From an uncultured Acidobacteriota bacterium (lineage in GTDB: Bacteria > Acidobacteriota > Thermoanaerobaculia > UBA5066): a stretch of 64,000 bases of DNA. Below, one piece after another: positions 1-64,000 of the stretch; position 1 is the first letter of the stretch; each line of letters opens with the position of its first letter. The stretch spans positions 305,511-369,510 of the forward strand of contig CAWIUK010000010.1 in NCBI GenBank assembly GCA_963839295.1, given 5' to 3'. A model generated the notes under the pieces. The model made no database searches. It was not told the DNA's origin and saw nothing but the letters and a program-made list of their open reading frames with translations. The position numbers and the translations under genes are program-made.

Positions 1-1332
1 TTGATCGGCCGGCCGCAGGTGGAGGCGCTCGTCGCGAAGGCGGCTGCCGCCCCGGCCGCGGCCGAGGCGCCCGTTCCGGCGCCCGTCGCCGTCGACGGGG
101 ACGTCACGGCGTACGACCTGAACGGGATGGAGGTCCTCGTCAAGCGCGTCCCGGGCGCGGAGTTCGTCGCCGCGTCGGTCGTCGTGAAGGGCGGGGTCGC
201 GAACTGGACGCTGCCGGAGGCGGGGATCGAGCAGCTCGCGCTCGAGGCCGCCTCGACCGGCGGCACGGAGCGTCTCGACAAGGACGCGTTCGCCCGCCGC
301 CTCGAGACGATGGGGAGCACGATCTCGGTTCTCTCGACGAACGACTTCGGCGTCCTGTCCGTCAAGGCGCTGAAGGGCTCGTACCCGGCCACGTTCGACC
401 TCCTCGCGGACGCCTTCCTCACGCCGGCGCTGCCCGCATCCGAGATCGATCTCGTAAAGCAGCGGATGCTGACGGGCCTGAAGCGCCAGCTCGAGAGCCC
501 CGACGGCCAGCTCGCGCTCCTCGGCGAGAAGGCGCTCTTCTCGGGTCAGCCTTACGAGCGGCGCGCCGGCGGCACGCTCCAGTCGGTCGCCTCTCTGACG
601 CGGGACGCCGCCGCCCGCCACCTCGCGAGGCTGCGCGAAACCGGCCGCCTGCTCGTCGTCGTCGCGGGAGACGTCGACCCGGCGGAGGTGTACCGCAAGG
701 CCCGCGCCGCGTTCGGCGCGCTTCCGCGCGGGACCTTCCACGACCAGCTTCCCGCGCCGCCGACCTTCGCGAAGCCCGCCGTCGTGTCCGAGAAACGTGC
801 GCTCGAGACGAATTACGTCGCGAGCCTCTTCCCGGCCCCTCACGCGGGCGCTCCGGAGTACCCGGCCGCGCGGGTCGCGATGGACCTCCTGAGATACCGC
901 CTCTTCGAGGAGGTGCGCACGAAACGGAACCTCTCGTACGCGCCCGGGGCCTGGCTGAACAACGGCGGCGTCGCGTACGGGCAGCTCTACGTCACGGCCG
1001 TGGACCCGGCGGCGACCCTGAAGGTCATGGCCGGCGAGGTCGAGCGCCTCAAGAGGAGAAAGGTCACGGAGAAGGAGCTGACGGACACGAAGGAGCAGTA
1101 CCTCAGCGGCCTTTACAACGCCACGCAGACGACGGATTCGCAGGTCCTGTTCCTCACGGCATGGCGGGTCTACGCGGGCGACTTCCGCGAGGCGCGAAAG
1201 GTCGCCGAGCGGATCCGCGGGGTGACGCCGGGACAGGTCCAGGCGTTCGCGAAGAAGTACCTCGTCAACATGCAGACGGCGTACGTCGGAGACCCGGCGA
1301 AGCTCCCGGCGGACCGTACCCCGATGCCCTAG
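1..1332 (+). CDS. M16 (insulinase/pitrilysin) family peptidase-like protein, 5' end outside window
   Basis: The ORF is open to the window edge and has high GC3. The sequence resembles M16 non-catalytic/C-terminal lobes. No HxxEH motif is present in the visible part. Confidence 0.55.
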   Translation: MIGRPQVEALVAKAAAAPAAAEAPVPAPVAVDGDVTAYDLNGMEVLVKRVPGAEFVAASVVVKGGVANWTLPEAGIEQLALEAASTGGTERLDKDAFARRLETMGSTISVLSTNDFGVLSVKALKGSYPATFDLLADAFLTPALPASEIDLVKQRMLTGLKRQLESPDGQLALLGEKALFSGQPYERRAGGTLQSVASLTRDAAARHLARLRETGRLLVVVAGDVDPAEVYRKARAAFGALPRGTFHDQLPAPPTFAKPAVVSEKRALETNYVASLFPAPHAGAPEYPAARVAMDLLRYRLFEEVRTKRNLSYAPGAWLNNGGVAYGQLYVTAVDPAATLKVMAGEVERLKRRKVTEKELTDTKEQYLSGLYNATQTTDSQVLFLTAWRVYAGDFREARKVAERIRGVTPGQVQAFAKKYLVNMQTAYVGDPAKLPADRTPMP

Positions 1333-1553
1333 GAGAACTCCGGGAGCGCCCGGAACGCCTCCCACACGTCCTCCCCGAACGCGACGAACGTGACGCGCGC
1401 GGGGAGGGCGTGCACGTCGAGGAAGGCGGTGGTCTCGCGCACGGCGATCGCGCAGGCCTCGGCGACCGGGTAGCCGTAGATCCCGCAGCTGATCGCCGGG
1501 AACGCGACCCTCGCGCAGGCGTGCCGATCGCGCCGGCGCGGGGCCGGTAACAT
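1329..1553 (-). pseudogene. Macro domain (ADP-ribose binding/deacetylase) C-terminal remnant
   Basis: The 74-aa ORF contains VAFPAISCGIYGYP and a C-terminal helix typical of the last ~55 aa of YmdB-type macro domains. The N-terminal ~115 aa with the Gly-rich loop has no room before the divergent gene at 1676. Confidence 0.55.
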
Positions 1554-1675
1554 GGGCCATCGACTCCTCGAGCGTTGACCCGCCTCCGGCGCCCTTCCGA
1601 GCCCGCGAGCTCCTGTTCCCCCTCGGGCTCGCGGCCGTCCTCGGGTTCGTCGCCCTGCGCGCGGGCGCGCGCGCC

Positions 1676-3016
1676 GTGGACGACGCGTACATCACCTTCC
1701 GCTACGCGCGGAACCTGGCCGGGGGCGCAGGGCTCGTCTACAACGCGGGGGAGCGCGTCCTCGGGACGTCGGCGCCGCTCTTCGCGGCCGTCCTCGCCGT
1801 CCTCGGCAAGGTCACGGGCGCTGCGATCCCCGCGGTCGCGTTCGCCCTCGGCGCCGCGAGCCTTCCGGCGTGCACCGTCGTCGGCTACCGCCTCGCGCGG
1901 CGCGTTGCCGGCCCGCTCCTCGCGGCGCTCTTCGTCGCCGCCGCGCTCTCGCCCCACGCCTCGCTCGACGTCTTCGCCTCCGGCATGGAGACGCCGCTCT
2001 ACCTTCTCGGCCTCCTCGTCGCGCTCGAGCTCGCGTGCCGCGGCCGGGACGCGGCGGCTTTCGCGGCGGCCTCGGCCCTTTTCTTCCTGCACCCCGACGC
2101 CGCCGTCCTCGTCCCCGCTCTCGCCCTCGCCATGCGTGCCTCGCGCGGCCGGTGGCCGTGGCGGGCGCTCGCGGTCGGGCTCGCACCGGCCGCGGCCGCC
2201 GCGGCCGCGCTCACGGCGGCGTACGGCTCGCCGCTGCCGCACAGCGTCGTCGCGAAGCGCCTGGCGTACGCGATGCCGCCGGGCCACGCACTCGTCCGTC
2301 TCGAGGAGACGGTCCTCGACACGCTCGTCGCATACGCGACACCGGTGGCCCCCGCCCTGATCGTGCTCGCCGCCGCGGTCGCCCTCGCGCTCGTCCTCGC
2401 GTTCGGCCGCCGTGCCGTCGCGAATCCGCCCGTTCTCGCGTTCGCTCTCTTCGGAGGTGCGTACTTCCTGGCTTTCGCTTTCGCGAACCCGCTCGTCTTC
2501 ACGTGGTACCGGCCGCCGCTCGCCCTCGCGACCGCGTTCGTGACGGTGGCCTGCGCGGCGCGGCTGCCGCGGCCGGCGTGCGCGGCCGCGGCTGTCCTTC
2601 TCGCGACGGCCGCGTGCATCCACGTCGCGACGTTCCGGCCGTACGACCCGTCCGGCCGCGAGGACGTCTACGCCCGCGCGGCCTCTCTCCTCGGCCTCGG
2701 GCCCGAAGACACCGTCGCCGCTCCGGAGATCGGCGCCCTCGGGTGGGCGACGCGCGCGCGCGTCCTCGACACGGTCGGCCTCGTCTCCCCGGCCGCGCTG
2801 CAGTGGCTCGACCGGCCGCTCGACGAGGGCGGGGCGATCCCGCCGCGGCTCCTCCGCGAGACACGCGCGAACGCGCTCGTCGCGCTCGACCGCTTCCTCG
2901 ACCCGACGCTCGCGGCCGACCCCGGCGCGCTCGGGCGCTGGACCGAGGTCGCCCGGCTTCCGGCGCGCGCCTTCGGGGGGCCGGGCGAGGTGCGCGTCTT
3001 CCGGCGCATCCGGTGA
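1676..3016 (+). CDS. Polytopic membrane protein, GT-C-like glycosyltransferase candidate
   Basis: N-terminal DDAYITFRYARNLAGGAGLVYNAGERV motif is followed by ~10 hydrophobic helices. The GTG start is uncertain: an in-frame upstream helix (ELLFPLGLAAVLGFVAL) has no canonical start. Confidence 0.5.
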   Translation: MDDAYITFRYARNLAGGAGLVYNAGERVLGTSAPLFAAVLAVLGKVTGAAIPAVAFALGAASLPACTVVGYRLARRVAGPLLAALFVAAALSPHASLDVFASGMETPLYLLGLLVALELACRGRDAAAFAAASALFFLHPDAAVLVPALALAMRASRGRWPWRALAVGLAPAAAAAAALTAAYGSPLPHSVVAKRLAYAMPPGHALVRLEETVLDTLVAYATPVAPALIVLAAAVALALVLAFGRRAVANPPVLAFALFGGAYFLAFAFANPLVFTWYRPPLALATAFVTVACAARLPRPACAAAAVLLATAACIHVATFRPYDPSGREDVYARAASLLGLGPEDTVAAPEIGALGWATRARVLDTVGLVSPAALQWLDRPLDEGGAIPPRLLRETRANALVALDRFLDPTLAADPGALGRWTEVARLPARAFGGPGEVRVFRRIR

Positions 3017-3017
3017 G

Positions 3018-3815
3018 TCAGGCGGCCGCGATCGCGAAGACGGTGTTCCCGAACGGCGTGAACCCCGCGGCCTCGTAGACCCGGCCCGCGCGAGCGTCGG
3101 CGGCCGAGAGGAACGCGACGGAGACGCCGCGAGAGAACGCCGAGCGGAGCGCCGCGTGCGTGAGCGCCCCCGCGAGGCCGCGCCTGCGGCGGGATTCGAG
3201 CGTGCAGATCCCGACGAGCTCCGTGAGGCCGTCCTGCGGGTCGAGGTACATCGACACGGCCACGGCCTCGCCCTCGATCCGCCCGACGAAGCAGAGGCCG
3301 GCGCCGAGGCCGTCGCGCAGCCACCGGGCGTCCTCGTCCGAGACGGCGGTCGCGCCCCCGAGCCCGAACGCGCGCCGCTGGACGAGGAGGAACCCGCGGA
3401 AGGCGTCGAGCGGCAACGTCGCCGGCAGCGTTTCCACCGAGAGACCCGGGACGGGCGGGACGTCCCGGAGGCCTTCGGGAGTCGCGACCATCAGCTGCGG
3501 GCGGGCCTCGATCTCGAATCCCGAGGTCTCCAGCGCGCCCGCGAGCGCCGGGAAGACCGCGCCCACGAATTCGAAGCGCGGCCTGCGTCCCCGCCGTGCG
3601 AACTCGGCCTTCAGGCGCTCGAGCGGCGCCGCGAGGGACGCGGCGTCGCCCGGGACCTCGTCGGGAATCGCGTAGTTGAGGTACGGGAGCGGGTCGGACG
3701 GGTGGAAAAAGAGCGTGAACGGCGGGACGCGAACCGAGTCGTACTGCTGCCGCGCGACGGCGCGCATGTGGGCCTGGAGTCTCTCGGGCGTCGCGCCGCC
3801 GCGGTCCGCGGACAT
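3018..3815 (-). CDS. GNAT family N-acetyltransferase
   Basis: The C-terminal half carries an acetyl-CoA motif A-like segment, ESRRRRGLAGALTHAAL (R-x-x-G-x-A). Codon bias is consistent with coding. Confidence 0.6.
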   Translation of the reverse strand: MSADRGGATPERLQAHMRAVARQQYDSVRVPPFTLFFHPSDPLPYLNYAIPDEVPGDAASLAAPLERLKAEFARRGRRPRFEFVGAVFPALAGALETSGFEIEARPQLMVATPEGLRDVPPVPGLSVETLPATLPLDAFRGFLLVQRRAFGLGGATAVSDEDARWLRDGLGAGLCFVGRIEGEAVAVSMYLDPQDGLTELVGICTLESRRRRGLAGALTHAALRSAFSRGVSVAFLSAADARAGRVYEAAGFTPFGNTVFAIAAA

Positions 3816-3847
3816 TCCCGCATTGTAGGGACTCTCGTCGCCGGGCC

Positions 3848-5197
3848 GTGCGGCTGGTAAGGTTCGCGCGTCCGCCAGGAGGTCCCGTGCCGAGATCCCG
3901 CATCCCCCGAATCGCCCCGGCCGCCGCCGCGCTCCTCGCGGCGCTCGCGCTGCGCGCCGAGACGCCCGCCCCGAAGGCCGCCGCGCCGAAGAACGTCGTC
4001 CTCGTGAAGACGGGCGCCCTCGTTGACGTTCTCGCGGGCCGCGTCTTCACGGGCCAGGACGTCCTGATCGAGGACGGCATCGTGAAGCAGGTCGGCCCCG
4101 CACTCGCGGCGCCCGCGGGCGCGACGGTCGTCGACCTCTCGAAGAGGACGGTCCTGCCCGGCCTCATCGACGTCCACACGCACGTGACGTCGCAGCCCGA
4201 GGACTACTACGCCGACCGGTTCCGGCGCTCGCCGATCGACGTCGCCGTCACGGCCCACGTCTACGCGCGCCGGACGCTCGAGGCCGGGTTCACGACGCTG
4301 CGCGTGCTGGGCGCCTCCGAGTACATCGACGTCGCGCTCCGCAACGCGATCGACGCCGGCAGGGTCGCCGGGCCGCGCCTGAAGGTCGCGGGCCTCGCGA
4401 TCGGCTCCACGGGCGGACACGCGGACCTCACGGGCTTCTCGCCGTACCTGAGGTTCGAGCGCTTCTCGGGCGTCGCCGACGGCGTCGACGCCGTCCGCAA
4501 GCTGGTCCGCCAGAACGTGAAGTACGGCGCCGACGTCATCAAGATGATCGCCTCGGCGGGAGTCCTCTCCGAGGAGGAGTCCGTCGGCGCTCCGCAGTAC
4601 TCCTTCGAGGAGATGAAGGCGATCTGCGACGAGGCCGCGATGTGGGGCCGCAAGGTCGCCGCGCACGCGCACGGGGCGGAGGCGATCAAGCGCGCCGTGG
4701 CCGCGGGCGTCGCGTCCGTCGAGCACGGCAGCCTCCTCGACGACGAGGGGATCCGCATGATGAAGGAGAGGGGAACGTTTCTCGTCGCGGACGTCTACGA
4801 CGACGACTGGATCCTCGCGGAGTACGCGAGGATGGGCTACCCCGAGAAGATCATCGAGAAGGAGCGGTCCGTCGGCCGGCTCCAGCGCGAGAACTTCGCG
4901 AAGGCCGTGAAGGCCGGCGTGAAGGTCGCGTACGGGACGGACGCAGGCGTCTACCCGCACGGCCTGAACGCGCGTCAGTTCCGGTACATGGTCGCGGGCG
5001 GCCTGACGCCGATGCAGGCGATCCAGAGCGCCACGGTGAATGCGGCCGACCTCCTCGGCTGGGACAAGGTCGGCGCAATCGCGCCCGGCCGCTTCGCAGA
5101 CCTCGTCGCGGTGGACGGCGACCCGTTGAAGGACGTGACGATCCTCGAGAAGGTGCCCTTCGTGATGAAGGGCGGAGAGGTCGTGGTGTCCCGATGA
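3848..5197 (+). CDS. Secreted amidohydrolase family metallo-hydrolase
   Basis: Signal-like N-terminus. LPGLIDVHTHV metal-binding HxH motif and later AHAHG / VEHG motifs typical of the amidohydrolase superfamily. Confidence 0.75.
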   Translation: MRLVRFARPPGGPVPRSRIPRIAPAAAALLAALALRAETPAPKAAAPKNVVLVKTGALVDVLAGRVFTGQDVLIEDGIVKQVGPALAAPAGATVVDLSKRTVLPGLIDVHTHVTSQPEDYYADRFRRSPIDVAVTAHVYARRTLEAGFTTLRVLGASEYIDVALRNAIDAGRVAGPRLKVAGLAIGSTGGHADLTGFSPYLRFERFSGVADGVDAVRKLVRQNVKYGADVIKMIASAGVLSEEESVGAPQYSFEEMKAICDEAAMWGRKVAAHAHGAEAIKRAVAAGVASVEHGSLLDDEGIRMMKERGTFLVADVYDDDWILAEYARMGYPEKIIEKERSVGRLQRENFAKAVKAGVKVAYGTDAGVYPHGLNARQFRYMVAGGLTPMQAIQSATVNAADLLGWDKVGAIAPGRFADLVAVDGDPLKDVTILEKVPFVMKGGEVVVSR

Positions 5198-6852
5198 GCC
5201 GGATCGCTCCGTTCGCGCTCTGCGCCGCCTTCTCCGCGCGCGCGTTCGCGGCCGACCCGGCGCCCGACTCCGGGACCCTCTTCCGCGGCGCGTCCGTGTA
5301 CACGGCGTGGGACGAGACCCCGCGCCTGGCCGCGATCCTCGTGAAGGACGGGAAGGTCGTCTCCGTCGGCAACGAGGCCGAGGCCCGCGCCGCGGCGCCC
5401 TCCGCGAAGGTCGTCGACCTCGCGGGCGCCGTCCTCGTCCCCGGCCTCACGGACGCGCACGGCCACGTGCAGTCCCTCGGCGCGCTGCACCGGATGATCG
5501 ACTGCCGCGGCCTCACGAAAGACGAGATCCTCCTGCGCGTCCGGGCGCTCTCGGCCTCGGCGGCGCCGGGAACGTGGATCAAGGGGCGTGCGTGGGACCA
5601 GAACCGCTGGACGGACCCCGCGTTCCCGACGGCCGCCGACCTCGAGGCCGCCTCGCCGAAGACGCCGGTCGTCCTGAGACGCGTGGACGGCCACGCCATC
5701 TGGGTGAACCGCGCCGCGCTCAGGGCGGCGGGGGTGACGAAGGCCACGCCGGACCCGCCCGGCGGGCGGATCGAGCGCCTGAAGGACGGGTCGCCCGCGG
5801 GCGTCCTCGTTGACAACGCGATGGGCCTCGTGTGGAAGGCAATTCCGGCCTCCGGCCCCGACGAAGTCCGCAAGGACCTCGTCGCGGGCCTCGAGGCCTG
5901 CGCGAAAGCCGGGCTCACGGGCGTGGGCGAGGCCTCGGGCTCGTCGCTCGCGGACCTCGCGATCCTCGAGGGGCTCGCGAAGGACGGAAAGCTCCCGGTG
6001 CGCGTCTACGCGACGGTCGGTCCGAAGGATCTCGCCGCGGCGATCGCGCGCGGCCCGGTCTCGGAGGGCCGTCTCACGATCCGCGCCGTGAAGCTCTACG
6101 CGGACGGCGCGCTCGGCTCGCGCGGCGCGGCCCTCCTCGCCGACTATTCGGACCAGCCCGGCAATCGCGGTCTCGACGTCACGCCGCCCGACGAGATCGC
6201 CCGGGTCGCCGAGAGGGCGTTCCGCGGCGGCTTCCAGGTGTGGACGCACGCGATCGGCGACCGCGCGAACCGCGCGACGCTCGACGCCTATGAGAAGGGG
6301 CTCGAGGCCGCGAGGCCCGCCGACCCGCGTCCGCGCATCGAGCACGCGCAGATTCTCGCGCCCGGCGACGCGGAGCGCTTCGCGAAGCTCGGCGTGATCG
6401 CGTCCGTCGAGCCCACGCACGCGACGTCCGACTGGCCGTGGGCCGAGGCGCGCCTCGGGAAGGAGCGCGTGAAGGGCGCCTACGCGTGGCGAACGCTCCT
6501 GAAGGCCGGCGCGCACCTCGCGGGCGGCAGCGACTTTCCCGTGGAATCCGAGGACCCGAGGCTCGGGATCTTCGCCGCCGTCACGCGGCAGGAGCCGAAC
6601 GGCAAGCCGCCCGGCGGCTGGCGTCCCGAGGAAGGTCTCGGGCGGGCGGAGGCGCTGCGCCTCTTCACGTCCGACAACGCGTACGCGGAGTTCGCCGAGA
6701 AGCGCCGCGGGCGGATCGAGCCCGGCTTCGACGCGGACTTCACGGTCCTCGACCGCGAGATCTTCGCGCCGGGCACGCCCGCCGGCGAAATCCTCAAGGC
6801 GAAGGTCGTGATGACCGTCGTCGGCGGGGAGATCGTCTACCGGGCGAACTGA
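5194..6852 (+). CDS. Amidohydrolase 3 (YtcJ-like) family protein, secreted
   Basis: ATGA overlap with the upstream stop. Signal peptide MSRIAPFALCAAFSARAFA. VPGLTDAHGHV and HAIGDRAN motifs. Confidence 0.75.
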   Translation: MSRIAPFALCAAFSARAFAADPAPDSGTLFRGASVYTAWDETPRLAAILVKDGKVVSVGNEAEARAAAPSAKVVDLAGAVLVPGLTDAHGHVQSLGALHRMIDCRGLTKDEILLRVRALSASAAPGTWIKGRAWDQNRWTDPAFPTAADLEAASPKTPVVLRRVDGHAIWVNRAALRAAGVTKATPDPPGGRIERLKDGSPAGVLVDNAMGLVWKAIPASGPDEVRKDLVAGLEACAKAGLTGVGEASGSSLADLAILEGLAKDGKLPVRVYATVGPKDLAAAIARGPVSEGRLTIRAVKLYADGALGSRGAALLADYSDQPGNRGLDVTPPDEIARVAERAFRGGFQVWTHAIGDRANRATLDAYEKGLEAARPADPRPRIEHAQILAPGDAERFAKLGVIASVEPTHATSDWPWAEARLGKERVKGAYAWRTLLKAGAHLAGGSDFPVESEDPRLGIFAAVTRQEPNGKPPGGWRPEEGLGRAEALRLFTSDNAYAEFAEKRRGRIEPGFDADFTVLDREIFAPGTPAGEILKAKVVMTVVGGEIVYRAN

Positions 6853-6859
6853 CGCTTCG

Positions 6860-7057
6860 TCAGGAAGCGGGTGCCGGCGCGGGCGGCGCGGGCGCCGCGG
6901 GCGCCGGGGCCGGAGGCTTCGGCGGCTCGCCGTTCGGGTACGCCTCCGCCGAGCAGTAGTAGCACTTGATCTTCGGCTGCGCGACGTCGTCGAGCACCCA
7001 GTACCAGAACTTCTTGCCGCACGTGCCGCAGGAAAACAGTTTTCGATCGCCGTTCAT
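6860..7057 (-). CDS. Small zinc-ribbon protein with Pro/Ala-rich tail
   Basis: 65 aa with CGTC-x18-CYYC (two CxxC pairs). Locally lower GC. Confidence 0.45.
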   Translation of the reverse strand: MNGDRKLFSCGTCGKKFWYWVLDDVAQPKIKCYYCSAEAYPNGEPPKPPAPAPAAPAPPAPAPAS

Positions 7058-7067
7058 GCCGTCGATC

Positions 7068-7934
7068 CTACCCGTTCGGAAGGCGCCTGGCGCTCCGCGC
7101 GACGAGGACCACGAGGACGAAGGCGAGCGCGGCCGTGTTCACGAGCGAGCCCTCGGGCCCGAACGCGCCGCCGGAGAGGAGCGGCCGCCCGGCGCCGGCC
7201 AGACCGGTCGCGACGAGCGGCGTCTCGAGAGCCATCCCGCTCACGGGCAGGCCGAGCGCCGAGAGGCCCAGATTCCAGAGGGCGTGGAAGGCCCACGCGC
7301 CCGCGAGGCCGCCGCCCGACCAGAACAGCCAGCCGAGCACGCCGCCCGCGAGGCCGATGTTCAGGAGCGCGAGCGGGGTCACGTGCGGGTTCCCGCCGTG
7401 GAGGACCGCGAAGGCGGCGGCCTGGACGGCGTTCGCGGTGAGGCCGGCGGCGAGCCAGCGGCGGGAGAACCGCGAGAGGCCGGCGACGTCGCTGCGGTCC
7501 GGGAGAGGCCCGAAGAGGAGGCGGGCGAGGCCGAGGGCGAGCGCGCCGAGAAGGACCATGAGCGCCGCGCGGAAGAGGAGCTCCTCGACGAGGGCCTGGA
7601 CTCCGAAGAAGCCGACGGCGGCGGGCACGGCGGCCGGGTTCGCGGCGGGCGGCGCCGGTGCGAACGCCGCCCAGCCCGGGGACCCGCTCCGGAACGCACC
7701 GGCGGCGAGCGGCGGGAGGATCGTCGCGGCGAGGAGGGCGAGCGCGAGGGCCGCGCCCGCCAGGGCGCGGCGCCACGCGGACCGCGCCGGGCCGGGCAGT
7801 GCGCGCCCCGGCCCGCGGAGCAGGCCGAGGCGCAGCGCGAGGAGCCCCGCGAGGCCGAGCGGCAGCGCGAAGAGGAGGTCCCGCGACGCGAGGACGGCGT
7901 CCGGGAGGAGCGGGACCGGCGAAAGCAGCGTCAA
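7068..7934 (-). CDS. CPBP family intramembrane glutamic endopeptidase (CAAX protease-like)
   Basis: Multiple TM helices with the VEELLFRAAL (EExxxR) and FHALWN (HxxxN) signature motifs. Confidence 0.7.
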   Translation of the reverse strand: MTLLSPVPLLPDAVLASRDLLFALPLGLAGLLALRLGLLRGPGRALPGPARSAWRRALAGAALALALLAATILPPLAAGAFRSGSPGWAAFAPAPPAANPAAVPAAVGFFGVQALVEELLFRAALMVLLGALALGLARLLFGPLPDRSDVAGLSRFSRRWLAAGLTANAVQAAAFAVLHGGNPHVTPLALLNIGLAGGVLGWLFWSGGGLAGAWAFHALWNLGLSALGLPVSGMALETPLVATGLAGAGRPLLSGGAFGPEGSLVNTAALAFVLVVLVARSARRLPNG

Positions 7935-7944
7935 ACGGGGCGCG

Positions 7945-8499
7945 CTACTTCGCGGGCTTCGGCATCGACCACGGCGGGACGATCCCGTTCATCCGCGCGT
8001 ATGCGATGGACTGGCCGAGGTGCTCGTGCTCGTGGTTGGCCGTCACGAGGATGAGGCTGCCGATCGTGCCTTTGCGGCCGAAATACGTCACGGGCTTCTC
8101 GAGGTCCGCGTCGGGGATCGAGAGGACGCTGGCGCGCAGGTGAGCGAACGACTTCTTGAGCTCGGCGATGACGGCGGCCTTCTCGGTCACCGTCTTCTCC
8201 ATGGAGGTCTCCGAGGCGGACGAGCCGGCGGGAGGCTTCACCCCCGCGAACGACATGAGCAGGTAGTTGGCGCCGGCGAGGTGCATGTAGACCTCGCTGA
8301 TCGAGCGGACGCCCTCGGCGGGCCTCCAGGAGAATTTCTCCGCGGGGGTCGCCTCGGCGAGGCCGAGGAGCTCCTTCTCGACGCCGTCCTGCTGGGCGAG
8401 GAAATCGGCTCGGAAGCCTTTGGTGGGAGCCTGCGCCGTGGCGGCCGAGGCGGTGAGGACGAAGGCGACGAGGGCGAGAGCGGACGCGAGTTTCTTCAT
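7945..8499 (-). CDS. DinB family protein, secreted
   Basis: Start chosen at MKKLASALALVAFVLTASAATAQA (signal peptide). C-terminal NHEHEHLGQ His motif typical of the DinB/YfiT fold. Confidence 0.65.
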   Translation of the reverse strand: MKKLASALALVAFVLTASAATAQAPTKGFRADFLAQQDGVEKELLGLAEATPAEKFSWRPAEGVRSISEVYMHLAGANYLLMSFAGVKPPAGSSASETSMEKTVTEKAAVIAELKKSFAHLRASVLSIPDADLEKPVTYFGRKGTIGSLILVTANHEHEHLGQSIAYARMNGIVPPWSMPKPAK

Positions 8500-8606
8500 G
8501 GCAGGGTCTCCTTTGAGACGGCATCTTATCCATCCGCGTAGAATTCGCGGACCCGGGTGCGATTCGCCCGGGAAAGCCCCGAAGAAGAACAGTGGAGGAC
8601 ACACCG

Positions 8607-9452
8607 ATGTCGATGATCCGGTTTCCCGCCGCGGCCCTCGCCCTGGCGGCCGCTCCGGCGTTCGCACAGCTCACGACGCCGCTTCCCAGTCCGAACGCGG
8701 CCGTCGCCCAGACGATCGGCATCACGAAAGCAGAGGTCGTCTACAGTCGCCCGTCCGTGAAGGGCCGCGTGATCTGGGGCGAGCTCGTCCCGTACGACAA
8801 GGTCTGGCGCACGGGCGCCAACTCGGTCACGAAGATCTCGTTCGACACGGACGTCACGGTCGAGGGCCAGAAGCTTCCCGCCGGCGCGTACGGCCTCTTC
8901 ACGATCCCCGGCAGAGCCGAGTGGATCGTGATCTTCAACAGGCAGTCCACGGGGTCGCCCTTCGACTACGCCGCCGACAAGGACGCCCTGCGCGTCAAGG
9001 TGAAGCCGGCCGCCCTCTCCGAGCCCAAGGAGCTCTTCACGATCTCCTTCCCGGCCGTCTCGGCGAACGGCGCGACGCTGCAGCTCGCGTGGGAGAAGCT
9101 GAAGCTCTCGCTCGCGGTCGCCGTCGACACGAACGGCGCGTTCCTCGCGAAGGCGAAGGATGCGGTCGCCGCGGCGAAGCCGGACGACTGGCGCACGCCC
9201 GCGACGGCGGCGCGCTACCTGTACGACAACAAGTTCGCGCTCGACGACGCCGCGAAGTTCCTCGACAAGTCCCTCGCGACGAAGGAGACGTTCGGCAACC
9301 TCTCGCTGAAGGCGAACGTCCTCGCCGCCGCGGGCGACAAGAAGGGCGCGCGCGCGTGGGCCGACAGGGCCCTCGCCGCCGCGAAGACCGACCCGAAGCC
9401 GTCGGCCGAGGCCGTCGGGGAGTTCGAGAAGTCGGTCGCCGGCTGGAAGTAG
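8607..9452 (+). CDS. DUF2911 family secreted protein
   Basis: GGAGG lies 8 nt upstream of the ATG at 8607, followed by a signal peptide. VVYSRPSVKGRVIWGELVPYDKVWRTGAN motif characteristic of DUF2911. Confidence 0.65.
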   Translation: MSMIRFPAAALALAAAPAFAQLTTPLPSPNAAVAQTIGITKAEVVYSRPSVKGRVIWGELVPYDKVWRTGANSVTKISFDTDVTVEGQKLPAGAYGLFTIPGRAEWIVIFNRQSTGSPFDYAADKDALRVKVKPAALSEPKELFTISFPAVSANGATLQLAWEKLKLSLAVAVDTNGAFLAKAKDAVAAAKPDDWRTPATAARYLYDNKFALDDAAKFLDKSLATKETFGNLSLKANVLAAAGDKKGARAWADRALAAAKTDPKPSAEAVGEFEKSVAGWK

Positions 9453-9460
9453 GGGGGCCC

Positions 9461-9481
9461 GGGGGGCGCGGGGCGCCCCCC
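9461..9481. terminator. GC hairpin between convergent genes (bidirectional terminator candidate)
   Basis: GGGGGGCGC-GGG-GCGCCCCCC is a perfect 9-bp stem between the stops at 9452 (+) and 9484 (-). Confidence 0.45.
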
Positions 9482-9483
9482 GC

Positions 9484-12105
9484 CTATTTCGCCCTGGGCA
9501 TCTCCAGCGCCTTCGGTTCCAGCCCTGCTCCCGCGGACACGAGGTTGACGAAGAATCTGTAGGCGCCCGGGACGCCCGCGGGCAGCTGCCGGAAGAACGA
9601 ATAGCCCGTGTAGACCCAGGCGCCCTTCCCGACCCTCGCGAAGAGGAGGCCGCCGGGCTTGTCGGACTCGCCCGGGTCGTGCGACGAGATCACGGTTTCC
9701 CACCTCGGGTCCCACGACCCCGCGAAGTAGAGGCCGCGCTCCTGCACCCAGCCGTCGAAGTCCGCGGCGGTGAGCTTGTTCGGGAAGTTCAAAAGGCTGT
9801 GTCCGGGCTTGAGGAACGTGACGGGCGCCTCCTCGACGGTCACGCGGTCGCGCGAGAGCTTGAACGGGTACGGCCCGAGCGCGTCCGTCACGAGGTCGCC
9901 GGTGGTGTCGTACTGGACGACGACCGTGCCGCCGCCCTCCGCGTACGCCTCGAGGCGCTTCGTCGCCTGCTTGAGGCGCGGGCGCGTGTTGTACGCGCGG
10001 ATGCCCGCGACGATCGCGGAGTAGCGCGAGAGGTCGCCGGTCTCGAGCTCGTCGTCCGAGAGGAGCGTCACGGAGTAGCCCATCTGGCGGAGCGCCTCCG
10101 GCCCCGTGTCGCCCGAGCCCATGATGTAGCCGACCGGGGCGTGCGGCGCCTTGACGTCGATCCTGAGGACGCGGGCCTCGGCGGGAGGAAAGAGCGTCTG
10201 GAGCGGGATGTGCGCGTAGTCGACGCGCACGACGCTGCGCGAGTCCGTCTTGCCGGCGACCTTCGTCTCGGCCGCGAGCGTTCCCGACGCGAGGCCGCGA
10301 GGCGGCGTCAACGTGAAGGACACGGCCTTCTCCTCGCCCTTCGTCGCGAGCTCGAACAGGATCTCGGCGGGCGCGACGTGGAACCCGGAAGGCGCCACGA
10401 GGCGCAGGGCGCCCGAGACCTTCGGAGCGCCCGCGATGAGCGTCACGCGCACGGTCTTGGCGGCGTCGCTTCCGAACGCGTAGACCTTGTCGTCGAAGTT
10501 CGCGGTGACCGGCGGGACGACCTCGAACGGACGGTAGATCTCGCCCTTCACGGGGTCGGTCCGGCGGAAGACGACGGGGGTCTCGAACGGAATCGAGGCC
10601 CCCGAGACGGATACGACGAAGCGGGCGACGAGGGGCGGCGCGTTCTCGGGCCGTCCGACGAGCGTCGCGTCGGCGACGCCGTACAGGCCTTTCCCCGCAG
10701 GCTCCCGGAGCCAGTACGGCTGCGAGATCGCGGCGTCCGAGGGGAGGGCGAGAGTCGCCGTGCCGCGCAGCGGCTCGTTCGTCGCGAGGGCACCGCCCGC
10801 CAGCGGCGCAGCGGCGCCGGTGATCTCGACCCGCTCGAGTGTCGCGGGAAACGCCGAGCGGTTGAGGATCATCGTCGCGGCCTTGAACTCCGTGCCGGGA
10901 GCGGCCGAGGTCTCGGCGGCGATCGCCTCGATCCACAGCCCGAGGCACGCGCGGATCGCCTCGACGGCCTCGGCGCGCTTGGCGCGAAGAAGAGGATCGG
11001 GGATCGAAGAGGGAGAGGAAGACGAAGATTCGGATTTCTTAGAAGGTGAAGAGGGGGAGGCATCGGTCGCCGCTTCCTGCAGCTGCCCGATTGCGGTCCA
11101 GGCCTGGACCAGCCCGGGGACGGAGGCAGCCGGGTCCGTCGGGCGAAAATCTCCCTCCACCTTTCTCAGAATCTCCCCGACTGCCTTTCCTTGTGCGCCG
11201 TATCTGGCCCATGTGAGGTCGACGCCCTCGAACAGGTCTTCCCTGGCCGGGTCGCCGAGGATGGGCTTGAAGTCGTTCATCCACGTGCCGCGGCGTTCGG
11301 CGGCGCCGAAGCCCTGGCTCTTGTGCATCGAGCGGCTCTGCCCGGCGATCTCGGTGTACGAGCGCCCGAGGAGCGCGTTGTAGGCGCCGAGATCGACGGC
11401 GATCTCGTCCGGCGCGGCGTTGCGCGGGGCGTCGGGCCCGAAGCGGAAGACGTTCCAGAGGAGGCGCTTCGCCTGCCAGGGAGCGACCCACCTGAGCTGC
11501 CAGGGAAAGGCCTTGGGGTCGGCGGCGGCCGCGAACGCCTCCTTCGCGAGGATCGCGGAAGCCGTGTGGTTGCCGTGGCCGCCCTCGCCGGTCGTCGGGA
11601 AGCGGGTCACGATCACGTCGGGCCGGAAGGACCGGATGATCCAGACGACGTCCGAGAGCACCTGGTCGTGCCCCCAGATCGCGAACGTCTCGGTGGGGTT
11701 CTTCGAGAACCCGAAGTCGATCGCACGCGTGAAGAACTGCCGGGCGCCGTCGATCCGCCGCGCCGCGAGGAGCTCCTGCGTGCGCAGGACGCCGACGAGG
11801 TCGCCGGTCTCGTTGCCGATGAGGTTCTGGCCGCCGTCGCCGCGCGTGACCGAAAGGTACCCGGTCTCGAGGAGACGGCCCTTCGCGCCCCACGCGAGGA
11901 AGGCCGAGTTCTCGTCGTCCGGGTGGGCCGCGACGTAGAGGACGCTTCCGACGACGTTCAGCTTCTTCAGCTGAAGCTCGATCTCGGAAGCGCTCAGGTT
12001 TTCCCGGGGAGCCGCCGCGCGGGAGGTTCCGGCGGCGCAGGCGAAGACGGCGAGGGCGGCGAAAGCGGCGAGGGCGCGGGGGAAGCGGCGCGTCATGCGC
12101 CGCAT
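9484..12105 (-). CDS. Large PIG-L/LmbE family deacetylase
   Basis: Signal peptide and N-terminal LYVAAHPDDENSAFLAW (PIG-L AHPDDE motif). 873-aa ORF with coherent codon bias. It carries an in-frame low-GC repeat pair at 11005-11178. Confidence 0.75.
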   Translation of the reverse strand: MRRMTRRFPRALAAFAALAVFACAAGTSRAAAPRENLSASEIELQLKKLNVVGSVLYVAAHPDDENSAFLAWGAKGRLLETGYLSVTRGDGGQNLIGNETGDLVGVLRTQELLAARRIDGARQFFTRAIDFGFSKNPTETFAIWGHDQVLSDVVWIIRSFRPDVIVTRFPTTGEGGHGNHTASAILAKEAFAAAADPKAFPWQLRWVAPWQAKRLLWNVFRFGPDAPRNAAPDEIAVDLGAYNALLGRSYTEIAGQSRSMHKSQGFGAAERRGTWMNDFKPILGDPAREDLFEGVDLTWARYGAQGKAVGEILRKVEGDFRPTDPAASVPGLVQAWTAIGQLQEAATDASPSSPSKKSESSSSSPSSIPDPLLRAKRAEAVEAIRACLGLWIEAIAAETSAAPGTEFKAATMILNRSAFPATLERVEITGAAAPLAGGALATNEPLRGTATLALPSDAAISQPYWLREPAGKGLYGVADATLVGRPENAPPLVARFVVSVSGASIPFETPVVFRRTDPVKGEIYRPFEVVPPVTANFDDKVYAFGSDAAKTVRVTLIAGAPKVSGALRLVAPSGFHVAPAEILFELATKGEEKAVSFTLTPPRGLASGTLAAETKVAGKTDSRSVVRVDYAHIPLQTLFPPAEARVLRIDVKAPHAPVGYIMGSGDTGPEALRQMGYSVTLLSDDELETGDLSRYSAIVAGIRAYNTRPRLKQATKRLEAYAEGGGTVVVQYDTTGDLVTDALGPYPFKLSRDRVTVEEAPVTFLKPGHSLLNFPNKLTAADFDGWVQERGLYFAGSWDPRWETVISSHDPGESDKPGGLLFARVGKGAWVYTGYSFFRQLPAGVPGAYRFFVNLVSAGAGLEPKALEMPRAK
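11005..11060 (+). repeat. Low-GC dispersed repeat, copy A
   Basis: GAAGAGGGAGAGGAAGACGAAGATTCGGATTTCTTAGAAGGTGAAGAGGGGGAGG. The 20-mer at 11036-11055 is identical to the reverse complement of 41146-41165. Confidence 0.7.
11143..11178 (-). repeat. Low-GC dispersed repeat, copy A2 (inverted partner of A)
   Basis: The reverse complement reads GGGGAGATTCTGAGAAAGGTGGAGGGAGATTTT, which aligns with copy C (GGAGATTTCTTAGAAAGGTGAG). Confidence 0.6.
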
Positions 12106-12120
12106 TCTAGAGGGGGAGTC

Positions 12121-13344
12121 TCAATCCCCCGCGTGCTTCCCGAACGTCTCCTTCACGAGGAACGTCCCGGCCGAGGCGAGGAGGAGCGTCCCGAGCGAGG
12201 CCAGGAACGCCGCGTGGTACCCGGCGGCGGGGTAGCGCCGGGCGCCCAGCTCGAGAGTCCCGAGCCAGTGGGCGTCGAGGATCCGCCCGAGGACGTTCTG
12301 CATGGCGGCCGCGCCGAGGAAGCCGCCGGCGTTCACGGTGGCGGTGGCGATCCCGGAGAAGCGCGGCGGATTGACCTCACGCGCGAGGACCCACGTGAGC
12401 GTGAAGCAGCTCGCCGTGAGGCCGACGAGGAAGCAGAGCGGGCCGAGCAGGGCGCGCGGCGGCCCGGCGGGGGGCACCGCGACGCACGCCCAGACGGCCG
12501 TGTAGACGAGCGTGAAGAGGACGTACGGGAGGCGCCGCGCGCGGAAGACCCGGTCGGAAAGGAACCCGGCCGCGGGCGCGCCGAAGACGACGCCGATCCC
12601 GACGAGGGAGACGAGCTGCGCCGCGTCCTTCGCGGAGAGCCCGTACACATCGCGCATCCACGGGACGGCCCAGAGGCCCGAGAAGGAGATGAGCGTTCCG
12701 TACTGGCAGAAGAAGACGAGGAACATCGGCCACGTGTTCCGGTTCCCCCAGACCGTGCGGTAGCCCTGCGCGACGCTCAGCTTCGGCGCCGGGCCCCGCG
12801 GGAGAGGCGGCGGGAATCCCGCGTCCTCGGGGCGGTCGCGCACGACGGCGAGCGTCAGGAGGGCGAGGGCGACGGAGACCGCCGCGACGCCCCCGAACGT
12901 CGCGCGCCACCCGGCGAGGGATACGGCGAGGGCGAGAGGGGCGGCCGCCATCAGGCCGCCGAGGTTGCCCGCGACCTGCGTGAGGCCGGACCACGTCCCG
13001 AACTCGTCCGGGCGGAACCACGCGCCGACCTGCTTGAGCGTCCCGATGAAGACGACCGACGCGCCCGCGCCGACCACGACGCGCGCGGCGTAGACGACGG
13101 GGAGCACCTGCGCGGCCGCGAAGATCCCGCCGCCGAGGCCCATGACGAGGGCGCCCGCGGCGACGGCCCTGCGCGGTCCCCACGCGTCGACGGCGGCGCC
13201 GACGGCGAACTGCATCACGGCGAACGCGTAGAGGTAGAGCGCGGACATCGTCGCGACCTCGACGCCGGTCGCCGCGAACGTCCGCATGAGGTCCTTCGCG
13301 AGGACCGCCGGCGCGATCCGGTGGAAGTACGCCACGACGTACAC
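12121..13344 (-). CDS. MFS transporter
   Basis: 12-TM-like hydrophobic profile and typical MFS loop motifs. The listed GTG start truncates TM1, and the in-frame upstream sequence RSRRVLVWGVLALV lacks an ATG/GTG/TTG. Confidence 0.75.
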   Translation of the reverse strand: MYVVAYFHRIAPAVLAKDLMRTFAATGVEVATMSALYLYAFAVMQFAVGAAVDAWGPRRAVAAGALVMGLGGGIFAAAQVLPVVYAARVVVGAGASVVFIGTLKQVGAWFRPDEFGTWSGLTQVAGNLGGLMAAAPLALAVSLAGWRATFGGVAAVSVALALLTLAVVRDRPEDAGFPPPLPRGPAPKLSVAQGYRTVWGNRNTWPMFLVFFCQYGTLISFSGLWAVPWMRDVYGLSAKDAAQLVSLVGIGVVFGAPAAGFLSDRVFRARRLPYVLFTLVYTAVWACVAVPPAGPPRALLGPLCFLVGLTASCFTLTWVLAREVNPPRFSGIATATVNAGGFLGAAAMQNVLGRILDAHWLGTLELGARRYPAAGYHAAFLASLGTLLLASAGTFLVKETFGKHAGD

Positions 13345-13407
13345 GAGGGCGAGGACGCCCCAGACGAGGACGCGGCGGGAGCGGAAGCCCGGTTCGATCG
13401 GGAGATT

Positions 13408-14994
13408 CTAGGGCTGCCGGCGCGTGGCGGGGACCGACGGCGCGAGAGTGCCGACCGGCTCGTGCGAGGGGACCTCCTGCAGCGGGGACGTCTTCACGAT
13501 CACGTCTGCGTGCGCGCCGAGGGAGTGGTTCTGGAGGCCGACGCCGCCGTTCGCGTAGGTGGCATCGTGCGCGACGAGGACCTCGACGCCGTCGACCGAG
13601 ACGGCGATGCGGTCGCCCGCGGCGCTCAGGGCGAGGCGCACGGGCGCGGCCTTCGGGTCGAGCCCCGTGCGGGCCGACAGGTTCAGGCCGCTCCTCTTGC
13701 AGGTGAGGCCGACGTCGCCGTTCGAGCGCAGGAACGCGAGGTAGCCGCTCTCGGTGCCGCCGTCGGCGGGAGCCAGCGTCCGCCCCGCAAGCCCGATCCA
13801 GTTGAAGCTGCTCCCGAGGTCGTCCGTGATCCGGACGGTGCTCGAGATCTCGAAGTCCGTGACCTCGAGGCCCTGCACCTTGGCCCGGAAATCGGGGACC
13901 GAATTCACGAGGCTGCCGGCCGAGACGGCTGCGCCGCCGTTCGGGAGGGCCCAGCGCCAGAGGATCGCGCTCCACGCCCCGTCGAAGCGGTCGCGGAACG
14001 CGGGCGGGGCCGGGCCGAGGTCGGCCAGCTCGTTCGTGAGGGCGTGGGCCCCCGGCTTCCACGATCCATCCGGCTCGAGGAGGCCGAGGACGGGGGTCAG
14101 GCATCCGCCGCAGTCCATGAGCTCGTAGTCGAAGAGCGCCGCGACGCGCGGGCGCGGGGCGTAGAGCTGGAAAACGCGCAGGACGTCGTCGCCGCCTCCC
14201 GCGTCGCCGCCGCCGTTGAAGCCGAACTCGGTGATCCACACGTCGCGCGAGGCGAGGACGCTCCGGTCGATCCAGTAGAGGAGCGAGCGATGGAACGTGT
14301 CGCCGTTGAAGAACTTGTTGAGGATCCCGTTCGGGCCCGTGAAGGACCCTTCCTCGTAGACGTGCTGGCTCACGATGTCGACCAGGCCTGCGGCGCCCCG
14401 CTGGGCGATTGCGTCGAAGAACGCGCCGGGAGAGCGCGGGGCGCCGAAGGAGCCGGAGAGCTCGGGCGCCGCGATCTTCGCGAACGGGTCGACGGCTCGG
14501 ATCGCGGTGGCGGCAGGGACCAGCAGGGAATCGACGTACGAGAGGGGCTCGCCCTGGAAGAACACGGGCTCGTCCGGCTCGTTCCAGATCGAGTAGACCG
14601 CGATCGCGCCCCGGTAGCGCGTCGCGAGCGCCGTGACGAAGCGCCCGATGTACCCCTCCTGCGGGACGCACGAAACCTCGATGGGCGGGACGCCCATCCG
14701 GCAAGCCCACTTCGGCGTCGAGGAGATCGTCGCGTAGATGGCGAGGCCGCGCGAGCGGTACGTCTGGACCATCCGGTCGAGCCCGTCCCAGGTGATCACG
14801 CCGTTCGCCGTCTCGACGGCGTTCCAGAAGACATCCATGCGGACGAAGTTCATGTGCATCGCGGGGACGGCGTCGACCTCGGGACCGGTCGCGGAATGGA
14901 GGTTCACGCCGCGGAAGCGTGTCCCGGCGGCGGCGGGCGGGCCGGACGCAAGCGCGGCGAGCACGAGGACGGAAGCGACGGCGGGGCGCGGCAT
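13408..14994 (-). CDS. Secreted glycoside hydrolase (clan GH-A TIM barrel) with C-terminal lectin/LamG-like domain
   Basis: Start at MPRPAVASVLVLAALASG (signal peptide). YSIWNEPD (acid/base NEP) and VWITEFGF (nucleophile TEF) motifs. C-terminal ~170 aa is beta-sandwich-like. Confidence 0.6.
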   Translation of the reverse strand: MPRPAVASVLVLAALASGPPAAAGTRFRGVNLHSATGPEVDAVPAMHMNFVRMDVFWNAVETANGVITWDGLDRMVQTYRSRGLAIYATISSTPKWACRMGVPPIEVSCVPQEGYIGRFVTALATRYRGAIAVYSIWNEPDEPVFFQGEPLSYVDSLLVPAATAIRAVDPFAKIAAPELSGSFGAPRSPGAFFDAIAQRGAAGLVDIVSQHVYEEGSFTGPNGILNKFFNGDTFHRSLLYWIDRSVLASRDVWITEFGFNGGGDAGGGDDVLRVFQLYAPRPRVAALFDYELMDCGGCLTPVLGLLEPDGSWKPGAHALTNELADLGPAPPAFRDRFDGAWSAILWRWALPNGGAAVSAGSLVNSVPDFRAKVQGLEVTDFEISSTVRITDDLGSSFNWIGLAGRTLAPADGGTESGYLAFLRSNGDVGLTCKRSGLNLSARTGLDPKAAPVRLALSAAGDRIAVSVDGVEVLVAHDATYANGGVGLQNHSLGAHADVIVKTSPLQEVPSHEPVGTLAPSVPATRRQP

Positions 14995-15008
14995 GGACGC
15001 GCGGGAAC

Positions 15009-15788
15009 TTACTTCATCGACGCGCGGACCTGGACGAGGAACTTGTCGAAGTCGTCGATCCGGATGAGGCCGAGGCGCGGGTACTCGAAGTCGAGGATGA
15101 CGTAGAGCGTGAAGGCGAGAATGACCGCGAACCCGGCCACGTGGAGCCAGCTCCGCGCCGCGCTCGCGCCCATCTGGTATCCGACGAGGAGGGAGCAGAC
15201 GAGGGCGATCACGGCGAGGACGGCGTAGATGATCTTGGGCGGGTGCATGTCGGTGGCGGCCATGCGGGTCGTCGTGATGTCGATCATCGCGTTGAGGGCG
15301 GGGAGAAGGACGATCGTCGCCTGGGAGGGGGCCTCGCGGCACGCCGCCACGGCGCCCGCCCAGATCTCGTTCTGGATCACGCCGGACCGGACGTACGCGG
15401 CCCGGGCGGCCGCGAGGTCGGAGTCCGCGACGGCCCGGTAGGTCTCGAGCCGGGAGTCCACGTAGCGGCGGAACGCGTCGCGCAGCTTCGGCTGGGCCGC
15501 CTGCGGGAGGAGATCGAGGCGAAGCCAGGCCGTTCCGATGTCGTTCGCTTCCTCGACGATCTGGGCGCGGCGCATGTCGAACCGCGCGGCCGCTCCCGAG
15601 AACGTGAAGGCGAGGAGGAGCCCGAGGAGACCGAAGGCGACGGTCTCGACGGTCCCGAGTCCCGCGGGGCGGGCGGTTTCGTCCGCCACGAAGTCCCGGC
15701 GCCCGAGACGCCTTCCGATTTCGACGCACGCGAGCGTCGCGAGGCAGGCGATCACGAAAAGCACGACGGCTCCGATCAGGTGCGGCAT
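15009..15788 (-). CDS. DUF4239-like membrane protein
   Basis: Two N-terminal and two C-terminal TM helices flank a helical soluble region. Family assignment is from memory of the DUF4239 architecture. Confidence 0.45.
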   Translation of the reverse strand: MPHLIGAVVLFVIACLATLACVEIGRRLGRRDFVADETARPAGLGTVETVAFGLLGLLLAFTFSGAAARFDMRRAQIVEEANDIGTAWLRLDLLPQAAQPKLRDAFRRYVDSRLETYRAVADSDLAAARAAYVRSGVIQNEIWAGAVAACREAPSQATIVLLPALNAMIDITTTRMAATDMHPPKIIYAVLAVIALVCSLLVGYQMGASAARSWLHVAGFAVILAFTLYVILDFEYPRLGLIRIDDFDKFLVQVRASMK

Positions 15789-15806
15789 TCGGGAAGGATA
15801 ACCGGG

Positions 15807-16418
15807 TCAGACGTGCACCCCGCGCGTCCGCAGGGCCCAGCCGAGGAGGAGAAGGCCGATCGCGGCGATCCAGCTCCCGGCCACGCGAACCGCGATGCGC
15901 GCCGCGGGCGCGCGGAGCGACACGACGAGTGCCGCGGCGAGGGCCACCATCACGAACGCCACGACCGCGATCCCGAGGAGGCCGAGGGCGCCGGGGCCCG
16001 TGCCCGCGAGGGCAGGGCCGTTCAGGAACCCGTGGACGAGGCCGAGGCCGGACGCGAGCGCCGCGACCGCGCCGTCGGAGAGCCTGAGGTCTGCCGCGAC
16101 GAGGAGGCCGAGGAGGACGAAGGAGAGCGCGGGGACGGGCGCCGCCGTGGCGGCTCCGGCGCGAAGGCCGAGAAGGCCGCCGGCCATCCACGCGACCGGC
16201 AGGATGAAGAGCGCGAGGCGGCCCGCGCGCGCGCCCCGCAGGCCGGAGTAGAGCGCGAGCGCGAGGATCGGGACGAGGTCCTCGGGAGTCAGGAGGAGGT
16301 GGCCGATCCCGTCGTACACGGGCCCGAGGCCCGTCGTCACGAGGTGTGCCTCGGCGCGCCGCGAGATCAGGAGAGCGAGGAACGCGAGTGCTCCCGCACC
16401 CGGCACGCGCGTCCTCAT
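15807..16418 (-). CDS. HupE/UreJ-like membrane protein (divergent paralog)
   Basis: Signal peptide then AHLVTTGLGPVYDGIGHLLL, six hydrophobic helices and a GLVHGFLNG motif. ATGA overlap with the upstream gene. Confidence 0.6.
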   Translation of the reverse strand: MRTRVPGAGALAFLALLISRRAEAHLVTTGLGPVYDGIGHLLLTPEDLVPILALALYSGLRGARAGRLALFILPVAWMAGGLLGLRAGAATAAPVPALSFVLLGLLVAADLRLSDGAVAALASGLGLVHGFLNGPALAGTGPGALGLLGIAVVAFVMVALAAALVVSLRAPAARIAVRVAGSWIAAIGLLLLGWALRTRGVHV

Positions 16419-17029
16419 CGGATCGCCTTCCAGAGAAATCCGAATCCGGCGATCGCCACCAGCGTTCCCGCAACACGAAGCGCGACGCGTCCCCACGCCC
16501 AGCGGTGGACGAGGCCGATCGCGATTCCGGTCAGGTGCAGGCACCCCGTCGCGACGACGAAGCCGATGCTGTAGAGGAGGCCGCTCTGCCCGGGCGGAAG
16601 CTCCGTGCCGTGCGCGTGCCCGTGGAAGATCGCGAAGACGCCGACGAGGGCCGCGGCGACCGCGAGCGGCGGTCGCGCCTCGCGCGCGACGGCGAGGCCG
16701 AGGAGGACGGCCGAGAGCGCGATCGCGATCTCCACGCCCGGCAGCGGCACGCCCACGAGGCCGAGGAAGCCGCCGAACGCCATGACCATCGGGAAGACGA
16801 CCGGCAGGAGCCACACGGCCGGCGCGCCGAGCTGCGCGCCCCACAGGCCGACGGACACCATCGCGAGGACGTGGTCGAGGCCCGAGACCGGATGCCTGAA
16901 GCCCGAGAGGAAACCGCCCACTTCGCCGGCCTGGACGTGTGCGCGCGCGGGTGCCATCGCGAGCGCGAAGACGAGAAGCGCGAGGAGCCCCTCGGGAGAC
17001 GGCCGGCGCCGCGCGGTCTTTGCGCTCAT
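16415..17029 (-). CDS. hupE: HupE/UreJ family Ni/Co transporter-like protein
   Basis: AHVQAGEVGGFLSGFRHPVSGLDHVLAM and FHGHAHG motifs are classic HupE/UreJ signatures. About 200 aa, 6 TM. Confidence 0.75.
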   Translation of the reverse strand: MSAKTARRRPSPEGLLALLVFALAMAPARAHVQAGEVGGFLSGFRHPVSGLDHVLAMVSVGLWGAQLGAPAVWLLPVVFPMVMAFGGFLGLVGVPLPGVEIAIALSAVLLGLAVAREARPPLAVAAALVGVFAIFHGHAHGTELPPGQSGLLYSIGFVVATGCLHLTGIAIGLVHRWAWGRVALRVAGTLVAIAGFGFLWKAIR

Positions 17030-18033
17030 CGCGCGCCCCCGAAGAGCATGACGGTCCGCTGGATCGTCCAGTACGCGCCGAGCGAGCCGACCGTGTAGCC
17101 CGGCAGAGCCTCGGCCCAGCGCGGCCAGCGGATCTCGAGCGTCCGGAACGAGCGCTCGAGGAGGAGGATGACGGCGACGAAGATCACCTGGCCGATCTCG
17201 ACGCCGACGTTGAAGAGGAGGAGCGCGAGCGGGATCTCCGCCTTCGGGAGGCCCATCGCCGAGAGGCCGCTCGCGAAGCCGAAGCCGTGAAGGAGGCCGA
17301 ACGCGAACGCGACGACCCACGGGTGGCGAATCGTGAAGCTCGTCTCGCCGCGCCACGTCCTCACGATTTCGGGGCCGAGGAAGAGGATCGAGAGCGCGAT
17401 CGCGGCGTTGAGCGGAGGGAGCGGCGCGGAGGCGAAGCCGAGCGTCGCGACCGCGAGCGTCAGGCTGTGCGCGAGCGTGAACGACGTGATCGTCTTCACG
17501 AGCATCCAGCGATCCGACACGATCAGCAGGAGGCCGAGGACGAAGAGCAGGTGGTCGACGCCCATCAGGATGTGCTCGACGCCGAGCTTCAGGTACGACG
17601 CGGCGCGCTGCGCGGCGGTCGTCGCGCCCCCGAGCGTCACGGACGGGGCCGCGGGGCCGACGAGATGGCTCTCGAGCCGCCCGTCCGCGTGTCTCACGCG
17701 CACGAGGACGTCCGTGGCCGTGGACTCGAGGCCCTCGATCACGATCGTCTTCCCCGCGAGGCCGCCCTCGCAGCGGAGCGTGCCCCGCACGAGGATCGCG
17801 CTCGTCGTGAGCTGCTGGCGGTCGGGCGTCGCGAGCGCGCAGCCCCGCGGGAGGACCGGCGCGATGCGGATCTCGGTCTCGCCGCCGAACGGCGCCTTCC
17901 AGAGAAACGCGTAGACGCCGGGGGACTTCTCCTCCATCTCGAGGAAGCCGGGCCGGTTCTCGTGGGAGAGCGCGGGAAGCGCCGCGAGGGCGAGAGCGGC
18001 CGCGAGGAGGAGACGCGCGCGCCTGAGGCTCAC
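17026..18033 (-). CDS. HupE/UreJ_2-type membrane protein with N-terminal periplasmic domain
   Basis: GTGA overlap with the upstream stop. Signal peptide, ~120-aa soluble domain, then GVEHILMGVDHLLFVLGLLL, FTLAHSLTLA and GLLHGFGFA motifs. Confidence 0.65.
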   Translation of the reverse strand: MSLRRARLLLAAALALAALPALSHENRPGFLEMEEKSPGVYAFLWKAPFGGETEIRIAPVLPRGCALATPDRQQLTTSAILVRGTLRCEGGLAGKTIVIEGLESTATDVLVRVRHADGRLESHLVGPAAPSVTLGGATTAAQRAASYLKLGVEHILMGVDHLLFVLGLLLIVSDRWMLVKTITSFTLAHSLTLAVATLGFASAPLPPLNAAIALSILFLGPEIVRTWRGETSFTIRHPWVVAFAFGLLHGFGFASGLSAMGLPKAEIPLALLLFNVGVEIGQVIFVAVILLLERSFRTLEIRWPRWAEALPGYTVGSLGAYWTIQRTVMLFGGAR

Positions 18034-18872
18034 TTCTTCTCCGGCGCCGTCTCGATCACGACCTTCGTCTTCGCGAGGAGGCGCGCGTAGAGCGCGTCGA
18101 GCTCGCGCGTCCTCCGGTCGGCGGTGAAGTCGCGTTCGACGGTCGCGCGGACGTCCGCGAGCGCGGGCGCGCGGCCGGGGGTCTTCTCGCGGACGAAGAC
18201 GGCGTGGACGCCGAAGCCGGACGGGACGGGCGCCGTCCAGTGGCCCGGCTCGAGGTTCGCGACGGCGTCGGCGAAGTCGGCGCCGAAGACTCGCGCGATC
18301 TCGCTCTTCGGGGCGAGCGGCATGTCGGGCGGAAGGAGCAGGCTGTCGCCGGCGGCGTCCGCGTCCGGTCCCCTCTTCTCGAGCGCGGCCGCGAGGCGCC
18401 GCGCCTCGGCCTCGGCGGCCGCGGGGCCGCCGCGCTTCTCGGGTGCGAGGCAGACCTGCCGGAACGAGACGCGCTCCTCGGCGCGGTAGAGGTCCGGATG
18501 GGCGGCGAGCCACGCGGCGAGGTCGGCGTCCGTCGGGGGCGCCGCGTCGATGCGGTCCTCGGCGAGGAAGTCGACCTTCTGTTTCAGGCGGCGCCGGATG
18601 ATCGTGTCGTCCCGGTCGAGGCCGGTCGCCATGGCTTCCCGGACGGCGATCTCCTCGCGCACCCAGCCGTCCACGAGGCCCTTCAGCTCGTCGGAGGTCG
18701 GCGACCGCTGCCACGTGCGCGCGAAGCCGGCGGCGAGGGACTCGAGGCGCGCGCGCGTCACGACGATGCGTCCGGACGACGCCGCCGGGCCTCCGCGGAG
18801 GGCGAAGAAGAGGAAGAGCGCGGCCCCGATCGCGAGGAAGTGGACGAGCGGCTCGCGCAAGAAGCGTCTCAT
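18030..18872 (-). CDS. Membrane-anchored PpiC/parvulin-like peptidyl-prolyl isomerase-like protein
   Basis: N-terminal TM helix and a SurA-N-like helical region. The C-terminal segment (HWTAPVPSGFGVHAVFVRE) resembles a parvulin fold. Confidence 0.5.
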   Translation of the reverse strand: MRRFLREPLVHFLAIGAALFLFFALRGGPAASSGRIVVTRARLESLAAGFARTWQRSPTSDELKGLVDGWVREEIAVREAMATGLDRDDTIIRRRLKQKVDFLAEDRIDAAPPTDADLAAWLAAHPDLYRAEERVSFRQVCLAPEKRGGPAAAEAEARRLAAALEKRGPDADAAGDSLLLPPDMPLAPKSEIARVFGADFADAVANLEPGHWTAPVPSGFGVHAVFVREKTPGRAPALADVRATVERDFTADRRTRELDALYARLLAKTKVVIETAPEKK

Positions 18873-18969
18873 GTGCGAAGGCGTATACCAGAACCGGGGC
18901 GCCCCGACGAGCGCCGGGGCGCGTCCATGCCCTCTCTACGGTGCCCGTCGGGCTGCCGGATCGGGACGC

Positions 18970-19506
18970 CTATTTCTTCGGCGGGTAGCCCGCGAACATC
19001 TGCGCCGCGACGTCGCGCAGCTTCTTCTCGCGGTCCTCGGCGGTGCGGTTCGGGTCGGTGTTGAGCGTGTCGCTCGCGACGCCGCGCCAGACGAGCTCCT
19101 TCTTCTTCGCGTCCACGAGGTCGATCATGAGCGTGCCGACGGGGATCTCGGTCACCGTCGTCGTCGCCATCCCCATGCCGCCGTAACCGTACCAGCCGTA
19201 GCCGTAGCCCCATCCGGTGTTGTAGGTGTTGATCTGCGTTTCCTTCGTGAGGCGCGGGTGCGCGGCGACCCAGAGGTCTCCGCCCGAGTCCACCTGCTTC
19301 AGGCCCTTTGCGGCGAGCGTGTCCGAGAACACGCCCTGGATGCGCTTGGTCCAGATCGAGTCGAATCCGTCGCCCGTGTCCTTCCACGTGAAGGTCTTGT
19401 ACGCGGTGAAGTCGGCGGCCTTGTCGTAGTCCGTCGAGATCGAGAGGGTCGAGCAGCCGACGGCGAGGGCCGCGGCCGCGAGGAGCAGGGTGAGGGCTCT
19501 TTTCAT
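18970..19506 (-). CDS. DUF4136 lipoprotein
   Basis: Lipobox LAVGC. STDYDKAADFTAYKTFTW motif and a Gly/Tyr/Trp-rich loop typical of DUF4136. ATGA overlap with the upstream gene. Confidence 0.7.
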   Translation of the reverse strand: MKRALTLLLAAAALAVGCSTLSISTDYDKAADFTAYKTFTWKDTGDGFDSIWTKRIQGVFSDTLAAKGLKQVDSGGDLWVAAHPRLTKETQINTYNTGWGYGYGWYGYGGMGMATTTVTEIPVGTLMIDLVDAKKKELVWRGVASDTLNTDPNRTAEDREKKLRDVAAQMFAGYPPKK

Positions 19507-20951
19507 CGTGTCGTCTCCTTTTGCCAGCGCTCGAGAATCTCACGGACGTCCGTGCCCGTGCCATTGCGGAAGATGTCGGGCAAGTCGCCGGTCCTGAAGG
19601 GCTGCGGCGTCCTCAGGAGCGCCCGGATCCCGTCTTTCAGGCTCCTCGCTCCGTTCGTGGCCGCGCGGATCCGCTCGTCCATCTCGGCGGCCATGAGCGC
19701 GCCCCGCGAGAACGTGCTCATGCCGAAGCGGAAATCGGCCGCGTAGAGGAACGAGGCGGATCGGGAAAGGTCGGCGAGCGGCATCTTCCGGATGAAAGGC
19801 GGCGCCTCGCCGAGGATCGCCTTCAGCCGCGCGAGCGTGCGGGCGCGGAACGCGGCGCCCTCGGCGGGCGGCATCCCGTCCGCGAGCGCCTGGACCGCTG
19901 CGTACCGGCCGAAGCCCTCGTTGAACCAGATCGTGTCCAGGACGGGCGGCGCCTCCCACGTGTACGGGGAATAGCCGGCGCCGTACGCGCGCTTGGGAAT
20001 CCAGCTGTGCGCCATGTGGTGTGCGTAGTTCACGAGCTTGCGGTCCCGCGCGTCCTCGCCCGTCTTCACCTCGATCGCAGGGTCGACGGAGAGGCTGAAC
20101 GTCCCGCTGTCGACGTGCTCCTGGCTGAAGCCGTAGCCGTGGCCCGCGAGCGGCCTGAGAAGCTCGAGCTGGACTGTGTACTGCCGGATCGGGACGTCGC
20201 CGAAGTAGGCCTGGACGCGGTCCAGCGCGGTGCGCGCGAGCGCGCTCTCGAGCGAGAGGTCGGCCTTGCCCTCGACGTAGGCCGCGAAAACGAGCGGGAT
20301 CGTGCCCGGGAGGCGCGAGAGCTTCATGTCCGGCCCCATGAGGACCTGAGAGTCCGCGAGCGTGTCGTAGTCGGGAGCCCGCGCAGAGGCCCTGCCGACG
20401 GGTGCGGGCACGGCGGGCGCGAGCGTCGGGAGGACGGGCCAGCCCTCCGGCGCGCGGACCTCGAGGGCGACCGGTCGCCGCTCCTCGCCGTCCACGTATC
20501 CGAAGACGGAGTACCCGAGGAAGCCCGCGTAACCCGGCCGGACTTTCGAGGTCGCGACGGCGTCGTGGATTCCGAGCTCCATCCGCGCCACGTCGACCTC
20601 GTAGGCCACGCGCGCGACGCTCTGGCCGGCCTTTCCGAGGGCCCAGCGGGGGCCGTACGCGTCGCGCGCGACGGCGAGAGCCGTTCCGTCCGGCGCGACG
20701 CCCGTCACGTGGTCGACCGTGCCGTCGTAGGGGACGAGCGAGTAGCCCCCGGGATAGCCACGCGGCATCACGAAGGCGGCCGGGGCCGCGACCGGAGAGG
20801 GGAGCGCGATCTCGATCCGGACGCGGCCCGAGGTCGCGGCGCCCGTCGCGTCGAGGGTGTACGCGACGCCGTCTTCCGCCTTCATGGAGCGCGGAGAGGC
20901 GACGAGGGAAATGGCGATGCCGAACGCGGCGGTGAACGCGCGGGCCCTCAC
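19503..20951 (-). CDS. M61/M1-like gluzincin peptidase homolog with HHxxH in place of HExxH
   Basis: GTGA overlap with the amidase stop, followed by a signal peptide. AHHMAHSWIPKR aligns to the M61 HEFFHSWNVKR motif, and a downstream WFNEGFGRY Glu ligand motif is present. Confidence 0.6.
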   Translation of the reverse strand: MRARAFTAAFGIAISLVASPRSMKAEDGVAYTLDATGAATSGRVRIEIALPSPVAAPAAFVMPRGYPGGYSLVPYDGTVDHVTGVAPDGTALAVARDAYGPRWALGKAGQSVARVAYEVDVARMELGIHDAVATSKVRPGYAGFLGYSVFGYVDGEERRPVALEVRAPEGWPVLPTLAPAVPAPVGRASARAPDYDTLADSQVLMGPDMKLSRLPGTIPLVFAAYVEGKADLSLESALARTALDRVQAYFGDVPIRQYTVQLELLRPLAGHGYGFSQEHVDSGTFSLSVDPAIEVKTGEDARDRKLVNYAHHMAHSWIPKRAYGAGYSPYTWEAPPVLDTIWFNEGFGRYAAVQALADGMPPAEGAAFRARTLARLKAILGEAPPFIRKMPLADLSRSASFLYAADFRFGMSTFSRGALMAAEMDERIRAATNGARSLKDGIRALLRTPQPFRTGDLPDIFRNGTGTDVREILERWQKETTR

Positions 20952-22357
20952 AGCGGCGGCCGCCTGCGATGCCACTCCGTCCGCGCCTGCACGGCGGTCC
21001 CGAGGGCGACGAGGCTCTCGTCCGAGAACGCGCGGCCCGTGAACTGGAACGCGGTCGGCAGGCCGTTCTCGCCGAAACCGTTCGGGACGACGAGCGCGGG
21101 CTGGCCGGCGAGGTTGCCGGCCGCGATGACGCCCGGCCCGCCGCTGATCCCGGGGTAGACCTTGTCGAAGTCGGGCCCGACCGGGTACGAGACGGTCGCG
21201 CGCGCTGGAGAGACGAGCGCGTCGAACCTCGCGTAGAGCGCGTCGAGCGCCTTCTTCATCGGCGCCCTCAGGCGCAGCGCCTGGATGTAGTCGACCGCGA
21301 GGACCATGGAGGCCGCGTAGCCGCCCCAGCGGTCGTTGGGGACCTTCAGCTCCTTCGCGCGAGAGCTCTCCACGAGGTCGCGGAACGCGCTCGCGCCCTC
21401 GGCCGAGACGATCGTCCCGACCGCCGGCCCGTAAGGGAAGTCCGGGAACTCGACGTCGGGGACGACGTCGCAGAACGTCCCGAGCACCTTCAGCGACTCC
21501 TCGAAGTTCTTCCGGACTTCGGGCTGCGCCTTCTCGAACGAGCCCTTGACGACGCCGACGCGCTGGCGCTTCGTCTTCGCGGCCGCCGGGGCGGGGCGGA
21601 ACGGGCGGTTCACGGACGTCGCGTCCTTCGGGTCCCGGCCCGCGATCGCGGCCATGACGAGACCGCAATCCTCGGCCGAGCGGCACATGGGGCCGAGCTT
21701 GTCGAGCGTCCAGCAGAGGGCCATCGCGCCGTGCCGGCTCACGCGGCCGTACGTGGGACGGAGTCCGGTCACGCCGCAGAACGCCGCGGGCGTGACGATG
21801 GAGCCCGACGTCTCGGACCCGATCGCGAACGCGACGAGGCCTGCGGCCGTGGCCGCGCCGGGTCCGGAGGACGAGCCCCCGGACCAGAAGTCCGTGTTCC
21901 ACGGCGTGCGGCCCGGACCGGTGAAGGACGCGTCCGCATTGTTGTAGCCGAAGCCGCCCGCGAGCTCGACCATCGCGAGCTTGGCGAGGAGGACGGCGCC
22001 GGCCTCGCGCAGCTTTGCGACGACCGTCGCGTCGAAATCGAAGACCTGGTCGCGGAAGGGCTGGGCGCCCCACGTCGTCGGGATCCCCTTCGTCGCGAGG
22101 AGGTCCTTCACGCCATACGGGATGCCGTGGAGCGGCCCTCTCCATTTCCCGGCGGCGATCTCGGCCTCCGCGGCCTTCGCCTCCCCCAGGGCGAGGTCGC
22201 GCGTGACGGTCACGACGGCCCCGAGCTTCGGCCCGAGCCGCTCGAGACGGTCCAGGTATCCGTCCGCGAGGGCGATCGGAGAGAGCTGCTTCGCCTTGAT
22301 CCTCTTCGACAGCTCTGCGACCGGGAGGAAGAAGACGTCTTCGGCGAGGGGCGCCAT
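20948..22357 (-). CDS. Amidase signature (GatA-like) family amidase, no signal peptide
   Basis: GGSSSGPGAATAAG and GSETSGSI amidase-signature motifs. 469 aa. Confidence 0.85.
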   Translation of the reverse strand: MAPLAEDVFFLPVAELSKRIKAKQLSPIALADGYLDRLERLGPKLGAVVTVTRDLALGEAKAAEAEIAAGKWRGPLHGIPYGVKDLLATKGIPTTWGAQPFRDQVFDFDATVVAKLREAGAVLLAKLAMVELAGGFGYNNADASFTGPGRTPWNTDFWSGGSSSGPGAATAAGLVAFAIGSETSGSIVTPAAFCGVTGLRPTYGRVSRHGAMALCWTLDKLGPMCRSAEDCGLVMAAIAGRDPKDATSVNRPFRPAPAAAKTKRQRVGVVKGSFEKAQPEVRKNFEESLKVLGTFCDVVPDVEFPDFPYGPAVGTIVSAEGASAFRDLVESSRAKELKVPNDRWGGYAASMVLAVDYIQALRLRAPMKKALDALYARFDALVSPARATVSYPVGPDFDKVYPGISGGPGVIAAGNLAGQPALVVPNGFGENGLPTAFQFTGRAFSDESLVALGTAVQARTEWHRRRPPL

Positions 22358-22725
22358 CAGCGGCCTCCCGGGCTTTCGGCGAAGAAGACGACGTCCGGCT
22401 CGTCCGCGTTCGTGAGCTTGACCTTCCTCATGGCCTCGGCGCCCCGGAGCCGGCCGTCCAGCGACTTCGCGATGTCGCCGAGCTGCTCGCCCGAAAGGTG
22501 CTTGCCCCAGCGGATCCGGACGACCTCCGTGAGGGCCTCGGCCACCGACGAGGGGGCCTCGGGCGTCGGGACGGGCGCCGGCGGGGGCGTCGCGGGCGGC
22601 GTCGCCGTGGCGGGCGCAGTGGCCTGACCGATGGCTGCAGCCGGGAGAAGCGCGGGAGCCGCGGCCGCCGCCGCGAGAGTCTTCGCGAACGCGCGCCGCG
22701 AGGTCCTGTGGGGGCGGTCGAGCAT
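22357..22725 (-). CDS. Small Tat-signal protein with GatC/AtzG-like C-terminal segment
   Basis: Twin-arginine motif TSRRAFAKTLAAAAAAPALL. The C-terminus LSGEQLGDIAKSLDGRLRGAEAMRKVKLTNADEPDVVF resembles GatC. Its stop shares 1 nt with the amidase ATG. Confidence 0.5.
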   Translation of the reverse strand: MLDRPHRTSRRAFAKTLAAAAAAPALLPAAAIGQATAPATATPPATPPPAPVPTPEAPSSVAEALTEVVRIRWGKHLSGEQLGDIAKSLDGRLRGAEAMRKVKLTNADEPDVVFFAESPGGR

Positions 22726-22768
22726 TTTCTTCGCCTCCTTCGTCGGAATTTCTTTTTTCGAATCTATC

Positions 22769-22797
22769 TTGATTCAGGGCCTCTCGCTCTCCATACT
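22769..22797 (+). promoter_or_regulatory. Sigma-70-like promoter candidate
   Basis: TTGATT, a 17-nt spacer, then CATACT, in an AT-enriched intergenic region about 10 nt upstream of the sORF ATG. Confidence 0.3.
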
Positions 22798-22806
22798 CCG
22801 CGCGTC

Positions 22807-22911
22807 ATGAAATCCCTCGCCGCCTCCGTCATCGCGTCGATCCTTACCGGGGATGGGGCCATTCGCCTCGTCCTCGTCAAGCGTACGCGGGCGAACGGGC
22901 GAGGGGATTAG
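22807..22911 (+). CDS. Candidate 34-aa hydrophobic small protein
   Basis: MKSLAASVIASILTGDGAIRLVLVKRTRANGRGD. Mostly GC-ending codons, a promoter-like element upstream and an intrinsic terminator downstream. Confidence 0.3.
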   Translation: MKSLAASVIASILTGDGAIRLVLVKRTRANGRGD

Positions 22912-22938
22912 CCGCAGAGAAGCGAACGGTAACCCCCC

Positions 22939-22970
22939 AAGCCCGCTCACCCGAGCGGGCTTTTTCGTTT
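22939..22970 (+). terminator. Rho-independent terminator
   Basis: AAGCCCGCTC-ACCC-GAGCGGGCTT, a 10-bp perfect stem followed by TTTCGTTT. Confidence 0.6.
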
Positions 22971-23006
22971 GCGGGGCACTAAGTAAGAAAGAGGGAAGGA
23001 GCCGGG

Positions 23007-26000
23007 ATGCCCGAGGGCCCGCAGGGACGACAGACGCGACGGCGGCTCTGGACGGACGGCGTGGACGCCGGCCGGAACCCGTACCGCGAGTACGACGCCT
23101 GCGGCGTCGGCTTCGTGGCGCACCCGCGTCAGTCGTCGCATCGCGTCCTGCGTCTCGCCCTCGGAGGGCTCTCCCGGGTGGCCCACCGCGGCGCCACCGG
23201 AAGCGACCGGACGGGCGACGGGGCCGGCATCCTGACGCGCATCCCCGAGCCCCTGCTCCGGCGGGACGCGGCACGGCGCGGGGCCCCGCTGCCCGACGGC
23301 GCGCCGGTCGGCGTCGGGGCGTTCTTCTTCCCGCGCGGCGCCGAGGAGAAGGCGGCCGCGGTCGTCGAGAAAACGCTCGCGGACGAGGGGCTCCCGTTCG
23401 CGGGCTGGCGCGACGTGCCCGTGCGGCTCGGCCGTCTCGGCGACTGGGCCGAGAAGACCCGCCCGTCCGTCCGCCACGCGCTCCTCGCGCCGCCCGCCGG
23501 CGCCGATGCCGACGAGTGGGAGCGCCGCCTCTACCTCGCGGGCCGCGTCGCGTCCCGCCGCGCGAAGGCCGAGGGCCTCGAGGGCTTCTGGGTGGTGTCC
23601 CTCTCGCACCGCACGGTCGTCTACAAGGCGCTCCTCACGGGCACGGAGCTCAAGTCCTTCTACCCGGACCTCGAGGACCCCGACTACGCGACGGGCGTCG
23701 CGGTCTTCCACCAGCGCTACTCGACGAACACGCTCCCGAGCTGGGCGCTCGCGCAGCCGTTCCACCTCCTCGCGCACAACGGCGAGATCAACACGCTCTG
23801 GGGCAACCGCAACGCGATGCGCGCGCGAGAGCCCGAGCTCTCTTCGCCGGTCTGGGGCGACCGCATCCGGCGCCTCCTGCCGGTCCTGACGGACGAGGGG
23901 AGCGACTCGACGAGCCTCGACGAGGCGCTCGAGCTCCTCGTGCGCTCCGGGCGCGACCCGCTGCACGCGCTCACGATGCTCGTCCCGGACGCGCCGCAGG
24001 GCCACCTGCCCGAGGCGCTCCGGGCGTTCTACGACTTCCACGCGGGCCTGATCGAGCCATGGGACGGCCCGGCGGCCGTCGCCTTCACGGACGGAATCGT
24101 CGCCGGCGCGCACCTCGACCGCTCGGGTCTGCGCCCCCTGCGCTGGAAGATCGCCGACGACGGGCACGTCGTCGCGGCGTCCGAGGCGGGCATCGTGGAT
24201 CTCGACCACGAGCACGTCGTCGCGAGCGGCCGCCTCGGCCCCGGAGAGACGATCGCCGTCGACACGGCGACCGGCGAGATCCTTCTCGACAAGGACGTGA
24301 AGGCGCGTCTCGCGTCGCGCCGCCCCTGGGCGGAATGGGCGAGCCGCCACGTCCGGCACGCGGCGCCCGCGCCGGGGCCTCGCGAGACCGTCTCGGAGGC
24401 CGAGCTCGCGCTCCGGCAGGCGGCGCACGGCTGGGGCGTCGAGGACCTGCGCTACGTCCTCGCGCCGTCGGCGGCGGGGCAGGAGCCCGTCTTCTCGATG
24501 GGCGACGACGCGCCGATGCCGCCGCTCTCGAAGTCGCCGCAGCCTCTCTACGCGTTCTTCCGCCAGCGTTTCGCGCAGGTCACGAACCCGCCCATCGACT
24601 CGCTGCGCGAGACGGCCGTGATGTCGCTGCGCATGGACCTCGGGAAGGGCGGCTCGCTCCTGCTCGAGGAGCCGGGCGACGCGCACTTCCTGAGTCTCGA
24701 GCACCCCGTCCTCCTCGAGGACGACGTCGCCGCGATCCGCGCCGCCGCCGATTTCCGGCCCTGCGTCCTCGACGCCACGTTCGACGCCGCGTCCGGAGCC
24801 GCGGGGCTCGTCCTCGCCCTCGACGCGCTCGCCGCCCGGGCCGAGGAGGCCGTGCGCGCGGGGTCGGAAATCCTCGTCATCACGGACAGGGGGATGACGA
24901 GAGAGCGCGCGGCGGTCCCGGCGCTCCTCGCGCTCGGCGCCGTGCGCGAGCACCTCCTGCGCGCGGGGCTCCGCTACCGCGTCGGCCTCGTCGTCGAGGC
25001 GGGCGACGCGCGTGACGTTCACCATTTCGCGGTCCTGCACGGCTTCGGGGCCGAGGCGGTCCACCCGTGGCTCGCGCTCGCCTCCGTCCGCGCGCTCGCG
25101 GCGAAGGACGGGATCGAGGGCGACGCGGCCGCCGCGTTCCGCGCCTCGGCGGAGAAGGGCCTGCGCAAGGTTCTCGCGAAGATGGGGATCTCGGCCCTGT
25201 CGTCGTACTGCGGCGGACAGGTCTACGACGCGCTCGGCCTCTCTCCCGAGGTCATGGAGAAGTGCTTCCGCGGCACGGCGTCGCCGTTGGGCGGCCTCGG
25301 CTTCGCCGAGATCGCCGAAGACGTCCTCGCCGTGCACCGCGCGGCGTTCGACGGCACGGCGCTGCCCGACCACGGCCGCGTGCGCTACCGCAAGGACGCC
25401 GAGGAGCACGCGTGGGCGCCGCCGGTCGTCGTTTCCCTCCAGAAGGCCGCGAAGGGCTCGGAGGAGGCGTGGGCGGAGTTCCGGGCGAAGGCGGACGCCC
25501 GCGCGCCGTCCGTCCCGCGCGACCTGCTCGGTTTCAGCCCGCGCCAGCCCGTTCAGGTCGAGGAGGTCGAGTCCGCCTCTGAGATCGTGAAGCGCTTCAT
25601 CGTCTCGGCGATGTCGCTCGGGGCGCTCTCGCCCGAGGCGCACGAGACGCTCGCGGTCGCGATGAACCGCCTCGGCGCGCGGTCGAACTCCGGCGAGGGC
25701 GGCGAGGACCCCGCGACGTGGACGGGCTCCGGCGCCGAGCGGAAGGACAACAGGATCAAGCAGGTGGCCTCGGCGCGCTTCGGGGTCACGGCAGAGTACC
25801 TCGTCCGCGCCGACGAGCTGGAGATCAAGATCGCCCAGGGCGCCAAGCCCGGCGAGGGGGGGCAGCTCCCCGCACACAAGAACTCTCCGCTCATCGCGCG
25901 CCTGAGGCACGCCGTGCCCGGCATCGCCCTCATCTCGCCGCCGCCGCACCACGACATCTACTCGATCGAGGACCTCGCGCAGCTCATCCACGACCTGAAG

Positions 26001-27494
26001 GAGGTCAACCCGAAGGCGCGCGTCGGCGTGAAGCTCGTCTCGGAGGCCGGCGTCGGGCGCGTCGCGGCCGGCGTCGCGAAGGCGTTCGCGGACTACGTCC
26101 TGATCGCGGGGCATTCGGGCGGGACCGGCGCCTCACCGCTCTCGTCGATCAAGCACGCGGGCTCGCCGTGGGAGCTCGGCCTCGCCGAGACGCAGCAGGC
26201 GCTCGTCGAGAATGGCCTGAGGCGGCGGATCGAGGTGCGCGTGGACGGCGGCCTGCGCACGGCGAAGGACGTCGTGATCGCGGCCTGCCTCGGCGCCGAG
26301 GCGTTCGGCTTCGGGACCGCGCCGCTCGTCGCGGCCGGCTGCGCGATGGCCCGGCAGTGCCACCTCAACACGTGCCCGACGGGCATTGCGACGCAACGCG
26401 AGGACCTCCGGCGGAAATACCGCGGAACGCCCGAGATGGTCGTCGCGTATTTCATGCACCTCGCCGAGGACGTGCGCGAGCTCCTCGCCTCCCTCGGGGC
26501 GCGCACGATCGACGAGATCGTGGGCCGCCCGGACCTCCTCCGGCGCGTCGACCGGCCGGAGTCTCCCCGGTCGCGCCTCCTCGACCTGTCGCTGCTCCTC
26601 CAGCGCGCGGGAGACGAGACGTCCCCGCGCCGGCGGATGCAGAACCGGAACGACCGGCCGCGGACGGGCCCGCAGTTTCCATCCCTCGACAGCGAGCTCG
26701 TGTCTCACGTCGCGGTCAGTCTCGGAACCGGACGCGCGTATTCCGGCACGTTCGAGGTGCGCAACCACAACCTCTCGGTCGGCACGCATCTCTCCGGCGA
26801 GCTGGTCCGGACGTTCGGGTCGCTCCCGCCCGGCGCCGTGCGGCTGAAGTTCCGCGGCCCGGCCGGGCAGAGCTTCGGCGCGTTCGCGATCCGCGGCCTC
26901 ACGCTCGAGCTCGAGGGCGAGGCGAACGACGGCGTCGGCAAGGGCCTTTCGGGCGCCGAGATCGTGATCCGGCCTTACCCGCGCGCGGGATACATCGCCC
27001 GCGCGCGGGAGCAGGCGCTCCTCGGGAACGCCGCGCTCTACGGCGCGACCGCGGGCCGCCTCTTCGCCGCCGGTCGGGCGGGCGACCGCTTCGCGGTGCG
27101 CAACTCGGGTGCCGTCGCGGTCGTCGAGGGCGTCGGCGCGCACGGCTGCGAGTACATGACGGGCGGGACGGTCGTCGTCCTCGGGAGGACGGGTGCGAAC
27201 TTCGGCGCGGGGATGACGAACGGCTTCGCCTACGTCCTCGACGAGGACGCGCTCTTTGCGACACGCTGCAACACGGAGCTCGTCACGGTCGACGAGCTCT
27301 CCGGCGCGGACGACGCGACGCTGGTGCCCCTTCTCGTGGCGCACGCGGAGCGGACGGGCAGCGCGATTGCCCGGTCGATCCTGTCCGGCTGGCCCGGCGC
27401 GCGCTCCGCGTTCCGGCGCGTGACGCCGAAGCCCGCGCCGGCCCTCGTCCAGCCGGCTCCCGCGGAGAGACCCGCGCTCGCCCGTCCGGCCTGA
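23007..27494 (+). CDS. gltB: Glutamate synthase large subunit
   Basis: 1495 aa. N-terminal YDACGVGFVAH (Ntn amidotransferase Cys), FMN/Fe-S central domains, and a C-terminal GXGXG repeat domain. Confidence 0.95.
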   Translation: MPEGPQGRQTRRRLWTDGVDAGRNPYREYDACGVGFVAHPRQSSHRVLRLALGGLSRVAHRGATGSDRTGDGAGILTRIPEPLLRRDAARRGAPLPDGAPVGVGAFFFPRGAEEKAAAVVEKTLADEGLPFAGWRDVPVRLGRLGDWAEKTRPSVRHALLAPPAGADADEWERRLYLAGRVASRRAKAEGLEGFWVVSLSHRTVVYKALLTGTELKSFYPDLEDPDYATGVAVFHQRYSTNTLPSWALAQPFHLLAHNGEINTLWGNRNAMRAREPELSSPVWGDRIRRLLPVLTDEGSDSTSLDEALELLVRSGRDPLHALTMLVPDAPQGHLPEALRAFYDFHAGLIEPWDGPAAVAFTDGIVAGAHLDRSGLRPLRWKIADDGHVVAASEAGIVDLDHEHVVASGRLGPGETIAVDTATGEILLDKDVKARLASRRPWAEWASRHVRHAAPAPGPRETVSEAELALRQAAHGWGVEDLRYVLAPSAAGQEPVFSMGDDAPMPPLSKSPQPLYAFFRQRFAQVTNPPIDSLRETAVMSLRMDLGKGGSLLLEEPGDAHFLSLEHPVLLEDDVAAIRAAADFRPCVLDATFDAASGAAGLVLALDALAARAEEAVRAGSEILVITDRGMTRERAAVPALLALGAVREHLLRAGLRYRVGLVVEAGDARDVHHFAVLHGFGAEAVHPWLALASVRALAAKDGIEGDAAAAFRASAEKGLRKVLAKMGISALSSYCGGQVYDALGLSPEVMEKCFRGTASPLGGLGFAEIAEDVLAVHRAAFDGTALPDHGRVRYRKDAEEHAWAPPVVVSLQKAAKGSEEAWAEFRAKADARAPSVPRDLLGFSPRQPVQVEEVESASEIVKRFIVSAMSLGALSPEAHETLAVAMNRLGARSNSGEGGEDPATWTGSGAERKDNRIKQVASARFGVTAEYLVRADELEIKIAQGAKPGEGGQLPAHKNSPLIARLRHAVPGIALISPPPHHDIYSIEDLAQLIHDLKEVNPKARVGVKLVSEAGVGRVAAGVAKAFADYVLIAGHSGGTGASPLSSIKHAGSPWELGLAETQQALVENGLRRRIEVRVDGGLRTAKDVVIAACLGAEAFGFGTAPLVAAGCAMARQCHLNTCPTGIATQREDLRRKYRGTPEMVVAYFMHLAEDVRELLASLGARTIDEIVGRPDLLRRVDRPESPRSRLLDLSLLLQRAGDETSPRRRMQNRNDRPRTGPQFPSLDSELVSHVAVSLGTGRAYSGTFEVRNHNLSVGTHLSGELVRTFGSLPPGAVRLKFRGPAGQSFGAFAIRGLTLELEGEANDGVGKGLSGAEIVIRPYPRAGYIARAREQALLGNAALYGATAGRLFAAGRAGDRFAVRNSGAVAVVEGVGAHGCEYMTGGTVVVLGRTGANFGAGMTNGFAYVLDEDALFATRCNTELVTVDELSGADDATLVPLLVAHAERTGSAIARSILSGWPGARSAFRRVTPKPAPALVQPAPAERPALARPA

Positions 27495-27546
27495 GCCCCG
27501 GACGCCGGGCGCCCGCCTGATAGGATTTCCCGAGAAGGAGTCTCAT

Positions 27547-27939
27547 ATGCGTCGATCGTCGAACTTCGGGGTCGCCCTCCTGTCGGCGCTCGCGGGCTTC
27601 GCGGGCGGGGCCCTTTCCGGCGCGTTCCACCGGGCGGACGCGCAGACCAGGCCGTCCGTGAGCCAGCAGTCCCAGGTCGTCCTCGCGAACTCGACGGACG
27701 GCAAGATCCAGGGCCTCGAGGCGCGCGCGAACCAGCTCGAACAGAAGCTCGCGGCCCTCAAGACGGCGTACGACGCACACACGCACTCCTACGTGCCGCC
27801 GCTGTGCAGCGCGAAGTATTCCCTGAGGATGTTGAAGCAGGTGATGGACCAGGACCCCGACGGCTACCAGGTGTGCCTGGGCACGCGCGACTTCCCCGGC
27901 GGACACCCGGCGTCCACCTCGAAGCCCCAGAACCCGTGA
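27547..27939 (+). CDS. Hypothetical secreted coiled-coil protein
   Basis: GGAG lies upstream of the ATG. Signal/TM segment, a coiled-coil stretch LEARANQLEQKLAALKTAY, then an AHTHSY motif and two Cys. Confidence 0.5.
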   Translation: MRRSSNFGVALLSALAGFAGGALSGAFHRADAQTRPSVSQQSQVVLANSTDGKIQGLEARANQLEQKLAALKTAYDAHTHSYVPPLCSAKYSLRMLKQVMDQDPDGYQVCLGTRDFPGGHPASTSKPQNP

Positions 27940-27967
27940 CCGGCCCGGGCCGGCGTAGAGTCTCCGC

Positions 27968-28384
27968 GTGCGCGGCCGCGGTCTCGCCCTCCTGATCGTC
28001 CTCTCGGCGGTCGCGCGCGGGGAGGAACCCGTGAGCCGACTGAAGGCGTGCCCGTCGAGCCCGAACTGCGTCCTGTCGACGGCGGCGGCGGACGAGAAGC
28101 ACCGCGTTGCGCCGTTTCCCTTCACGGGCCAGGCGGCGGACGCCCTCGCGCGCGTCAAGGCGGCGGCGCTCTCGTTCCCGCGGACGGCGGTCGTCGCGGA
28201 GGAGCCGGGATACGTCCACCTCACGTTCACGAGCGCGGTCTTCCGGTTCGTGGACGACGTCGAGCTCGAGGTGGACGAGGCCGCGAAGGTCGTGAACGTC
28301 CGGTCGGCCTCGCGCGTCGGCCGTTCCGATTTCGGCGTCAACCGCAAGCGCGTCGAGGCGATCCGGGCCAAGCTCGGAGGCTGA
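27968..28384 (+). CDS. DUF1499 family protein
   Basis: Signal peptide, CPSSPNCVLS motif and a C-terminal SDFGVNRKRVE motif typical of DUF1499. Confidence 0.65.
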   Translation: MRGRGLALLIVLSAVARGEEPVSRLKACPSSPNCVLSTAAADEKHRVAPFPFTGQAADALARVKAAALSFPRTAVVAEEPGYVHLTFTSAVFRFVDDVELEVDEAAKVVNVRSASRVGRSDFGVNRKRVEAIRAKLGG

Positions 28385-28417
28385 CGGCGGGCCGCGCGGC
28401 CTGATAGCGTCCGCACC

Positions 28418-29416
28418 ATGCTGCTTTCCGTCCTCCTCCTCCAGGCCGCGGCCGCGGCCACCGCGCCGCCCGTCCTCCACGCCGTCCCGAAGCACGACGA
28501 GCTCGTCTACACGTTCGGTGGCGTTCCTCCGCGCTGGCGGATCCAGCCGGGCACGCGAATCGTCGCGTGGACGGAGGACTGCTTCGACGGCGCCGTGAAG
28601 ACGGCTGCCGACCTGCCCTCGAAGGTGATGGCGCCGGGGCACGACAACCCGCAGACCGGACCGTTCTTCGTCGAGGGCGCCGAGCCGGGCGACACGCTCG
28701 CGATCCACATCCTGAAGCTCGCGCCCGCAAGGACGTGGGCCGTGTCCGCGTTCGGCCCGGGCTTCGGCGCCCTCGTCGGGACCGACCGCACGGCAATGCT
28801 CGGGCCCGAGTTCCCCGAAACCGTGTGGCGGTACGAGGTCGACGCGAAGAAGGGCGTCGCGCGGACGACGTCCGGCGACGGGAAGCAGGCCTGGGAAGTG
28901 CCGCTCGCGCCGTTCCTCGGCTGTCTCGGCGTCGCGCCCTCGATGGGCGAGGCGCGGTCCACGATCGTGCCGGGCACGTTCGGCGGAAACATGGACTGCC
29001 CGGAAGTCCGGGCGGGGAACACGGTCTACCTGGGCGTGAACGTCCCGGGCGGCCTCGTGTCATTCGGCGACGGCCACGACGCGATGGGCGACGGGGAGAT
29101 CATGGGCGCCGCGGTCGAGGGCGCGATGGACGTCGAGATCGTCGTGGACCTCGTGAAGGGGAAGTTCACCCCGGTGCCGCGGATCGAGAACGCGGACGAG
29201 GTCATGTTCGTGGGCTCCGGCCGCCCGCTGGAGGACGCCGCGCGCATGGCGTTCAAGGCGATGGTGGGCTGGGTGCGCGGGACGACGGGCCTCTCCGAGC
29301 TGGACGCCTACCAGTTCGTCTCGCAGAACGCCCGCGCCCCGATCGTCCAGCTCGTGGACCCGGAGTACACCGTCCTCGTCAAGATCGAGAAGAAGCGGCT
29401 GCCGAAGCCGCGGTGA
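28418..29416 (+). CDS. Acetamidase/formamidase family protein, secreted
   Basis: Signal peptide. NPQTGPFFVEGAEPGDTL and GGNMDC motifs typical of the FmdA/AmdA family. Confidence 0.8.
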   Translation: MLLSVLLLQAAAAATAPPVLHAVPKHDELVYTFGGVPPRWRIQPGTRIVAWTEDCFDGAVKTAADLPSKVMAPGHDNPQTGPFFVEGAEPGDTLAIHILKLAPARTWAVSAFGPGFGALVGTDRTAMLGPEFPETVWRYEVDAKKGVARTTSGDGKQAWEVPLAPFLGCLGVAPSMGEARSTIVPGTFGGNMDCPEVRAGNTVYLGVNVPGGLVSFGDGHDAMGDGEIMGAAVEGAMDVEIVVDLVKGKFTPVPRIENADEVMFVGSGRPLEDAARMAFKAMVGWVRGTTGLSELDAYQFVSQNARAPIVQLVDPEYTVLVKIEKKRLPKPR

Positions 29417-29422
29417 CTCGCG

Positions 29423-29460
29423 CGGCGGCGAAACCCGGTGGCTCCGCCGCCGTATTTAGT
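29423..29460 (+). terminator. Hairpin plus T-rich tract after the formamidase gene
   Basis: CGGCGGCG, a 14-nt loop, CGCCGCCG, then TATTTAGTTT. Confidence 0.4.
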
Positions 29461-29482
29461 TTCTAAGAAGATCTTCAAGGAG
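29455..29482 (-). repeat. Low-GC dispersed repeat, copy J
   Basis: The reverse complement reads CTTGAAGATCTTCTTAGAAACTAAATA. The core TTCTAAGAA at 29461-29469 lies 20 nt upstream of the S9 peptidase ATG. Confidence 0.5.
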
Positions 29483-29488
29483 TCGTCG

Positions 29489-31489
29489 ATGAAGGGTGAG
29501 CTCTCTCGCGCGTTCCTGGCCTTCCTCCTGGCGGCGTCCCCGGCCTTGGCACAGACGTACTCCGGCCTCGGCGCCGGGAGCGTCCCGCCCGAGCTCGTCG
29601 CGAAGTTCGCGCCTCCGCCGCTCGACCCGGCCGTGTCGCGGCGCATCCAGACGATGCTCGACGTCCGGGCGCCGGGGCTCGGCATTCCCGCGCCGGACGG
29701 CTCGCGCCTCTACTTCGGCTGGCGCATCACGGGCACGCCGCAGGTCTTCCGCCTGAGCGAGCCGAGAGGCTTCCCGGTCCAGATGACGGGCGGCGAGGAC
29801 GCCACGAGCGTCGAGGCCGTCACGCCCGACGGCCACTTTCTCGTCCTGTCGCGCGACGCCGGCGGCGAGGAGAACCCCGGCCTTTTCCTGCAGTCGGTCG
29901 AAGGCGGCCCGCTGAGGACGATCCAGAAGACCCCGAAGGTCCAGACGTTTCTCGACTTCGTCTCGGAGGACGGCCGGGAAATCTGGTTCCACGCGAACGA
30001 CGTCGGGCCGGACAGTTACGCGATCTACCGGTACGACGTCGCGAGCGGGAAAAAGACGCTCGTCTTCGGGGAGAAGGGCCTCTGGTCCGTCGCGGACCAC
30101 GTCGGGAAGGGCGCGGACCTGCGCCTTCTTCTCGTGAAGGCGACCGGCTCGTTCTCGACCGAATACTCCGAATACGTGCCCGCGACGAAGACGCTCACGC
30201 CGCTCCTCGGCGCGGGCGAGGCGACGGAGTGGGACGCGGCCTACGCGGCCCGGCCGGACGAGCTCCTCGTGAGGACGAACAAGTTCTCGGACTTCCGCCG
30301 CCTCTATCGCTGGAAGAAGGGCGGCGACGCGACCGCAAAGAGCTTCACGGAGGTCCTCGCGCCGGCCGGGATGGACGTCGCCGCGTTCTCGGTCGACCTC
30401 CCGCGCCGGCACGTCTACGCGTCGCTGAACGACGGGGGCTACGCGCGCCTGAAGGTCCTCGACGCGAAGACGTTCGCGCCCGCCGAGATCCCGCTCCCGA
30501 AGGACGCCGAACAGGTGTACGCGGGCGGCGCGACGGCCGACGGCCGCTTCGTGACGATCGGAGTCGAGACCGCCCGTGCCCCGCGCGTGAGCTACGTGTG
30601 GGACTGGGAGAAGAAGACGCTCGTGCAGTGGGTCCTCCCGTCCGCGCCCGAGGTGGACCTCTCGACGTTCGTCTCCGCGAAACTCCTGACGTACCCGGCG
30701 CGGGACGGCACGAAGATCCCGATGTTCGTGCGCTTCCCGAAGGGCTGCGCGCCGGACGAGAACCCCTCCGCGGATCCGTGCCCCGTCGTCGTCGTGTTCC
30801 ACGGCGGGCCCGAGGCGCAGGCGACGCCGGGATTCTCGCCGTACGCCGAGCTCTTCGTGGATGCCGGGTTCGTCTTCGTCGAGCCGAACGTCCGCGGGAG
30901 CGACGGTTACGGCCGGGCGTGGCTGGACGCCGACAACGGCCCGAAACGCCTCGACGTCATCACGGACATCGACGACGCGGGGAAGTGGATCCGCGCGCAC
31001 TGGGGCCGCAACGGCAAGGCCCCGCGCGTCGGGGTCGAGGGAGGCAGCTACGGAGGCTACTCGACGCTCGTCGCGATGACGATGTTCGCGGGGACGTACG
31101 ATGCCGGCGCCGCGTCGGTCGCGTTCAGCAACATCGCGACGTTCCTCCGCAACACGGCGCCGTACCGGCGCATCCTGCGCATCACGGAGTACGGCGATCC
31201 CGATCGGGACGCCGAGGCTCTCCGGAAGCTCAGCCCCGTCACGTACCTCGACCGCGTGAACGCGCCTCTCCTCGTGATCCAGGGCGTGAACGATCCGCGC
31301 GTCCCGGTCGGCGAGGCGATCCAGGTCCACGACCTGCTCGAGAGGCGCGGCGTGAAGTCTCCGCTGATTCTCTTTGCCGACGCCGGCCACGGAACCAACA
31401 AACGTGCGGACCAGGCTCTCTGGGTCGGGCACGTCCTCAAGTTCCTCGAGGAGCACCTGAAGGAGGCGCCGAAGGCGGCGGCTCAGTAA
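29489..31489 (+). CDS. S9 family serine peptidase (prolyl oligopeptidase/DPP-like) with beta-propeller
   Basis: AAGGAG lies upstream of the ATG, followed by a signal peptide. C-terminal GGSYGGY nucleophile elbow and downstream D and H regions. Confidence 0.85.
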   Translation: MKGELSRAFLAFLLAASPALAQTYSGLGAGSVPPELVAKFAPPPLDPAVSRRIQTMLDVRAPGLGIPAPDGSRLYFGWRITGTPQVFRLSEPRGFPVQMTGGEDATSVEAVTPDGHFLVLSRDAGGEENPGLFLQSVEGGPLRTIQKTPKVQTFLDFVSEDGREIWFHANDVGPDSYAIYRYDVASGKKTLVFGEKGLWSVADHVGKGADLRLLLVKATGSFSTEYSEYVPATKTLTPLLGAGEATEWDAAYAARPDELLVRTNKFSDFRRLYRWKKGGDATAKSFTEVLAPAGMDVAAFSVDLPRRHVYASLNDGGYARLKVLDAKTFAPAEIPLPKDAEQVYAGGATADGRFVTIGVETARAPRVSYVWDWEKKTLVQWVLPSAPEVDLSTFVSAKLLTYPARDGTKIPMFVRFPKGCAPDENPSADPCPVVVVFHGGPEAQATPGFSPYAELFVDAGFVFVEPNVRGSDGYGRAWLDADNGPKRLDVITDIDDAGKWIRAHWGRNGKAPRVGVEGGSYGGYSTLVAMTMFAGTYDAGAASVAFSNIATFLRNTAPYRRILRITEYGDPDRDAEALRKLSPVTYLDRVNAPLLVIQGVNDPRVPVGEAIQVHDLLERRGVKSPLILFADAGHGTNKRADQALWVGHVLKFLEEHLKEAPKAAAQ

Positions 31490-33981
31490 AGCAGGAACCT
31501 CGCCCGGGTCGTCTCGAACTCCATCGCGCCGGCGGCCCATGCGCCCGTGATCTCGCCGGCCGTCTCGCCCCGCGTGAAGCGGGTGAGGGCGGCGGCGTTC
31601 ACGAGAAGGCGGTTGAAGCGCTCGGACTTCCAGTCCTTCGGGTGGAGGTCGCGGAGCGCCGTCGCGACGTGGAAGCCGAGGGCGACGGCGTCGAGCGCGT
31701 TGCGGTCGACGAGCGTGATCCTCACGCCCGAGCAGGCCTCCCCCTTGAAGACGGACGAGGACGGCGTGAATCTCACGGGCGTGAAGCGCACGCCGGCGAT
31801 CCCGCGCGCGTTCAGCGTGGCCGCGACGCGCGGCCCGTCCATCCACGGCGCGCCGAACTGCTCGAACGGCGCGTCCGTCCCGCGCCCGACGGAGACGTTC
31901 GTCGTCTCGAGGAGGCCGACGCCTGGGTAGAGCGCGGCCTCCGTGACGGAGCGCAGGTTCGGCGACGGGTTCACCCACGGCAGGCCCGTCTCGTCGTACC
32001 AGAGGTCGCGCGAGTACCCGGCCATCTTCACGACGGTCAGGTCCGCGCCGATCTTCCTCTCGGCGTTGAAAAGGCCGGCGAGCTCGCCGATCGTCATGCC
32101 CGTCCGGATCGGAATCGCGTGGTACGCGACGAACGAGAGCGCGTCGAGGTCGGCCGGCGGTCCTTCCGTGACGTCCGCCCGGATCGGGTCGGGCCGGTCG
32201 AGGACGACGACCTTGACCTTCGCCTTCGCGGCCTCCTCGAGGACGTACCCGACCGTCGTCAGGTACGTGTAGAAGCGGCAGCCGGCGTCCTGCAGGTCCA
32301 CGACGACGGCGTCGAGGCCGGCGAGGTCCTCGGCGCGAGGCCGCCGCGACTCGGGCGTGTCGCCGTAGAGCGAGCGGACGGGCAAGCCCGTCTTTTCATC
32401 GATCGAGTCGGAAACCTTCTCGTCGAGGGCGCCCCTGATTCCATGCTCGGGAGAGAAGAGCTTCGAAAGGGTCACTCCCGCGGCGCGAGCCTTCTCCGAG
32501 GAGAGGACGTCGATGGTGGGCCGGCCGTCCCGCGTGAGCCCTGTGTGATTAGTGAGGAGGCCGATGCGCATTCCCGCGATGGCCTTGAATGAAGATTCTT
32601 CGAGTGTGTCGATGCCCGGCCGGACCTGCCCCACGAGGCGCGCCGGCGCAGCCGCGGCCCCATTCACCTTCGAAGAAGGCGCCGAAGGCGCGGAAGAATT
32701 CTGCGAAGGTGCCCGTGCCGAGCCGATCGCCGCGAGCTCCGCGACGCGCGCCGAAGCGTCGGCGAACGCTTTCGAAGAAATATCCGTGATCGCGCTCGCG
32801 ACGATCGAGGCGACCTTGCCGCGCAGCGCGACGACGTTGCCGGACTCGTCGGGGTGGTTGCGGTTCGTCAGGAGGACGACGAACGTGTCCGTCGCCGGGT
32901 CGAGCCAGATCGAGGTTCCCGTCCAGCCCGTGTGCCCGACGGATCCGAGCGGGAAGAGGTCGCCTCGGTTCGAGGAGAACGAGCTTCCGACGTCCCATCC
33001 GAGGCCGCGCAGGACGCCGTCGCCGTAGAAGCGGGGCCGCCACATCGACGCGACGCCCGCGGGCGAGAGGATGCCGCCTCCGCCCTTCAGCATCGCGGCG
33101 CAGAAGCGGGCGAGGTCGTCGGCGGTCGAGAAGAGGCCCGCGTGCCCCGCGACGCCGCCGAGCGCGTACGCCCGCGGGTCGTGGACGGCGCCGCGCCTCA
33201 CGACGCCGTTGATTTTCTCCGTCGGAGCGATGCGGGGAAGAGGAAGAGAGAGATTCCTAGAAGGTGAAGAAAGCGGGAGGAAGCCGGTGTCCTTCATTCC
33301 GAGGGGCAGGAACACGCGCTTCTTTGCGTATTCGTCGAGGGGAAGACCGGAGACGCGCTCGACCAGCTCGCCCAGCACCTCGAATCCGACGTCGGAGTAC
33401 ACGAAGCGTGCTCCGGGTGCGTTCGCGAGCGGCTGCCTGTATTTCCGTTCGAAGATCTCTTTCTTCGTCCCCGTGTAGAGCGCCATCGGATCGTCGGCCG
33501 CCAGTCCCGCGCGGTGCGTCAGGAGCTCCTCGATCGTGACCTGGTCTCTCGCTCCTCCGCCCGAGACGAACTCGGGGATGAACTTCGCGACGCGGTCCTG
33601 CAGGCGGATCTTCCCGTCTTCGACCAGCGTCATGACGCTCGTCGTCGTCGCGACGACCTTCGTGAGCGAGGCCATGTCGAAGACGGTGTCGGCCGTCATC
33701 GGCTCGACCGCGGGCGCGACCGCGCGATTCCCGTACGCCTTTCGGTAGACGACCTCGCCGTGCCGCCCGACGAGGACGACGGCCCCGGGGCACTCCTTCT
33801 TCGCGATCGACTCGTCGATCGCGGCGTCGAGCCGGGCGAGGCGGCTCGCGGACAATCCCGCGGAGGCGGGGGGGGCTGCGGGCAGGGGGCGGGCGGCCGC
33901 GGCCGCGAGGAGCATGGGGGCAAGGAGCATGCGTCTGAGTCTAGCCGCCCCCCGGGGGCTCTCTTGAAGCAATCGCATCAT
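31483..33981 (-). CDS. Fusion protein: beta-lactamase-fold serine hydrolase (AmiE-like) + DUF1343 (NamZ-like exo-muramidase)
   Basis: Signal peptide. The N-terminal domain has the ASLTK (SxxK) motif. The C-terminal ~390 aa start IGLLTNHTGLTRDGRPTIDVL...LFSPEHGIRG, typical of DUF1343. Confidence 0.8.
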   Translation of the reverse strand: MMRLLQESPRGAARLRRMLLAPMLLAAAAARPLPAAPPASAGLSASRLARLDAAIDESIAKKECPGAVVLVGRHGEVVYRKAYGNRAVAPAVEPMTADTVFDMASLTKVVATTTSVMTLVEDGKIRLQDRVAKFIPEFVSGGGARDQVTIEELLTHRAGLAADDPMALYTGTKKEIFERKYRQPLANAPGARFVYSDVGFEVLGELVERVSGLPLDEYAKKRVFLPLGMKDTGFLPLSSPSRNLSLPLPRIAPTEKINGVVRRGAVHDPRAYALGGVAGHAGLFSTADDLARFCAAMLKGGGGILSPAGVASMWRPRFYGDGVLRGLGWDVGSSFSSNRGDLFPLGSVGHTGWTGTSIWLDPATDTFVVLLTNRNHPDESGNVVALRGKVASIVASAITDISSKAFADASARVAELAAIGSARAPSQNSSAPSAPSSKVNGAAAAPARLVGQVRPGIDTLEESSFKAIAGMRIGLLTNHTGLTRDGRPTIDVLSSEKARAAGVTLSKLFSPEHGIRGALDEKVSDSIDEKTGLPVRSLYGDTPESRRPRAEDLAGLDAVVVDLQDAGCRFYTYLTTVGYVLEEAAKAKVKVVVLDRPDPIRADVTEGPPADLDALSFVAYHAIPIRTGMTIGELAGLFNAERKIGADLTVVKMAGYSRDLWYDETGLPWVNPSPNLRSVTEAALYPGVGLLETTNVSVGRGTDAPFEQFGAPWMDGPRVAATLNARGIAGVRFTPVRFTPSSSVFKGEACSGVRITLVDRNALDAVALGFHVATALRDLHPKDWKSERFNRLLVNAAALTRFTRGETAGEITGAWAAGAMEFETTRARFLLY
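33233..33280 (+). repeat. Low-GC dispersed repeat, copy B (inside CDS)
   Basis: GGGGAAGAGGAAGAGAGAGATTCCTAGAAGGTGAAGAAAGCGGGAGG. The 14-mer at 33254-33267 is identical to the reverse complement of 50659-50672. Confidence 0.7.
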
Positions 33982-34103
33982 GGAACGATCCCTTCCCCAA
34001 CGGGCACCCTTCCCGTAATACGCTCGCATTCCGCGTGCGCCACGAGAGCGCCGCTCGCGGGATTCGTGCATCGATTTTCTGGGACGAAGAAACGGGAGGA
34101 TCG

Positions 34104-34577
34104 GTGGAAAGCAGCCTCAGTCGTGACCCGAACGCCGCGTTTTCGCGCCGCCGCTGGATCGACGTCCTGCTCGGAACGAGCTTCGTCGCCTGGGCGGGGG
34201 CCGTCGTCTATCCGGTCCTCCGCTACCTGACGCCCCGCAAGGACGCCGGCGGTGCGAACAAGATCACGCTGACGGACGCGCAGAAGGGGGAGCTCGGGTC
34301 GAACGGCTTCCTGATCGTGCGCATCGGGAGCGATCGTGTCCTCCTGCTGAAGGACAAGGCCCAGAAGCTCCGGGCGATGTCGGCCAAGTGCACGCACGAA
34401 GGGTGCACCGTCCAGTTCGTGCGCGCCGACCAGATCGTCTGGTGCGCCTGCCACAACGGGAAGTTCGCGCTGGACGGGCGCGTGATCTCCGGGCCGCCGC
34501 CGCGGCCGCTCGCGGCCTTCAACGTCGAGGGAGACCTCAAGGGCTCCGTGACCGTGTCCCGCGGAGGTGCCGCATGA
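34104..34577 (+). CDS. Rieske [2Fe-2S] subunit of a cytochrome bc/b6f-type complex
   Basis: GGGAGGA lies upstream of the GTG. Tat-like FSRRRWID plus a TM helix. CTHEGC and CACHNGKF cluster-binding boxes. Confidence 0.8.
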   Translation: MESSLSRDPNAAFSRRRWIDVLLGTSFVAWAGAVVYPVLRYLTPRKDAGGANKITLTDAQKGELGSNGFLIVRIGSDRVLLLKDKAQKLRAMSAKCTHEGCTVQFVRADQIVWCACHNGKFALDGRVISGPPPRPLAAFNVEGDLKGSVTVSRGGAA

Positions 34578-37567
34578 GCGCGACGACTGCCCCCCGCAAC
34601 CTCGCGAGCCGGGCCTGGCAGGCGATCGACGAGCGCTTCCAGCTCTCGGGCCTCGTCACGTTCCTTTCGCACAAGGAGGTCCCGGCCTCCCATTCGATCG
34701 TCTGGTACTACCTCGGCGGCCTGTCGCTCTTCCTTTTCGTGGTTCAAATCGGCACGGGCATCCTCCTCCTCATGAACTACCAGGTCGGGGAGAACACGTC
34801 CTACGAGTCCATGAAGGTCCTCGTGGGCCGCGTCCCCTTCGGCTGGCTCGTCCGGTCGATCCACTGCTGGTCGGCGCACCTCATGAGCCTGTCCGTCCTC
34901 GCGCACCTGTTCAGCGTCCTGTTCGCGAAGGCGTACCGCAAGCCGCGCGAGCTCACGTGGTATTCGGGCTTCGCGATGCTCGGGCTCGTCCTCGGCTTCG
35001 GTTTCTCGGGCTACCTCCTACCGTGGAACGAGCTGAGCTACTTCGCGACGGCGGTCGGCACGGACTCCGTGAAGGCCGTTCCCGTCGTCGGGCCGTGGCT
35101 CCTGCGCGTGCTGCGCGGCGGTGAGGAAGTCTCCGTCCAGACGCTCTACCGCTTCTTCGCCCTGCACGTCTGCATCCTGCCGCTCGTGATGGCGGGCCTC
35201 ATCGGCGCCCATCTCCTCTTCATCCAGAGGCAGGGGATGGCCGACCCGATGGTGTCCGGTCACGAGCCGCCGAAAAAGAAGAGCGGGATGCCGTTCTTCC
35301 CGAACTTCGCCCTGCGCGACCTGCTCCTGTGGGTCATCGTCCTGAACGTCCTCGCGCTCCTCGCCGTCGTCCTCCCGTTCGGCCCGGGCATCCCGGGTGC
35401 GGAGTGGGTGCTCGGCGACAAGGCGAACCCGCTCAAGCCCGCGTACCCGGGCATCAAGCCCGAGTGGTACTTCCTGTGGGTCTACCAGATGCTGAAGGAG
35501 TTCCCGGCGCATTTCCTCGGGATGGAGGGGCCGCAGGCCTGTCTCCTGGTCGCGACGGTTCTCATGGGCATCGCGTTCTTCGTGCCGCTCCTCGACCGCA
35601 ACGCGGCGAAGGGCAAGCCGAGCCCGCTCTTCACGGACCTCGGCGTCGCGGGCATCCTCTTCCTCGGGTTCCTGACGCTCAAGGCATGGGACCTCGGCGT
35701 GACGGTCCCGAAGGGGAAAGACCCGACCGCCGATCCCGTCCTCGCGAACACGATCGCGCGCACCGCGGCGATCTGGATCCTCGGAATCGGACTCCTCGTG
35801 ACCGCCCTCCGGCGCCTGAAGTGGAAGCACGCCGCGTTCGACTTCACGATCGCCGTCCTCCTGCAGGCCACCCTGAACGGCTTTGCGCACCTCACCTGGC
35901 TCGTGTCCGGCGGGATCGCGCTCGCGGCGCTCGCGGCGATGGCGATCTTCCGGCGCGTGAAGGCGTCCGGCGCGGTCGCCGCGTCCGTGCTCGTCCTCGC
36001 AGCGCTCCTCGCGCCGCCGGCGCGCGCCGAAGAAAAGACGGGCAAGGCCGCGGCCCCCGCGGCCCCGGCGACCGCTTCGGCGCCCGCGGGCCACGTGGCC
36101 GAGGACGCCTGGCCGGCCGACTTCCGGAAGATGTTCGACGCGACCGAGAAGAACGTCCCGGTCCTCGACGAGAAGGCCCGCGCACGTTTCAACGCGCTGC
36201 CGACGCATGCTCAGGAGCTGTTCTTCGCGGCCGCGAAGGCCGGGACCCTGTCGGGGGGGACGCACCTCGCGGCCCTCCTCGCGCTCGACGTCGACGACCG
36301 CAAGGTCGAGCTCATCCTCGGCGACAACTGCTTCCTCTGCCACTCGAACCCGGACCTCCCGGACGAGATCCTCTTCCGCAAGAGGGAGAAGGGCGACCCG
36401 CTCGCCCACCTCGACATCCGCGAGGTCGTCGCGGACGTCCACATCCGCGGCGGACTGATGTGCTCGGGCTGCCACGGCGGCAAGCCGACGGACACGGAGA
36501 TGTCGCCCGAGATCGCGAAGCGCTGGCCCTCGTCCGAGGTTCGCCACAAGGACCGCTCGTGGATTCCCGGTTTCTGCGCGACCTGCCACTCCTCGAGCGA
36601 GTTCATGCGGGCCTACAACCCTTCGCTTCCGGTCGACCAGCTCCTGAAGTACCGGACGTCCAAGCACGGCCAGCTCCTCCTCGAGAAGAAGGACTCCAAG
36701 GCCGCTCAGTGCGTCAGCTGCCACGGCGTGCACGGGATCCGCCCGCCCGACAGCACGAACTCCATGGTCTACCGCGAGAACATCCCCGCGACGTGCGGCC
36801 GGTGCCACGCGGACGCGGACTACATGAAGGGGTACACGAAGGAAGACGGCAAGACGCCTCTGCCGACGAACCAGCTCGAGCAGTACAAGAAGAGCGTCCA
36901 CGGCCTCGCGCTCCTCGTCAGGCACGATGCCGGCGCCCCCGCCTGCAACAGCTGCCACGGAAACCATGCGGCGCTCCCGCCGCAGGTCTCGTTCGTCTCG
37001 CAGGTCTGCCGGACGTGTCACGCCGCGAACGGCGGCCTCTTCGACGGCAGCCCGCACAAGAAGGCGTTCGAGAAGCACGGCTGGCCCGAGTGCGAGACGT
37101 GCCACGGCAAGCACGACATCGCGCGGCCGACGGACGAGATGCTGAACGACGACCCGAAGGCTCTCTGCCACGACTGCCACGGGAAGTACGGCCAGCCGAA
37201 GTGCGACGAGACGGCGCGCTACTTCTACAAGTCGATCACGTCCCTCGCCGGGTCGCACGAGGCGCTCGACAAGGACGTCGACGAGCTGCTCGAGCGCGGC
37301 TTCGACGTCGACGAGCTGCGCTTCCAGTCCAGCGCCGTGAGCGACGCGCTGCGCAAGACGCGCCTCGGCATCCACACGTTCGACCGGAGCGACTTCGCGC
37401 GCGACGCGGACGCCACGGGCCGGGCCCTCGACGGCCTGAAGAAGGGTGTCGGGGACGTGTGGAAGGAGTATCGGTTCCGCCGAAACGGGCTGCTCCTCGC
37501 GACCGTCCTCATCTCGCTCTTCGGCGTCCTCCTCTACCTGAAGATCCGCCAGGTGGACCGGCGATGA
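34574..37567 (+). CDS. Cytochrome b (b6 + subunit IV-like) fused to a nonaheme c-type cytochrome
   Basis: ATGA overlap with the Rieske stop. Helix B His pair (HCWSAH...LAH), helix D H-x14-H, and a PEWY motif. Nine CxxCH motifs lie between 36329 and 37180, followed by a C-terminal TM helix. Confidence 0.85.
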   Translation: MSATTAPRNLASRAWQAIDERFQLSGLVTFLSHKEVPASHSIVWYYLGGLSLFLFVVQIGTGILLLMNYQVGENTSYESMKVLVGRVPFGWLVRSIHCWSAHLMSLSVLAHLFSVLFAKAYRKPRELTWYSGFAMLGLVLGFGFSGYLLPWNELSYFATAVGTDSVKAVPVVGPWLLRVLRGGEEVSVQTLYRFFALHVCILPLVMAGLIGAHLLFIQRQGMADPMVSGHEPPKKKSGMPFFPNFALRDLLLWVIVLNVLALLAVVLPFGPGIPGAEWVLGDKANPLKPAYPGIKPEWYFLWVYQMLKEFPAHFLGMEGPQACLLVATVLMGIAFFVPLLDRNAAKGKPSPLFTDLGVAGILFLGFLTLKAWDLGVTVPKGKDPTADPVLANTIARTAAIWILGIGLLVTALRRLKWKHAAFDFTIAVLLQATLNGFAHLTWLVSGGIALAALAAMAIFRRVKASGAVAASVLVLAALLAPPARAEEKTGKAAAPAAPATASAPAGHVAEDAWPADFRKMFDATEKNVPVLDEKARARFNALPTHAQELFFAAAKAGTLSGGTHLAALLALDVDDRKVELILGDNCFLCHSNPDLPDEILFRKREKGDPLAHLDIREVVADVHIRGGLMCSGCHGGKPTDTEMSPEIAKRWPSSEVRHKDRSWIPGFCATCHSSSEFMRAYNPSLPVDQLLKYRTSKHGQLLLEKKDSKAAQCVSCHGVHGIRPPDSTNSMVYRENIPATCGRCHADADYMKGYTKEDGKTPLPTNQLEQYKKSVHGLALLVRHDAGAPACNSCHGNHAALPPQVSFVSQVCRTCHAANGGLFDGSPHKKAFEKHGWPECETCHGKHDIARPTDEMLNDDPKALCHDCHGKYGQPKCDETARYFYKSITSLAGSHEALDKDVDELLERGFDVDELRFQSSAVSDALRKTRLGIHTFDRSDFARDADATGRALDGLKKGVGDVWKEYRFRRNGLLLATVLISLFGVLLYLKIRQVDRR

Positions 37568-37616
37568 GGGCGCGCGCGCGAACGGAGCCGCCCGCAGCCT
37601 GACGGGAGGAAACCGC

Positions 37617-39203
37617 GTGACGGACGGCGGGCGCGTCGATCTTGAAGGCCGCGTGGCGCTCCTCGAGGGCGCCCTCAGGGACGTTTCCGCGCGGCTCGCC
37701 GCGCTCGAGACCGCCCGCACAGGAGCCGGCGAAGTGGCTCCGGCCGTCCTCCCGGCGTCCGAGGCCCCGTCCCCGGCCGCGCGTCCGGAGGCGGCGCTCG
37801 CCGTGTCGGAGCCGTCGGCGCCGGTCCCGGAGGCAGGCGAGGACGGCGCGCCGGTCGCGAACGCTCTCACCCTCGCGGGGCGGAGCTTCCTGGTTCTCGG
37901 CGGCGCGTTCCTGCTGCGCGCGATCACGGAAGGCGGGCGCGTGCCCGCCTTCTCCGGCGCGCTCCTCGGCCTCGCGTACGCGCTCCTCTGGATCGGAGCG
38001 TCGTGGCGTACGGGGACCCGGGGCGCGCGGGCGAGCGCGAGCGTGCACGGCGTGACGGCGGCCATCATCGCGTTCCCCCTCGTGGGCGAGGCCGCGACGC
38101 GGCTGTCCGCGTTCTCGCCGGCCGCGGCGGCGATCGCCCTCGCAGCCGTCACGGCCGCGTTCTGCGCGTCGGGAGTCCTCGCGCGCCTGCCCCTGCTCGT
38201 CTGGATCGGCGTCCTCGCGGGCGCCGGAACGGCCGGCGGACTCTTCGTCGCGACCGGGTCGATCGCGACGTTCGTGACGTTCCTTCTCGCGCTCTACGCC
38301 GCGTCGCTCGTCCTTCGCCGGGGGCCCGGTGCGACCCGGATCGAGTGGATCCCGGGCGTCGCCGCGGCGATCACTCTCGCGATCGGCGCCTGGCTTTCCA
38401 CGCGCTCCGGCGGGACGCCCGAGAACTGGAGCGCGGTCGGCCCGGCCGGCATCGCCGTGCTGGCGGCCGCGCTCGTCCTTCTCGCGTTCGCGGGGGCGAT
38501 TCACGATGCCTGGTCTCGAGGCCTCATGCCGACGGCGACGGACGTCCTGCAGCCTGCCGGGGCCATCACGGTCGTCGTCGGGATCCTCTGGGGTGGCGCG
38601 GCCGTGGCCATCTTCTGGAGCCTCCTCGGAATCGTGTTGTCGGCGCGGGCGCCCCGCGACGGGCGCGGGTGGATCGCCTGGCTCGCCGGGGGAGTGGTCC
38701 TCGGCTCGTCCGTGCTCTCGGGTCTCTTCCGCGACGAGGTGCTCGCGTTCGTCGTGGCGCCGGACGCGTTCCCGTCCGCGTCGGGTCCGGCGGTGTTCGC
38801 CGGCATCGCGGCGCTCGTCGCCTACGTCGTCGCGGCGGCTGGCGTTCCCTCCGCGCCCGTCCTCAGGGGAGGGCCGGCGCTCGTGAGCGCGGCCGTCGCG
38901 CTGGGCGGCATCCTCGCGTTTGCGGTCGGGCTCGCGCCGTTCACGTCGACGCCGTCCGGCATCGCGCTCGTCCGCACCGCCGTCCTGTGCGCCGCCGCGC
39001 TCGCGGCGGCCTTCACGGCGCGCTGGCCGAGGCTCGCGACGCTGGCGCTCCTCGCGCTGCCTCTTCTCGCCGCGGCGGGGCTGAAGCTCCTCTTCGAGGA
39101 CCTGCGCGCCGGCCAGCCGGCGGCTCTGTTCGTGGCGTTCGCGATCTACGGGATCACTCTTCTCCTCGTGTCGCGGCTCGTGCGGCGAAGGAAGAGAGAT
39201 TGA
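37617..39203 (+). CDS. DUF2339-like polytopic membrane protein
   Basis: N-terminal coiled coil (LEGRVALLEGALRDVSARLAALE) is followed by >10 hydrophobic helices. Confidence 0.5.
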   Translation: MTDGGRVDLEGRVALLEGALRDVSARLAALETARTGAGEVAPAVLPASEAPSPAARPEAALAVSEPSAPVPEAGEDGAPVANALTLAGRSFLVLGGAFLLRAITEGGRVPAFSGALLGLAYALLWIGASWRTGTRGARASASVHGVTAAIIAFPLVGEAATRLSAFSPAAAAIALAAVTAAFCASGVLARLPLLVWIGVLAGAGTAGGLFVATGSIATFVTFLLALYAASLVLRRGPGATRIEWIPGVAAAITLAIGAWLSTRSGGTPENWSAVGPAGIAVLAAALVLLAFAGAIHDAWSRGLMPTATDVLQPAGAITVVVGILWGGAAVAIFWSLLGIVLSARAPRDGRGWIAWLAGGVVLGSSVLSGLFRDEVLAFVVAPDAFPSASGPAVFAGIAALVAYVVAAAGVPSAPVLRGGPALVSAAVALGGILAFAVGLAPFTSTPSGIALVRTAVLCAAALAAAFTARWPRLATLALLALPLLAAAGLKLLFEDLRAGQPAALFVAFAIYGITLLLVSRLVRRRKRD

Positions 39204-39215
39204 TTTTCTGCTGAG

Positions 39216-39238
39216 AGCGGCCGCTTCCCGCGGCCGCT
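39216..39238. terminator. Hairpin between convergent genes
   Basis: AGCGGCCGC-TTCCC-GCGGCCGCT, a 9-bp perfect stem. Confidence 0.5.
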
Positions 39239-39286
39239 CCGGAACGAATCTGTCGCGCGCGCCGATAGCAGAAAACTCCTCTTCTA

Positions 39287-41062
39287 TTATTTCTCCGCCG
39301 CGACGATCGCGCGCAGCTCGGCCTGCGTGCGGGAGACGCCGCCGCGGACGACCGCGTTCACCTTCCTCAGGTTCGCGACGTCGAGGAGCGGGTCGGCGCC
39401 GACGAGGAGGAAGTCCGCCTGCTTGCCCTTCGCGATCGTTCCGACGTCGTCGCGTCCCATCGCGCGGGCGGCGACGCTCGTCGAGGCGACGAGGACCTCC
39501 ATCGGCGTGAGGCCGGCGGCCTGCATGGCCTCCATCTCGGCATGGACCGACGGCCCGTGGAGCGTCCCGGGATTTCCGGCGTCCGTTCCCATCGCGATCG
39601 GGATGCCCGCGTCCCGCACGCGCCGGAGGTTCGCGGCCGCGACGGTCCTCGTGGACGCCGCGCGCTTCTCGAAGCGGGAGAGGTCGATTTCCTTCGGCAG
39701 CTCCAGATGGGCCGTCTCGGCGAGCCGGGCCCGCGTGGAGGGATCGACGCAGCCGTTCGGGTCGTCGAACGCGACGGGCGCGTGTGCGGCGAAGCCCCTC
39801 GCGACGGCGACGTAGCCGTCCAGGACGACGAGCGTCGGGTCGTAGATCGTGCCGTTCGCCTTCGCGAGCGCGAGGAACTCGTCGTCGACGGGCAGGTCCG
39901 AGACGCTGTGGACGAGGAGCTTCGCCCCGGCCTTCAGCGCGACCTTGGCCTCGGCGAGGCCCGTCGCGTGGACGATGAGCGGGAGGCCGTTCCTCTTGGC
40001 CTCCTCGCCCGCGGCGAGGACCGCGTCCGACGTCACCGTGACGGGCAGATCGGGCCGCACGAGGTACCAGACCTTCACGGCCTTCGCGCCGCGCGCCTTG
40101 AGGTACGCGACCTCGGCCTTCGCGCTCGCGGCGTCCTTCAGGAGGAGGAACTGGCGCTCGCCGGGGAGCGTCACCCAGTGGTCGACCGTCGAGAGGAGCG
40201 GCCCGGCCGCGGCCACGCGCGGCGCGAGCGAGTCGTTCTCGGCGCGCGCGGGGAGATCGAGCGACCACGCGTACCCGCCGACGTCGAAAACCGACGTCAC
40301 GCCCGAGCACACGTACGACCGGAAGAAGCGCTCCGGCCGCTCGCGCAGCTCCTTCTGGACCGCGTCGTAAGGGTGCGCCGCGCGGACGTCGAACGCGTCG
40401 GGGCGGCCGTCCGCCCAGCCCGTCTGCGCGAAGTGGACGTGCGCGTCCACGAGGCCCGGCACGATCCACGAGCCCTTCGCGTCCGTGGCCGCGACGCCCT
40501 CCGGGACGGGGCACGCGGACGCGGGGCCCACGCACGCGATTCGCCCGTCGCGCACGAGGACGACGGCGTTCTTCACGGCAGGCGCGCCGGTGCCGTCCAC
40601 GAGCGTGGCGCCCGTCCAGGCGCGGGGCGGCGGAGGCGTGCCGGCCGGGGACTCGAAGGCCGACGTCACGGCGATGCGCCAGCCCTTCGGCGTCTTCAGG
40701 AAGAGCCGCTCGGAGAGGCCGGAATGCTCCTCGGCGCCGTACCGGACGCGATACCGGTACGTTCCGGCGACGACGCCGGGGGAGACCGGCGTGAGCCTGA
40801 GGTCCTCCGCGACGAGCGTGTCGGGCCACTTCTCGCCCGCCTGCTTCGCGAAGTCCGCGAAGCCGAGGACGGGCCCCTCGGGCGCGACGCGGACGAGCTG
40901 CGCCGAGTCGAGGTAGCACGCGAGGTACGCGGCCTTGTCGCGTGTCTGGATCGCGGCGAGATTCCGCTCGAAGAGCGCCCGCGCATCGTCGACGTCGGAG
41001 GCGAGGATTGAGGAGGACGCTGCACAGAGGAATGCCCACACGAGTAGACGAAGACGTTTCAT
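39287..41062 (-). CDS. Secreted amidohydrolase with N-terminal NTF2-like (DUF4440/SnoaL-like) domain
   Basis: Start at MKRLRLLVWAFLCAASSSILA. The first ~130 aa are NTF2-fold-like. Then VPGLVDAHVHF and later amidohydrolase motifs. Confidence 0.75.
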   Translation of the reverse strand: MKRLRLLVWAFLCAASSSILASDVDDARALFERNLAAIQTRDKAAYLACYLDSAQLVRVAPEGPVLGFADFAKQAGEKWPDTLVAEDLRLTPVSPGVVAGTYRYRVRYGAEEHSGLSERLFLKTPKGWRIAVTSAFESPAGTPPPPRAWTGATLVDGTGAPAVKNAVVLVRDGRIACVGPASACPVPEGVAATDAKGSWIVPGLVDAHVHFAQTGWADGRPDAFDVRAAHPYDAVQKELRERPERFFRSYVCSGVTSVFDVGGYAWSLDLPARAENDSLAPRVAAAGPLLSTVDHWVTLPGERQFLLLKDAASAKAEVAYLKARGAKAVKVWYLVRPDLPVTVTSDAVLAAGEEAKRNGLPLIVHATGLAEAKVALKAGAKLLVHSVSDLPVDDEFLALAKANGTIYDPTLVVLDGYVAVARGFAAHAPVAFDDPNGCVDPSTRARLAETAHLELPKEIDLSRFEKRAASTRTVAAANLRRVRDAGIPIAMGTDAGNPGTLHGPSVHAEMEAMQAAGLTPMEVLVASTSVAARAMGRDDVGTIAKGKQADFLLVGADPLLDVANLRKVNAVVRGGVSRTQAELRAIVAAEK

Positions 41063-41075
41063 GTGCGGGATTATT

Positions 41076-41103
41076 GGAGATTTCTTAGAAAGGTGAGTGG
41101 GGC
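41076..41103 (+). repeat. Low-GC dispersed repeat, copy C
   Basis: GGAGATTTCTTAGAAAGGTGAGTGGGG, in the 5' region of the amidohydrolase gene. Confidence 0.7.
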
Positions 41104-41145
41104 GCGTGCAGCGCGTCAAGCCGCAGCGTCTCCCGCCGCCGATGT

Positions 41146-41170
41146 CCCTCTTCACCTTCTAAGAAGAACT
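41146..41170 (-). repeat. Low-GC dispersed repeat, copy D (inverted partner of C)
   Basis: CCCTCTTCACCTTCTAAGAAGAACT. It contains the GH3 gene stop codon (41152-41154). Confidence 0.7.
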
Positions 41171-42984
41171 GCCGTGGGTTCAAGGGGCGCAGCAGGTCTG
41201 GCAATCCCGTCCCCCCGCTTTGCGAGGCCCGGGATCGTGATCGGGAGATGCCCCTCGATCGCGGCCTCGCCGAACAGCGCCCGGACGGCCGCGACCTGAA
41301 CGACGTCCTGCGAGCCCCATGCGCAGAGGTACGTCGGGAGGGCGGGGAAGTCGCGCAGGAGGTACGGGCTTCCGAACGCGACCGCCACGACGGGCTTGCC
41401 GGAGGCGAGGAGGGCCGGGATCGCGATTCTTGCGGCGTCGGGGATCACGAACCTGCCCTGCCCGGAGCGCGCCCTCACGAACAGCGAGAGGAGGACGACG
41501 TCGGCGTCGCCGGCGGCCGCACCGGCGGCCTTCGCCTCGTCGGGCGTCGAGCGCGTGTCGAGGCGGACGATTTTCGCGCCCGGGACGCGCGAGCTGATCT
41601 CCCTGTTGAGCGTCCCGGCCGGCCCGTTGAGCGTCGGTTCGTCCGCGACGACGAGGGAGAGGAGTTTCCCGTCCCTCCCGAGCGGGAGGACGCCCGCGTC
41701 CACGCGCACGAGCGTCATCGAGCGGCGCGCGATCTCGGCCTCGAGGTCCTCGTGCGCGCGCGTCCCGACGATCGTCGCGATCTTCGCGACGGCCGGGACG
41801 CCCTTGTCGTAGAGCTCGAGACGCTTCTTGGCGTCGAGAATGCGCCGGACGCTCTCGTCGATCCGCGATTCGGGGATGCGGCCCGACCGGACGGCGGCGA
41901 TCACGGTCTTGACGGCGGCGTCCGTGTCGCTCGACAGGAGGATCTGGTCGGCTCCCGCGAGGATCGCGCGGATCGCGGCCTCGCCCGGCTCGTAGTAGGA
42001 GGTGATGCCGCCCATCCGCATCGCGTCCGTCACGACGAGGCCCTCGAAGCCGAGCTCCTTCCGCAGGACTCCGGTCACGATGGGGGCCGAGAGCGTGGCG
42101 GGGACCGCGCCGGACGGGGCCGCGACGACGTCCCCGATCGCGTCGACCGGCCGCGGCGGGTGCGCGAGAGCCGACACGGTCGTGGAATCGAGGGCGGGGA
42201 CGGAGACGTGCGCGATCATGACGGAGCCGGCGCCCGCGGCGATCCCGGCGCGGAACGGGACGAGCTCGACGGATTCGAGCCGCGCCCGGTCGGCGGACAC
42301 GGTCGCGAGCGAACGGTGCGAGTCCTCGGCGGTATCGCCGTGGCCGGGGAAGTGCTTCAGCGTCGCGAGGACGTGTCCGGACTGCAGGCCGCGAACGGTC
42401 GCCGCGACGTAGCGCGCGACGTCGGCCGGATCCTCGCCGAAGCTCCTCACGTTGATGACCGGGTTGTCGGGATTCACGTTCACGTCCGCGACCGGGGCGA
42501 AGACCTGAGCGACGCCGATCGCGCGCGCCTCCTCGGCAGTCGCGCGGCCCTGGCGCTCGGCCAGGGACGGGTCTCCGGTCGCGGCGATCGCCATCGCCCA
42601 GGGGCCATATGTTGCGTCCTCGAAGCGCATGCCCGACCCGGCCTCGAGATCGGCCGAGACGAGGAGAGGTGTGGGGGCCATCTCCTGCAGCTTCTGGATC
42701 AGGACCGCGGCCCCGTAGACGGTGGAGCGGGAGGAGAGGATCACGCCGCCGACGCGGTTGTCCACGACGTAGTGCCGGAGCGTCTGAAATGCGGCGGCAT
42801 CCTCGCTCATGAACGCCCCTCTCGCTTCGACGACGAAGAGCTGGCCGACCTTGTCCGCGAGGGGCATCGCGGAGACGCGGAGCGGCGGGACGGGACCCGG
42901 CGCCCGCATCGGGGCCGGGGGCGCGACGCAGGCGCCCGCGAGCGCCGCGAGGAGGACGGCGGCAGTCAGGGCGGGTCGGCGCAT
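41152..42984 (-). CDS. Glycoside hydrolase family 3 (NagZ-like beta-N-acetylhexosaminidase) with C-terminal domain, secreted
   Basis: Signal peptide MRRPALTAAVLLAALAGACVA. KHFPGHGDT and VSADLEAG motifs typical of GH3. Confidence 0.85.
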   Translation of the reverse strand: MRRPALTAAVLLAALAGACVAPPAPMRAPGPVPPLRVSAMPLADKVGQLFVVEARGAFMSEDAAAFQTLRHYVVDNRVGGVILSSRSTVYGAAVLIQKLQEMAPTPLLVSADLEAGSGMRFEDATYGPWAMAIAATGDPSLAERQGRATAEEARAIGVAQVFAPVADVNVNPDNPVINVRSFGEDPADVARYVAATVRGLQSGHVLATLKHFPGHGDTAEDSHRSLATVSADRARLESVELVPFRAGIAAGAGSVMIAHVSVPALDSTTVSALAHPPRPVDAIGDVVAAPSGAVPATLSAPIVTGVLRKELGFEGLVVTDAMRMGGITSYYEPGEAAIRAILAGADQILLSSDTDAAVKTVIAAVRSGRIPESRIDESVRRILDAKKRLELYDKGVPAVAKIATIVGTRAHEDLEAEIARRSMTLVRVDAGVLPLGRDGKLLSLVVADEPTLNGPAGTLNREISSRVPGAKIVRLDTRSTPDEAKAAGAAAGDADVVLLSLFVRARSGQGRFVIPDAARIAIPALLASGKPVVAVAFGSPYLLRDFPALPTYLCAWGSQDVVQVAAVRALFGEAAIEGHLPITIPGLAKRGDGIARPAAPLEPTAVLLRR

Positions 42985-42994
42985 GGCACCTCGT

Positions 42995-44311
42995 TCACGC
43001 GGGAATCTCATCGCGGAAAAGATCGCCGAGCGTGCCCCGCCGGCGGATCAGCGTCGCCGCGTCGCCGTCCACGAGGACCTCGGCGGGGAGCGGGCGGGCG
43101 TTGTAGGTGGACGCCATCGCGAAGCCGTACGCGCCCGTGTCGAGGAAGACGACGTGGTCGCCCGCCGAAGGGAGCGGGAGCGTGCGGGCCTCGGCGAGGA
43201 TGTCGCCGGTCTCGCAGACGTCGCCCGCGACGTCGAGGAGACGCCGGGGGGCCGGCGAGGCGCTCACGACCCGCGCGCGGTGCCAGGCGCCGTAGAGCGC
43301 GGGCCTGAGAAGCGTGTTCGATCCCGCGTCCACGTTCACGAACGTCCGGAGTGGCGTGGTCTTGACGGTGTTCACGTGCGTGACGAGGAAGCCCGACGGC
43401 GCGACGAGGAAGCGCCCGGGCTCGAGCCAGAGCGCCGGCTCGTACCCGGCCGCGGCGACGCCTTCCTTCCAGATCGGCTGGAGGGCGGCCGCGAGCGTCT
43501 CGGGGCTCATCACGCGTTCGCCGTCCCGGTACGGAACGCCGATGCCGCCCCCGAGGTCGACGAACTCGAGCCGGATCCCGAGCGCCTCCCTCAGCTCCTT
43601 CACGAACGCCAGCATCTTGCGGGCGGTCTTCTCGTAGCCCGCGGGGTCTGCGATCTGCGAACCGATGTGGCAGTGGATGCCGGCGATGGCGATGCCCGGC
43701 AGATCCTTCGCGCGCGCGTAGGCGCGGAGCGCGTCGCCGCCGTCGAGGTGGACGCCGAACTTCGACTCGGGAATCCCCGTGTTGATGTGGTGGAGCGTGT
43801 CCGGGTCGACGCCGGGGTTGAGCCGGAACGAGAGCCGGACGGTCCGGCCCGCCCTCACGGCGGCGGCGGACGCCTGTTCGAGCTCGTCGCGGGAGTCCGC
43901 GTTCAGACCGGCGCCGAGCTCGATCGTCCTGGCGATCTCGGCCGGCGTCTTCGACGAGCTCGTGAAGAGGACGTCCTCGCCCCGCCATCCGGCGCGCAGG
44001 GCGGTTTCGATCTCCCCGAGCGAGACGACTTCGGGGAAGGCGCCCTCGGCGCGGAGGATCCGCCCGATCGCGAGGCTCCCGTTCGCCTTCAGCGCGTAGT
44101 GGAGCCTGAGCTTCGGGAACCGCGGCGCGAAGGCGTCCCTCAGCGCGCGGAACCCCGACGAGATGGTGGCGGCGTCGTAGACGTAGAGCGGCGTCCCGAA
44201 CTCGCCGGCGAGCCGGGCGACGGCGGAGAGGGCGGCGGGGTCGGAGGCGCGGTCGTCGCGAAGGGCTTCGAGGCCCTCGTGGAGCGTGTGCTGCGGCATC
44301 GGGAGCCGCAT
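42995..44311 (-). CDS. lysA: Diaminopimelate decarboxylase
   Basis: Group IV PLP decarboxylase motifs: HYALKAN (PLP Lys), CHIGSQ, DLGGGIGVPY and CETGD. Confidence 0.85.
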   Translation of the reverse strand: MRLPMPQHTLHEGLEALRDDRASDPAALSAVARLAGEFGTPLYVYDAATISSGFRALRDAFAPRFPKLRLHYALKANGSLAIGRILRAEGAFPEVVSLGEIETALRAGWRGEDVLFTSSSKTPAEIARTIELGAGLNADSRDELEQASAAAVRAGRTVRLSFRLNPGVDPDTLHHINTGIPESKFGVHLDGGDALRAYARAKDLPGIAIAGIHCHIGSQIADPAGYEKTARKMLAFVKELREALGIRLEFVDLGGGIGVPYRDGERVMSPETLAAALQPIWKEGVAAAGYEPALWLEPGRFLVAPSGFLVTHVNTVKTTPLRTFVNVDAGSNTLLRPALYGAWHRARVVSASPAPRRLLDVAGDVCETGDILAEARTLPLPSAGDHVVFLDTGAYGFAMASTYNARPLPAEVLVDGDAATLIRRRGTLGDLFRDEIPA

Positions 44312-44338
44312 TCTGCCACCGCCGGCGTTCGGGGTAGG

Positions 44339-44686
44339 ATGAAGGCGATGCACGTGGAAGTCCGTCGGCTCGGGGACGTCGTGATCGTGGATCTGCAGGG
44401 TCGCCTGCTCGCGGGAATCGGCGACGAGATCCTCCGGAACGTCGTGAACGAGCTTCTCGCGGAGGGCTGGAAGAAGATCCTCCTGAACCTCTCCGGCGTG
44501 ACCGCGATCGACAGCGCCGGCACGGGGGAGCTCGTCGCGAGCCTCAAGATCTGCGAAAAGTTCGACGCGAGCCTCAAGCTCCTGAACCTGCACGAGCGGG
44601 TCCGCAAGAGCCTCCACCTCTCCGAGCTCCTTCCCGTCTTCGACGTGTTCGACGACGAGACGGCGGCCCTCCAGCACTACGCCTAG
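44339..44686 (+). CDS. STAS domain anti-sigma-factor antagonist
   Basis: 115 aa. VVIVDLQGRL...LNLSGVTAIDSAGTGELV is typical of the SpoIIAA/STAS fold with the phosphorylatable Ser context. Confidence 0.8.
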   Translation: MKAMHVEVRRLGDVVIVDLQGRLLAGIGDEILRNVVNELLAEGWKKILLNLSGVTAIDSAGTGELVASLKICEKFDASLKLLNLHERVRKSLHLSELLPVFDVFDDETAALQHYA

Positions 44687-44722
44687 GAAGGTCCGCGGGG
44701 CCGGGGGGGTAGACTTCCGTCC

Positions 44723-45115
44723 GTGAGAGGCTTTCTCAGCCGCGCCGCCGTCTTCGTCCTGGTCGCGCCGCTGGCGCTGGGCGGGGCGTTCGGCCACGTC
44801 GACGGCATCGAGGCGCTCTCGCACGGCACCCAGCTCTTCGCGCCCGACCATCCGAACCATGCGCCGTTCGTCCCGCAGCCCGAGCACGCGTGCGCCGCGT
44901 GCGCCGTCGCGAACCTCCTGGCGCCCGCCCCCGCCCCCGTCTTCCTGGCGCCACCCGCGTCGCGCCCTTCTTCCGAGGCGCGCGCGGACTGCCTGCCCCC
45001 CCTCCTGCACCCCCGTCCCTTTCCGGCCGCTCGCCTCCCCCGGTCGCGTAGACGTCTTCCCGCCCGTGCGAACACGCCCGGGCCTTCGTCAACGCCTCGG
45101 AGGGAATTCCTTTGA
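44723..45115 (+). CDS. Small secreted His/Cys-rich protein (paralog of 50691-51068)
   Basis: Signal peptide ends GGAFG|HVDG. The conserved core SHGTQLFAPDHPNHAPFVPQPEHACAACAVANL is shared with the second copy. TTGA overlap with the next gene. Confidence 0.5.
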   Translation: MRGFLSRAAVFVLVAPLALGGAFGHVDGIEALSHGTQLFAPDHPNHAPFVPQPEHACAACAVANLLAPAPAPVFLAPPASRPSSEARADCLPPLLHPRPFPAARLPRSRRRLPARANTPGPSSTPRREFL

Positions 45116-46206
45116 AAGTAGAGAGAAGCAGGCGCTCCGCTCCGCGCCTCGTCCTGTTCGCAGAAATCTTCTTCTTCTCGCTTGCGGCCGGTTCGGCGGG
45201 CGCCCAGACCGCCCAGACGGGAAACGTCTTCAACCCGAACATCTCCGTGATCGGCGACGTGCTCGGCTGGGTCGGGCACAACCCGGTCGACAACCAGCCG
45301 AGCCTCGAACTGCACGAAGCCGAGATCGGCCTGCAGGCGATCGTCGACCCATACGCCCGCGCGGACTTCTTCGTGACGTTCGGGAGCCAGACGGGCGACG
45401 TCTCCATCGAGGAGGGCTACATCACCTTCCTGAACCTCCCCGGCGACTTCCTCGTGAAGGCCGGGAAGCTCAAGGGCGCGTTCGGGAAGGTCAACACGGA
45501 ACACCTCCACGTCCGCCTCTTCGCGGACACGCCCCTCTTCATGACGAACCTCCTCGGCACGGAGGACGGGATCGAGGACGCGGGCGTCTCGGTCTCGCGG
45601 CTCATCCCGATGCCGGCCGAGATCTTCCTCGAGGCGACCGCGCAGCTCTTCCAGGGGACGTCGACGGAACTCTTTCAGGCGCACAGCCGCAACGACGTCG
45701 AGCCCCTCTTCCATCTCAAGGCGTACCGCGACCTGTCCGAGTCGACGAACCTCGAGATCGGGGGCTCATGGACGCGCGCGAACAACCTCGAGGGGCCGGG
45801 CTTCACCACGGCGCTCACCGGTGTCGACGCGACGCTCCACTGGAAGCCCCTCCAGCAGGGCCTCTACCATTCCGTCCTCGTGCGGGGCGAGTGGATGCTC
45901 TCCGATCGCCAGATGGCCTCCGGGACGACGGTCCACGCGGCGGGCGGGTACCTCCTCGGACAGGTCCAGCTCGGCAGGCGCTGGTTCGCGGGCTGGCGCC
46001 ACGACGAGTGCGACCACGGCGACGACGCCTCGCTCCACGACCGGGGCGACTCGGCGATCCTGACGTTCTGGCCGTCGGAGTTCTCGCAGGTCCGCACCCA
46101 GCTCCGCCGCAACCGGTACGAGCGCACGGACGGCGCCGTGACGGCGACCGAGCTCCTCATCCAGCTCCAGTTCGTCATCGGCGCGCACGGCGCGCATCCG
46201 TTCTAG
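45112..46206 (+). CDS. Outer-membrane beta-barrel (porin-like) protein
   Basis: Signal peptide, alternating beta-strand pattern, C-terminal aromatic residue (…GAHPF). Confidence 0.55.
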   Translation: MKVERSRRSAPRLVLFAEIFFFSLAAGSAGAQTAQTGNVFNPNISVIGDVLGWVGHNPVDNQPSLELHEAEIGLQAIVDPYARADFFVTFGSQTGDVSIEEGYITFLNLPGDFLVKAGKLKGAFGKVNTEHLHVRLFADTPLFMTNLLGTEDGIEDAGVSVSRLIPMPAEIFLEATAQLFQGTSTELFQAHSRNDVEPLFHLKAYRDLSESTNLEIGGSWTRANNLEGPGFTTALTGVDATLHWKPLQQGLYHSVLVRGEWMLSDRQMASGTTVHAAGGYLLGQVQLGRRWFAGWRHDECDHGDDASLHDRGDSAILTFWPSEFSQVRTQLRRNRYERTDGAVTATELLIQLQFVIGAHGAHPF

Positions 46207-46211
46207 GGAGA

Positions 46212-46268
46212 AAGAAGATGAAGATGAAGACGAAGAAAAGAGAAGATTTTCCGAGAAGGTCAATGGGG
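46212..46268 (+). repeat. Low-GC dispersed repeat, copy E
   Basis: AAGAAGATGAAGATGAAGACGAAGAAAAGAGAAGATTTTCCGAGAAGGTCAATGGGG. The 21-mer at 46228-46248 is identical to 63978-63998. Confidence 0.65.
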
Positions 46269-47267
46269 CCGCTCGCACAGGCCAAGGCAGCGCCAGGCGG
46301 CGCCGTCGGCGCGGCGTGCATCGGGCACCTTCTCAGAAATCTCTCCCTGTTCCCTCTCTCGTTCTCCCTCTTGCTCATCGTCTCGGCGCTCCTCGCGCCT
46401 GCCGCCGAGGCGAAGAAGCTGAAGGTCGTCACGACGCTGTCGGACTTCGCGTCGCTCGCGGCGACGATCGGCGGGGACCGCGTCGAGGCCGAGTCGATCG
46501 CGAAGGGCTACCAGGATCCGCACTTCGTCGAGCCGAAGCCGTCCTTCATCCTGAAGCTGCACGACGCGGACATGCTGGTCGTCGCGGGCCTCGAGCTCGA
46601 GATCGGCTACCTGCCGCCGCTCCTCGACCAGGCGCGCAACGAGAAGATCCGGCCGACGGGCGCGGGGTACCTCGACGCGTCCGTCGGGTGCGACATCCTC
46701 GACCGGCCCACGGGGCAGGTCACTCGCGCGATGGGCGACGTGCACCCGTACGGGAACCCGCACTACTGGCTCGACCCGAACAACGGGCGCGTGATCGCGC
46801 GCGCGATCGCCGCGAAGCTCACGGCGCTCGACCCGTCGGGCGCGGCGGCATTCGCGAAGAACCTCGCGGACTTCGAGGCGGTTCTGACGGCCGCCGAGGC
46901 CCGCTGGACGGCGCGCCTCGCCCCGTTCAAGGGGACGAAGATCGTCACGTACCACGCATCGTGGCCGAACTTCGCGAAGGCGTTTTCCCTCGACGTCGTC
47001 GGGTTTCTCGAGCCGAAGCCGGGCATCCCGCCGACGCCGCAGCACAAGCTCGAGATCATCAACCTCATGAACGCGCAGAAGGTCCCGATCATCCTCATGG
47101 AGGTCTACTTCGACAAGAAAGACCCGGACTTCGTCGCGTCGAAGACGGGCGCGACGGTCGTCGTGATCCCGCCGTCCGTCGGCGGCGTGCCGGCCGCGAA
47201 GGACTACATCTCGCTCTTCGACGTCGACGTCGAGAAGATCGCCACCGCGCTGGAGAAGAGGAAATGA
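46218..47267 (+). CDS. znuA: Metal (Zn/Mn) ABC transporter substrate-binding protein, ZnuA/TroA family
   Basis: DPHFVEPKPS, GDVHPYGNPHYWLDP and YHASWPNF motifs. The start is uncertain (46218 or 46263) because the N-terminus is built from repeat copies. Confidence 0.8.
   Translation: MKMKTKKREDFPRRSMGPLAQAKAAPGGAVGAACIGHLLRNLSLFPLSFSLLLIVSALLAPAAEAKKLKVVTTLSDFASLAATIGGDRVEAESIAKGYQDPHFVEPKPSFILKLHDADMLVVAGLELEIGYLPPLLDQARNEKIRPTGAGYLDASVGCDILDRPTGQVTRAMGDVHPYGNPHYWLDPNNGRVIARAIAAKLTALDPSGAAAFAKNLADFEAVLTAAEARWTARLAPFKGTKIVTYHASWPNFAKAFSLDVVGFLEPKPGIPPTPQHKLEIINLMNAQKVPIILMEVYFDKKDPDFVASKTGATVVVIPPSVGGVPAAKDYISLFDVDVEKIATALEKRK
46326..46376 (-). repeat. Low-GC dispersed repeat, copy E2 (inverted partner of E)
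   Basis: CACCTTCTCAGAAATCTCTCCCTGTTCCCTCTCTCGTTCTCCCTCTTGCTC. The reverse complement aligns with copy A over AAGAGGGAGA...GATTTCTNAGAAGGTG. Confidence 0.6.
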
Positions 47268-48103
47268 CCGTCTTCGAGATCCTTTTGCCCGCGTTCGTCG
47301 CGAGCCTCATCCTGACCGGAATCCACTCCTACCTCGGCGTCCACGTCGTCGAGCGGGGCGTCATCTTCGTCGACCTCTCGCTCGCGCAGATCGCGGCGCT
47401 CGGCGGGACGGTCGGGTACCTCGCGGGTTACGAGATGCACTCGAACGGCGCGTACGTGTTCTCGCTCGCGTTCACGCTCCTCGGCGCCGCGATCTTCGCC
47501 TTCACGAAGACGCACCGGAAGACGCGGATCCCGCAGGAGGCGATCATCGGCATCGCGTACGCGGTCTCGGCGGCGCTCGCGGTCCTCGTCATGTCCAAGG
47601 CGACGCGCGAGACCGAGCACCTCAAGGAGATGCTCGTCGGGAACATCCTGTCGACGTCCTGGTCCGACCTGGGCAAGACGGCGGTGCTGTACGCGCTCGT
47701 CGGGGCGTTCCACTTCGTCTTCCGCGAGCGCTTCCTCCTGATCTCGCGCAACGAGCCCGAGGCCGTCCGACGGGGCTGGAACGTCAGGTTCTGGGACTTC
47801 CTCTTTTACGCGTCGTTCGGGTTCGTCGTGACGAGCTCGGTCGCGATCGCGGGCGTTCTCCTCGTGTTTTCGTTCCTGATCGTGCCGTCCGTCGCCGCGA
47901 TGCTCTTCTCCGAGCGCCTGGGCGTGCGCCTCGCGATCGGCTGGACGATGGGCGTCATCGTGTCTGCTGTCGGAGTCTGGCTCTCGTTCACGCTCGACCT
48001 CCCGACAGGCGCGGCGATCGTCGCGACGTTCGGGGCGGCCCTCCTGGTCCTCGCGGCCGTCCGCCGGTTCGTCCCCGGTCCGTGGAGGACCGCCGCAGCC
48101 TAG
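47264..48103 (+). CDS. znuB: Metal ABC transporter permease (ABC-3/ZnuB family)
   Basis: ATGA overlap with znuA. 279 aa, 8-9 TM helices. N-terminus ILLPAFVASLILTGIHSYLGVHVVERGVIFVDLSLAQIAALG is typical of ZnuB. Confidence 0.85.
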   Translation: MTVFEILLPAFVASLILTGIHSYLGVHVVERGVIFVDLSLAQIAALGGTVGYLAGYEMHSNGAYVFSLAFTLLGAAIFAFTKTHRKTRIPQEAIIGIAYAVSAALAVLVMSKATRETEHLKEMLVGNILSTSWSDLGKTAVLYALVGAFHFVFRERFLLISRNEPEAVRRGWNVRFWDFLFYASFGFVVTSSVAIAGVLLVFSFLIVPSVAAMLFSERLGVRLAIGWTMGVIVSAVGVWLSFTLDLPTGAAIVATFGAALLVLAAVRRFVPGPWRTAAA

Positions 48104-48140
48104 GAGGCACGGCCGCGGCGGCCCAGAGAGCCTCTCGTTC

Positions 48141-50582
48141 TTAGAATGCGTACTTGACGCGTCCCGCAAACGTGCGCGGCGGGATCACGTGCGTTCCTCC
48201 GAACGTGGACAGGAAGTTGTAGAGGCCCTGAGCGTCGAAGGCGTTGAGGAGGTCGAACTGGAGTTCGGCCGGGATCCCGTACTTCTGGAGCCGGGCTCCG
48301 AGGGAGAAGCTCCAGACCGTGCGGGACTTGACCCGCTGCGGATCCTCGTTGTAGCGGATGTAGGGGTCCGCGTAGGCCGTGTCCGGGCTCGAGAGAACGT
48401 CCGCGGGCGCACCCGCGTCCGTCACGAGACCGGAGTCGTAACGCTGGGTCATGCCCGCCCAGAAGCCCGTCTTTCCGAGGTCGTAGAAGAGTCCGACCTG
48501 CTCCTGGATGTCCTGATCGTGGTCGATGAGGAAGCAGCCTCCCTGGAAGGAGCTGAGGGCGTCGGAAGACAGGAAGAGGCCTCCGACGAAGGGGTTGCAG
48601 TACTCCGCGTGCACGTGGCCGACGGACGCGTACCCGTGCAGCCCCCCGAGGACGGGCGCGAGGTCGAGGCGCAGGTTCCAGCCCTGCAGGTAGCCGGTCG
48701 CGAAGTTGAGCGGGAAGACGATTCCCGTGTTGAAGAACTGGTCCTGGTCGGCCGCGTTGTGGACGCGCCGGTACCAGAGCGAGCCGTCGAATCGCAGCTT
48801 CGACCCAATTCCCTGCTGGACGCCGAAGTTCCACACGTCGTGGCGCTCGGAAACGTTGTAGAGCTGGCCGTTCCCGAGACCCTGGCTGTCCTGGATATCG
48901 GGCGGCGTGATCGACGCCGCCTGCGCGGACGAGGAGATCAGGATGTTCTCGTACTCGGGCGTGATGAACATCCGGTTGTAGGACGCGCGGAAGACGGTGT
49001 TCGTGGCCTTCAGGAAATAGGCAGCGCCGATTCGCGGGGCGAGCTGGTGCTCGGACACAAAAAGGTCGTTGTGGTCGTACCGGACGCCCACGTTCACCGT
49101 CAGGTCCTTCCAACGGATGTTGTCCTGGACGAACCCGGCGACATACGTGCCGGTGTCCGAGCCCGTGAAGAGGAACGGGCTCCCGCCGCGCGAGCCGTCG
49201 TAGGGCAGAAGGTTCGGGTTGTAACCGTCCATGGTCGGGTCGTTGTAGGAGGGATCCGTGATCAGGAACGAGAACTGCTCCTTGATCGGGAAGCGCTTGA
49301 GCTGGACCCCCGCCTTGAGCTCGTGGATTCCGACGGCGTCCGAGAGCGACAGGTTGATCCCCTGGTTCGCGAGCGAGCGGTTCTGGGACGCCTCGACGGG
49401 CGTGTCGTACGGGGACGAATACAGCGTGAGCCTATTGTCACGGGCGTAGACCTGCCCGTCGAGGATGAGCCCGTTCCCGAGGACGTTTTCGTACCCGAGG
49501 TTCAGGTTCCAGTCGTTCGAAACGACCTTCTGGTCCTGTCCCGCCGCTTCCTGGGAGGGGAGGTTCGTCACGTCGCGATCCGTTCGGCCGATGTTCCCTG
49601 TCAGGCGCCAGTTGCTCGCCGAATCCGCGGCGACGCCGTCGAGGCGCAGGAACGCGCGCAGCGTGCTGCCCGTGTTGTGGAAGTTGTCGAACGACACGGG
49701 GTCGAGGAAGCGGTCGGAGCGCGACGCATCGACGTCGGTGAACCACCCGAACCGGTCGTCGCCGCCGCCCGCGGACGCGGAGCCGGACGCGGTCTTGAAG
49801 CTCGCCGCGCCGAGCGACACCTCTCCCTTCGTCCCGCCCGAGCCGAGGCCCGAGCGCGTCGTGAGGTTGATGACGCCGTTCGCCTTTTCCCCGTATTCGG
49901 CCGGGATGCCGCCGGTGATGATCTCGATGCCCTCGGCGATGTCCGGGTTGAGCGAGTTCGAGAACGTGATCCCGACCTGGTCGCCGATGGGCTGGCCGTC
50001 GATCACGAGGAGCTGCTGGGAGTGGCCGCCCTGGAAGTGGTAACGGCCGTTCTCGTCGGCCGAGAATCCGGGAGCCGAGGTCACGATCGACTCGAAGGCG
50101 CGCCCCGGCATCGCCGCGGCGGTCTGCCGGATGAGCGACTTGTCGATGTCGGTGTGCGTCATGGACGTGTCGCTCTCGAGCTCGACACCTTCCGCCTCGG
50201 CGTGGACGGCTTCGGTGGCGGTCACGCCGAACCTCAAGACGACGTCTTTCACGACGGGGGCGCCGCCGCGCACGTCGATGTCCGCGTGGTAGGGCTCGAA
50301 GCCCTGTACCTGGACCGTCAGGTGGTACGGGTTCGGAGGAACGTTGTAGAGAAGATACATTCCGTCCGGCCCGGTCTTCGCCTCCTGCCGGTGCCCGCTG
50401 AAGTCGTTGGCGAGAACGACGACGACAGCGGGCATCGGCTGGCCGTCGGGACCGGTCACGCGGCCGCGCACCTGGCTCGGAGTCGGCGCGGCGGACGCGA
50501 GGCGCGCGGCCATTGCGAGCGACGCGACCGCGAAAAGAATGACGAGAGACGAGGCGCTTCGCGCCGTTCTGCGAATGAACAT
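48141..50582 (-). CDS. TonB-dependent receptor with N-terminal carboxypeptidase-regulatory-like domain
   Basis: Signal peptide, a CarboxypepD_reg-like beta-sandwich, a plug domain (IEIITGGIPAEYG), a long barrel, and the C-terminal KYAF. Confidence 0.85.
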   Translation of the reverse strand: MFIRRTARSASSLVILFAVASLAMAARLASAAPTPSQVRGRVTGPDGQPMPAVVVVLANDFSGHRQEAKTGPDGMYLLYNVPPNPYHLTVQVQGFEPYHADIDVRGGAPVVKDVVLRFGVTATEAVHAEAEGVELESDTSMTHTDIDKSLIRQTAAAMPGRAFESIVTSAPGFSADENGRYHFQGGHSQQLLVIDGQPIGDQVGITFSNSLNPDIAEGIEIITGGIPAEYGEKANGVINLTTRSGLGSGGTKGEVSLGAASFKTASGSASAGGGDDRFGWFTDVDASRSDRFLDPVSFDNFHNTGSTLRAFLRLDGVAADSASNWRLTGNIGRTDRDVTNLPSQEAAGQDQKVVSNDWNLNLGYENVLGNGLILDGQVYARDNRLTLYSSPYDTPVEASQNRSLANQGINLSLSDAVGIHELKAGVQLKRFPIKEQFSFLITDPSYNDPTMDGYNPNLLPYDGSRGGSPFLFTGSDTGTYVAGFVQDNIRWKDLTVNVGVRYDHNDLFVSEHQLAPRIGAAYFLKATNTVFRASYNRMFITPEYENILISSSAQAASITPPDIQDSQGLGNGQLYNVSERHDVWNFGVQQGIGSKLRFDGSLWYRRVHNAADQDQFFNTGIVFPLNFATGYLQGWNLRLDLAPVLGGLHGYASVGHVHAEYCNPFVGGLFLSSDALSSFQGGCFLIDHDQDIQEQVGLFYDLGKTGFWAGMTQRYDSGLVTDAGAPADVLSSPDTAYADPYIRYNEDPQRVKSRTVWSFSLGARLQKYGIPAELQFDLLNAFDAQGLYNFLSTFGGTHVIPPRTFAGRVKYAF

Positions 50583-50655
50583 GAGAATGCGGCCTCCTGT
50601 GCCGTGCGGGCTGCGCGTCGCCAGCGGCGAACGCCGCGGGCTCCGCGAAGCGCGG

Positions 50656-50683
50656 AAATCACCTTCTAGGAAAATCTCTGGGT
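50656..50683 (-). repeat. Low-GC dispersed repeat, copy G
   Basis: AAATCACCTTCTAGGAAAATCTCTGGG. It lies about 85 nt upstream of the TonB-receptor start on its coding strand. Confidence 0.65.
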
Positions 50684-50690
50684 GACTCGG

Positions 50691-51068
50691 CTACGCCGCA
50701 AGGACAGGAGGAGAACGGCCGGGAAGCTCGGGAAGAGTGAGGGGGGGCGCCGCGCGCTCGACGTCAACCGCCGGAGCGAGGCGGATCTGGGGCGGAACGA
50801 GGTACACGGGAGCGGCCGCAGGCGGCACGAGGTTCGCCACCGCGCAGGCCGCACAGGGATGCTCTTTCTCGGGGACGAACGGAGCGTGGGCCGGATGATC
50901 GGGCGGGAAGAAGAACGTGCCGTGCGAGAGGACCTCGAAGCCGTCCACGTGGGAGAACGCGCCGCCGAGGACCAGCGGTGCGAGGGCCGCGAGGACGAGA
51001 ATCCGGAAGAGCCGCCGCCGGGTCACGGTTGAGATTCTATCGCGCCCGCGCGGCGGCTCCACCGCCAA
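50691..51068 (-). CDS. Small secreted His/Cys-rich protein (paralog of 44723-45115)
   Basis: The core GGAFS|HVDGFEVLSHGTFFFPPDHPAHAPFVPEKEHPCAACAVANL is ~65% identical to the other copy over ~60 aa. An alternative GTG start at 51026 gives a cleaner signal peptide. Confidence 0.5.
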   Translation of the reverse strand: MAVEPPRGRDRISTVTRRRLFRILVLAALAPLVLGGAFSHVDGFEVLSHGTFFFPPDHPAHAPFVPEKEHPCAACAVANLVPPAAAPVYLVPPQIRLAPAVDVERAAPPLTLPELPGRSPPVLAA

Positions 51069-51069
51069 C

Positions 51070-52071
51070 CTAGAAATCGTAGGAGATCTGGGCCTTCAGG
51101 AACGCCGGCGCGACGAGTTGCCCGGACTTGTCGCTCCCGCTTGGCGCGGCGTTCGTGTACTGGTAAATGGGGAATTCGACGTCGGCGTAGAGCCGGACCT
51201 TCCCGAGCCGCGCCTCGACGCCGGGTGCGAGCAGAAGGCGCTTGTAGCCCGAGTTGTCCGGGTCGGATGCGGCGCCGCTGTCGCGCTCGCGGTAGCTGCC
51301 GATCAGCTGCAGTACCGGGGTGATCCTCGTTTGCGATCCTCTCGTCCCGAGGCTCCAGGTCAGCCCGAGGGCGCCGTTGAGGTCGTTGCCGGGCCGATAG
51401 TCGTTCCGGGGGAGGAACGCGAACTGGTATCTCGCCTGCACGAACCACGCGAGCGAGTCGTCCGCGTTGATTCCGCCTACGTGATACGCGCCGAGCACGA
51501 GATCGGTACTGCCGGTGCCGGGCAGCGTGTCGCGGTCGAATTCCGACCCGCCGAGCGGACCGTTCGGCCCCGTGTAGTTGCCCGTCGGGAGCTTCACCCC
51601 AAGGCTCAGTCCGGTCGAGCGGTCCTCGGAAAGCCCCGTGTAAATCCCCATGAGGGTCATATCGCCGAGGTCGGTCAGATTCGCGGTGTAGAGGCTGCCT
51701 GCCGGCCCGGCGACGCTGCCGTCGTCGGTCGACGTGAACTGCCGGGCGTAGATCGGGAGCTCGAGCATCACCGACCACGAGCGGTTGATCATGACGTTGC
51801 CACCGAACGTGTAGAAGCTGGTCTTGATCTGAACGTCCGGGTTGTCCGAGGCCGGCGCCTTGGAGCTGCCCGCCCAGTTCTGGTTCTGGTTCACGTAGCT
51901 GTAGCGGAACCAGAGCGAGAAGCCGGTCTCGGAGTTGACCGGCATCATGGTGCCGGCGCCGACGTCGAAGACGCTGCACCCGCAGGCGCAGGCGAGGACG
52001 GCGTTCGGGGCGAGAAAGAGAAAAGCGGTGAAGACGAGGCACAGAAAACGAAACACGCTGGACGTTTTCAC
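51070..52071 (-). CDS. Outer-membrane beta-barrel protein with Cys cluster at mature N-terminus
   Basis: GGAG lies upstream of the GTG at 52071. The signal or lipobox-like sequence ends VLA|CACGCSVFDVG. Alternating beta-strand pattern and C-terminal ISYDF. Confidence 0.6.
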   Translation of the reverse strand: MKTSSVFRFLCLVFTAFLFLAPNAVLACACGCSVFDVGAGTMMPVNSETGFSLWFRYSYVNQNQNWAGSSKAPASDNPDVQIKTSFYTFGGNVMINRSWSVMLELPIYARQFTSTDDGSVAGPAGSLYTANLTDLGDMTLMGIYTGLSEDRSTGLSLGVKLPTGNYTGPNGPLGGSEFDRDTLPGTGSTDLVLGAYHVGGINADDSLAWFVQARYQFAFLPRNDYRPGNDLNGALGLTWSLGTRGSQTRITPVLQLIGSYRERDSGAASDPDNSGYKRLLLAPGVEARLGKVRLYADVEFPIYQYTNAAPSGSDKSGQLVAPAFLKAQISYDF

Positions 52072-52094
52072 GAAGCAGGTCTCCTTCTGGGGAA

Positions 52095-52140
52095 ATTCGG
52101 AGGAAGAATTTCTTAGAAAGAGAACGTGCGGGGAGGGGGC
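52095..52140 (+). repeat. Low-GC dispersed repeat, copy H
   Basis: AATTCGGAGGAAGAATTTCTTAGAAAGAGAACGTGCGGGGAGGGGG. The core supplies the TAA stop (52113-52115) of the Cys-rich ORF. Confidence 0.65.
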
Positions 52141-52487
52141 GCTTCTGGTTTTGGTACGCCCGTGCGCGGCCGGGTGGGCTGGAGCTCTGCGCTCCGGGTT
52201 GCGCTCTCCCTGTTTTCTCCCTCGAGGGAATTCTCCAGCGCCCTCTCGAAGGCGTCGAGGGGCGTCGCCGCGGTTGCCGGCGGCTCGCGACGGCAACTGC
52301 GCCACTCTGGTCCGTCGGCGGTCGCCTCGTCACTGCCCATCGCGCACGTGCCGTCTTCGCAGCACGCCATGCGGATGGCGCAGTGGCAGCCCCGGCGCGC
52401 GGCGCCCGCGGCCACGAGCGGCAGGACGGCCGCCACCGCCACGAGGGCGAGCATGAGCGCTGCGGCGGTGACCTTCATTCGGGGCAT
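52113..52487 (-). CDS. Small membrane-anchored/secreted Cys-rich protein
   Basis: MPRMKVTAAALMLALVAVAAVLPLVAAGA then RRGCHCAIRMACCEDGTCAMG. GC3 bias is strong in the first ~60 codons. The C-terminal half has low GC3 and is repeat-derived. Confidence 0.4.
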   Translation of the reverse strand: MPRMKVTAAALMLALVAVAAVLPLVAAGAARRGCHCAIRMACCEDGTCAMGSDEATADGPEWRSCRREPPATAATPLDAFERALENSLEGENRESATRSAELQPTRPRTGVPKPEAPPPRTFSF

Positions 52488-52566
52488 CGCGCGAATTCTA
52501 GAGGTTTCTTGTTTGAACCTCCTCTGATGGGACCGCGTCGCGGGGCCGCGGCCTAGAATCCCGGGC

Positions 52567-53664
52567 ATGCCGACCAGCCGCCGCACGTTCCTCGAGGAAG
52601 TCTCCTTCGCCTCCCTCATCGCGGGGTTTCCGCTCTCCGCACAGGCCGCGCTCACGAAGTACGCCGAGAAGCCGCCGGAGCCCGTCTTCCCGAAGGCGCT
52701 CCAGCCCGGGATGACCGTCGCGCTCGTGACGCCGTCGTCCCCCGGGGCGGGCCTCGGCGACACCGACTTCGGCGTCGAGATCGTCAAAGCCCTCGGCTTC
52801 AAGCCGAAGGTCTTCCCGCACGTGGGCGAGGCGACGCGCTACCTCGCGGGTCCCGACGAGCACCGCGCCGCCGACCTGAACGCCGCGTTCGCGGACCCGT
52901 CGGTCGACGGGATCCTCTGCCTGCACGGCGGGTACGGCGCGTCGCGCATCCTCCCGCTCCTCGACTACGAGGCGATCCGGAAGAACCCGAAGGTCCTCTG
53001 CGGGTACAGCGACATCACGGCGCTCCTGAACGCGATCCACCGCCTGACGGGACTCGTGACGTTCCACGGCCCCGTCGGCTCGGAGGTCCAGACGGACTAC
53101 ACGCTGGCCGAGTTCCGGCGCGTCCTCATGACGGCCCAGGCCGCGGGCCGCGTCGGCGCCCCGCCGGAGCCGAGGCCCGGGCAGAGGGAGCGCGGGATCT
53201 TCGTGGACCGCGAGAACTGGATCTACAAGCTCGCGCCCGGCAAGGCGAAGGGCCGCCTCGTGGGCGGGAACATCAGCGTCTTCTCGACGCTCGTCGGGAC
53301 GCCGTTCGAGCCGGAGCTCAAGGGTCGCATCCTCTTCCTCGAGGAAGTGGGCGAGGACCCGTACCGCATCGACCGCTGGCTGACGCAGTTTCTCCTCACG
53401 GGCAAGCTCTCCGGCCTCGCGGGAGTCGCGCTCGGGAAGTTCGCGCACTGCACGCCCGGCGACTACAAGCCGAGCTACGGCGGGCAGGGGCAGTGGACGT
53501 GGCAGGAGGTCTGCAAGGACCGCCTCGGCAAGCTCGGCATCCCCGTCGTCGCGAACCTCGTCTTCGGCCACGTGCCGGACAAGACGACGCTCCCGCTCGG
53601 CGTCATGGCCGAGCTGGACGGCGACGAAGGCACGCTGACGCTGCTGGAGCCCGCGGTCCGCTGA
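52567..53664 (+). CDS. LD-carboxypeptidase (S66 family, LdcA-like) with Tat signal
   Basis: Twin-arginine motif TSRRTFLEE. GYSDITAL Ser nucleophile motif and a C-terminal FGHVPDK His motif. Confidence 0.85.
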   Translation: MPTSRRTFLEEVSFASLIAGFPLSAQAALTKYAEKPPEPVFPKALQPGMTVALVTPSSPGAGLGDTDFGVEIVKALGFKPKVFPHVGEATRYLAGPDEHRAADLNAAFADPSVDGILCLHGGYGASRILPLLDYEAIRKNPKVLCGYSDITALLNAIHRLTGLVTFHGPVGSEVQTDYTLAEFRRVLMTAQAAGRVGAPPEPRPGQRERGIFVDRENWIYKLAPGKAKGRLVGGNISVFSTLVGTPFEPELKGRILFLEEVGEDPYRIDRWLTQFLLTGKLSGLAGVALGKFAHCTPGDYKPSYGGQGQWTWQEVCKDRLGKLGIPVVANLVFGHVPDKTTLPLGVMAELDGDEGTLTLLEPAVR

Positions 53665-53674
53665 CCGGACGCTG

Positions 53675-54328
53675 ATGGCCGACCAGGACTCCCGCGCGGG
53701 CCTCTCGTACGCGACGCGCGAGATCCTCGACTGGCTCGCGAATACGCACGCGCCGCACGACGCGGGCGCCGCCCGGGCGTTCGACGCGCCGGCGCTCCAC
53801 GGGATGCCGGCGATCCAGCTCGGCGCGTCCGAGGCGAAGGCCGTCGCCCTCCTCCTGAAGCTCGCTCTCGCGCGGAAGGTCGTCGAGGTCGGGACGCTCG
53901 CGGGCTACTCGGCGCTCGTGATGGCGCGGGCGCTGCCGGAGGACGGGCACGTCTGGACGGTCGAGTTCGACCCGAAGCACGCGCGCGTCGCGCGCGAGAA
54001 CCTCGAAGCGGCGGGTGTCGGGCCGAAGGTCACGGTTCTCGAGGGAGCCGGCCTCGCCGTCCTGCCGACGCTCGAGCCCCTTGGCCCGTTCGACGCGGTC
54101 TTCGTGGACGCCGACAAACGCAATTACGACGGCTACGGCCGCTGGGCGGCGAGAAACGTCCGAAAAGGCGGCCTTCTGATCGGCGACAACGCGTTCCTGT
54201 TCGGGAGGCTCCTGGAGGATTCCGAGGAGGCCGCGGCCATGCGGCGCTTCCACGAAGAGGCCGCCGAAACGTTTGACACCGCGTGCCTTCCGACGCTGGA
54301 CGGCCTGCTCGTCGGCCTCAAGCGCTGA
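53675..54328 (+). CDS. Class I SAM-dependent O-methyltransferase (family 3, caffeoyl-CoA OMT-like)
   Basis: VVEVGTLAGYSAL SAM-binding motif and FVDADKRNY motif. Confidence 0.8.
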   Translation: MADQDSRAGLSYATREILDWLANTHAPHDAGAARAFDAPALHGMPAIQLGASEAKAVALLLKLALARKVVEVGTLAGYSALVMARALPEDGHVWTVEFDPKHARVARENLEAAGVGPKVTVLEGAGLAVLPTLEPLGPFDAVFVDADKRNYDGYGRWAARNVRKGGLLIGDNAFLFGRLLEDSEEAAAMRRFHEEAAETFDTACLPTLDGLLVGLKR

Positions 54329-54399
54329 CCTTCCCGTCCCCGGGGGGATTCAAACGCATCGGTACCCGTTCATGTACCCGGGAGTTACATTCAAACCGT

Positions 54400-55710
54400 A
54401 TGAACACCGACTGGAAAGACCGCTTCAGCTGGAAGATCTCGACGATCGAGGACGCGATCCGGACGATCCCTCCCGGCCGCCGCATCCTCATCGGCTCGGG
54501 CGCCGGCGAGCCGGGCAAGCTCGTCGAGGGGCTCGTCGAGCACGGCACGCATCTGCGCAACAACGAAATCGTCCACCTCATGACGCTCGGCAAGGCGCCG
54601 TACGTCGCGCCGGGCCTCGAGCAGCGCTTCCGCCACATGGCCTTCTTCATCGGGGCCAACGTGCGCGGCGCGGTGCAGGAAGGGCGCGCGGACTTCCTGC
54701 CCGTCTTCCTGTCCGAGATCCCGACCCTGATCTCGAGCGGGCGCGTGGGAATCGACGTCGCGCTCATCCAGGTCAGCCCGCCGGACCGCCACGGCTACGT
54801 GAGCCTCGGCGTCTCGGTCGACGTCGTGCGGGCGGCCGTGGACACGGCGCCGCTCGTCCTCGCCGAGGTGAACCCGCAGATGCCGCGGACGCTCGGCGAC
54901 TCGTTCCTGCACGTGGACCGGATCGCGCACCTCATCCCCGTCGACGAACCCCTCATCGAGCTCGCCTCCGAAGCGCCGGACGACGTGTGCCGTCAGATCG
55001 GCCTCCACGCCGCGAGCCTGATTCCGGACGGCGCGTGCCTCCAGATGGGCATCGGCCGCATCCCGGACTCCGTCATCAGCGCGCTCGCGGACCGCAACGA
55101 CCTCGGGATCCACACGGAGATGATGTCGGACGGCGCGATGCGCCTCATCCAGTCCGGCGTCGTGACCGGCCGGCGCAAGAAGCTGCTCCCGGGCAAGGCC
55201 GTGACGTCCTTCATCATGGGCTCGCGCGCCATGTACGAGTGGGTGCACGACAACCCCGGCATCGAGATGCGCCCCTCGAGCTTCACGAACGATCCGTTCC
55301 AGATCTCCCGGAACGACGACATGGTCGCGATCAACTCCGCGCTCGCGGTCGACCTCACGGGCCAGGTCGCGGCGGACTCGATCGGGACGCGCTTCTTCTC
55401 GGGGATCGGCGGGCAGGTGGACTTCATCCGCGGCGCGGCGCGCAGCAAGGGCGGCCGCCCGATCATCGCGCTCCCCTCGACGGCCAAGGACGGCACGGTC
55501 AGCCGGATCACGCCCGTCCTCGCCGAGGGCGCCGGCGTCGTCACCAGCCGGGGCGACATCCACTACGTCGTCACGGAATACGGCGTCGCCGACCTCTGGG
55601 GACGCAACATCCGCCAGCGCACGATGGCCCTCATCGGGATCGCGCACCCGGACTTCCGGGGCGAACTCCTGGCCGCCGCGCGCCAGCGCCGCTTCATCTT
55701 CCCGGGCTGA
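54400..55710 (+). CDS. Acetyl-CoA hydrolase/transferase family protein (4-hydroxybutyrate CoA-transferase-like)
   Basis: GSGAGEP N-terminal motif and SGIGGQVDF catalytic region typical of family I CoA-transferases of the AcetylCoA_hydro type. Confidence 0.85.
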   Translation: MNTDWKDRFSWKISTIEDAIRTIPPGRRILIGSGAGEPGKLVEGLVEHGTHLRNNEIVHLMTLGKAPYVAPGLEQRFRHMAFFIGANVRGAVQEGRADFLPVFLSEIPTLISSGRVGIDVALIQVSPPDRHGYVSLGVSVDVVRAAVDTAPLVLAEVNPQMPRTLGDSFLHVDRIAHLIPVDEPLIELASEAPDDVCRQIGLHAASLIPDGACLQMGIGRIPDSVISALADRNDLGIHTEMMSDGAMRLIQSGVVTGRRKKLLPGKAVTSFIMGSRAMYEWVHDNPGIEMRPSSFTNDPFQISRNDDMVAINSALAVDLTGQVAADSIGTRFFSGIGGQVDFIRGAARSKGGRPIIALPSTAKDGTVSRITPVLAEGAGVVTSRGDIHYVVTEYGVADLWGRNIRQRTMALIGIAHPDFRGELLAAARQRRFIFPG

Positions 55711-55756
55711 CCGGAACCTTTCGCCGCGCCGGGCGTTTAAGGGGAGAGAGGCCCCC

Positions 55757-56545
55757 ATGCGCAAGCTCCTTGCCGCCGTCGCCCTGTCCGTTTTCGCCGC
55801 CGTTCCGGCCGCCGCCGCCCCCTCGTCCCGGGACGTCTCGAAAACCCTGCCGCTCGCGGCAGGGGAGAGCGTCCGGGTCGACACGTACAAGGGCAGCGTG
55901 AAGGTCGCCGTGTGGGATCGCGAGGAGGTCGCCGTCGAGGCCCGGATCGAGACCGACGACTCCTGCGGTTCGGCCGAGCGTCAGGCGACGTGGGTGGAGA
56001 AGACGCGGGTCGTCATCGAGAAGGTCCCGGGCGGCGTCGCGATCACGTCGGACTACGACGCGCTCGAGGAGTCGACGTCGTGGTGGGGCAACTGCACGGC
56101 CCGCCCGTTCATCCACTACAGGATCCGGATGCCGAAGAACGCGGCGCTGAAGATCAAGGACTACAAGTCCGACCTCATCGTGAAGGACCTCGCGGCCGAC
56201 CTCGAGGTCGAGACGTACAAGGGCCGCCTCGACGTGGTCGGCCTCGCCGGCGGCCTGAAGGTCGAGACGTACAAGGGCGTGGTGGACGCGGGGATCGTGC
56301 GCCTCGCGGGCGACGTCCGCGCCGAGACGTACAAGGGATCCATCGTCGTCCACCTGCCGGGCGACGCCGGCTTCGAGATCGCCGCCGAGACCGGCCGCCG
56401 CGGCGACTTCCGCTCGGATTTCGGGACGGCAGCCGATTCGCGCGGGCGCCGGAGCGGTCTCTACGCCTCGGGCGCCGTCAACGGCGGCGGGCCGCGCGTG
56501 AGCCTGAAGACCGACAAGGGAAGCCTCGCGATCCGCAAGGGCTGA
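55757..56545 (+). CDS. DUF4097 (putative adhesin/beta-helix) family secreted protein
   Basis: Signal peptide and four ETYKG-type repeats (VDTYKGSVKV, VETYKGRLDV, VETYKGVVDA, AETYKGSIVV). Confidence 0.65.
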   Translation: MRKLLAAVALSVFAAVPAAAAPSSRDVSKTLPLAAGESVRVDTYKGSVKVAVWDREEVAVEARIETDDSCGSAERQATWVEKTRVVIEKVPGGVAITSDYDALEESTSWWGNCTARPFIHYRIRMPKNAALKIKDYKSDLIVKDLAADLEVETYKGRLDVVGLAGGLKVETYKGVVDAGIVRLAGDVRAETYKGSIVVHLPGDAGFEIAAETGRRGDFRSDFGTAADSRGRRSGLYASGAVNGGGPRVSLKTDKGSLAIRKG

Positions 56546-56594
56546 ACAGCCTACGGCCGCCGTAACCTTCCGGCTCGTCCCCCGTCATACTGGC

Positions 56595-57218
56595 GTGGAC
56601 GCTGTCGCCGAGACGCGGGAGGGGTACGTGGAGCCGGACGGGATCAGCCCCGACCAGGAAGCGGATCTCGAGGCGCTGGAGCTGGTTCGGCTGGGCGACG
56701 AGTCCGGTGCGGCCCGGCTCTTCCAGCGCTGGTCCGGCCCCCTCCTGAGGTTCACGGGACGCATGCTCGGCAACGCGGCCGAAGCCGAGGAGGTCACGCA
56801 GGACGTCTTCCTGAAGGTGATCGCCCGGGCCGGCCAGTACGACGGCCGGGCGCCCGTCGCCTCGTGGCTGTTCGCGATCGCGGCGAACGCCTGCCGCGAC
56901 CGGATGCGCCAGGGCGTCCGGCGCCAGAACGTGCCGCTCGACGCCGTCGCCGAGGCCGCCGGACCGGACTTGCCGGTGGACGTCCGGCTCGTCGAGCGGC
57001 AGCGGCGCGCCGCCGTGCGCCGCGCGCTCGCGCGCCTGTCCGACGAGCAGCGCGAGGTCCTCGTCCTGGCCCGCTACCACGGGCTCCCGTACGCCGAGAT
57101 CGCCCGGTCCCTCTCGATCAGCGAGGGCGCGGTCAAGACCCGGATTTTCCGGGCGATGGAGACGCTGAAGTCCCTGTTCTCCGAAGGAGATTCCCCATGG
57201 AATGCCGCGAGTCACTGA
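56595..57218 (+). CDS. ECF-type RNA polymerase sigma-70 factor
   Basis: Region 2 (AEEVTQDVFLKV...WLFAIAANACRD) and region 4 HTH (LSDEQREVLVLARYHGLPYAEIARSLSISEGAVKTRIFRA). Confidence 0.85.
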   Translation: MDAVAETREGYVEPDGISPDQEADLEALELVRLGDESGAARLFQRWSGPLLRFTGRMLGNAAEAEEVTQDVFLKVIARAGQYDGRAPVASWLFAIAANACRDRMRQGVRRQNVPLDAVAEAAGPDLPVDVRLVERQRRAAVRRALARLSDEQREVLVLARYHGLPYAEIARSLSISEGAVKTRIFRAMETLKSLFSEGDSPWNAASH

Positions 57219-58210
57219 AGGTCCGTGAATTCGTCCTCGCCCGCCTTTCGGGCGAGAGCGCCGGGGACGGTGCCGCCGCCCTCGCAGCCCACGTCGCGAG
57301 CTGCGCCGCGTGCGCGGACATGGCCGCCGCGATGGAGACCGTGTGGGGGCGTCTCGCCGACGACGACGGCGGCGACCTCGCGGTGACGCCGGCCTTCGAG
57401 GCGCGCGCGTCGGCGGCGCTCGCCGCCGCGACGCGGCGAAGGGCGAACGTGCGTCCGTTCCGGCCCCGCGGCGTGGAGTCCCCGCTCCTGAAGGTCGCGG
57501 CCGTCCTCATGGCCGGAGTCGCCGGCTTCTTCCTCGCGCGCGCGTCGGGCGGCGGCGCCCTCCCGGGCGCGGCCGGCTTCCAGCCCACGCCGTCCCCGTT
57601 CCGCGGAGGCGAGAACGTCGCCCTCGTGGCGAACCGCACGCTGGACGCGTCCCGTGCGGCTCTGGACCTCTCCGCCAAGCCGCGCCTCGCGAACGTCACG
57701 TACACGCCCGCGGACGCCGCGGGCCGGGTCGCCGTCTCGTTCGACGTCACGACGCGCTACACGGTCGTCGGCAAGCCCGAGGACCAGGCCGTCGCGAACC
57801 TGCTGGTGTCGCTCGTCTCCGGGTCCGCCGGGTCCGAGGGCGCGAAGGGCGGGGCGCTCGACCTCGTGTCCGAAGGGACGCGCGGAGGCGCGCCGGTCTC
57901 GCCTGAGGTCGTCGCCCTCCTCAGGCGCACGCTCGAGACGGACAAGAATCCCGGCGTCCGCAAGAAGGCCGCGGAGGCGCTCGCGCAGATGCCGCCGACC
58001 CCGGAGACGCGCGACGCGCTCGCGAAGGCGCTGAAGACCGACACGAACCCCGCCGTCCGCATCCTCGCCGTCGAAGGCCTCGCGAAGGCGGCCGCCGTCT
58101 TCAAGGACGCGTCCTCCATCGAGAGCCTGCGGCAGAAGGCCGCGGACGACCACGAGAACGGCTACGTCCGGAGCCAGGCCGCGCTCGCCCTGTCGAAGAT
58201 CGAGATCTGA
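57197..58210 (+). CDS. Anti-sigma factor (zf-HC2-like) with TM helix and C-terminal HEAT repeats
   Basis: Overlaps the sigma gene by 22 nt. HVASCAACADM motif, a central TM helix, and a C-terminus with NPGVRKKAAEAL / NPAVRILAVEGL / GYVRSQAALAL HEAT-like repeats. Confidence 0.7.
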   Translation: MECRESLKVREFVLARLSGESAGDGAAALAAHVASCAACADMAAAMETVWGRLADDDGGDLAVTPAFEARASAALAAATRRRANVRPFRPRGVESPLLKVAAVLMAGVAGFFLARASGGGALPGAAGFQPTPSPFRGGENVALVANRTLDASRAALDLSAKPRLANVTYTPADAAGRVAVSFDVTTRYTVVGKPEDQAVANLLVSLVSGSAGSEGAKGGALDLVSEGTRGGAPVSPEVVALLRRTLETDKNPGVRKKAAEALAQMPPTPETRDALAKALKTDTNPAVRILAVEGLAKAAAVFKDASSIESLRQKAADDHENGYVRSQAALALSKIEI

Positions 58211-58244
58211 AGACACCTTTCCGGAATTGGAGCGTCTCCCTGAC

Positions 58245-60260
58245 ATGAGCACGAAACCCGAATCCGCTCCCGAACACCCGCGCCGCGAAGGGCGCGCCCT
58301 CGTCTGGGCGCTCGCGATCGCGGCGCTCGTCCTTTTCTCGCTGGCCGCCGGTCTCAGGGCCCAGGCGAAGGAATGGGCCGCGAAGGCGAGCCGCACGGAG
58401 ACGTTCAACGCGTCCGGCGAGCTGAAGTCCCTTTCCGTCGAGACGGTCAACGGCCGCGTCGAGGTCGTCGCCGGGCCGGCGTTCCGGGCCGACGTCGACG
58501 TCGTCGCCTGGGGCGCGACCGACGCCGACGCGAAGAAGAATCTCGGCGACGTCAAGGTCCGCTTCGAAAACGAGAACGGGAACATCTCCCTCTACACGGA
58601 GGAGCCGGGCATCCACGTGCGACGCTCCGGCCACGGCTGGAACGTGCAGAGCCACGACGACCGCGACTGGCGGAGCGAGACGAAGTACCGGATCACGGTG
58701 CCGGCGTCGCTCCGCGTGGACGTCTCCGCCGTGAACGGCGCCGTGAACGTGACCGGCGTCGCGGCGCCGCTCGAGCTCACCACGGTGAACGGGAAGATCA
58801 CGGTCGCGGGCGGCCGGCGCGACGCGAAGCTCAACACGGTGAACGGCGCGATCGAGGCCGCGTTTTCCGAGTTGCCGAAGGGCGCAATCCTCGACGTCCG
58901 GACCGTGAACGGCGGGATCGTCCTGACGCTGCCGGCGAAGGCGGGGTTCCACCTCGAGGGGCACACGATGAGCGGCGAGATCTTCTCGAGCTTCGGCTTC
59001 CCGGTCGCCACCGCGTCCGACGAGTCCGTCGAGCGCGACGAGGTGAACGCCGCGCGCGAGAAGATCCGGGCCGAGCAGCGCAAGCTCCGCGAGGAGATGC
59101 GCAGGAAGGACCAGGAGAAAGCCCGCAAGGATCAGGAAAGGGCCCGGAAGGACCAGGAAAAGTCTCTGAAGGACCAGTCCGGCGACGAGGACGTCGTGAT
59201 CGACCTCTCGGAGCTGAACGAGGCGATGGGCGAGCTGAACCGGGAGATGGAGAACCTCGGCCGCGAGATCTCGCGGAGCATCACGGTGAACCTGAACCGC
59301 GCCTACGAAGGCACGGTCGGCGACGGCGGCGCCTCGGTGCACGTCTCGAACCTGAACGGCCGCATTCTGGTCCTCGCCGAGGGGACGACCGAGGCCCAGG
59401 CGAAGCGCCTCACGTCGCCGCGCTCGACCCGCGTCGTGACCGTTCCGCCGGTGCCGAACATCCCGCGCATCGTCGTCCGCGAGCACGTGATGCCGGCGCC
59501 ACCCGTGGCGGCGGCCCCTCCGGTCACCGCCATGGCCCCGCCTGCGATCGCAGCGGCCCCGGCCGCCCCGATCCCGCCCGACCCGTGGGGCCGTTCGATC
59601 GTCGTGGGCGACGTCGCGGGGGACTATGCGCCGGCGATCGCCTCGGGCGACGTGACGGTCGGGAAGGTCTCCGGCCGCGTGACGATCACGAGCCGTTCCG
59701 GCCAGATCCGTCTCGCCGGGGCGGGCAAGGGCGCCGAGGTCTCGACGGCCGGCGGCGACATCCGCGTCGAGTCCGTGACGGGCGACCTCAAGGCGACGAC
59801 GTTCGGCGGCGACATCCGCGCGGGCCACGTGAGCGGCGACGCGCGCCTCGAGACGAGCGGCGGCGACGTCGTCGTCCGCTCCGCCGGAGGCTCCGTGAGC
59901 GCGCGGACGGGCGGCGGAGACATCGTCCTGAAGAAGGTGCGCGGCCCCGTCACGGCGCGCACGTCGGGCGGGTCGATCACGTGCGAGATCTCGGGCACGG
60001 CCGGTCCCGGCGGCGACCTTTCGACGAGCGGCGGAGACGTGACGGTGACGCTGCCCGCGAACTACAAAGCCGACGTCGAGATCCACGTGACGGGCGGCGA
60101 GCTGGATTCCGATTCGATCGTCTCCCAGTTCCCGGGAATTTCGGTGTCCCGGCGGTCCGGGCAGCTCTTCGGCGAGGCCCGGCTCAACGGCGGAGGGCCG
60201 AAGCTCGTGATCCGGTCGTCCTCGGGGGTCGTGACGATCAAGAAAGGCCCCGCCGCCTGA
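58245..60260 (+). CDS. Membrane-anchored protein with two DUF4097 beta-helix domains separated by a charged coiled coil
   Basis: TM helix, repeated TVNG(x)I(x)V rungs, a KDQE-rich charged segment, then GGD-type rungs (TSGGDVVV, TGGGDIVL, TSGGSITC). An alternative TTG start lies at 58227. Confidence 0.65.
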   Translation: MSTKPESAPEHPRREGRALVWALAIAALVLFSLAAGLRAQAKEWAAKASRTETFNASGELKSLSVETVNGRVEVVAGPAFRADVDVVAWGATDADAKKNLGDVKVRFENENGNISLYTEEPGIHVRRSGHGWNVQSHDDRDWRSETKYRITVPASLRVDVSAVNGAVNVTGVAAPLELTTVNGKITVAGGRRDAKLNTVNGAIEAAFSELPKGAILDVRTVNGGIVLTLPAKAGFHLEGHTMSGEIFSSFGFPVATASDESVERDEVNAAREKIRAEQRKLREEMRRKDQEKARKDQERARKDQEKSLKDQSGDEDVVIDLSELNEAMGELNREMENLGREISRSITVNLNRAYEGTVGDGGASVHVSNLNGRILVLAEGTTEAQAKRLTSPRSTRVVTVPPVPNIPRIVVREHVMPAPPVAAAPPVTAMAPPAIAAAPAAPIPPDPWGRSIVVGDVAGDYAPAIASGDVTVGKVSGRVTITSRSGQIRLAGAGKGAEVSTAGGDIRVESVTGDLKATTFGGDIRAGHVSGDARLETSGGDVVVRSAGGSVSARTGGGDIVLKKVRGPVTARTSGGSITCEISGTAGPGGDLSTSGGDVTVTLPANYKADVEIHVTGGELDSDSIVSQFPGISVSRRSGQLFGEARLNGGGPKLVIRSSSGVVTIKKGPAA

Positions 60261-60291
60261 CGGACCGGGCGCGCTTTGCGCCCGAGACTCG

Positions 60292-60978
60292 GTGTCTAAA
60301 AAGCTGCGGTTCGGACGGGATTTGCGTAGAATTGGGTCGAAGATGGGTACGGTGTCCTCTCCTTCGAACCCGCCCCGGCAGCCGGACGGGCGCGTTGCCC
60401 CGGGTGCGACGCCGGCGGGCGGGTCGCCTCCGCTCGCCGGGCCGGGGGCGAGCACGACATCGCGCTTCCGCTTCGACGACCGGCCCGTCTCGATGGGCCC
60501 CTCCGGCGCGGCGATCGTCCTGCCGCTCGTCGCCGCCGCCGTGGGCGCCTGGCTGTACTTCAAGGCGCCTTCCAAGGTCGGCGATCAAAGCCTCCAGCGG
60601 TACGTCGGCTTCGAGACGAACATGGAGAGCGTCGTCCTGAAGAACTGCGCGCCTCCGGGCTGCGCGGCCGTGTACCTGACGCCCACCGTCGGCCGAAAGT
60701 CGTCCGATGCGATCCCGGCGGCGGTCGCGCTCTCGGGTGAGCTCGCCGAGCAGGGCATCGAGTGCTTCCTCGTCATCGGAGGCGAGCCGATTCCGGAAGC
60801 CGTCAAGCGCGCCCGCGGGGTCCGGCGGCCCGTCGTCTTCGACCCGAGCGGAGAGTGGGCGAAGGACTCCGGGATCGAGAAGGCTCCGTACTGGATCGCC
60901 TGGCGCACCGGCGGTAAGGTGCGGCTGCGCAGCGAGGAACCGGTGACGGCCGCCGACGTGGCCTCCGCCATTCGCTGA
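60292..60978 (+). CDS. Hypothetical membrane-anchored protein, thioredoxin-fold-like C-terminal domain
   Basis: Pro-rich N-terminus, one TM helix (AAIVLPLVAAAVGAWLYF), and a C-terminal domain with CAPPGC. The start may be the ATG at 60343. Confidence 0.4.
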   Translation: MSKKLRFGRDLRRIGSKMGTVSSPSNPPRQPDGRVAPGATPAGGSPPLAGPGASTTSRFRFDDRPVSMGPSGAAIVLPLVAAAVGAWLYFKAPSKVGDQSLQRYVGFETNMESVVLKNCAPPGCAAVYLTPTVGRKSSDAIPAAVALSGELAEQGIECFLVIGGEPIPEAVKRARGVRRPVVFDPSGEWAKDSGIEKAPYWIAWRTGGKVRLRSEEPVTAADVASAIR

Positions 60979-60994
60979 CGCGAAGGAGGAGCGC

Positions 60995-61579
60995 ATGGCC
61001 GCCGGATCTCCCGGTCACGTCGTCCCCGACCGTTACCTCGAGGCCCTGGGCGACGCCGACGCCGTCGCGTCGATGGCCGAAGCGCCTGATCGCCTGAGGC
61101 GCCTCATCCGCGGCCTGACGGCCGGACAGTTGACGAAGAAGCCCGCTCCGGGGAAGTGGAGCATCCACGAGATCGTCGCGCACCTCGCCGACAGCGAGGT
61201 CGTCCTCGGCGGCCGCTACCGCTTCATCGCGGCGATGGACCGTCCCCCGCTGCCCGGCTTCGACCAGGACGCGTTCGTCTCGAACCTCGGCGTCCATCGG
61301 GCGACGACGTCCGACCTCCTCGACGACTTCGCGATGGCCCGGGCCGTGAACCTCGGGCTCCTCGAGCGCATCGGCGAGGACGCGTGGGACCGCGTGGGAC
61401 TCCACGCCGAGCGCGGCGAGGAGTCACTCGGCCGCCTCGTCACGATGTACGCGGGGCACGACCGCATCCATCTCGCGCAGGTCGAGACGATCCGCACGGG
61501 CCTCTTCCCGAAGGCGGAGCGCACGGCGTCGCGAAAGGCCGCCGGGAAGAAGCGGCCCGCGAAGGCGAAGCGCCGCTAG
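60995..61579 (+). CDS. DinB superfamily (DinB_2-like) protein
   Basis: GKWSIHEIVAHLADSEVV and YAGHDRIHLAQV His motifs. AAGGAGGA lies upstream. Confidence 0.7.
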   Translation: MAAGSPGHVVPDRYLEALGDADAVASMAEAPDRLRRLIRGLTAGQLTKKPAPGKWSIHEIVAHLADSEVVLGGRYRFIAAMDRPPLPGFDQDAFVSNLGVHRATTSDLLDDFAMARAVNLGLLERIGEDAWDRVGLHAERGEESLGRLVTMYAGHDRIHLAQVETIRTGLFPKAERTASRKAAGKKRPAKAKRR

Positions 61580-62796
61580 AAGGTGCTTTCGGCCGTGCCC
61601 CGGTGAACCGGCACGGTGTCGCCCGCTTCCCAGGCCGACTCGGCGGCGAGCTCGAGGAACGCGTCGGCCCGCGCATGCGTCAGGATGTCGTGGGAGCCGC
61701 GCGTCGCGAGCGGCTCGGCGAGCAGCCGGGCCTCGTCCCACGCGAGGCGCGCGGGGTGGAACGCGAGGCGCGGCCCCCTGTTGCGGACGGGCGCCGTGAG
61801 CCGCGCGGGTACGGGCGGGGGCAGGGGCGGGAGGAGACCGGCCGCCGCGCGCAGCGCGGGCCGAACGAAGAAGTCGAACGCGACGGCCGCCGAGACCGGG
61901 TTGCCGGGCAGGCCGAAGACGAGCGTCGTCCCACGCGTCGCGAAGAGCACGGGCTTCGCCGGCCGGATCGCGACCTTGTGGAAGCGCACGCGCGCCCCCG
62001 CGGCCGCGAGGGCCTCGCCGACGTAGTCGTAGTCGCCGGCCGAGACGCCGCCCGTCGTGAGGAGGACGTCGACCTTCGCGGCGAAGGCCTCCTTCAGGGC
62101 CCGCGCGAGCGCCTCGGCGTCGTCGGGAGCGATCCCGAGGGAGACGGGCTCGGCCCCCGCGCGGCGGAGCGCGGCGAGGAGCAGCGGCGCGTTCGTGTTG
62201 CGGAGCTGCCCGGGGCCCGGGCGTGTTCCCGGCGGCACGAGCTCGTCGCCGGTCACGAGAACGCCGGCGCGCGGGGCGCGGGCGACCCGGAGCGTCTCCC
62301 GGCCGGCGGCGGCCGCGAGGACGAGGTCGGCGGGGGTCAGGCGCCGGCCCGCCGCGAGCAGCAGCGCGCCGGGCTCGATCACTTCGCCGCGGCGGCGCAC
62401 GTGCGCACCCGGCTTCGGAACGGCGTCGAGCCGGACGGCGCCGCCCTCGACGGGAGCGGCGTCCTCGACGGGGACGACGGAGTCGCTTCCGGGCGGCATC
62501 GGCGCGCCCGTCATGACCTTCCACGCGGAGCCGGGCGGGAGGACGCCCGGAACGGACCCGGCCCCCGAGGCGCCCGCCGCGGCGAGCAGGGTGGGCGCCC
62601 GCCCCACGTCCGCCGCGCGCACGGCCCACCCGTCCATCGCGGTCGTGTCGAATCCCGGCACCGGCAGGTCGGCGCGCACGTCCTCGGCGAGGACGCGGGA
62701 GACGGCATCCTCCAGGGAGACCGCGCAGGCGGGCATGGGCGTCGTCGCCTCGAGCACGCGAGCGAGCGCCTCGGCGAACTCGATCACGGCCGGCAT
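61576..62796 (-). CDS. moeA: Molybdopterin molybdenumtransferase
   Basis: Start at MPAVIEFAEAL. PGFDTTAMDGWAV motif and a TTGGVSAGDYD MoCF-biosynthesis domain motif. Confidence 0.85.
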   Translation of the reverse strand: MPAVIEFAEALARVLEATTPMPACAVSLEDAVSRVLAEDVRADLPVPGFDTTAMDGWAVRAADVGRAPTLLAAAGASGAGSVPGVLPPGSAWKVMTGAPMPPGSDSVVPVEDAAPVEGGAVRLDAVPKPGAHVRRRGEVIEPGALLLAAGRRLTPADLVLAAAAGRETLRVARAPRAGVLVTGDELVPPGTRPGPGQLRNTNAPLLLAALRRAGAEPVSLGIAPDDAEALARALKEAFAAKVDVLLTTGGVSAGDYDYVGEALAAAGARVRFHKVAIRPAKPVLFATRGTTLVFGLPGNPVSAAVAFDFFVRPALRAAAGLLPPLPPPVPARLTAPVRNRGPRLAFHPARLAWDEARLLAEPLATRGSHDILTHARADAFLELAAESAWEAGDTVPVHRGTAESTF

Positions 62797-62841
62797 GCTA
62801 GCAAGGCGGCCCCGCCGGCGCGTGGGTAGAATCCGCGGACC

Positions 62842-63645
62842 GTGGAGGACCGTTTCCAGTACACGGGGGATCTCGCGCAGGAACCTCTCCCGGAGGTCCT
62901 GCGGACGATCCACTTCTATCGCGCTCCGGGCGTGCTCACGGTCGAGTCGGGCGGCGTCTCCAAGAAGGTCTACCTGCTCGGCGGGAACATCACCTTCGCC
63001 ACGTCGACCGACCGCTCGGAGTCGCTCGGCGAGTACCTGCGCCGCAGCGCGCTCATCTCGTCGGGCGAGCTCAAGGCGTCCATTGGGCGCCTGGACCTCG
63101 CCGAGGGCCAGGGCCGGCGGCACGGCGAGCTCCTCGTCGAGATGGGGATCCTCACGGAGGCGCAGCTGCGCCAGATCGTGTCCGAGCAGGTGAAGGCGCT
63201 CCTCTACGCGGCGTTCTCGTGGGAGCAGGGCTCCGTGACGTTCGAGGTCGGCCGGTTCCGGACGGACGAGCTCATCCGGCTGGACCTTCCGACCCCCCAG
63301 GCGATCGTCGACGGGATCCGGCGGATGTCCGACCCGCGCCGGTGCGTCGCGCGCCTCGGCCCGTCGTGGACGCTCTTCGACCGCGCCGAGGCCCCGCCCG
63401 AGACGCGCGACGTCGCGTTCACGCCGGCCGAGGTCGCGCTCCTGACGCTCGTGGACGGCCGGCGCACGCTGCGCGAACTCATCACGATGGGGCCGGGCGA
63501 CCTGGGCTCCAACGCGAAACTTCTCTACGCTTTCTGGGTCCTCCGCCTCATCGAGCGGCGCGAGATCCAGGCGAGCGGCATCCGCCGCATCCAGTGGAAG
63601 ACGTCCGGCGGGGTACCCTCGGCGGGCGGCGACGGCGCCGGCTGA
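62842..63645 (+). CDS. DUF4388 domain protein
   Basis: N-terminal GDLAQEPLPEVLRTIHFYRAPGVLTVESGGVSKKVYLLGGNI matches the DUF4388 (PatA-N-like) pattern. Confidence 0.6.
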   Translation: MEDRFQYTGDLAQEPLPEVLRTIHFYRAPGVLTVESGGVSKKVYLLGGNITFATSTDRSESLGEYLRRSALISSGELKASIGRLDLAEGQGRRHGELLVEMGILTEAQLRQIVSEQVKALLYAAFSWEQGSVTFEVGRFRTDELIRLDLPTPQAIVDGIRRMSDPRRCVARLGPSWTLFDRAEAPPETRDVAFTPAEVALLTLVDGRRTLRELITMGPGDLGSNAKLLYAFWVLRLIERREIQASGIRRIQWKTSGGVPSAGGDGAG

Positions 63646-63679
63646 GGCGGCTCCGGAGCGGACGAAAGGAAGATCGACG

Positions 63680-64000
63680 ATGCCCCTCTACGAGTACGAG
63701 TGCACGAAGTGCGGCGAGAGGATCGAGGTGATCCGGAGCTTCTCCGATCCGCCGCTCACCGTGTGCCCGAACTGCGGCGGCGCGCTCACGAAGCTCCTCT
63801 CCTCTCCCGCGTTCCAGTTCAAGGGCTCGGGCTTCTATCTGACGGATTACGGGAAGTCGGGAAGCTCGCAGGCCGGGGAGAAGGAGAAGAGGAGCGCGGG
63901 GAAGAGCGAAGAGGCGAAGGACAGGGGCGAGTCGAAGTCCGATTCGAAGGGCGACTCGAAGGCCGCCGAAGCGGGGGAGACGAAGAAAAGAGAAGATTCT
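63680..64000 (+). CDS. FmdB family zinc-ribbon regulatory protein with charged tail, 3' end outside window
   Basis: MPLYEYECTKCGERIEV...CPNCGG (CxxC-x~25-CxxC) followed by a Ser/Lys/Glu-rich tail. In frame to the window end. Its last codons lie in repeat copy F. Confidence 0.75.
   Translation, partial: MPLYEYECTKCGERIEVIRSFSDPPLTVCPNCGGALTKLLSSPAFQFKGSGFYLTDYGKSGSSQAGEKEKRSAGKSEEAKDRGESKSDSKGDSKAAEAGETKKREDS
63972..64000 (+). repeat. Low-GC dispersed repeat, copy F (truncated by window end)
   Basis: GGGGGAGACGAAGAAAAGAGAAGATTCT. The 21 nt at 63978-63998 are identical to 46228-46248. Confidence 0.55.

Follow-up and report, generated by a model that had tools for sequence, protein, structure and literature searches.

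Within the 64,000-nt stretch of DNA analyzed here (the window), which comes from a contig of an uncultured member of the Acidobacteriota, the GH3 and amidohydrolase genes are separated by two copies of a short AT-rich repeat unit, termed an arm, which face each other across a GC-rich spacer (Table 1). This focal pair sits between the ancestral GH3 stop codon and a conserved AATAAT-N7-ATG at the amidohydrolase gene. On the transcribed (minus) strand, the amidohydrolase-side arm reads CCCCACTCACCTTTCTAAGAAATCTCC and is followed by AATAAT, 7 nt and the ATG at 41063, the AATAAT-N7-ATG being a separate conserved box that is -10-like. Within a set of seven syntenic loci (L201–L207), the same arm precedes the orthologous amidohydrolase gene in L205 and L206, where the genes further upstream differ; L204 has a degenerate version and L207 none. 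The GH3-side arm (TTCTTAGAAGGTGAAGAGGG on the minus strand) begins ∼12 nt past the ancestral GH3 stop, and a TGA within it terminates the extended GH3 frame of the window; GH3 orthologs finish in RPATPR or AKPVASR at the stop codon, without the LLRR tail. In L204 the GH3-side arm is missing and another hairpin lies in its place. Minus-strand RNA from 41064–41182 is predicted to fold into one hairpin (−41.3 kcal/mol, with a z of only −1.7), made up of ∼15 arm–arm pairs and an inner GC stem. A first-pass annotation, made from the sequence alone, had proposed that such inverted pairs fold as hairpins, and this holds for the focal pair as well as for the znuA pair described below. The focal pair is not called by a simple terminator consensus scan, and its U-tail (UUCUAAGAAAUCUCC) is interrupted.

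The two arms belong to a ∼30-base AT-rich repeat family of the REP/MITE kind that is real, previously undescribed and carried by an uncultured high-GC lineage of Thermoanaerobaculia. The 9-mer TTCTTAGAA occurs six times in the window, in agreement with the earlier count, against expectations of 0.02 copies (dinucleotide shuffles) and 0.036 copies (order-3 Markov model); no other 9-mer of the window is as over-represented. When up to three mismatches are allowed, TTCTTAGAAGGTGA is seen 13 times in the window against 0.7 expected, and a fuzzy search for the arm returned zero matches in shuffled loci. The unit consists of GATTTCTTAGAAGGTGA(A/G)(G/T)(A/G)GGGG preceded by a variable polypurine tract, and an alignment of 44 arms has the consensus AGnnGAAGATTTCTTAGAAGGTGAAGAGGG. 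Self-complementarity of the consensus is limited to TTCTTAGAA (4 + 1 + 4), and hairpins require two separate arms. GTAG is absent from the 44-arm consensus, and CGTC has no fixed place at an end, being present only where the polypurine flank contains its complement GACG (GAAGACGAAGAT); copies with GAAGACGAAGAT form a subset (11005, 46228, and 63978 in the window, and L125, L180, and L190).

A sequence-only covariance model (R1), built from these 44 arms, all of which come from other genomes and none from the window, recovers eight window arms at E < 0.01, and R1 scans of the window and related loci give a density of ∼0.13 arms per kb. The proposal of a dispersed, non-random family is thereby upheld, and all 11 copies originally listed as clear are supported to some degree, three of them on weaker evidence. 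The three long exact matches are also as first described: a 20-mer shared by 11036–11055(+) and 41146–41165(−), a 14-mer shared by 33254–33267(+) and 50659–50672(−), and a 21-mer in the variable flank that is identical at 46228–46248 and 63978–63998. The first-pass annotation had not recognized the core from any described REP/MITE family; the arm has no Rfam match at gathering thresholds, on which ground a known RNA family was rejected, and its sequence was not found in the searchable literature, which held nothing relevant on Thermoanaerobaculia repeats. A Shine-Dalgarno reading was set aside as well, since AGAAGGTGA matches 8 of the 9 bases of the full Shine-Dalgarno sequence but the consensus has no start codon at the corresponding distance, as was a -35/-10 promoter reading of the reverse arm, which gives no sigma-70-like match and is followed by polypyrimidine rather than a -10.

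Table 1. Arms and associated features in the window, with scores from R1.
Feature	Coordinates	Strand	R1 result and remarks
Arm	11012–11058	+	30.9 bits, E 1e-8; best score; antisense within PIG-L gene
Arm	11143–11178 (R1 match 11151–11164)	−	E 4; partner of 11012–11058
Arm	29455–29482 (R1 match 29461–29476)	−	E 0.9; exact 9-mer; weak reverse arm
Degenerate arm	32656–32677	−	E 0.0024; new, missing from the first-pass list
Degenerate arm	32679–32711	+	E 0.68
Arm	33234–33276	+	E 3e-5; antisense within beta-lactamase domain
Focal-pair arm, amidohydrolase side	41066–41103	+	17.2 bits, E 3e-4
Focal-pair spacer, GC-rich	41104–41145	−	Between the two arms
Focal-pair arm, GH3 side	41146–41170 (R1 match 41146–41165)	−	21.6 bits, E 1e-5
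Degenerate facing pair around GC hairpin 45130–45149	45099–45183	.	E 3.4 and 0.33
znuA 5′ pair, forward arm	46230–46269	+	E 0.08
znuA 5′ pair, reverse arm	46326–46358	−	E 0.0011
Single forward arm	50659–50681	−	E 0.0038
Single arm	52089–52118	+	E 0.0034; between two minus-strand genes
Polypurine half of arm, cut by window end	63972–64000 (R1 match 63976–63998)	+	E 7.9

Arms occur mostly as facing pairs, and close pairs are almost always convergent, their GGGG ends pointing inward and their polypurine ends outward. In all 16 clear close pairs the arms face each other, at distances of 24–290 nt, and the pairs fold into long stems; two facing arms and their spacer can form, in a transcript or a single DNA strand, a stem with an A/U-rich base and a GC-rich top. 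The spacers (13–290 nt) are GC-rich, are unrelated in sequence from one locus to the next and in some cases consist of native protein domains (the DALR domain of CysRS and a segment of PIG-L), which indicates that a pair is not one inserted element. Three of the four inverted pairs recognized initially stand (11012/11178, 41066/41165, and 46230/46358), and the fourth (52493/52553) proved to be two divergent TAGAAT-N7-ATG promoter boxes. The sole back-to-back arrangement seen is at 32656–32711, where a reverse arm and then a forward arm, in the direction of the gene, lie 12 nt apart; both are degenerate and occupy the linker between the beta-lactamase and NamZ domains of a fusion protein.

Intergenic arms lie 0–35 nt past stop codons, between convergent genes (a pair does so in L204 and L111) or just upstream of promoters. 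In a hand count based on our own gene calls, ∼17 arms following a stop codon were forward versus 1–2 reverse, and the TAG, TGA, and TAA of arms often act as the stop codons themselves. Around GC hairpins at 29436–29482, at 45099–45183 and in L121, L151, and L117, the T-rich tail or the A-rich head consists of an arm. At the first of these, downstream of an FmdA-like gene, the arm is the T-rich tail that follows a GC hairpin at 29436–29452, and a terminator-like scan matches CGGTGGCTCCGCCGCCG plus TATTTAGTTT; the pair at 45099–45183 has a two-way terminator architecture, with terminator-like scan matches on the minus strand at 45149–45125. Among the remaining window arms, that at 50659–50681 is 77 nt upstream of a TonB-dependent receptor gene (48141–50582, minus strand) and appears to lie ∼9 nt past the end of a putative small minus-strand gene (∼110 aa). 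The arm at 52089–52118 is 35–45 nt upstream of a GTG start at 52071, and its complement would provide the TAA stop of a predicted short minus-strand gene (52113–52487) with a leaderless-type start, while the half-arm at the window end falls in the tail of a zinc-ribbon protein gene (Pfam). REP/BIME elements and two-way intrinsic terminators have the same positions and architecture, and intergenic arms probably act as transcript-end hairpins that end or stabilize transcripts. A-rich and U-rich flanks are rare at 71% GC, and the arms supply them.

The family had initially been treated as intergenic, a view that does not hold, since at least six of the ∼12 window arms lie in reading frames (PIG-L deacetylase, the beta-lactamase-NamZ fusion, and the znuA 5′ end). 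In the wider set, 58 of 84 arms are within called coding sequences, with homology verification for seven proteins, and show no clear strand bias (31 sense versus 27 antisense); related genomes carry in-frame arms in CysRS, AlaRS, Alr, RNase R, Mur ligase, RecG, and LysRS. Intragenic arms are mostly small insertions of 10–40 aa in surface loops or linkers of conserved proteins. An arm accounts for a 38-aa insertion in alanine racemase (Alr), CysRS has two small arm-carrying insertions between which the DALR domain is the native spacer, and the RNase R arm occupies the identical site in two genomes. Where arms are translated, either the frame is stop-free or the stop codons have been edited out by mutation, and the products are Ser/Pro/Lys-rich or acidic linkers whose codons are the least used ones in a genome where GC reaches 93% at the third position. 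The same arm DNA turns up on either strand, in coding sequence in three different frames, and also outside coding sequence.

The highest-scoring window arm encodes ASPSSPSKKSESSSSSPSSIP in a PIG-L family deacetylase gene (9484–12105, minus strand) and constitutes a 22-aa insertion relative to orthologs of other phyla and of more distant Thermoanaerobaculia. The site is empty in L203, and the same loop holds zero, one, two, or at least three arms among orthologs, which amounts to polymorphism with tandem duplication. At this one locus, the empty site reads TCG|GATCCT in L203, and in the window and L201 the left end of the insertion is GATGCC/GATCCG and the right end GATCCT. The partner arm at 11143–11178 is of another kind: it is the native PIG-L helix GEILRKVEGDF, written in rare, AT-rich codons (GAG ATT CTG AGA AAG GTG), and has the same length as in homologs, with no insertion. 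Its orthologs score R1 E 0.009 in L201 and 0.007 in L203. Having arisen in a native helix without a change in length, this upstream arm is not explained by insertion.

In the beta-lactamase-NamZ fusion gene (31483–33930, minus strand), the arm at 33234–33276 encodes LSSPSRNLSLPLP, and the site is also occupied in L204 and L207, with length differences of 6 and 12 nt. This site is uninformative as to any extra constraint on the arm, the flanking coding DNA itself being 82% identical between genomes. The znuA pair is kept in L204–L207, where different TGA-removing mutations hold the frame open; the polypurine flank of its forward arm contains the znuA start codons, and the reverse arm encodes GHLLRNLSL directly ahead of the signal-peptide core. 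The consensus hairpin from five orthologs has 47 pairs, seven of them with both sides changed, one of which corresponds to a T-to-G change in both arms of the window. The covariation term is not favorable, and the arms are better conserved than their spacer.

The family is limited to a clade of Thermoanaerobaculia metagenome-assembled genomes, the lineage having been assigned from annotated homologs. Arms with conserved flanks were found on ∼50 high-GC metagenome contigs and were absent at orthologous loci of other phyla and classes. A phage or prophage origin was rejected, as 45 viral-contig matches to the 17-mer lack the extended consensus and represent chance or coding matches. Orthologous arms are kept across genera, in genomes whose flanking proteins are 67–87% identical, and this retention, with the better conservation of arms than spacer in znuA, suggests host-level constraint rather than selfish decay; one intergenic arm has been gained or lost between close relatives. 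Searches for a cognate transposase and for target-site duplications, as advised at the outset, gave little: the window and L201–L207 contain no transposase or recombinase gene and no RAYT (Y1 transposase), the Alr insertion has no recognizable target-site duplication, and the only candidate is a doubtful GATCC/GATGCC around the PIG-L insertion in two related genomes.

Several known repeat systems resemble the arms in part. Most REPs follow a reading frame and separate unidirectional or convergent genes; they can donate a stop codon, and intragenic copies occur occasionally (PMC3733652). REP and BIME elements are transcribed within mRNAs, and their inverted doublets form larger hairpins (PMC3733652, PMC3116915). 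The arms likewise extrapolate to hundreds of short copies per genome, as in REP, BIME, and REPIN families, occur as inverted doublets at gene ends, donate stops and are in some cases intragenic. The suggested likeness to REP- or MITE-type hairpin units is therefore sound as regards position at gene ends and between genes, but fails as regards structure: the single arm is not a 20–40-nt palindrome, carries no GTAG tag and is AT-rich in a GC-rich genome, and while arms resemble the inverted repeats of MITEs, the internal sequence is not conserved. REPINs have a short conserved spacer, in contrast to the variable, unrelated spacers between arms, and the extragenic rule of REPs is obeyed by the intergenic arms yet not by the large share of arms inside coding sequence.

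Among the TIR-associated Y1 transposases, one group is particular to Acidobacteria (PMC3733652). The TIR families and TIRtrons (Di Nocera et al., 2013, PMC3733652) are non-palindromic inverted-repeat units present as singles, dimers, and clusters, including in an acidobacterium (Koribacter), and offer a plausible route for mobilization in trans, a lead rather than a test; unlike in these families, the published GGGGWSAS motif is not evident in the arms and no arm-flanked transposase gene was seen. RPEs are hairpin-forming, in-frame in unrelated housekeeping genes, present as hydrophilic loop insertions and kept among related species (PMC10969869). The arms similarly form in-frame hairpin repeats in unrelated genes (PIG-L, beta-lactamase-NamZ, znuA, CysRS, Alr, RNase R, and Mur ligase), whereas RPEs are 100–150 bp, conserved over their full length, divided into ten families and found in AT-rich obligate intracellular hosts; here only the ∼30-nt arms are conserved, they bracket native domains, and there is no sequence relationship. 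SPRITE elements of pneumococcus, Correia/NEMIS elements of Neisseria and two-way terminators share with the arms a GC stem, an A-rich head and a U-rich tail at gene ends or between convergent genes, so placed that the repeat itself contributes a terminator-like structure, but the U-tail of the arms is interrupted, many copies are intragenic and terminator function is putative; in contrast to Correia elements, the arms have no TA duplication or TIR-defined insert.

The best reading, which we hold at about even odds, is that the arms are a lineage-specific hairpin repeat of the REP/BIME and RPE type, with a probable mobile origin and terminator-like flanks. They would have been dispersed mainly through insertion, as is indicated by the loop insertions, the variable unit number in PIG-L, the gain or loss of an intergenic arm and the 21-mer shared in the variable flank. 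The most plausible candidate for a mobilizer would be an acidobacterial Y1 transposase of RAYT or TIRYT type acting in trans. Like RPEs, arms within genes survive only in stop-free frames or after stop-removing mutations, and they are then passed on vertically across genera.

A considerably less probable alternative takes the arm for a signal that the host maintains, rather than for selfish DNA, and that a putative trans-acting factor reads sequence-specifically; candidates would be a hairpin-binding protein or a system akin to uptake or repair. The arm would then have been written into native coding sequence of essential genes throughout the clade by drive, conversion or templated mutation. 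This alternative would explain arms that arise without length change, the strict facing of arms around native domains and their retention across genera.

One specific form of host maintenance, which we regard as unlikely, is a recognition sequence spread by molecular drive in the manner of the USS and DUS of Pasteurellaceae and Neisseriaceae. With preferred uptake and recombination of arm-bearing DNA, copies would build up by point mutation at any site that tolerates them, genes included, and facing pairs would double as terminators, as Neisseria uptake sequences occur as facing pairs at gene ends. Like USS and DUS, the arm is an oligomer restricted to one lineage, present on both strands, in and out of genes, accommodated by codons and found as inverted pairs at gene ends. 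The near-equal use of coding strands, the preference for stop-free frames, the conservation of orthologous sites and the rare-codon arm in the native PIG-L helix all agree with such drive, and a similar arm apparently lies in methionyl-tRNA formyltransferase (identified by eye) in L088 and L160. Uptake drive does not, however, produce 10–40-aa insertions, which most intragenic arms are, or tandem arms in one loop. USS and DUS occur roughly once per kb, so that arm density is ∼10-fold lower, and the conserved unit (∼28 nt plus the polypurine tract) is far longer than known uptake cores and follows strong orientation rules relative to neighboring genes and partner arms.

It is similarly doubtful that the arm is a site at which a DNA-binding protein acts in trans, be it nucleoid-associated or a global regulator. 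The operator would then be the TTCTnAGAA palindrome of the core (4-1-4) with its asymmetric flanks, and pairs would permit looping or cooperative binding. An arm overlaps the amidohydrolase promoter region, abutting AATAAT-N7-ATG, in three genomes, a pair covers the znuA start region in five, and conservation of the arm sequence exceeds what pairing alone needs. Most copies are nevertheless in coding sequence or past stop codons rather than at promoters, the spacing of paired sites varies (24–290 nt), the neighboring genes have no common function, and the flanks are compositional (polypurine), not specific.

The arms are very improbably the recombination sites of a global invertase that flips promoters or recodes proteins (invertons, intragenic ones included). 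A common inverted-repeat sequence does surround short segments at many loci, some of them intragenic, and the palindromic core could be a crossover site, but inversion of spacers in essential genes (CysRS, AlaRS, Alr, Mur ligase, and RNase R) would destroy the protein, the znuA spacer is co-linear in five orthologs, many arms appear single and no recombinase gene was seen nearby. The notion that no DNA element exists, only chance low complexity or convergent protein motifs (SPSKK and DFLEGEE linkers), draws on the linker-like translations and on the 17-mer matches of low-GC genomes, all of which are the FLEGEE coding of EF-G, PurD, and AroA, and is effectively refuted by the frame and strand independence of the arm, to which its rare codons and >100-fold enrichment over shuffles can be added.

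Thermoanaerobaculia are abundant, almost wholly uncultured Acidobacteria of soil and sediment, and to our knowledge nothing is known of their repeats, terminators, or mobile DNA. The 17–21-mer of the arm provides a lineage marker for their contigs in metagenomes, and the family will likely help to explain transcript ending in a genome of 70% GC, which is poor in U-tracts. Gene callers extend or fuse frames through arms (the GH3 tail, the znuA N-terminus, and tRNA synthetase loops), and annotation requires corresponding caution. As a second clear example, this one outside Rickettsia, of in-frame hairpin repeats in housekeeping genes, the arms bear on the origin of protein loop insertions; were they host-maintained signals and not transposition fossils, they would constitute a new kind of genome-wide sequence signal.

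Most of the sites initially described as weaker relatives are not members of the family. R1 does not detect those at 8541, 13399, and 51028 (E > 10), and the pair at 45099/45162, which takes in another, is at best degenerate. The match at 48138 consists of the last two codons, Phe and stop (TTC TAA), of the TonB-dependent receptor gene, and several of the listed sites are TAGAAT -10 boxes of leaderless genes. The relative at 39190 belongs to a distinct hairpin at 39190–39286 (TTTTCTGCT...AGCAGAAAA).

Across the whole window GC content lies between 65 and 77%, and against this background the 9-mer TTCTTAGAA is found six times where dinucleotide shuffles give an expectation of 0.02; it is also the top over-represented 9-mer of the window (6 vs. 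0.036 expected under an order-3 Markov model), and TTCTTAGAAGGTGA, with up to three mismatches, has 13 matches against 0.7 expected. All six positions listed for the 9-mer in the first-pass annotation were recovered, and the exact 20-mer, 14-mer and 21-mer matches lie precisely where it had placed them. To avoid circularity, the 44 repeat units (arms) that seeded a sequence-only covariance profile were drawn solely from other genomes, and a scan of the window with filters off returned eight arms with E < 0.01 (see table). The arm at 11143–11178 is weak in the window; its orthologs at the syntenic loci L201 and L203 (L-numbers denote loci from related genomes or metagenome contigs) reach E 0.009 and 0.007, respectively. 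The additional "weaker relatives" proposed earlier mostly fail as family members: those at 51028, 52493 and 52553 are instead TAGAAT-N7-RTG boxes, that at 48138 consists of the terminal Phe and stop codons (TTC TAA) of a TonB-dependent receptor gene, that at 39190–39286 is a hairpin of another type, and those at 8541 and 13399 are not detected by the profile.

Repeat arms and associated features of the window
Feature	Position	Strand	Remark
Arm	11012–11058	+	profile E < 0.01
Arm	32656–32677	-	profile E < 0.01
Arm	33234–33276	+	profile E < 0.01
Arm	41066–41103	+	profile E < 0.01
Arm	41146–41165	-	profile E < 0.01
Arm	46326–46358	-	profile E < 0.01
Arm	50659–50681	-	profile E < 0.01
Arm	52089–52118	+	profile E < 0.01
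Weaker arm	46230–46269	+	profile E 0.08
Weaker arm	29461–29476	-	profile E 0.9
Weaker arm	11151–11164	-	profile E 4
Weaker arm, cut by window end	63976–63998	+	profile E 8
Single arm	50659		apparently ~9 nt after end of inferred small gene
Single arm	52110		would provide another inferred short gene with its TAA stop
Weak arm	29436–29482		span includes the GC hairpin behind which the arm forms a T-rich tail
NagZ-like GH3 gene	41152–42984	-	one side of focal pair
Amidohydrolase gene	39287–41063	-	other side of focal pair
TAGAAT-N7-RTG box	12094–12109	-	
TAGAAT-N7-RTG box	51024–51039	-	
TAGAAT-N7-RTG box	52485–52500	-	
TAGAAT-N7-RTG box	52554–52569	+	

Together the arms make up a repeat family that is non-random and specific to one lineage. 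When metagenomes were scanned for TTCYTAGAAGGTGAAGA, at least 120 loci were found, and among the matches listed ~50 lie in contigs of 65–72% GC and share common flanks, a purine-rich stretch ending in GAT before the core and GGGG after it. Low-GC matches are ordinary FLEGEE coding sequence (EF-G, PurD, AroA). Annotation assigns PIG-L and GH3 homologs (66–94% identity) to metagenome-assembled genomes of Thermoanaerobaculia or Acidobacteriota; the arm is absent at orthologous loci of other phyla and classes, and the extended consensus was not found in viral contigs. The profile detected 16 arms in the syntenic DNA of five related genomes (~126 kb in all), 12 of them also present in the seed alignment, which together with the eight in the 64-kb window gives a density of ~0.13 per kb and, by extrapolation, ~450–500 arms per 3.7–3.9-Mb genome.

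The arm consensus consists of a variable polypurine tract (often ...GAAGACGAAGAT or GATTCG) followed by GATTTCTTAGAAGGTGAAGAGGGG, and a subtype ends in GGTGAGTGGGG. Arms form facing pairs with hairpin geometry: in the window and 49 related high-GC contigs, all 16 clear pairs less than 300 nt apart face inward, with polypurine outside, GGGG inside and a spacing of 24–290 nt, the sole back-to-back exception being a degenerate pair in a domain linker (32656–32711). The focal pair, between the GH3 and amidohydrolase genes, folds with its 42-nt GC-rich spacer at -41.3 kcal/mol with ~15 arm-arm base pairs, a z-score of only -1.7 against the GC-rich background. Several reverse arms have ATCCGAATC behind them (window 11020–11035 and 16423–16445, L125, L158), a hint at a subfamily whose GATTCG-GATTTC head is duplicated; at L137 (1000–1045), a tandem heptamer (CCGAAAT)n comes after the reverse arm.

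Arms are placed at gene ends and in-frame within genes. In a hand count over the window and metagenome loci, using our own gene calls, ~17 intergenic or edge arms lie 0–35 nt after a stop codon with the forward arm on the sense strand of that gene, vs. only one or two reverse-orientation counterparts. Pairs also lie between convergent genes (L111; L204 at 13820/13892), and at L121, L151 and L117 a GC hairpin and then a T-run come after a single forward arm. Judged from sequence, the intergenic geometry is that of a putative two-way intrinsic terminator, with an A-rich head, GC stem and U-rich tail, which would also account for the exclusively facing orientation, the one arrangement that sets the A/U-rich parts at the stem base; such hairpins would end or stabilise transcripts. 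In a scan for terminator-like structures, the hits at 29436 and 45149 have arms as their tails, and the focal pair is not called.

Genes were called from codon statistics, Pfam and the annotation of syntenic loci. GH3 orthologs terminate in ...RPATPR* or ...AKPVASR*, and in the window one base is missing at the ancestral CGT TGA, so that nine more codons are read to a TGA within the arm; the arm therefore begins ~12 nt after the ancestral stop. The resulting 9-aa extension (41152–41182; PLEPTAVLLRR*) is absent from 18 orthologs and is due to a genuine frameshift or to an error of assembly. The GH3-amidohydrolase spacer of the closest relative is also 117 nt. The amidohydrolase-side arm, which adjoins a conserved AATAAT-N7-ATG box, is common to the window, L205 and L206 though the upstream genes differ; the GH3-side arm is missing in L204, where a different hairpin takes its place. 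This second hairpin type, GATTTTCTGCT...(GC-rich GCGGCCGC stem)...AGCAGAAAAC, is found between convergent genes at 39190–39286 and in the relative's GH3-amidohydrolase spacer (L204 11810–12015), and may be a sister family of the main repeat.

Within genes, the forward consensus arm can be read through in a single frame, GAT TTC TTA GAA GGT GAA GAG GGG (DFLEGEEG), the remaining two being blocked by TAG or TGA, and the reverse arm in two (SSPSKKS and LHLLRNL). Comparison of orthologs indicates that intragenic arms are mostly insertions and are translated. Of 84 arms, 58 fall in called coding sequence, an upper bound because codon-statistics gene calls in metagenome loci over-extend frames. In the 873-aa PIG-L family deacetylase gene, a facing pair lies within the coding sequence; orthologs from other phyla and more distant Thermoanaerobaculia (55–62% identity) have no insertion, while members of the 66–90% clade carry 0, 1, 2 or at least 3 "SPSKK" units, all in one loop, L253 having two reverse arms in direct tandem and L203 an empty site. 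This surface loop of the deacetylase (gene at window 9484–12105; orthologs P0002–P0110) is a hot spot in which SPSKK units are often followed by RRGEGPKQ, a recurrent peptide that may be a forward arm in another frame. The upstream PIG-L arm is an exception to the insertion pattern, being a native helix (GEILRKVE) with rare codons and unchanged length, and is present in L203 as well, although the partner arm is missing there.

The beta-lactamase-NamZ fusion gene has a degenerate doublet in its linker and one arm in the beta-lactamase domain; the latter is shared among the window, L204 and L207 and gives no sign of extra constraint, since flanking coding DNA is also 82% identical. In alanine racemase (L175) a pair with its spacer inserts 38 aa between the two domains, in CysRS (L158) the arms are two separate small insertions flanking the native DALR domain, and in RNase R the element occupies one identical site in two genomes; a Mur ligase, AlaRS, RecG and LysRS are further carriers. 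Arms are edited wherever TAG or TGA would interrupt the frame, for example to TTTG in CysRS and CTG AGA or CTT AGA in PIG-L, and five znuA orthologs have stop-removing edits (GGGTAA, TCA or TTA). The znuA pair lies within the first 50 codons and is present in four of four syntenic relatives (GH3 identity 67–87%), its arms nearly invariant and the spacer and flanks more diverged; seven of the 47 pairs of the consensus hairpin are changed on both sides, and the overall covariation term is not favourable. The znuA start is called upstream of the pair in the window (46218–46380) and L204–L207, giving a ~50-aa extension before the signal peptide. Since the frame stays open through the pair in five genomes, the start codon would lie in the polypurine strand of the stem; the cell apparently uses this start, which is a possible translational control point.

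Arms are retained vertically, along with some turnover, the latter seen in the absence of the GH3-side arm from L204, the polymorphic PIG-L loop and a 21-mer shared by 46228 and 63978. This 21-mer is part of the otherwise variable polypurine flank and is absent from znuA orthologs, which suggests that it was recently copied or converted within the genome. The arms do not have the defining traits of described repeat systems: unlike REPs the arm unit is not palindromic and lacks GTAG, unlike REPINs and MITEs there is neither a conserved insert nor a clear duplication, and arm density and insertions do not fit DNA uptake sequences (USS/DUS). REPs follow most of the same placement rules, with donated stop codons and occasional intragenic copies (PMC3733652, Di Nocera et al.), and in-frame insertion has a precedent in Rickettsia palindromic elements (PMC10969869); the arm family works like these elements, yet belongs to no described family. 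That the arms are a signal maintained by the host is improbable, and the idea stays alive because three facts are unexplained by simple transposition, namely arms around native domains, an arm made out of a native helix and strong arm retention. The arms would have been spread by a trans-acting enzyme. A separate group of TIR-associated Y1 transposases, together with TIR repeat families, exists in Acidobacteria (PMC3733652) and offers a possible lead.

Several further features of the window were observed. TAGAAT-N7-ATG/GTG occurs four times against 0.03 expected, and AATAAT-N7-ATG (41064–41076), ahead of the amidohydrolase gene, shows conservation across four related genomes. Both resemble -10 boxes of leaderless mRNAs, and their positions suggest ATG 12096 as the true PIG-L start, with two divergent leaderless genes beginning at 52487 and 52567. 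A 244-nt inverted repeat with 71% identity (44763–45006 and 50740–50983) appears to represent paralogous small genes of ~110 aa, one copy having a TAGAAT-N7-GTG box before it and a repeat arm after it. Cell-wall sugar/peptide recycling functions are abundant nearby (9484–12105, 31483–33930, 41152–42984 and 52567–53664), comprising the PIG-L deacetylase, the beta-lactamase-NamZ (exo-MurNAc-ase) fusion, the NagZ-like GH3 and an LD-carboxypeptidase (S66), the last named from syntenic loci L206 and L207. Tandem coding repeats are found at 56188–56349 (three 54–60-nt units in one gene) and at 59092–59175 (three 21-nt, KDQEKA-like units in the gene for a DUF4097 "toastrack" protein).
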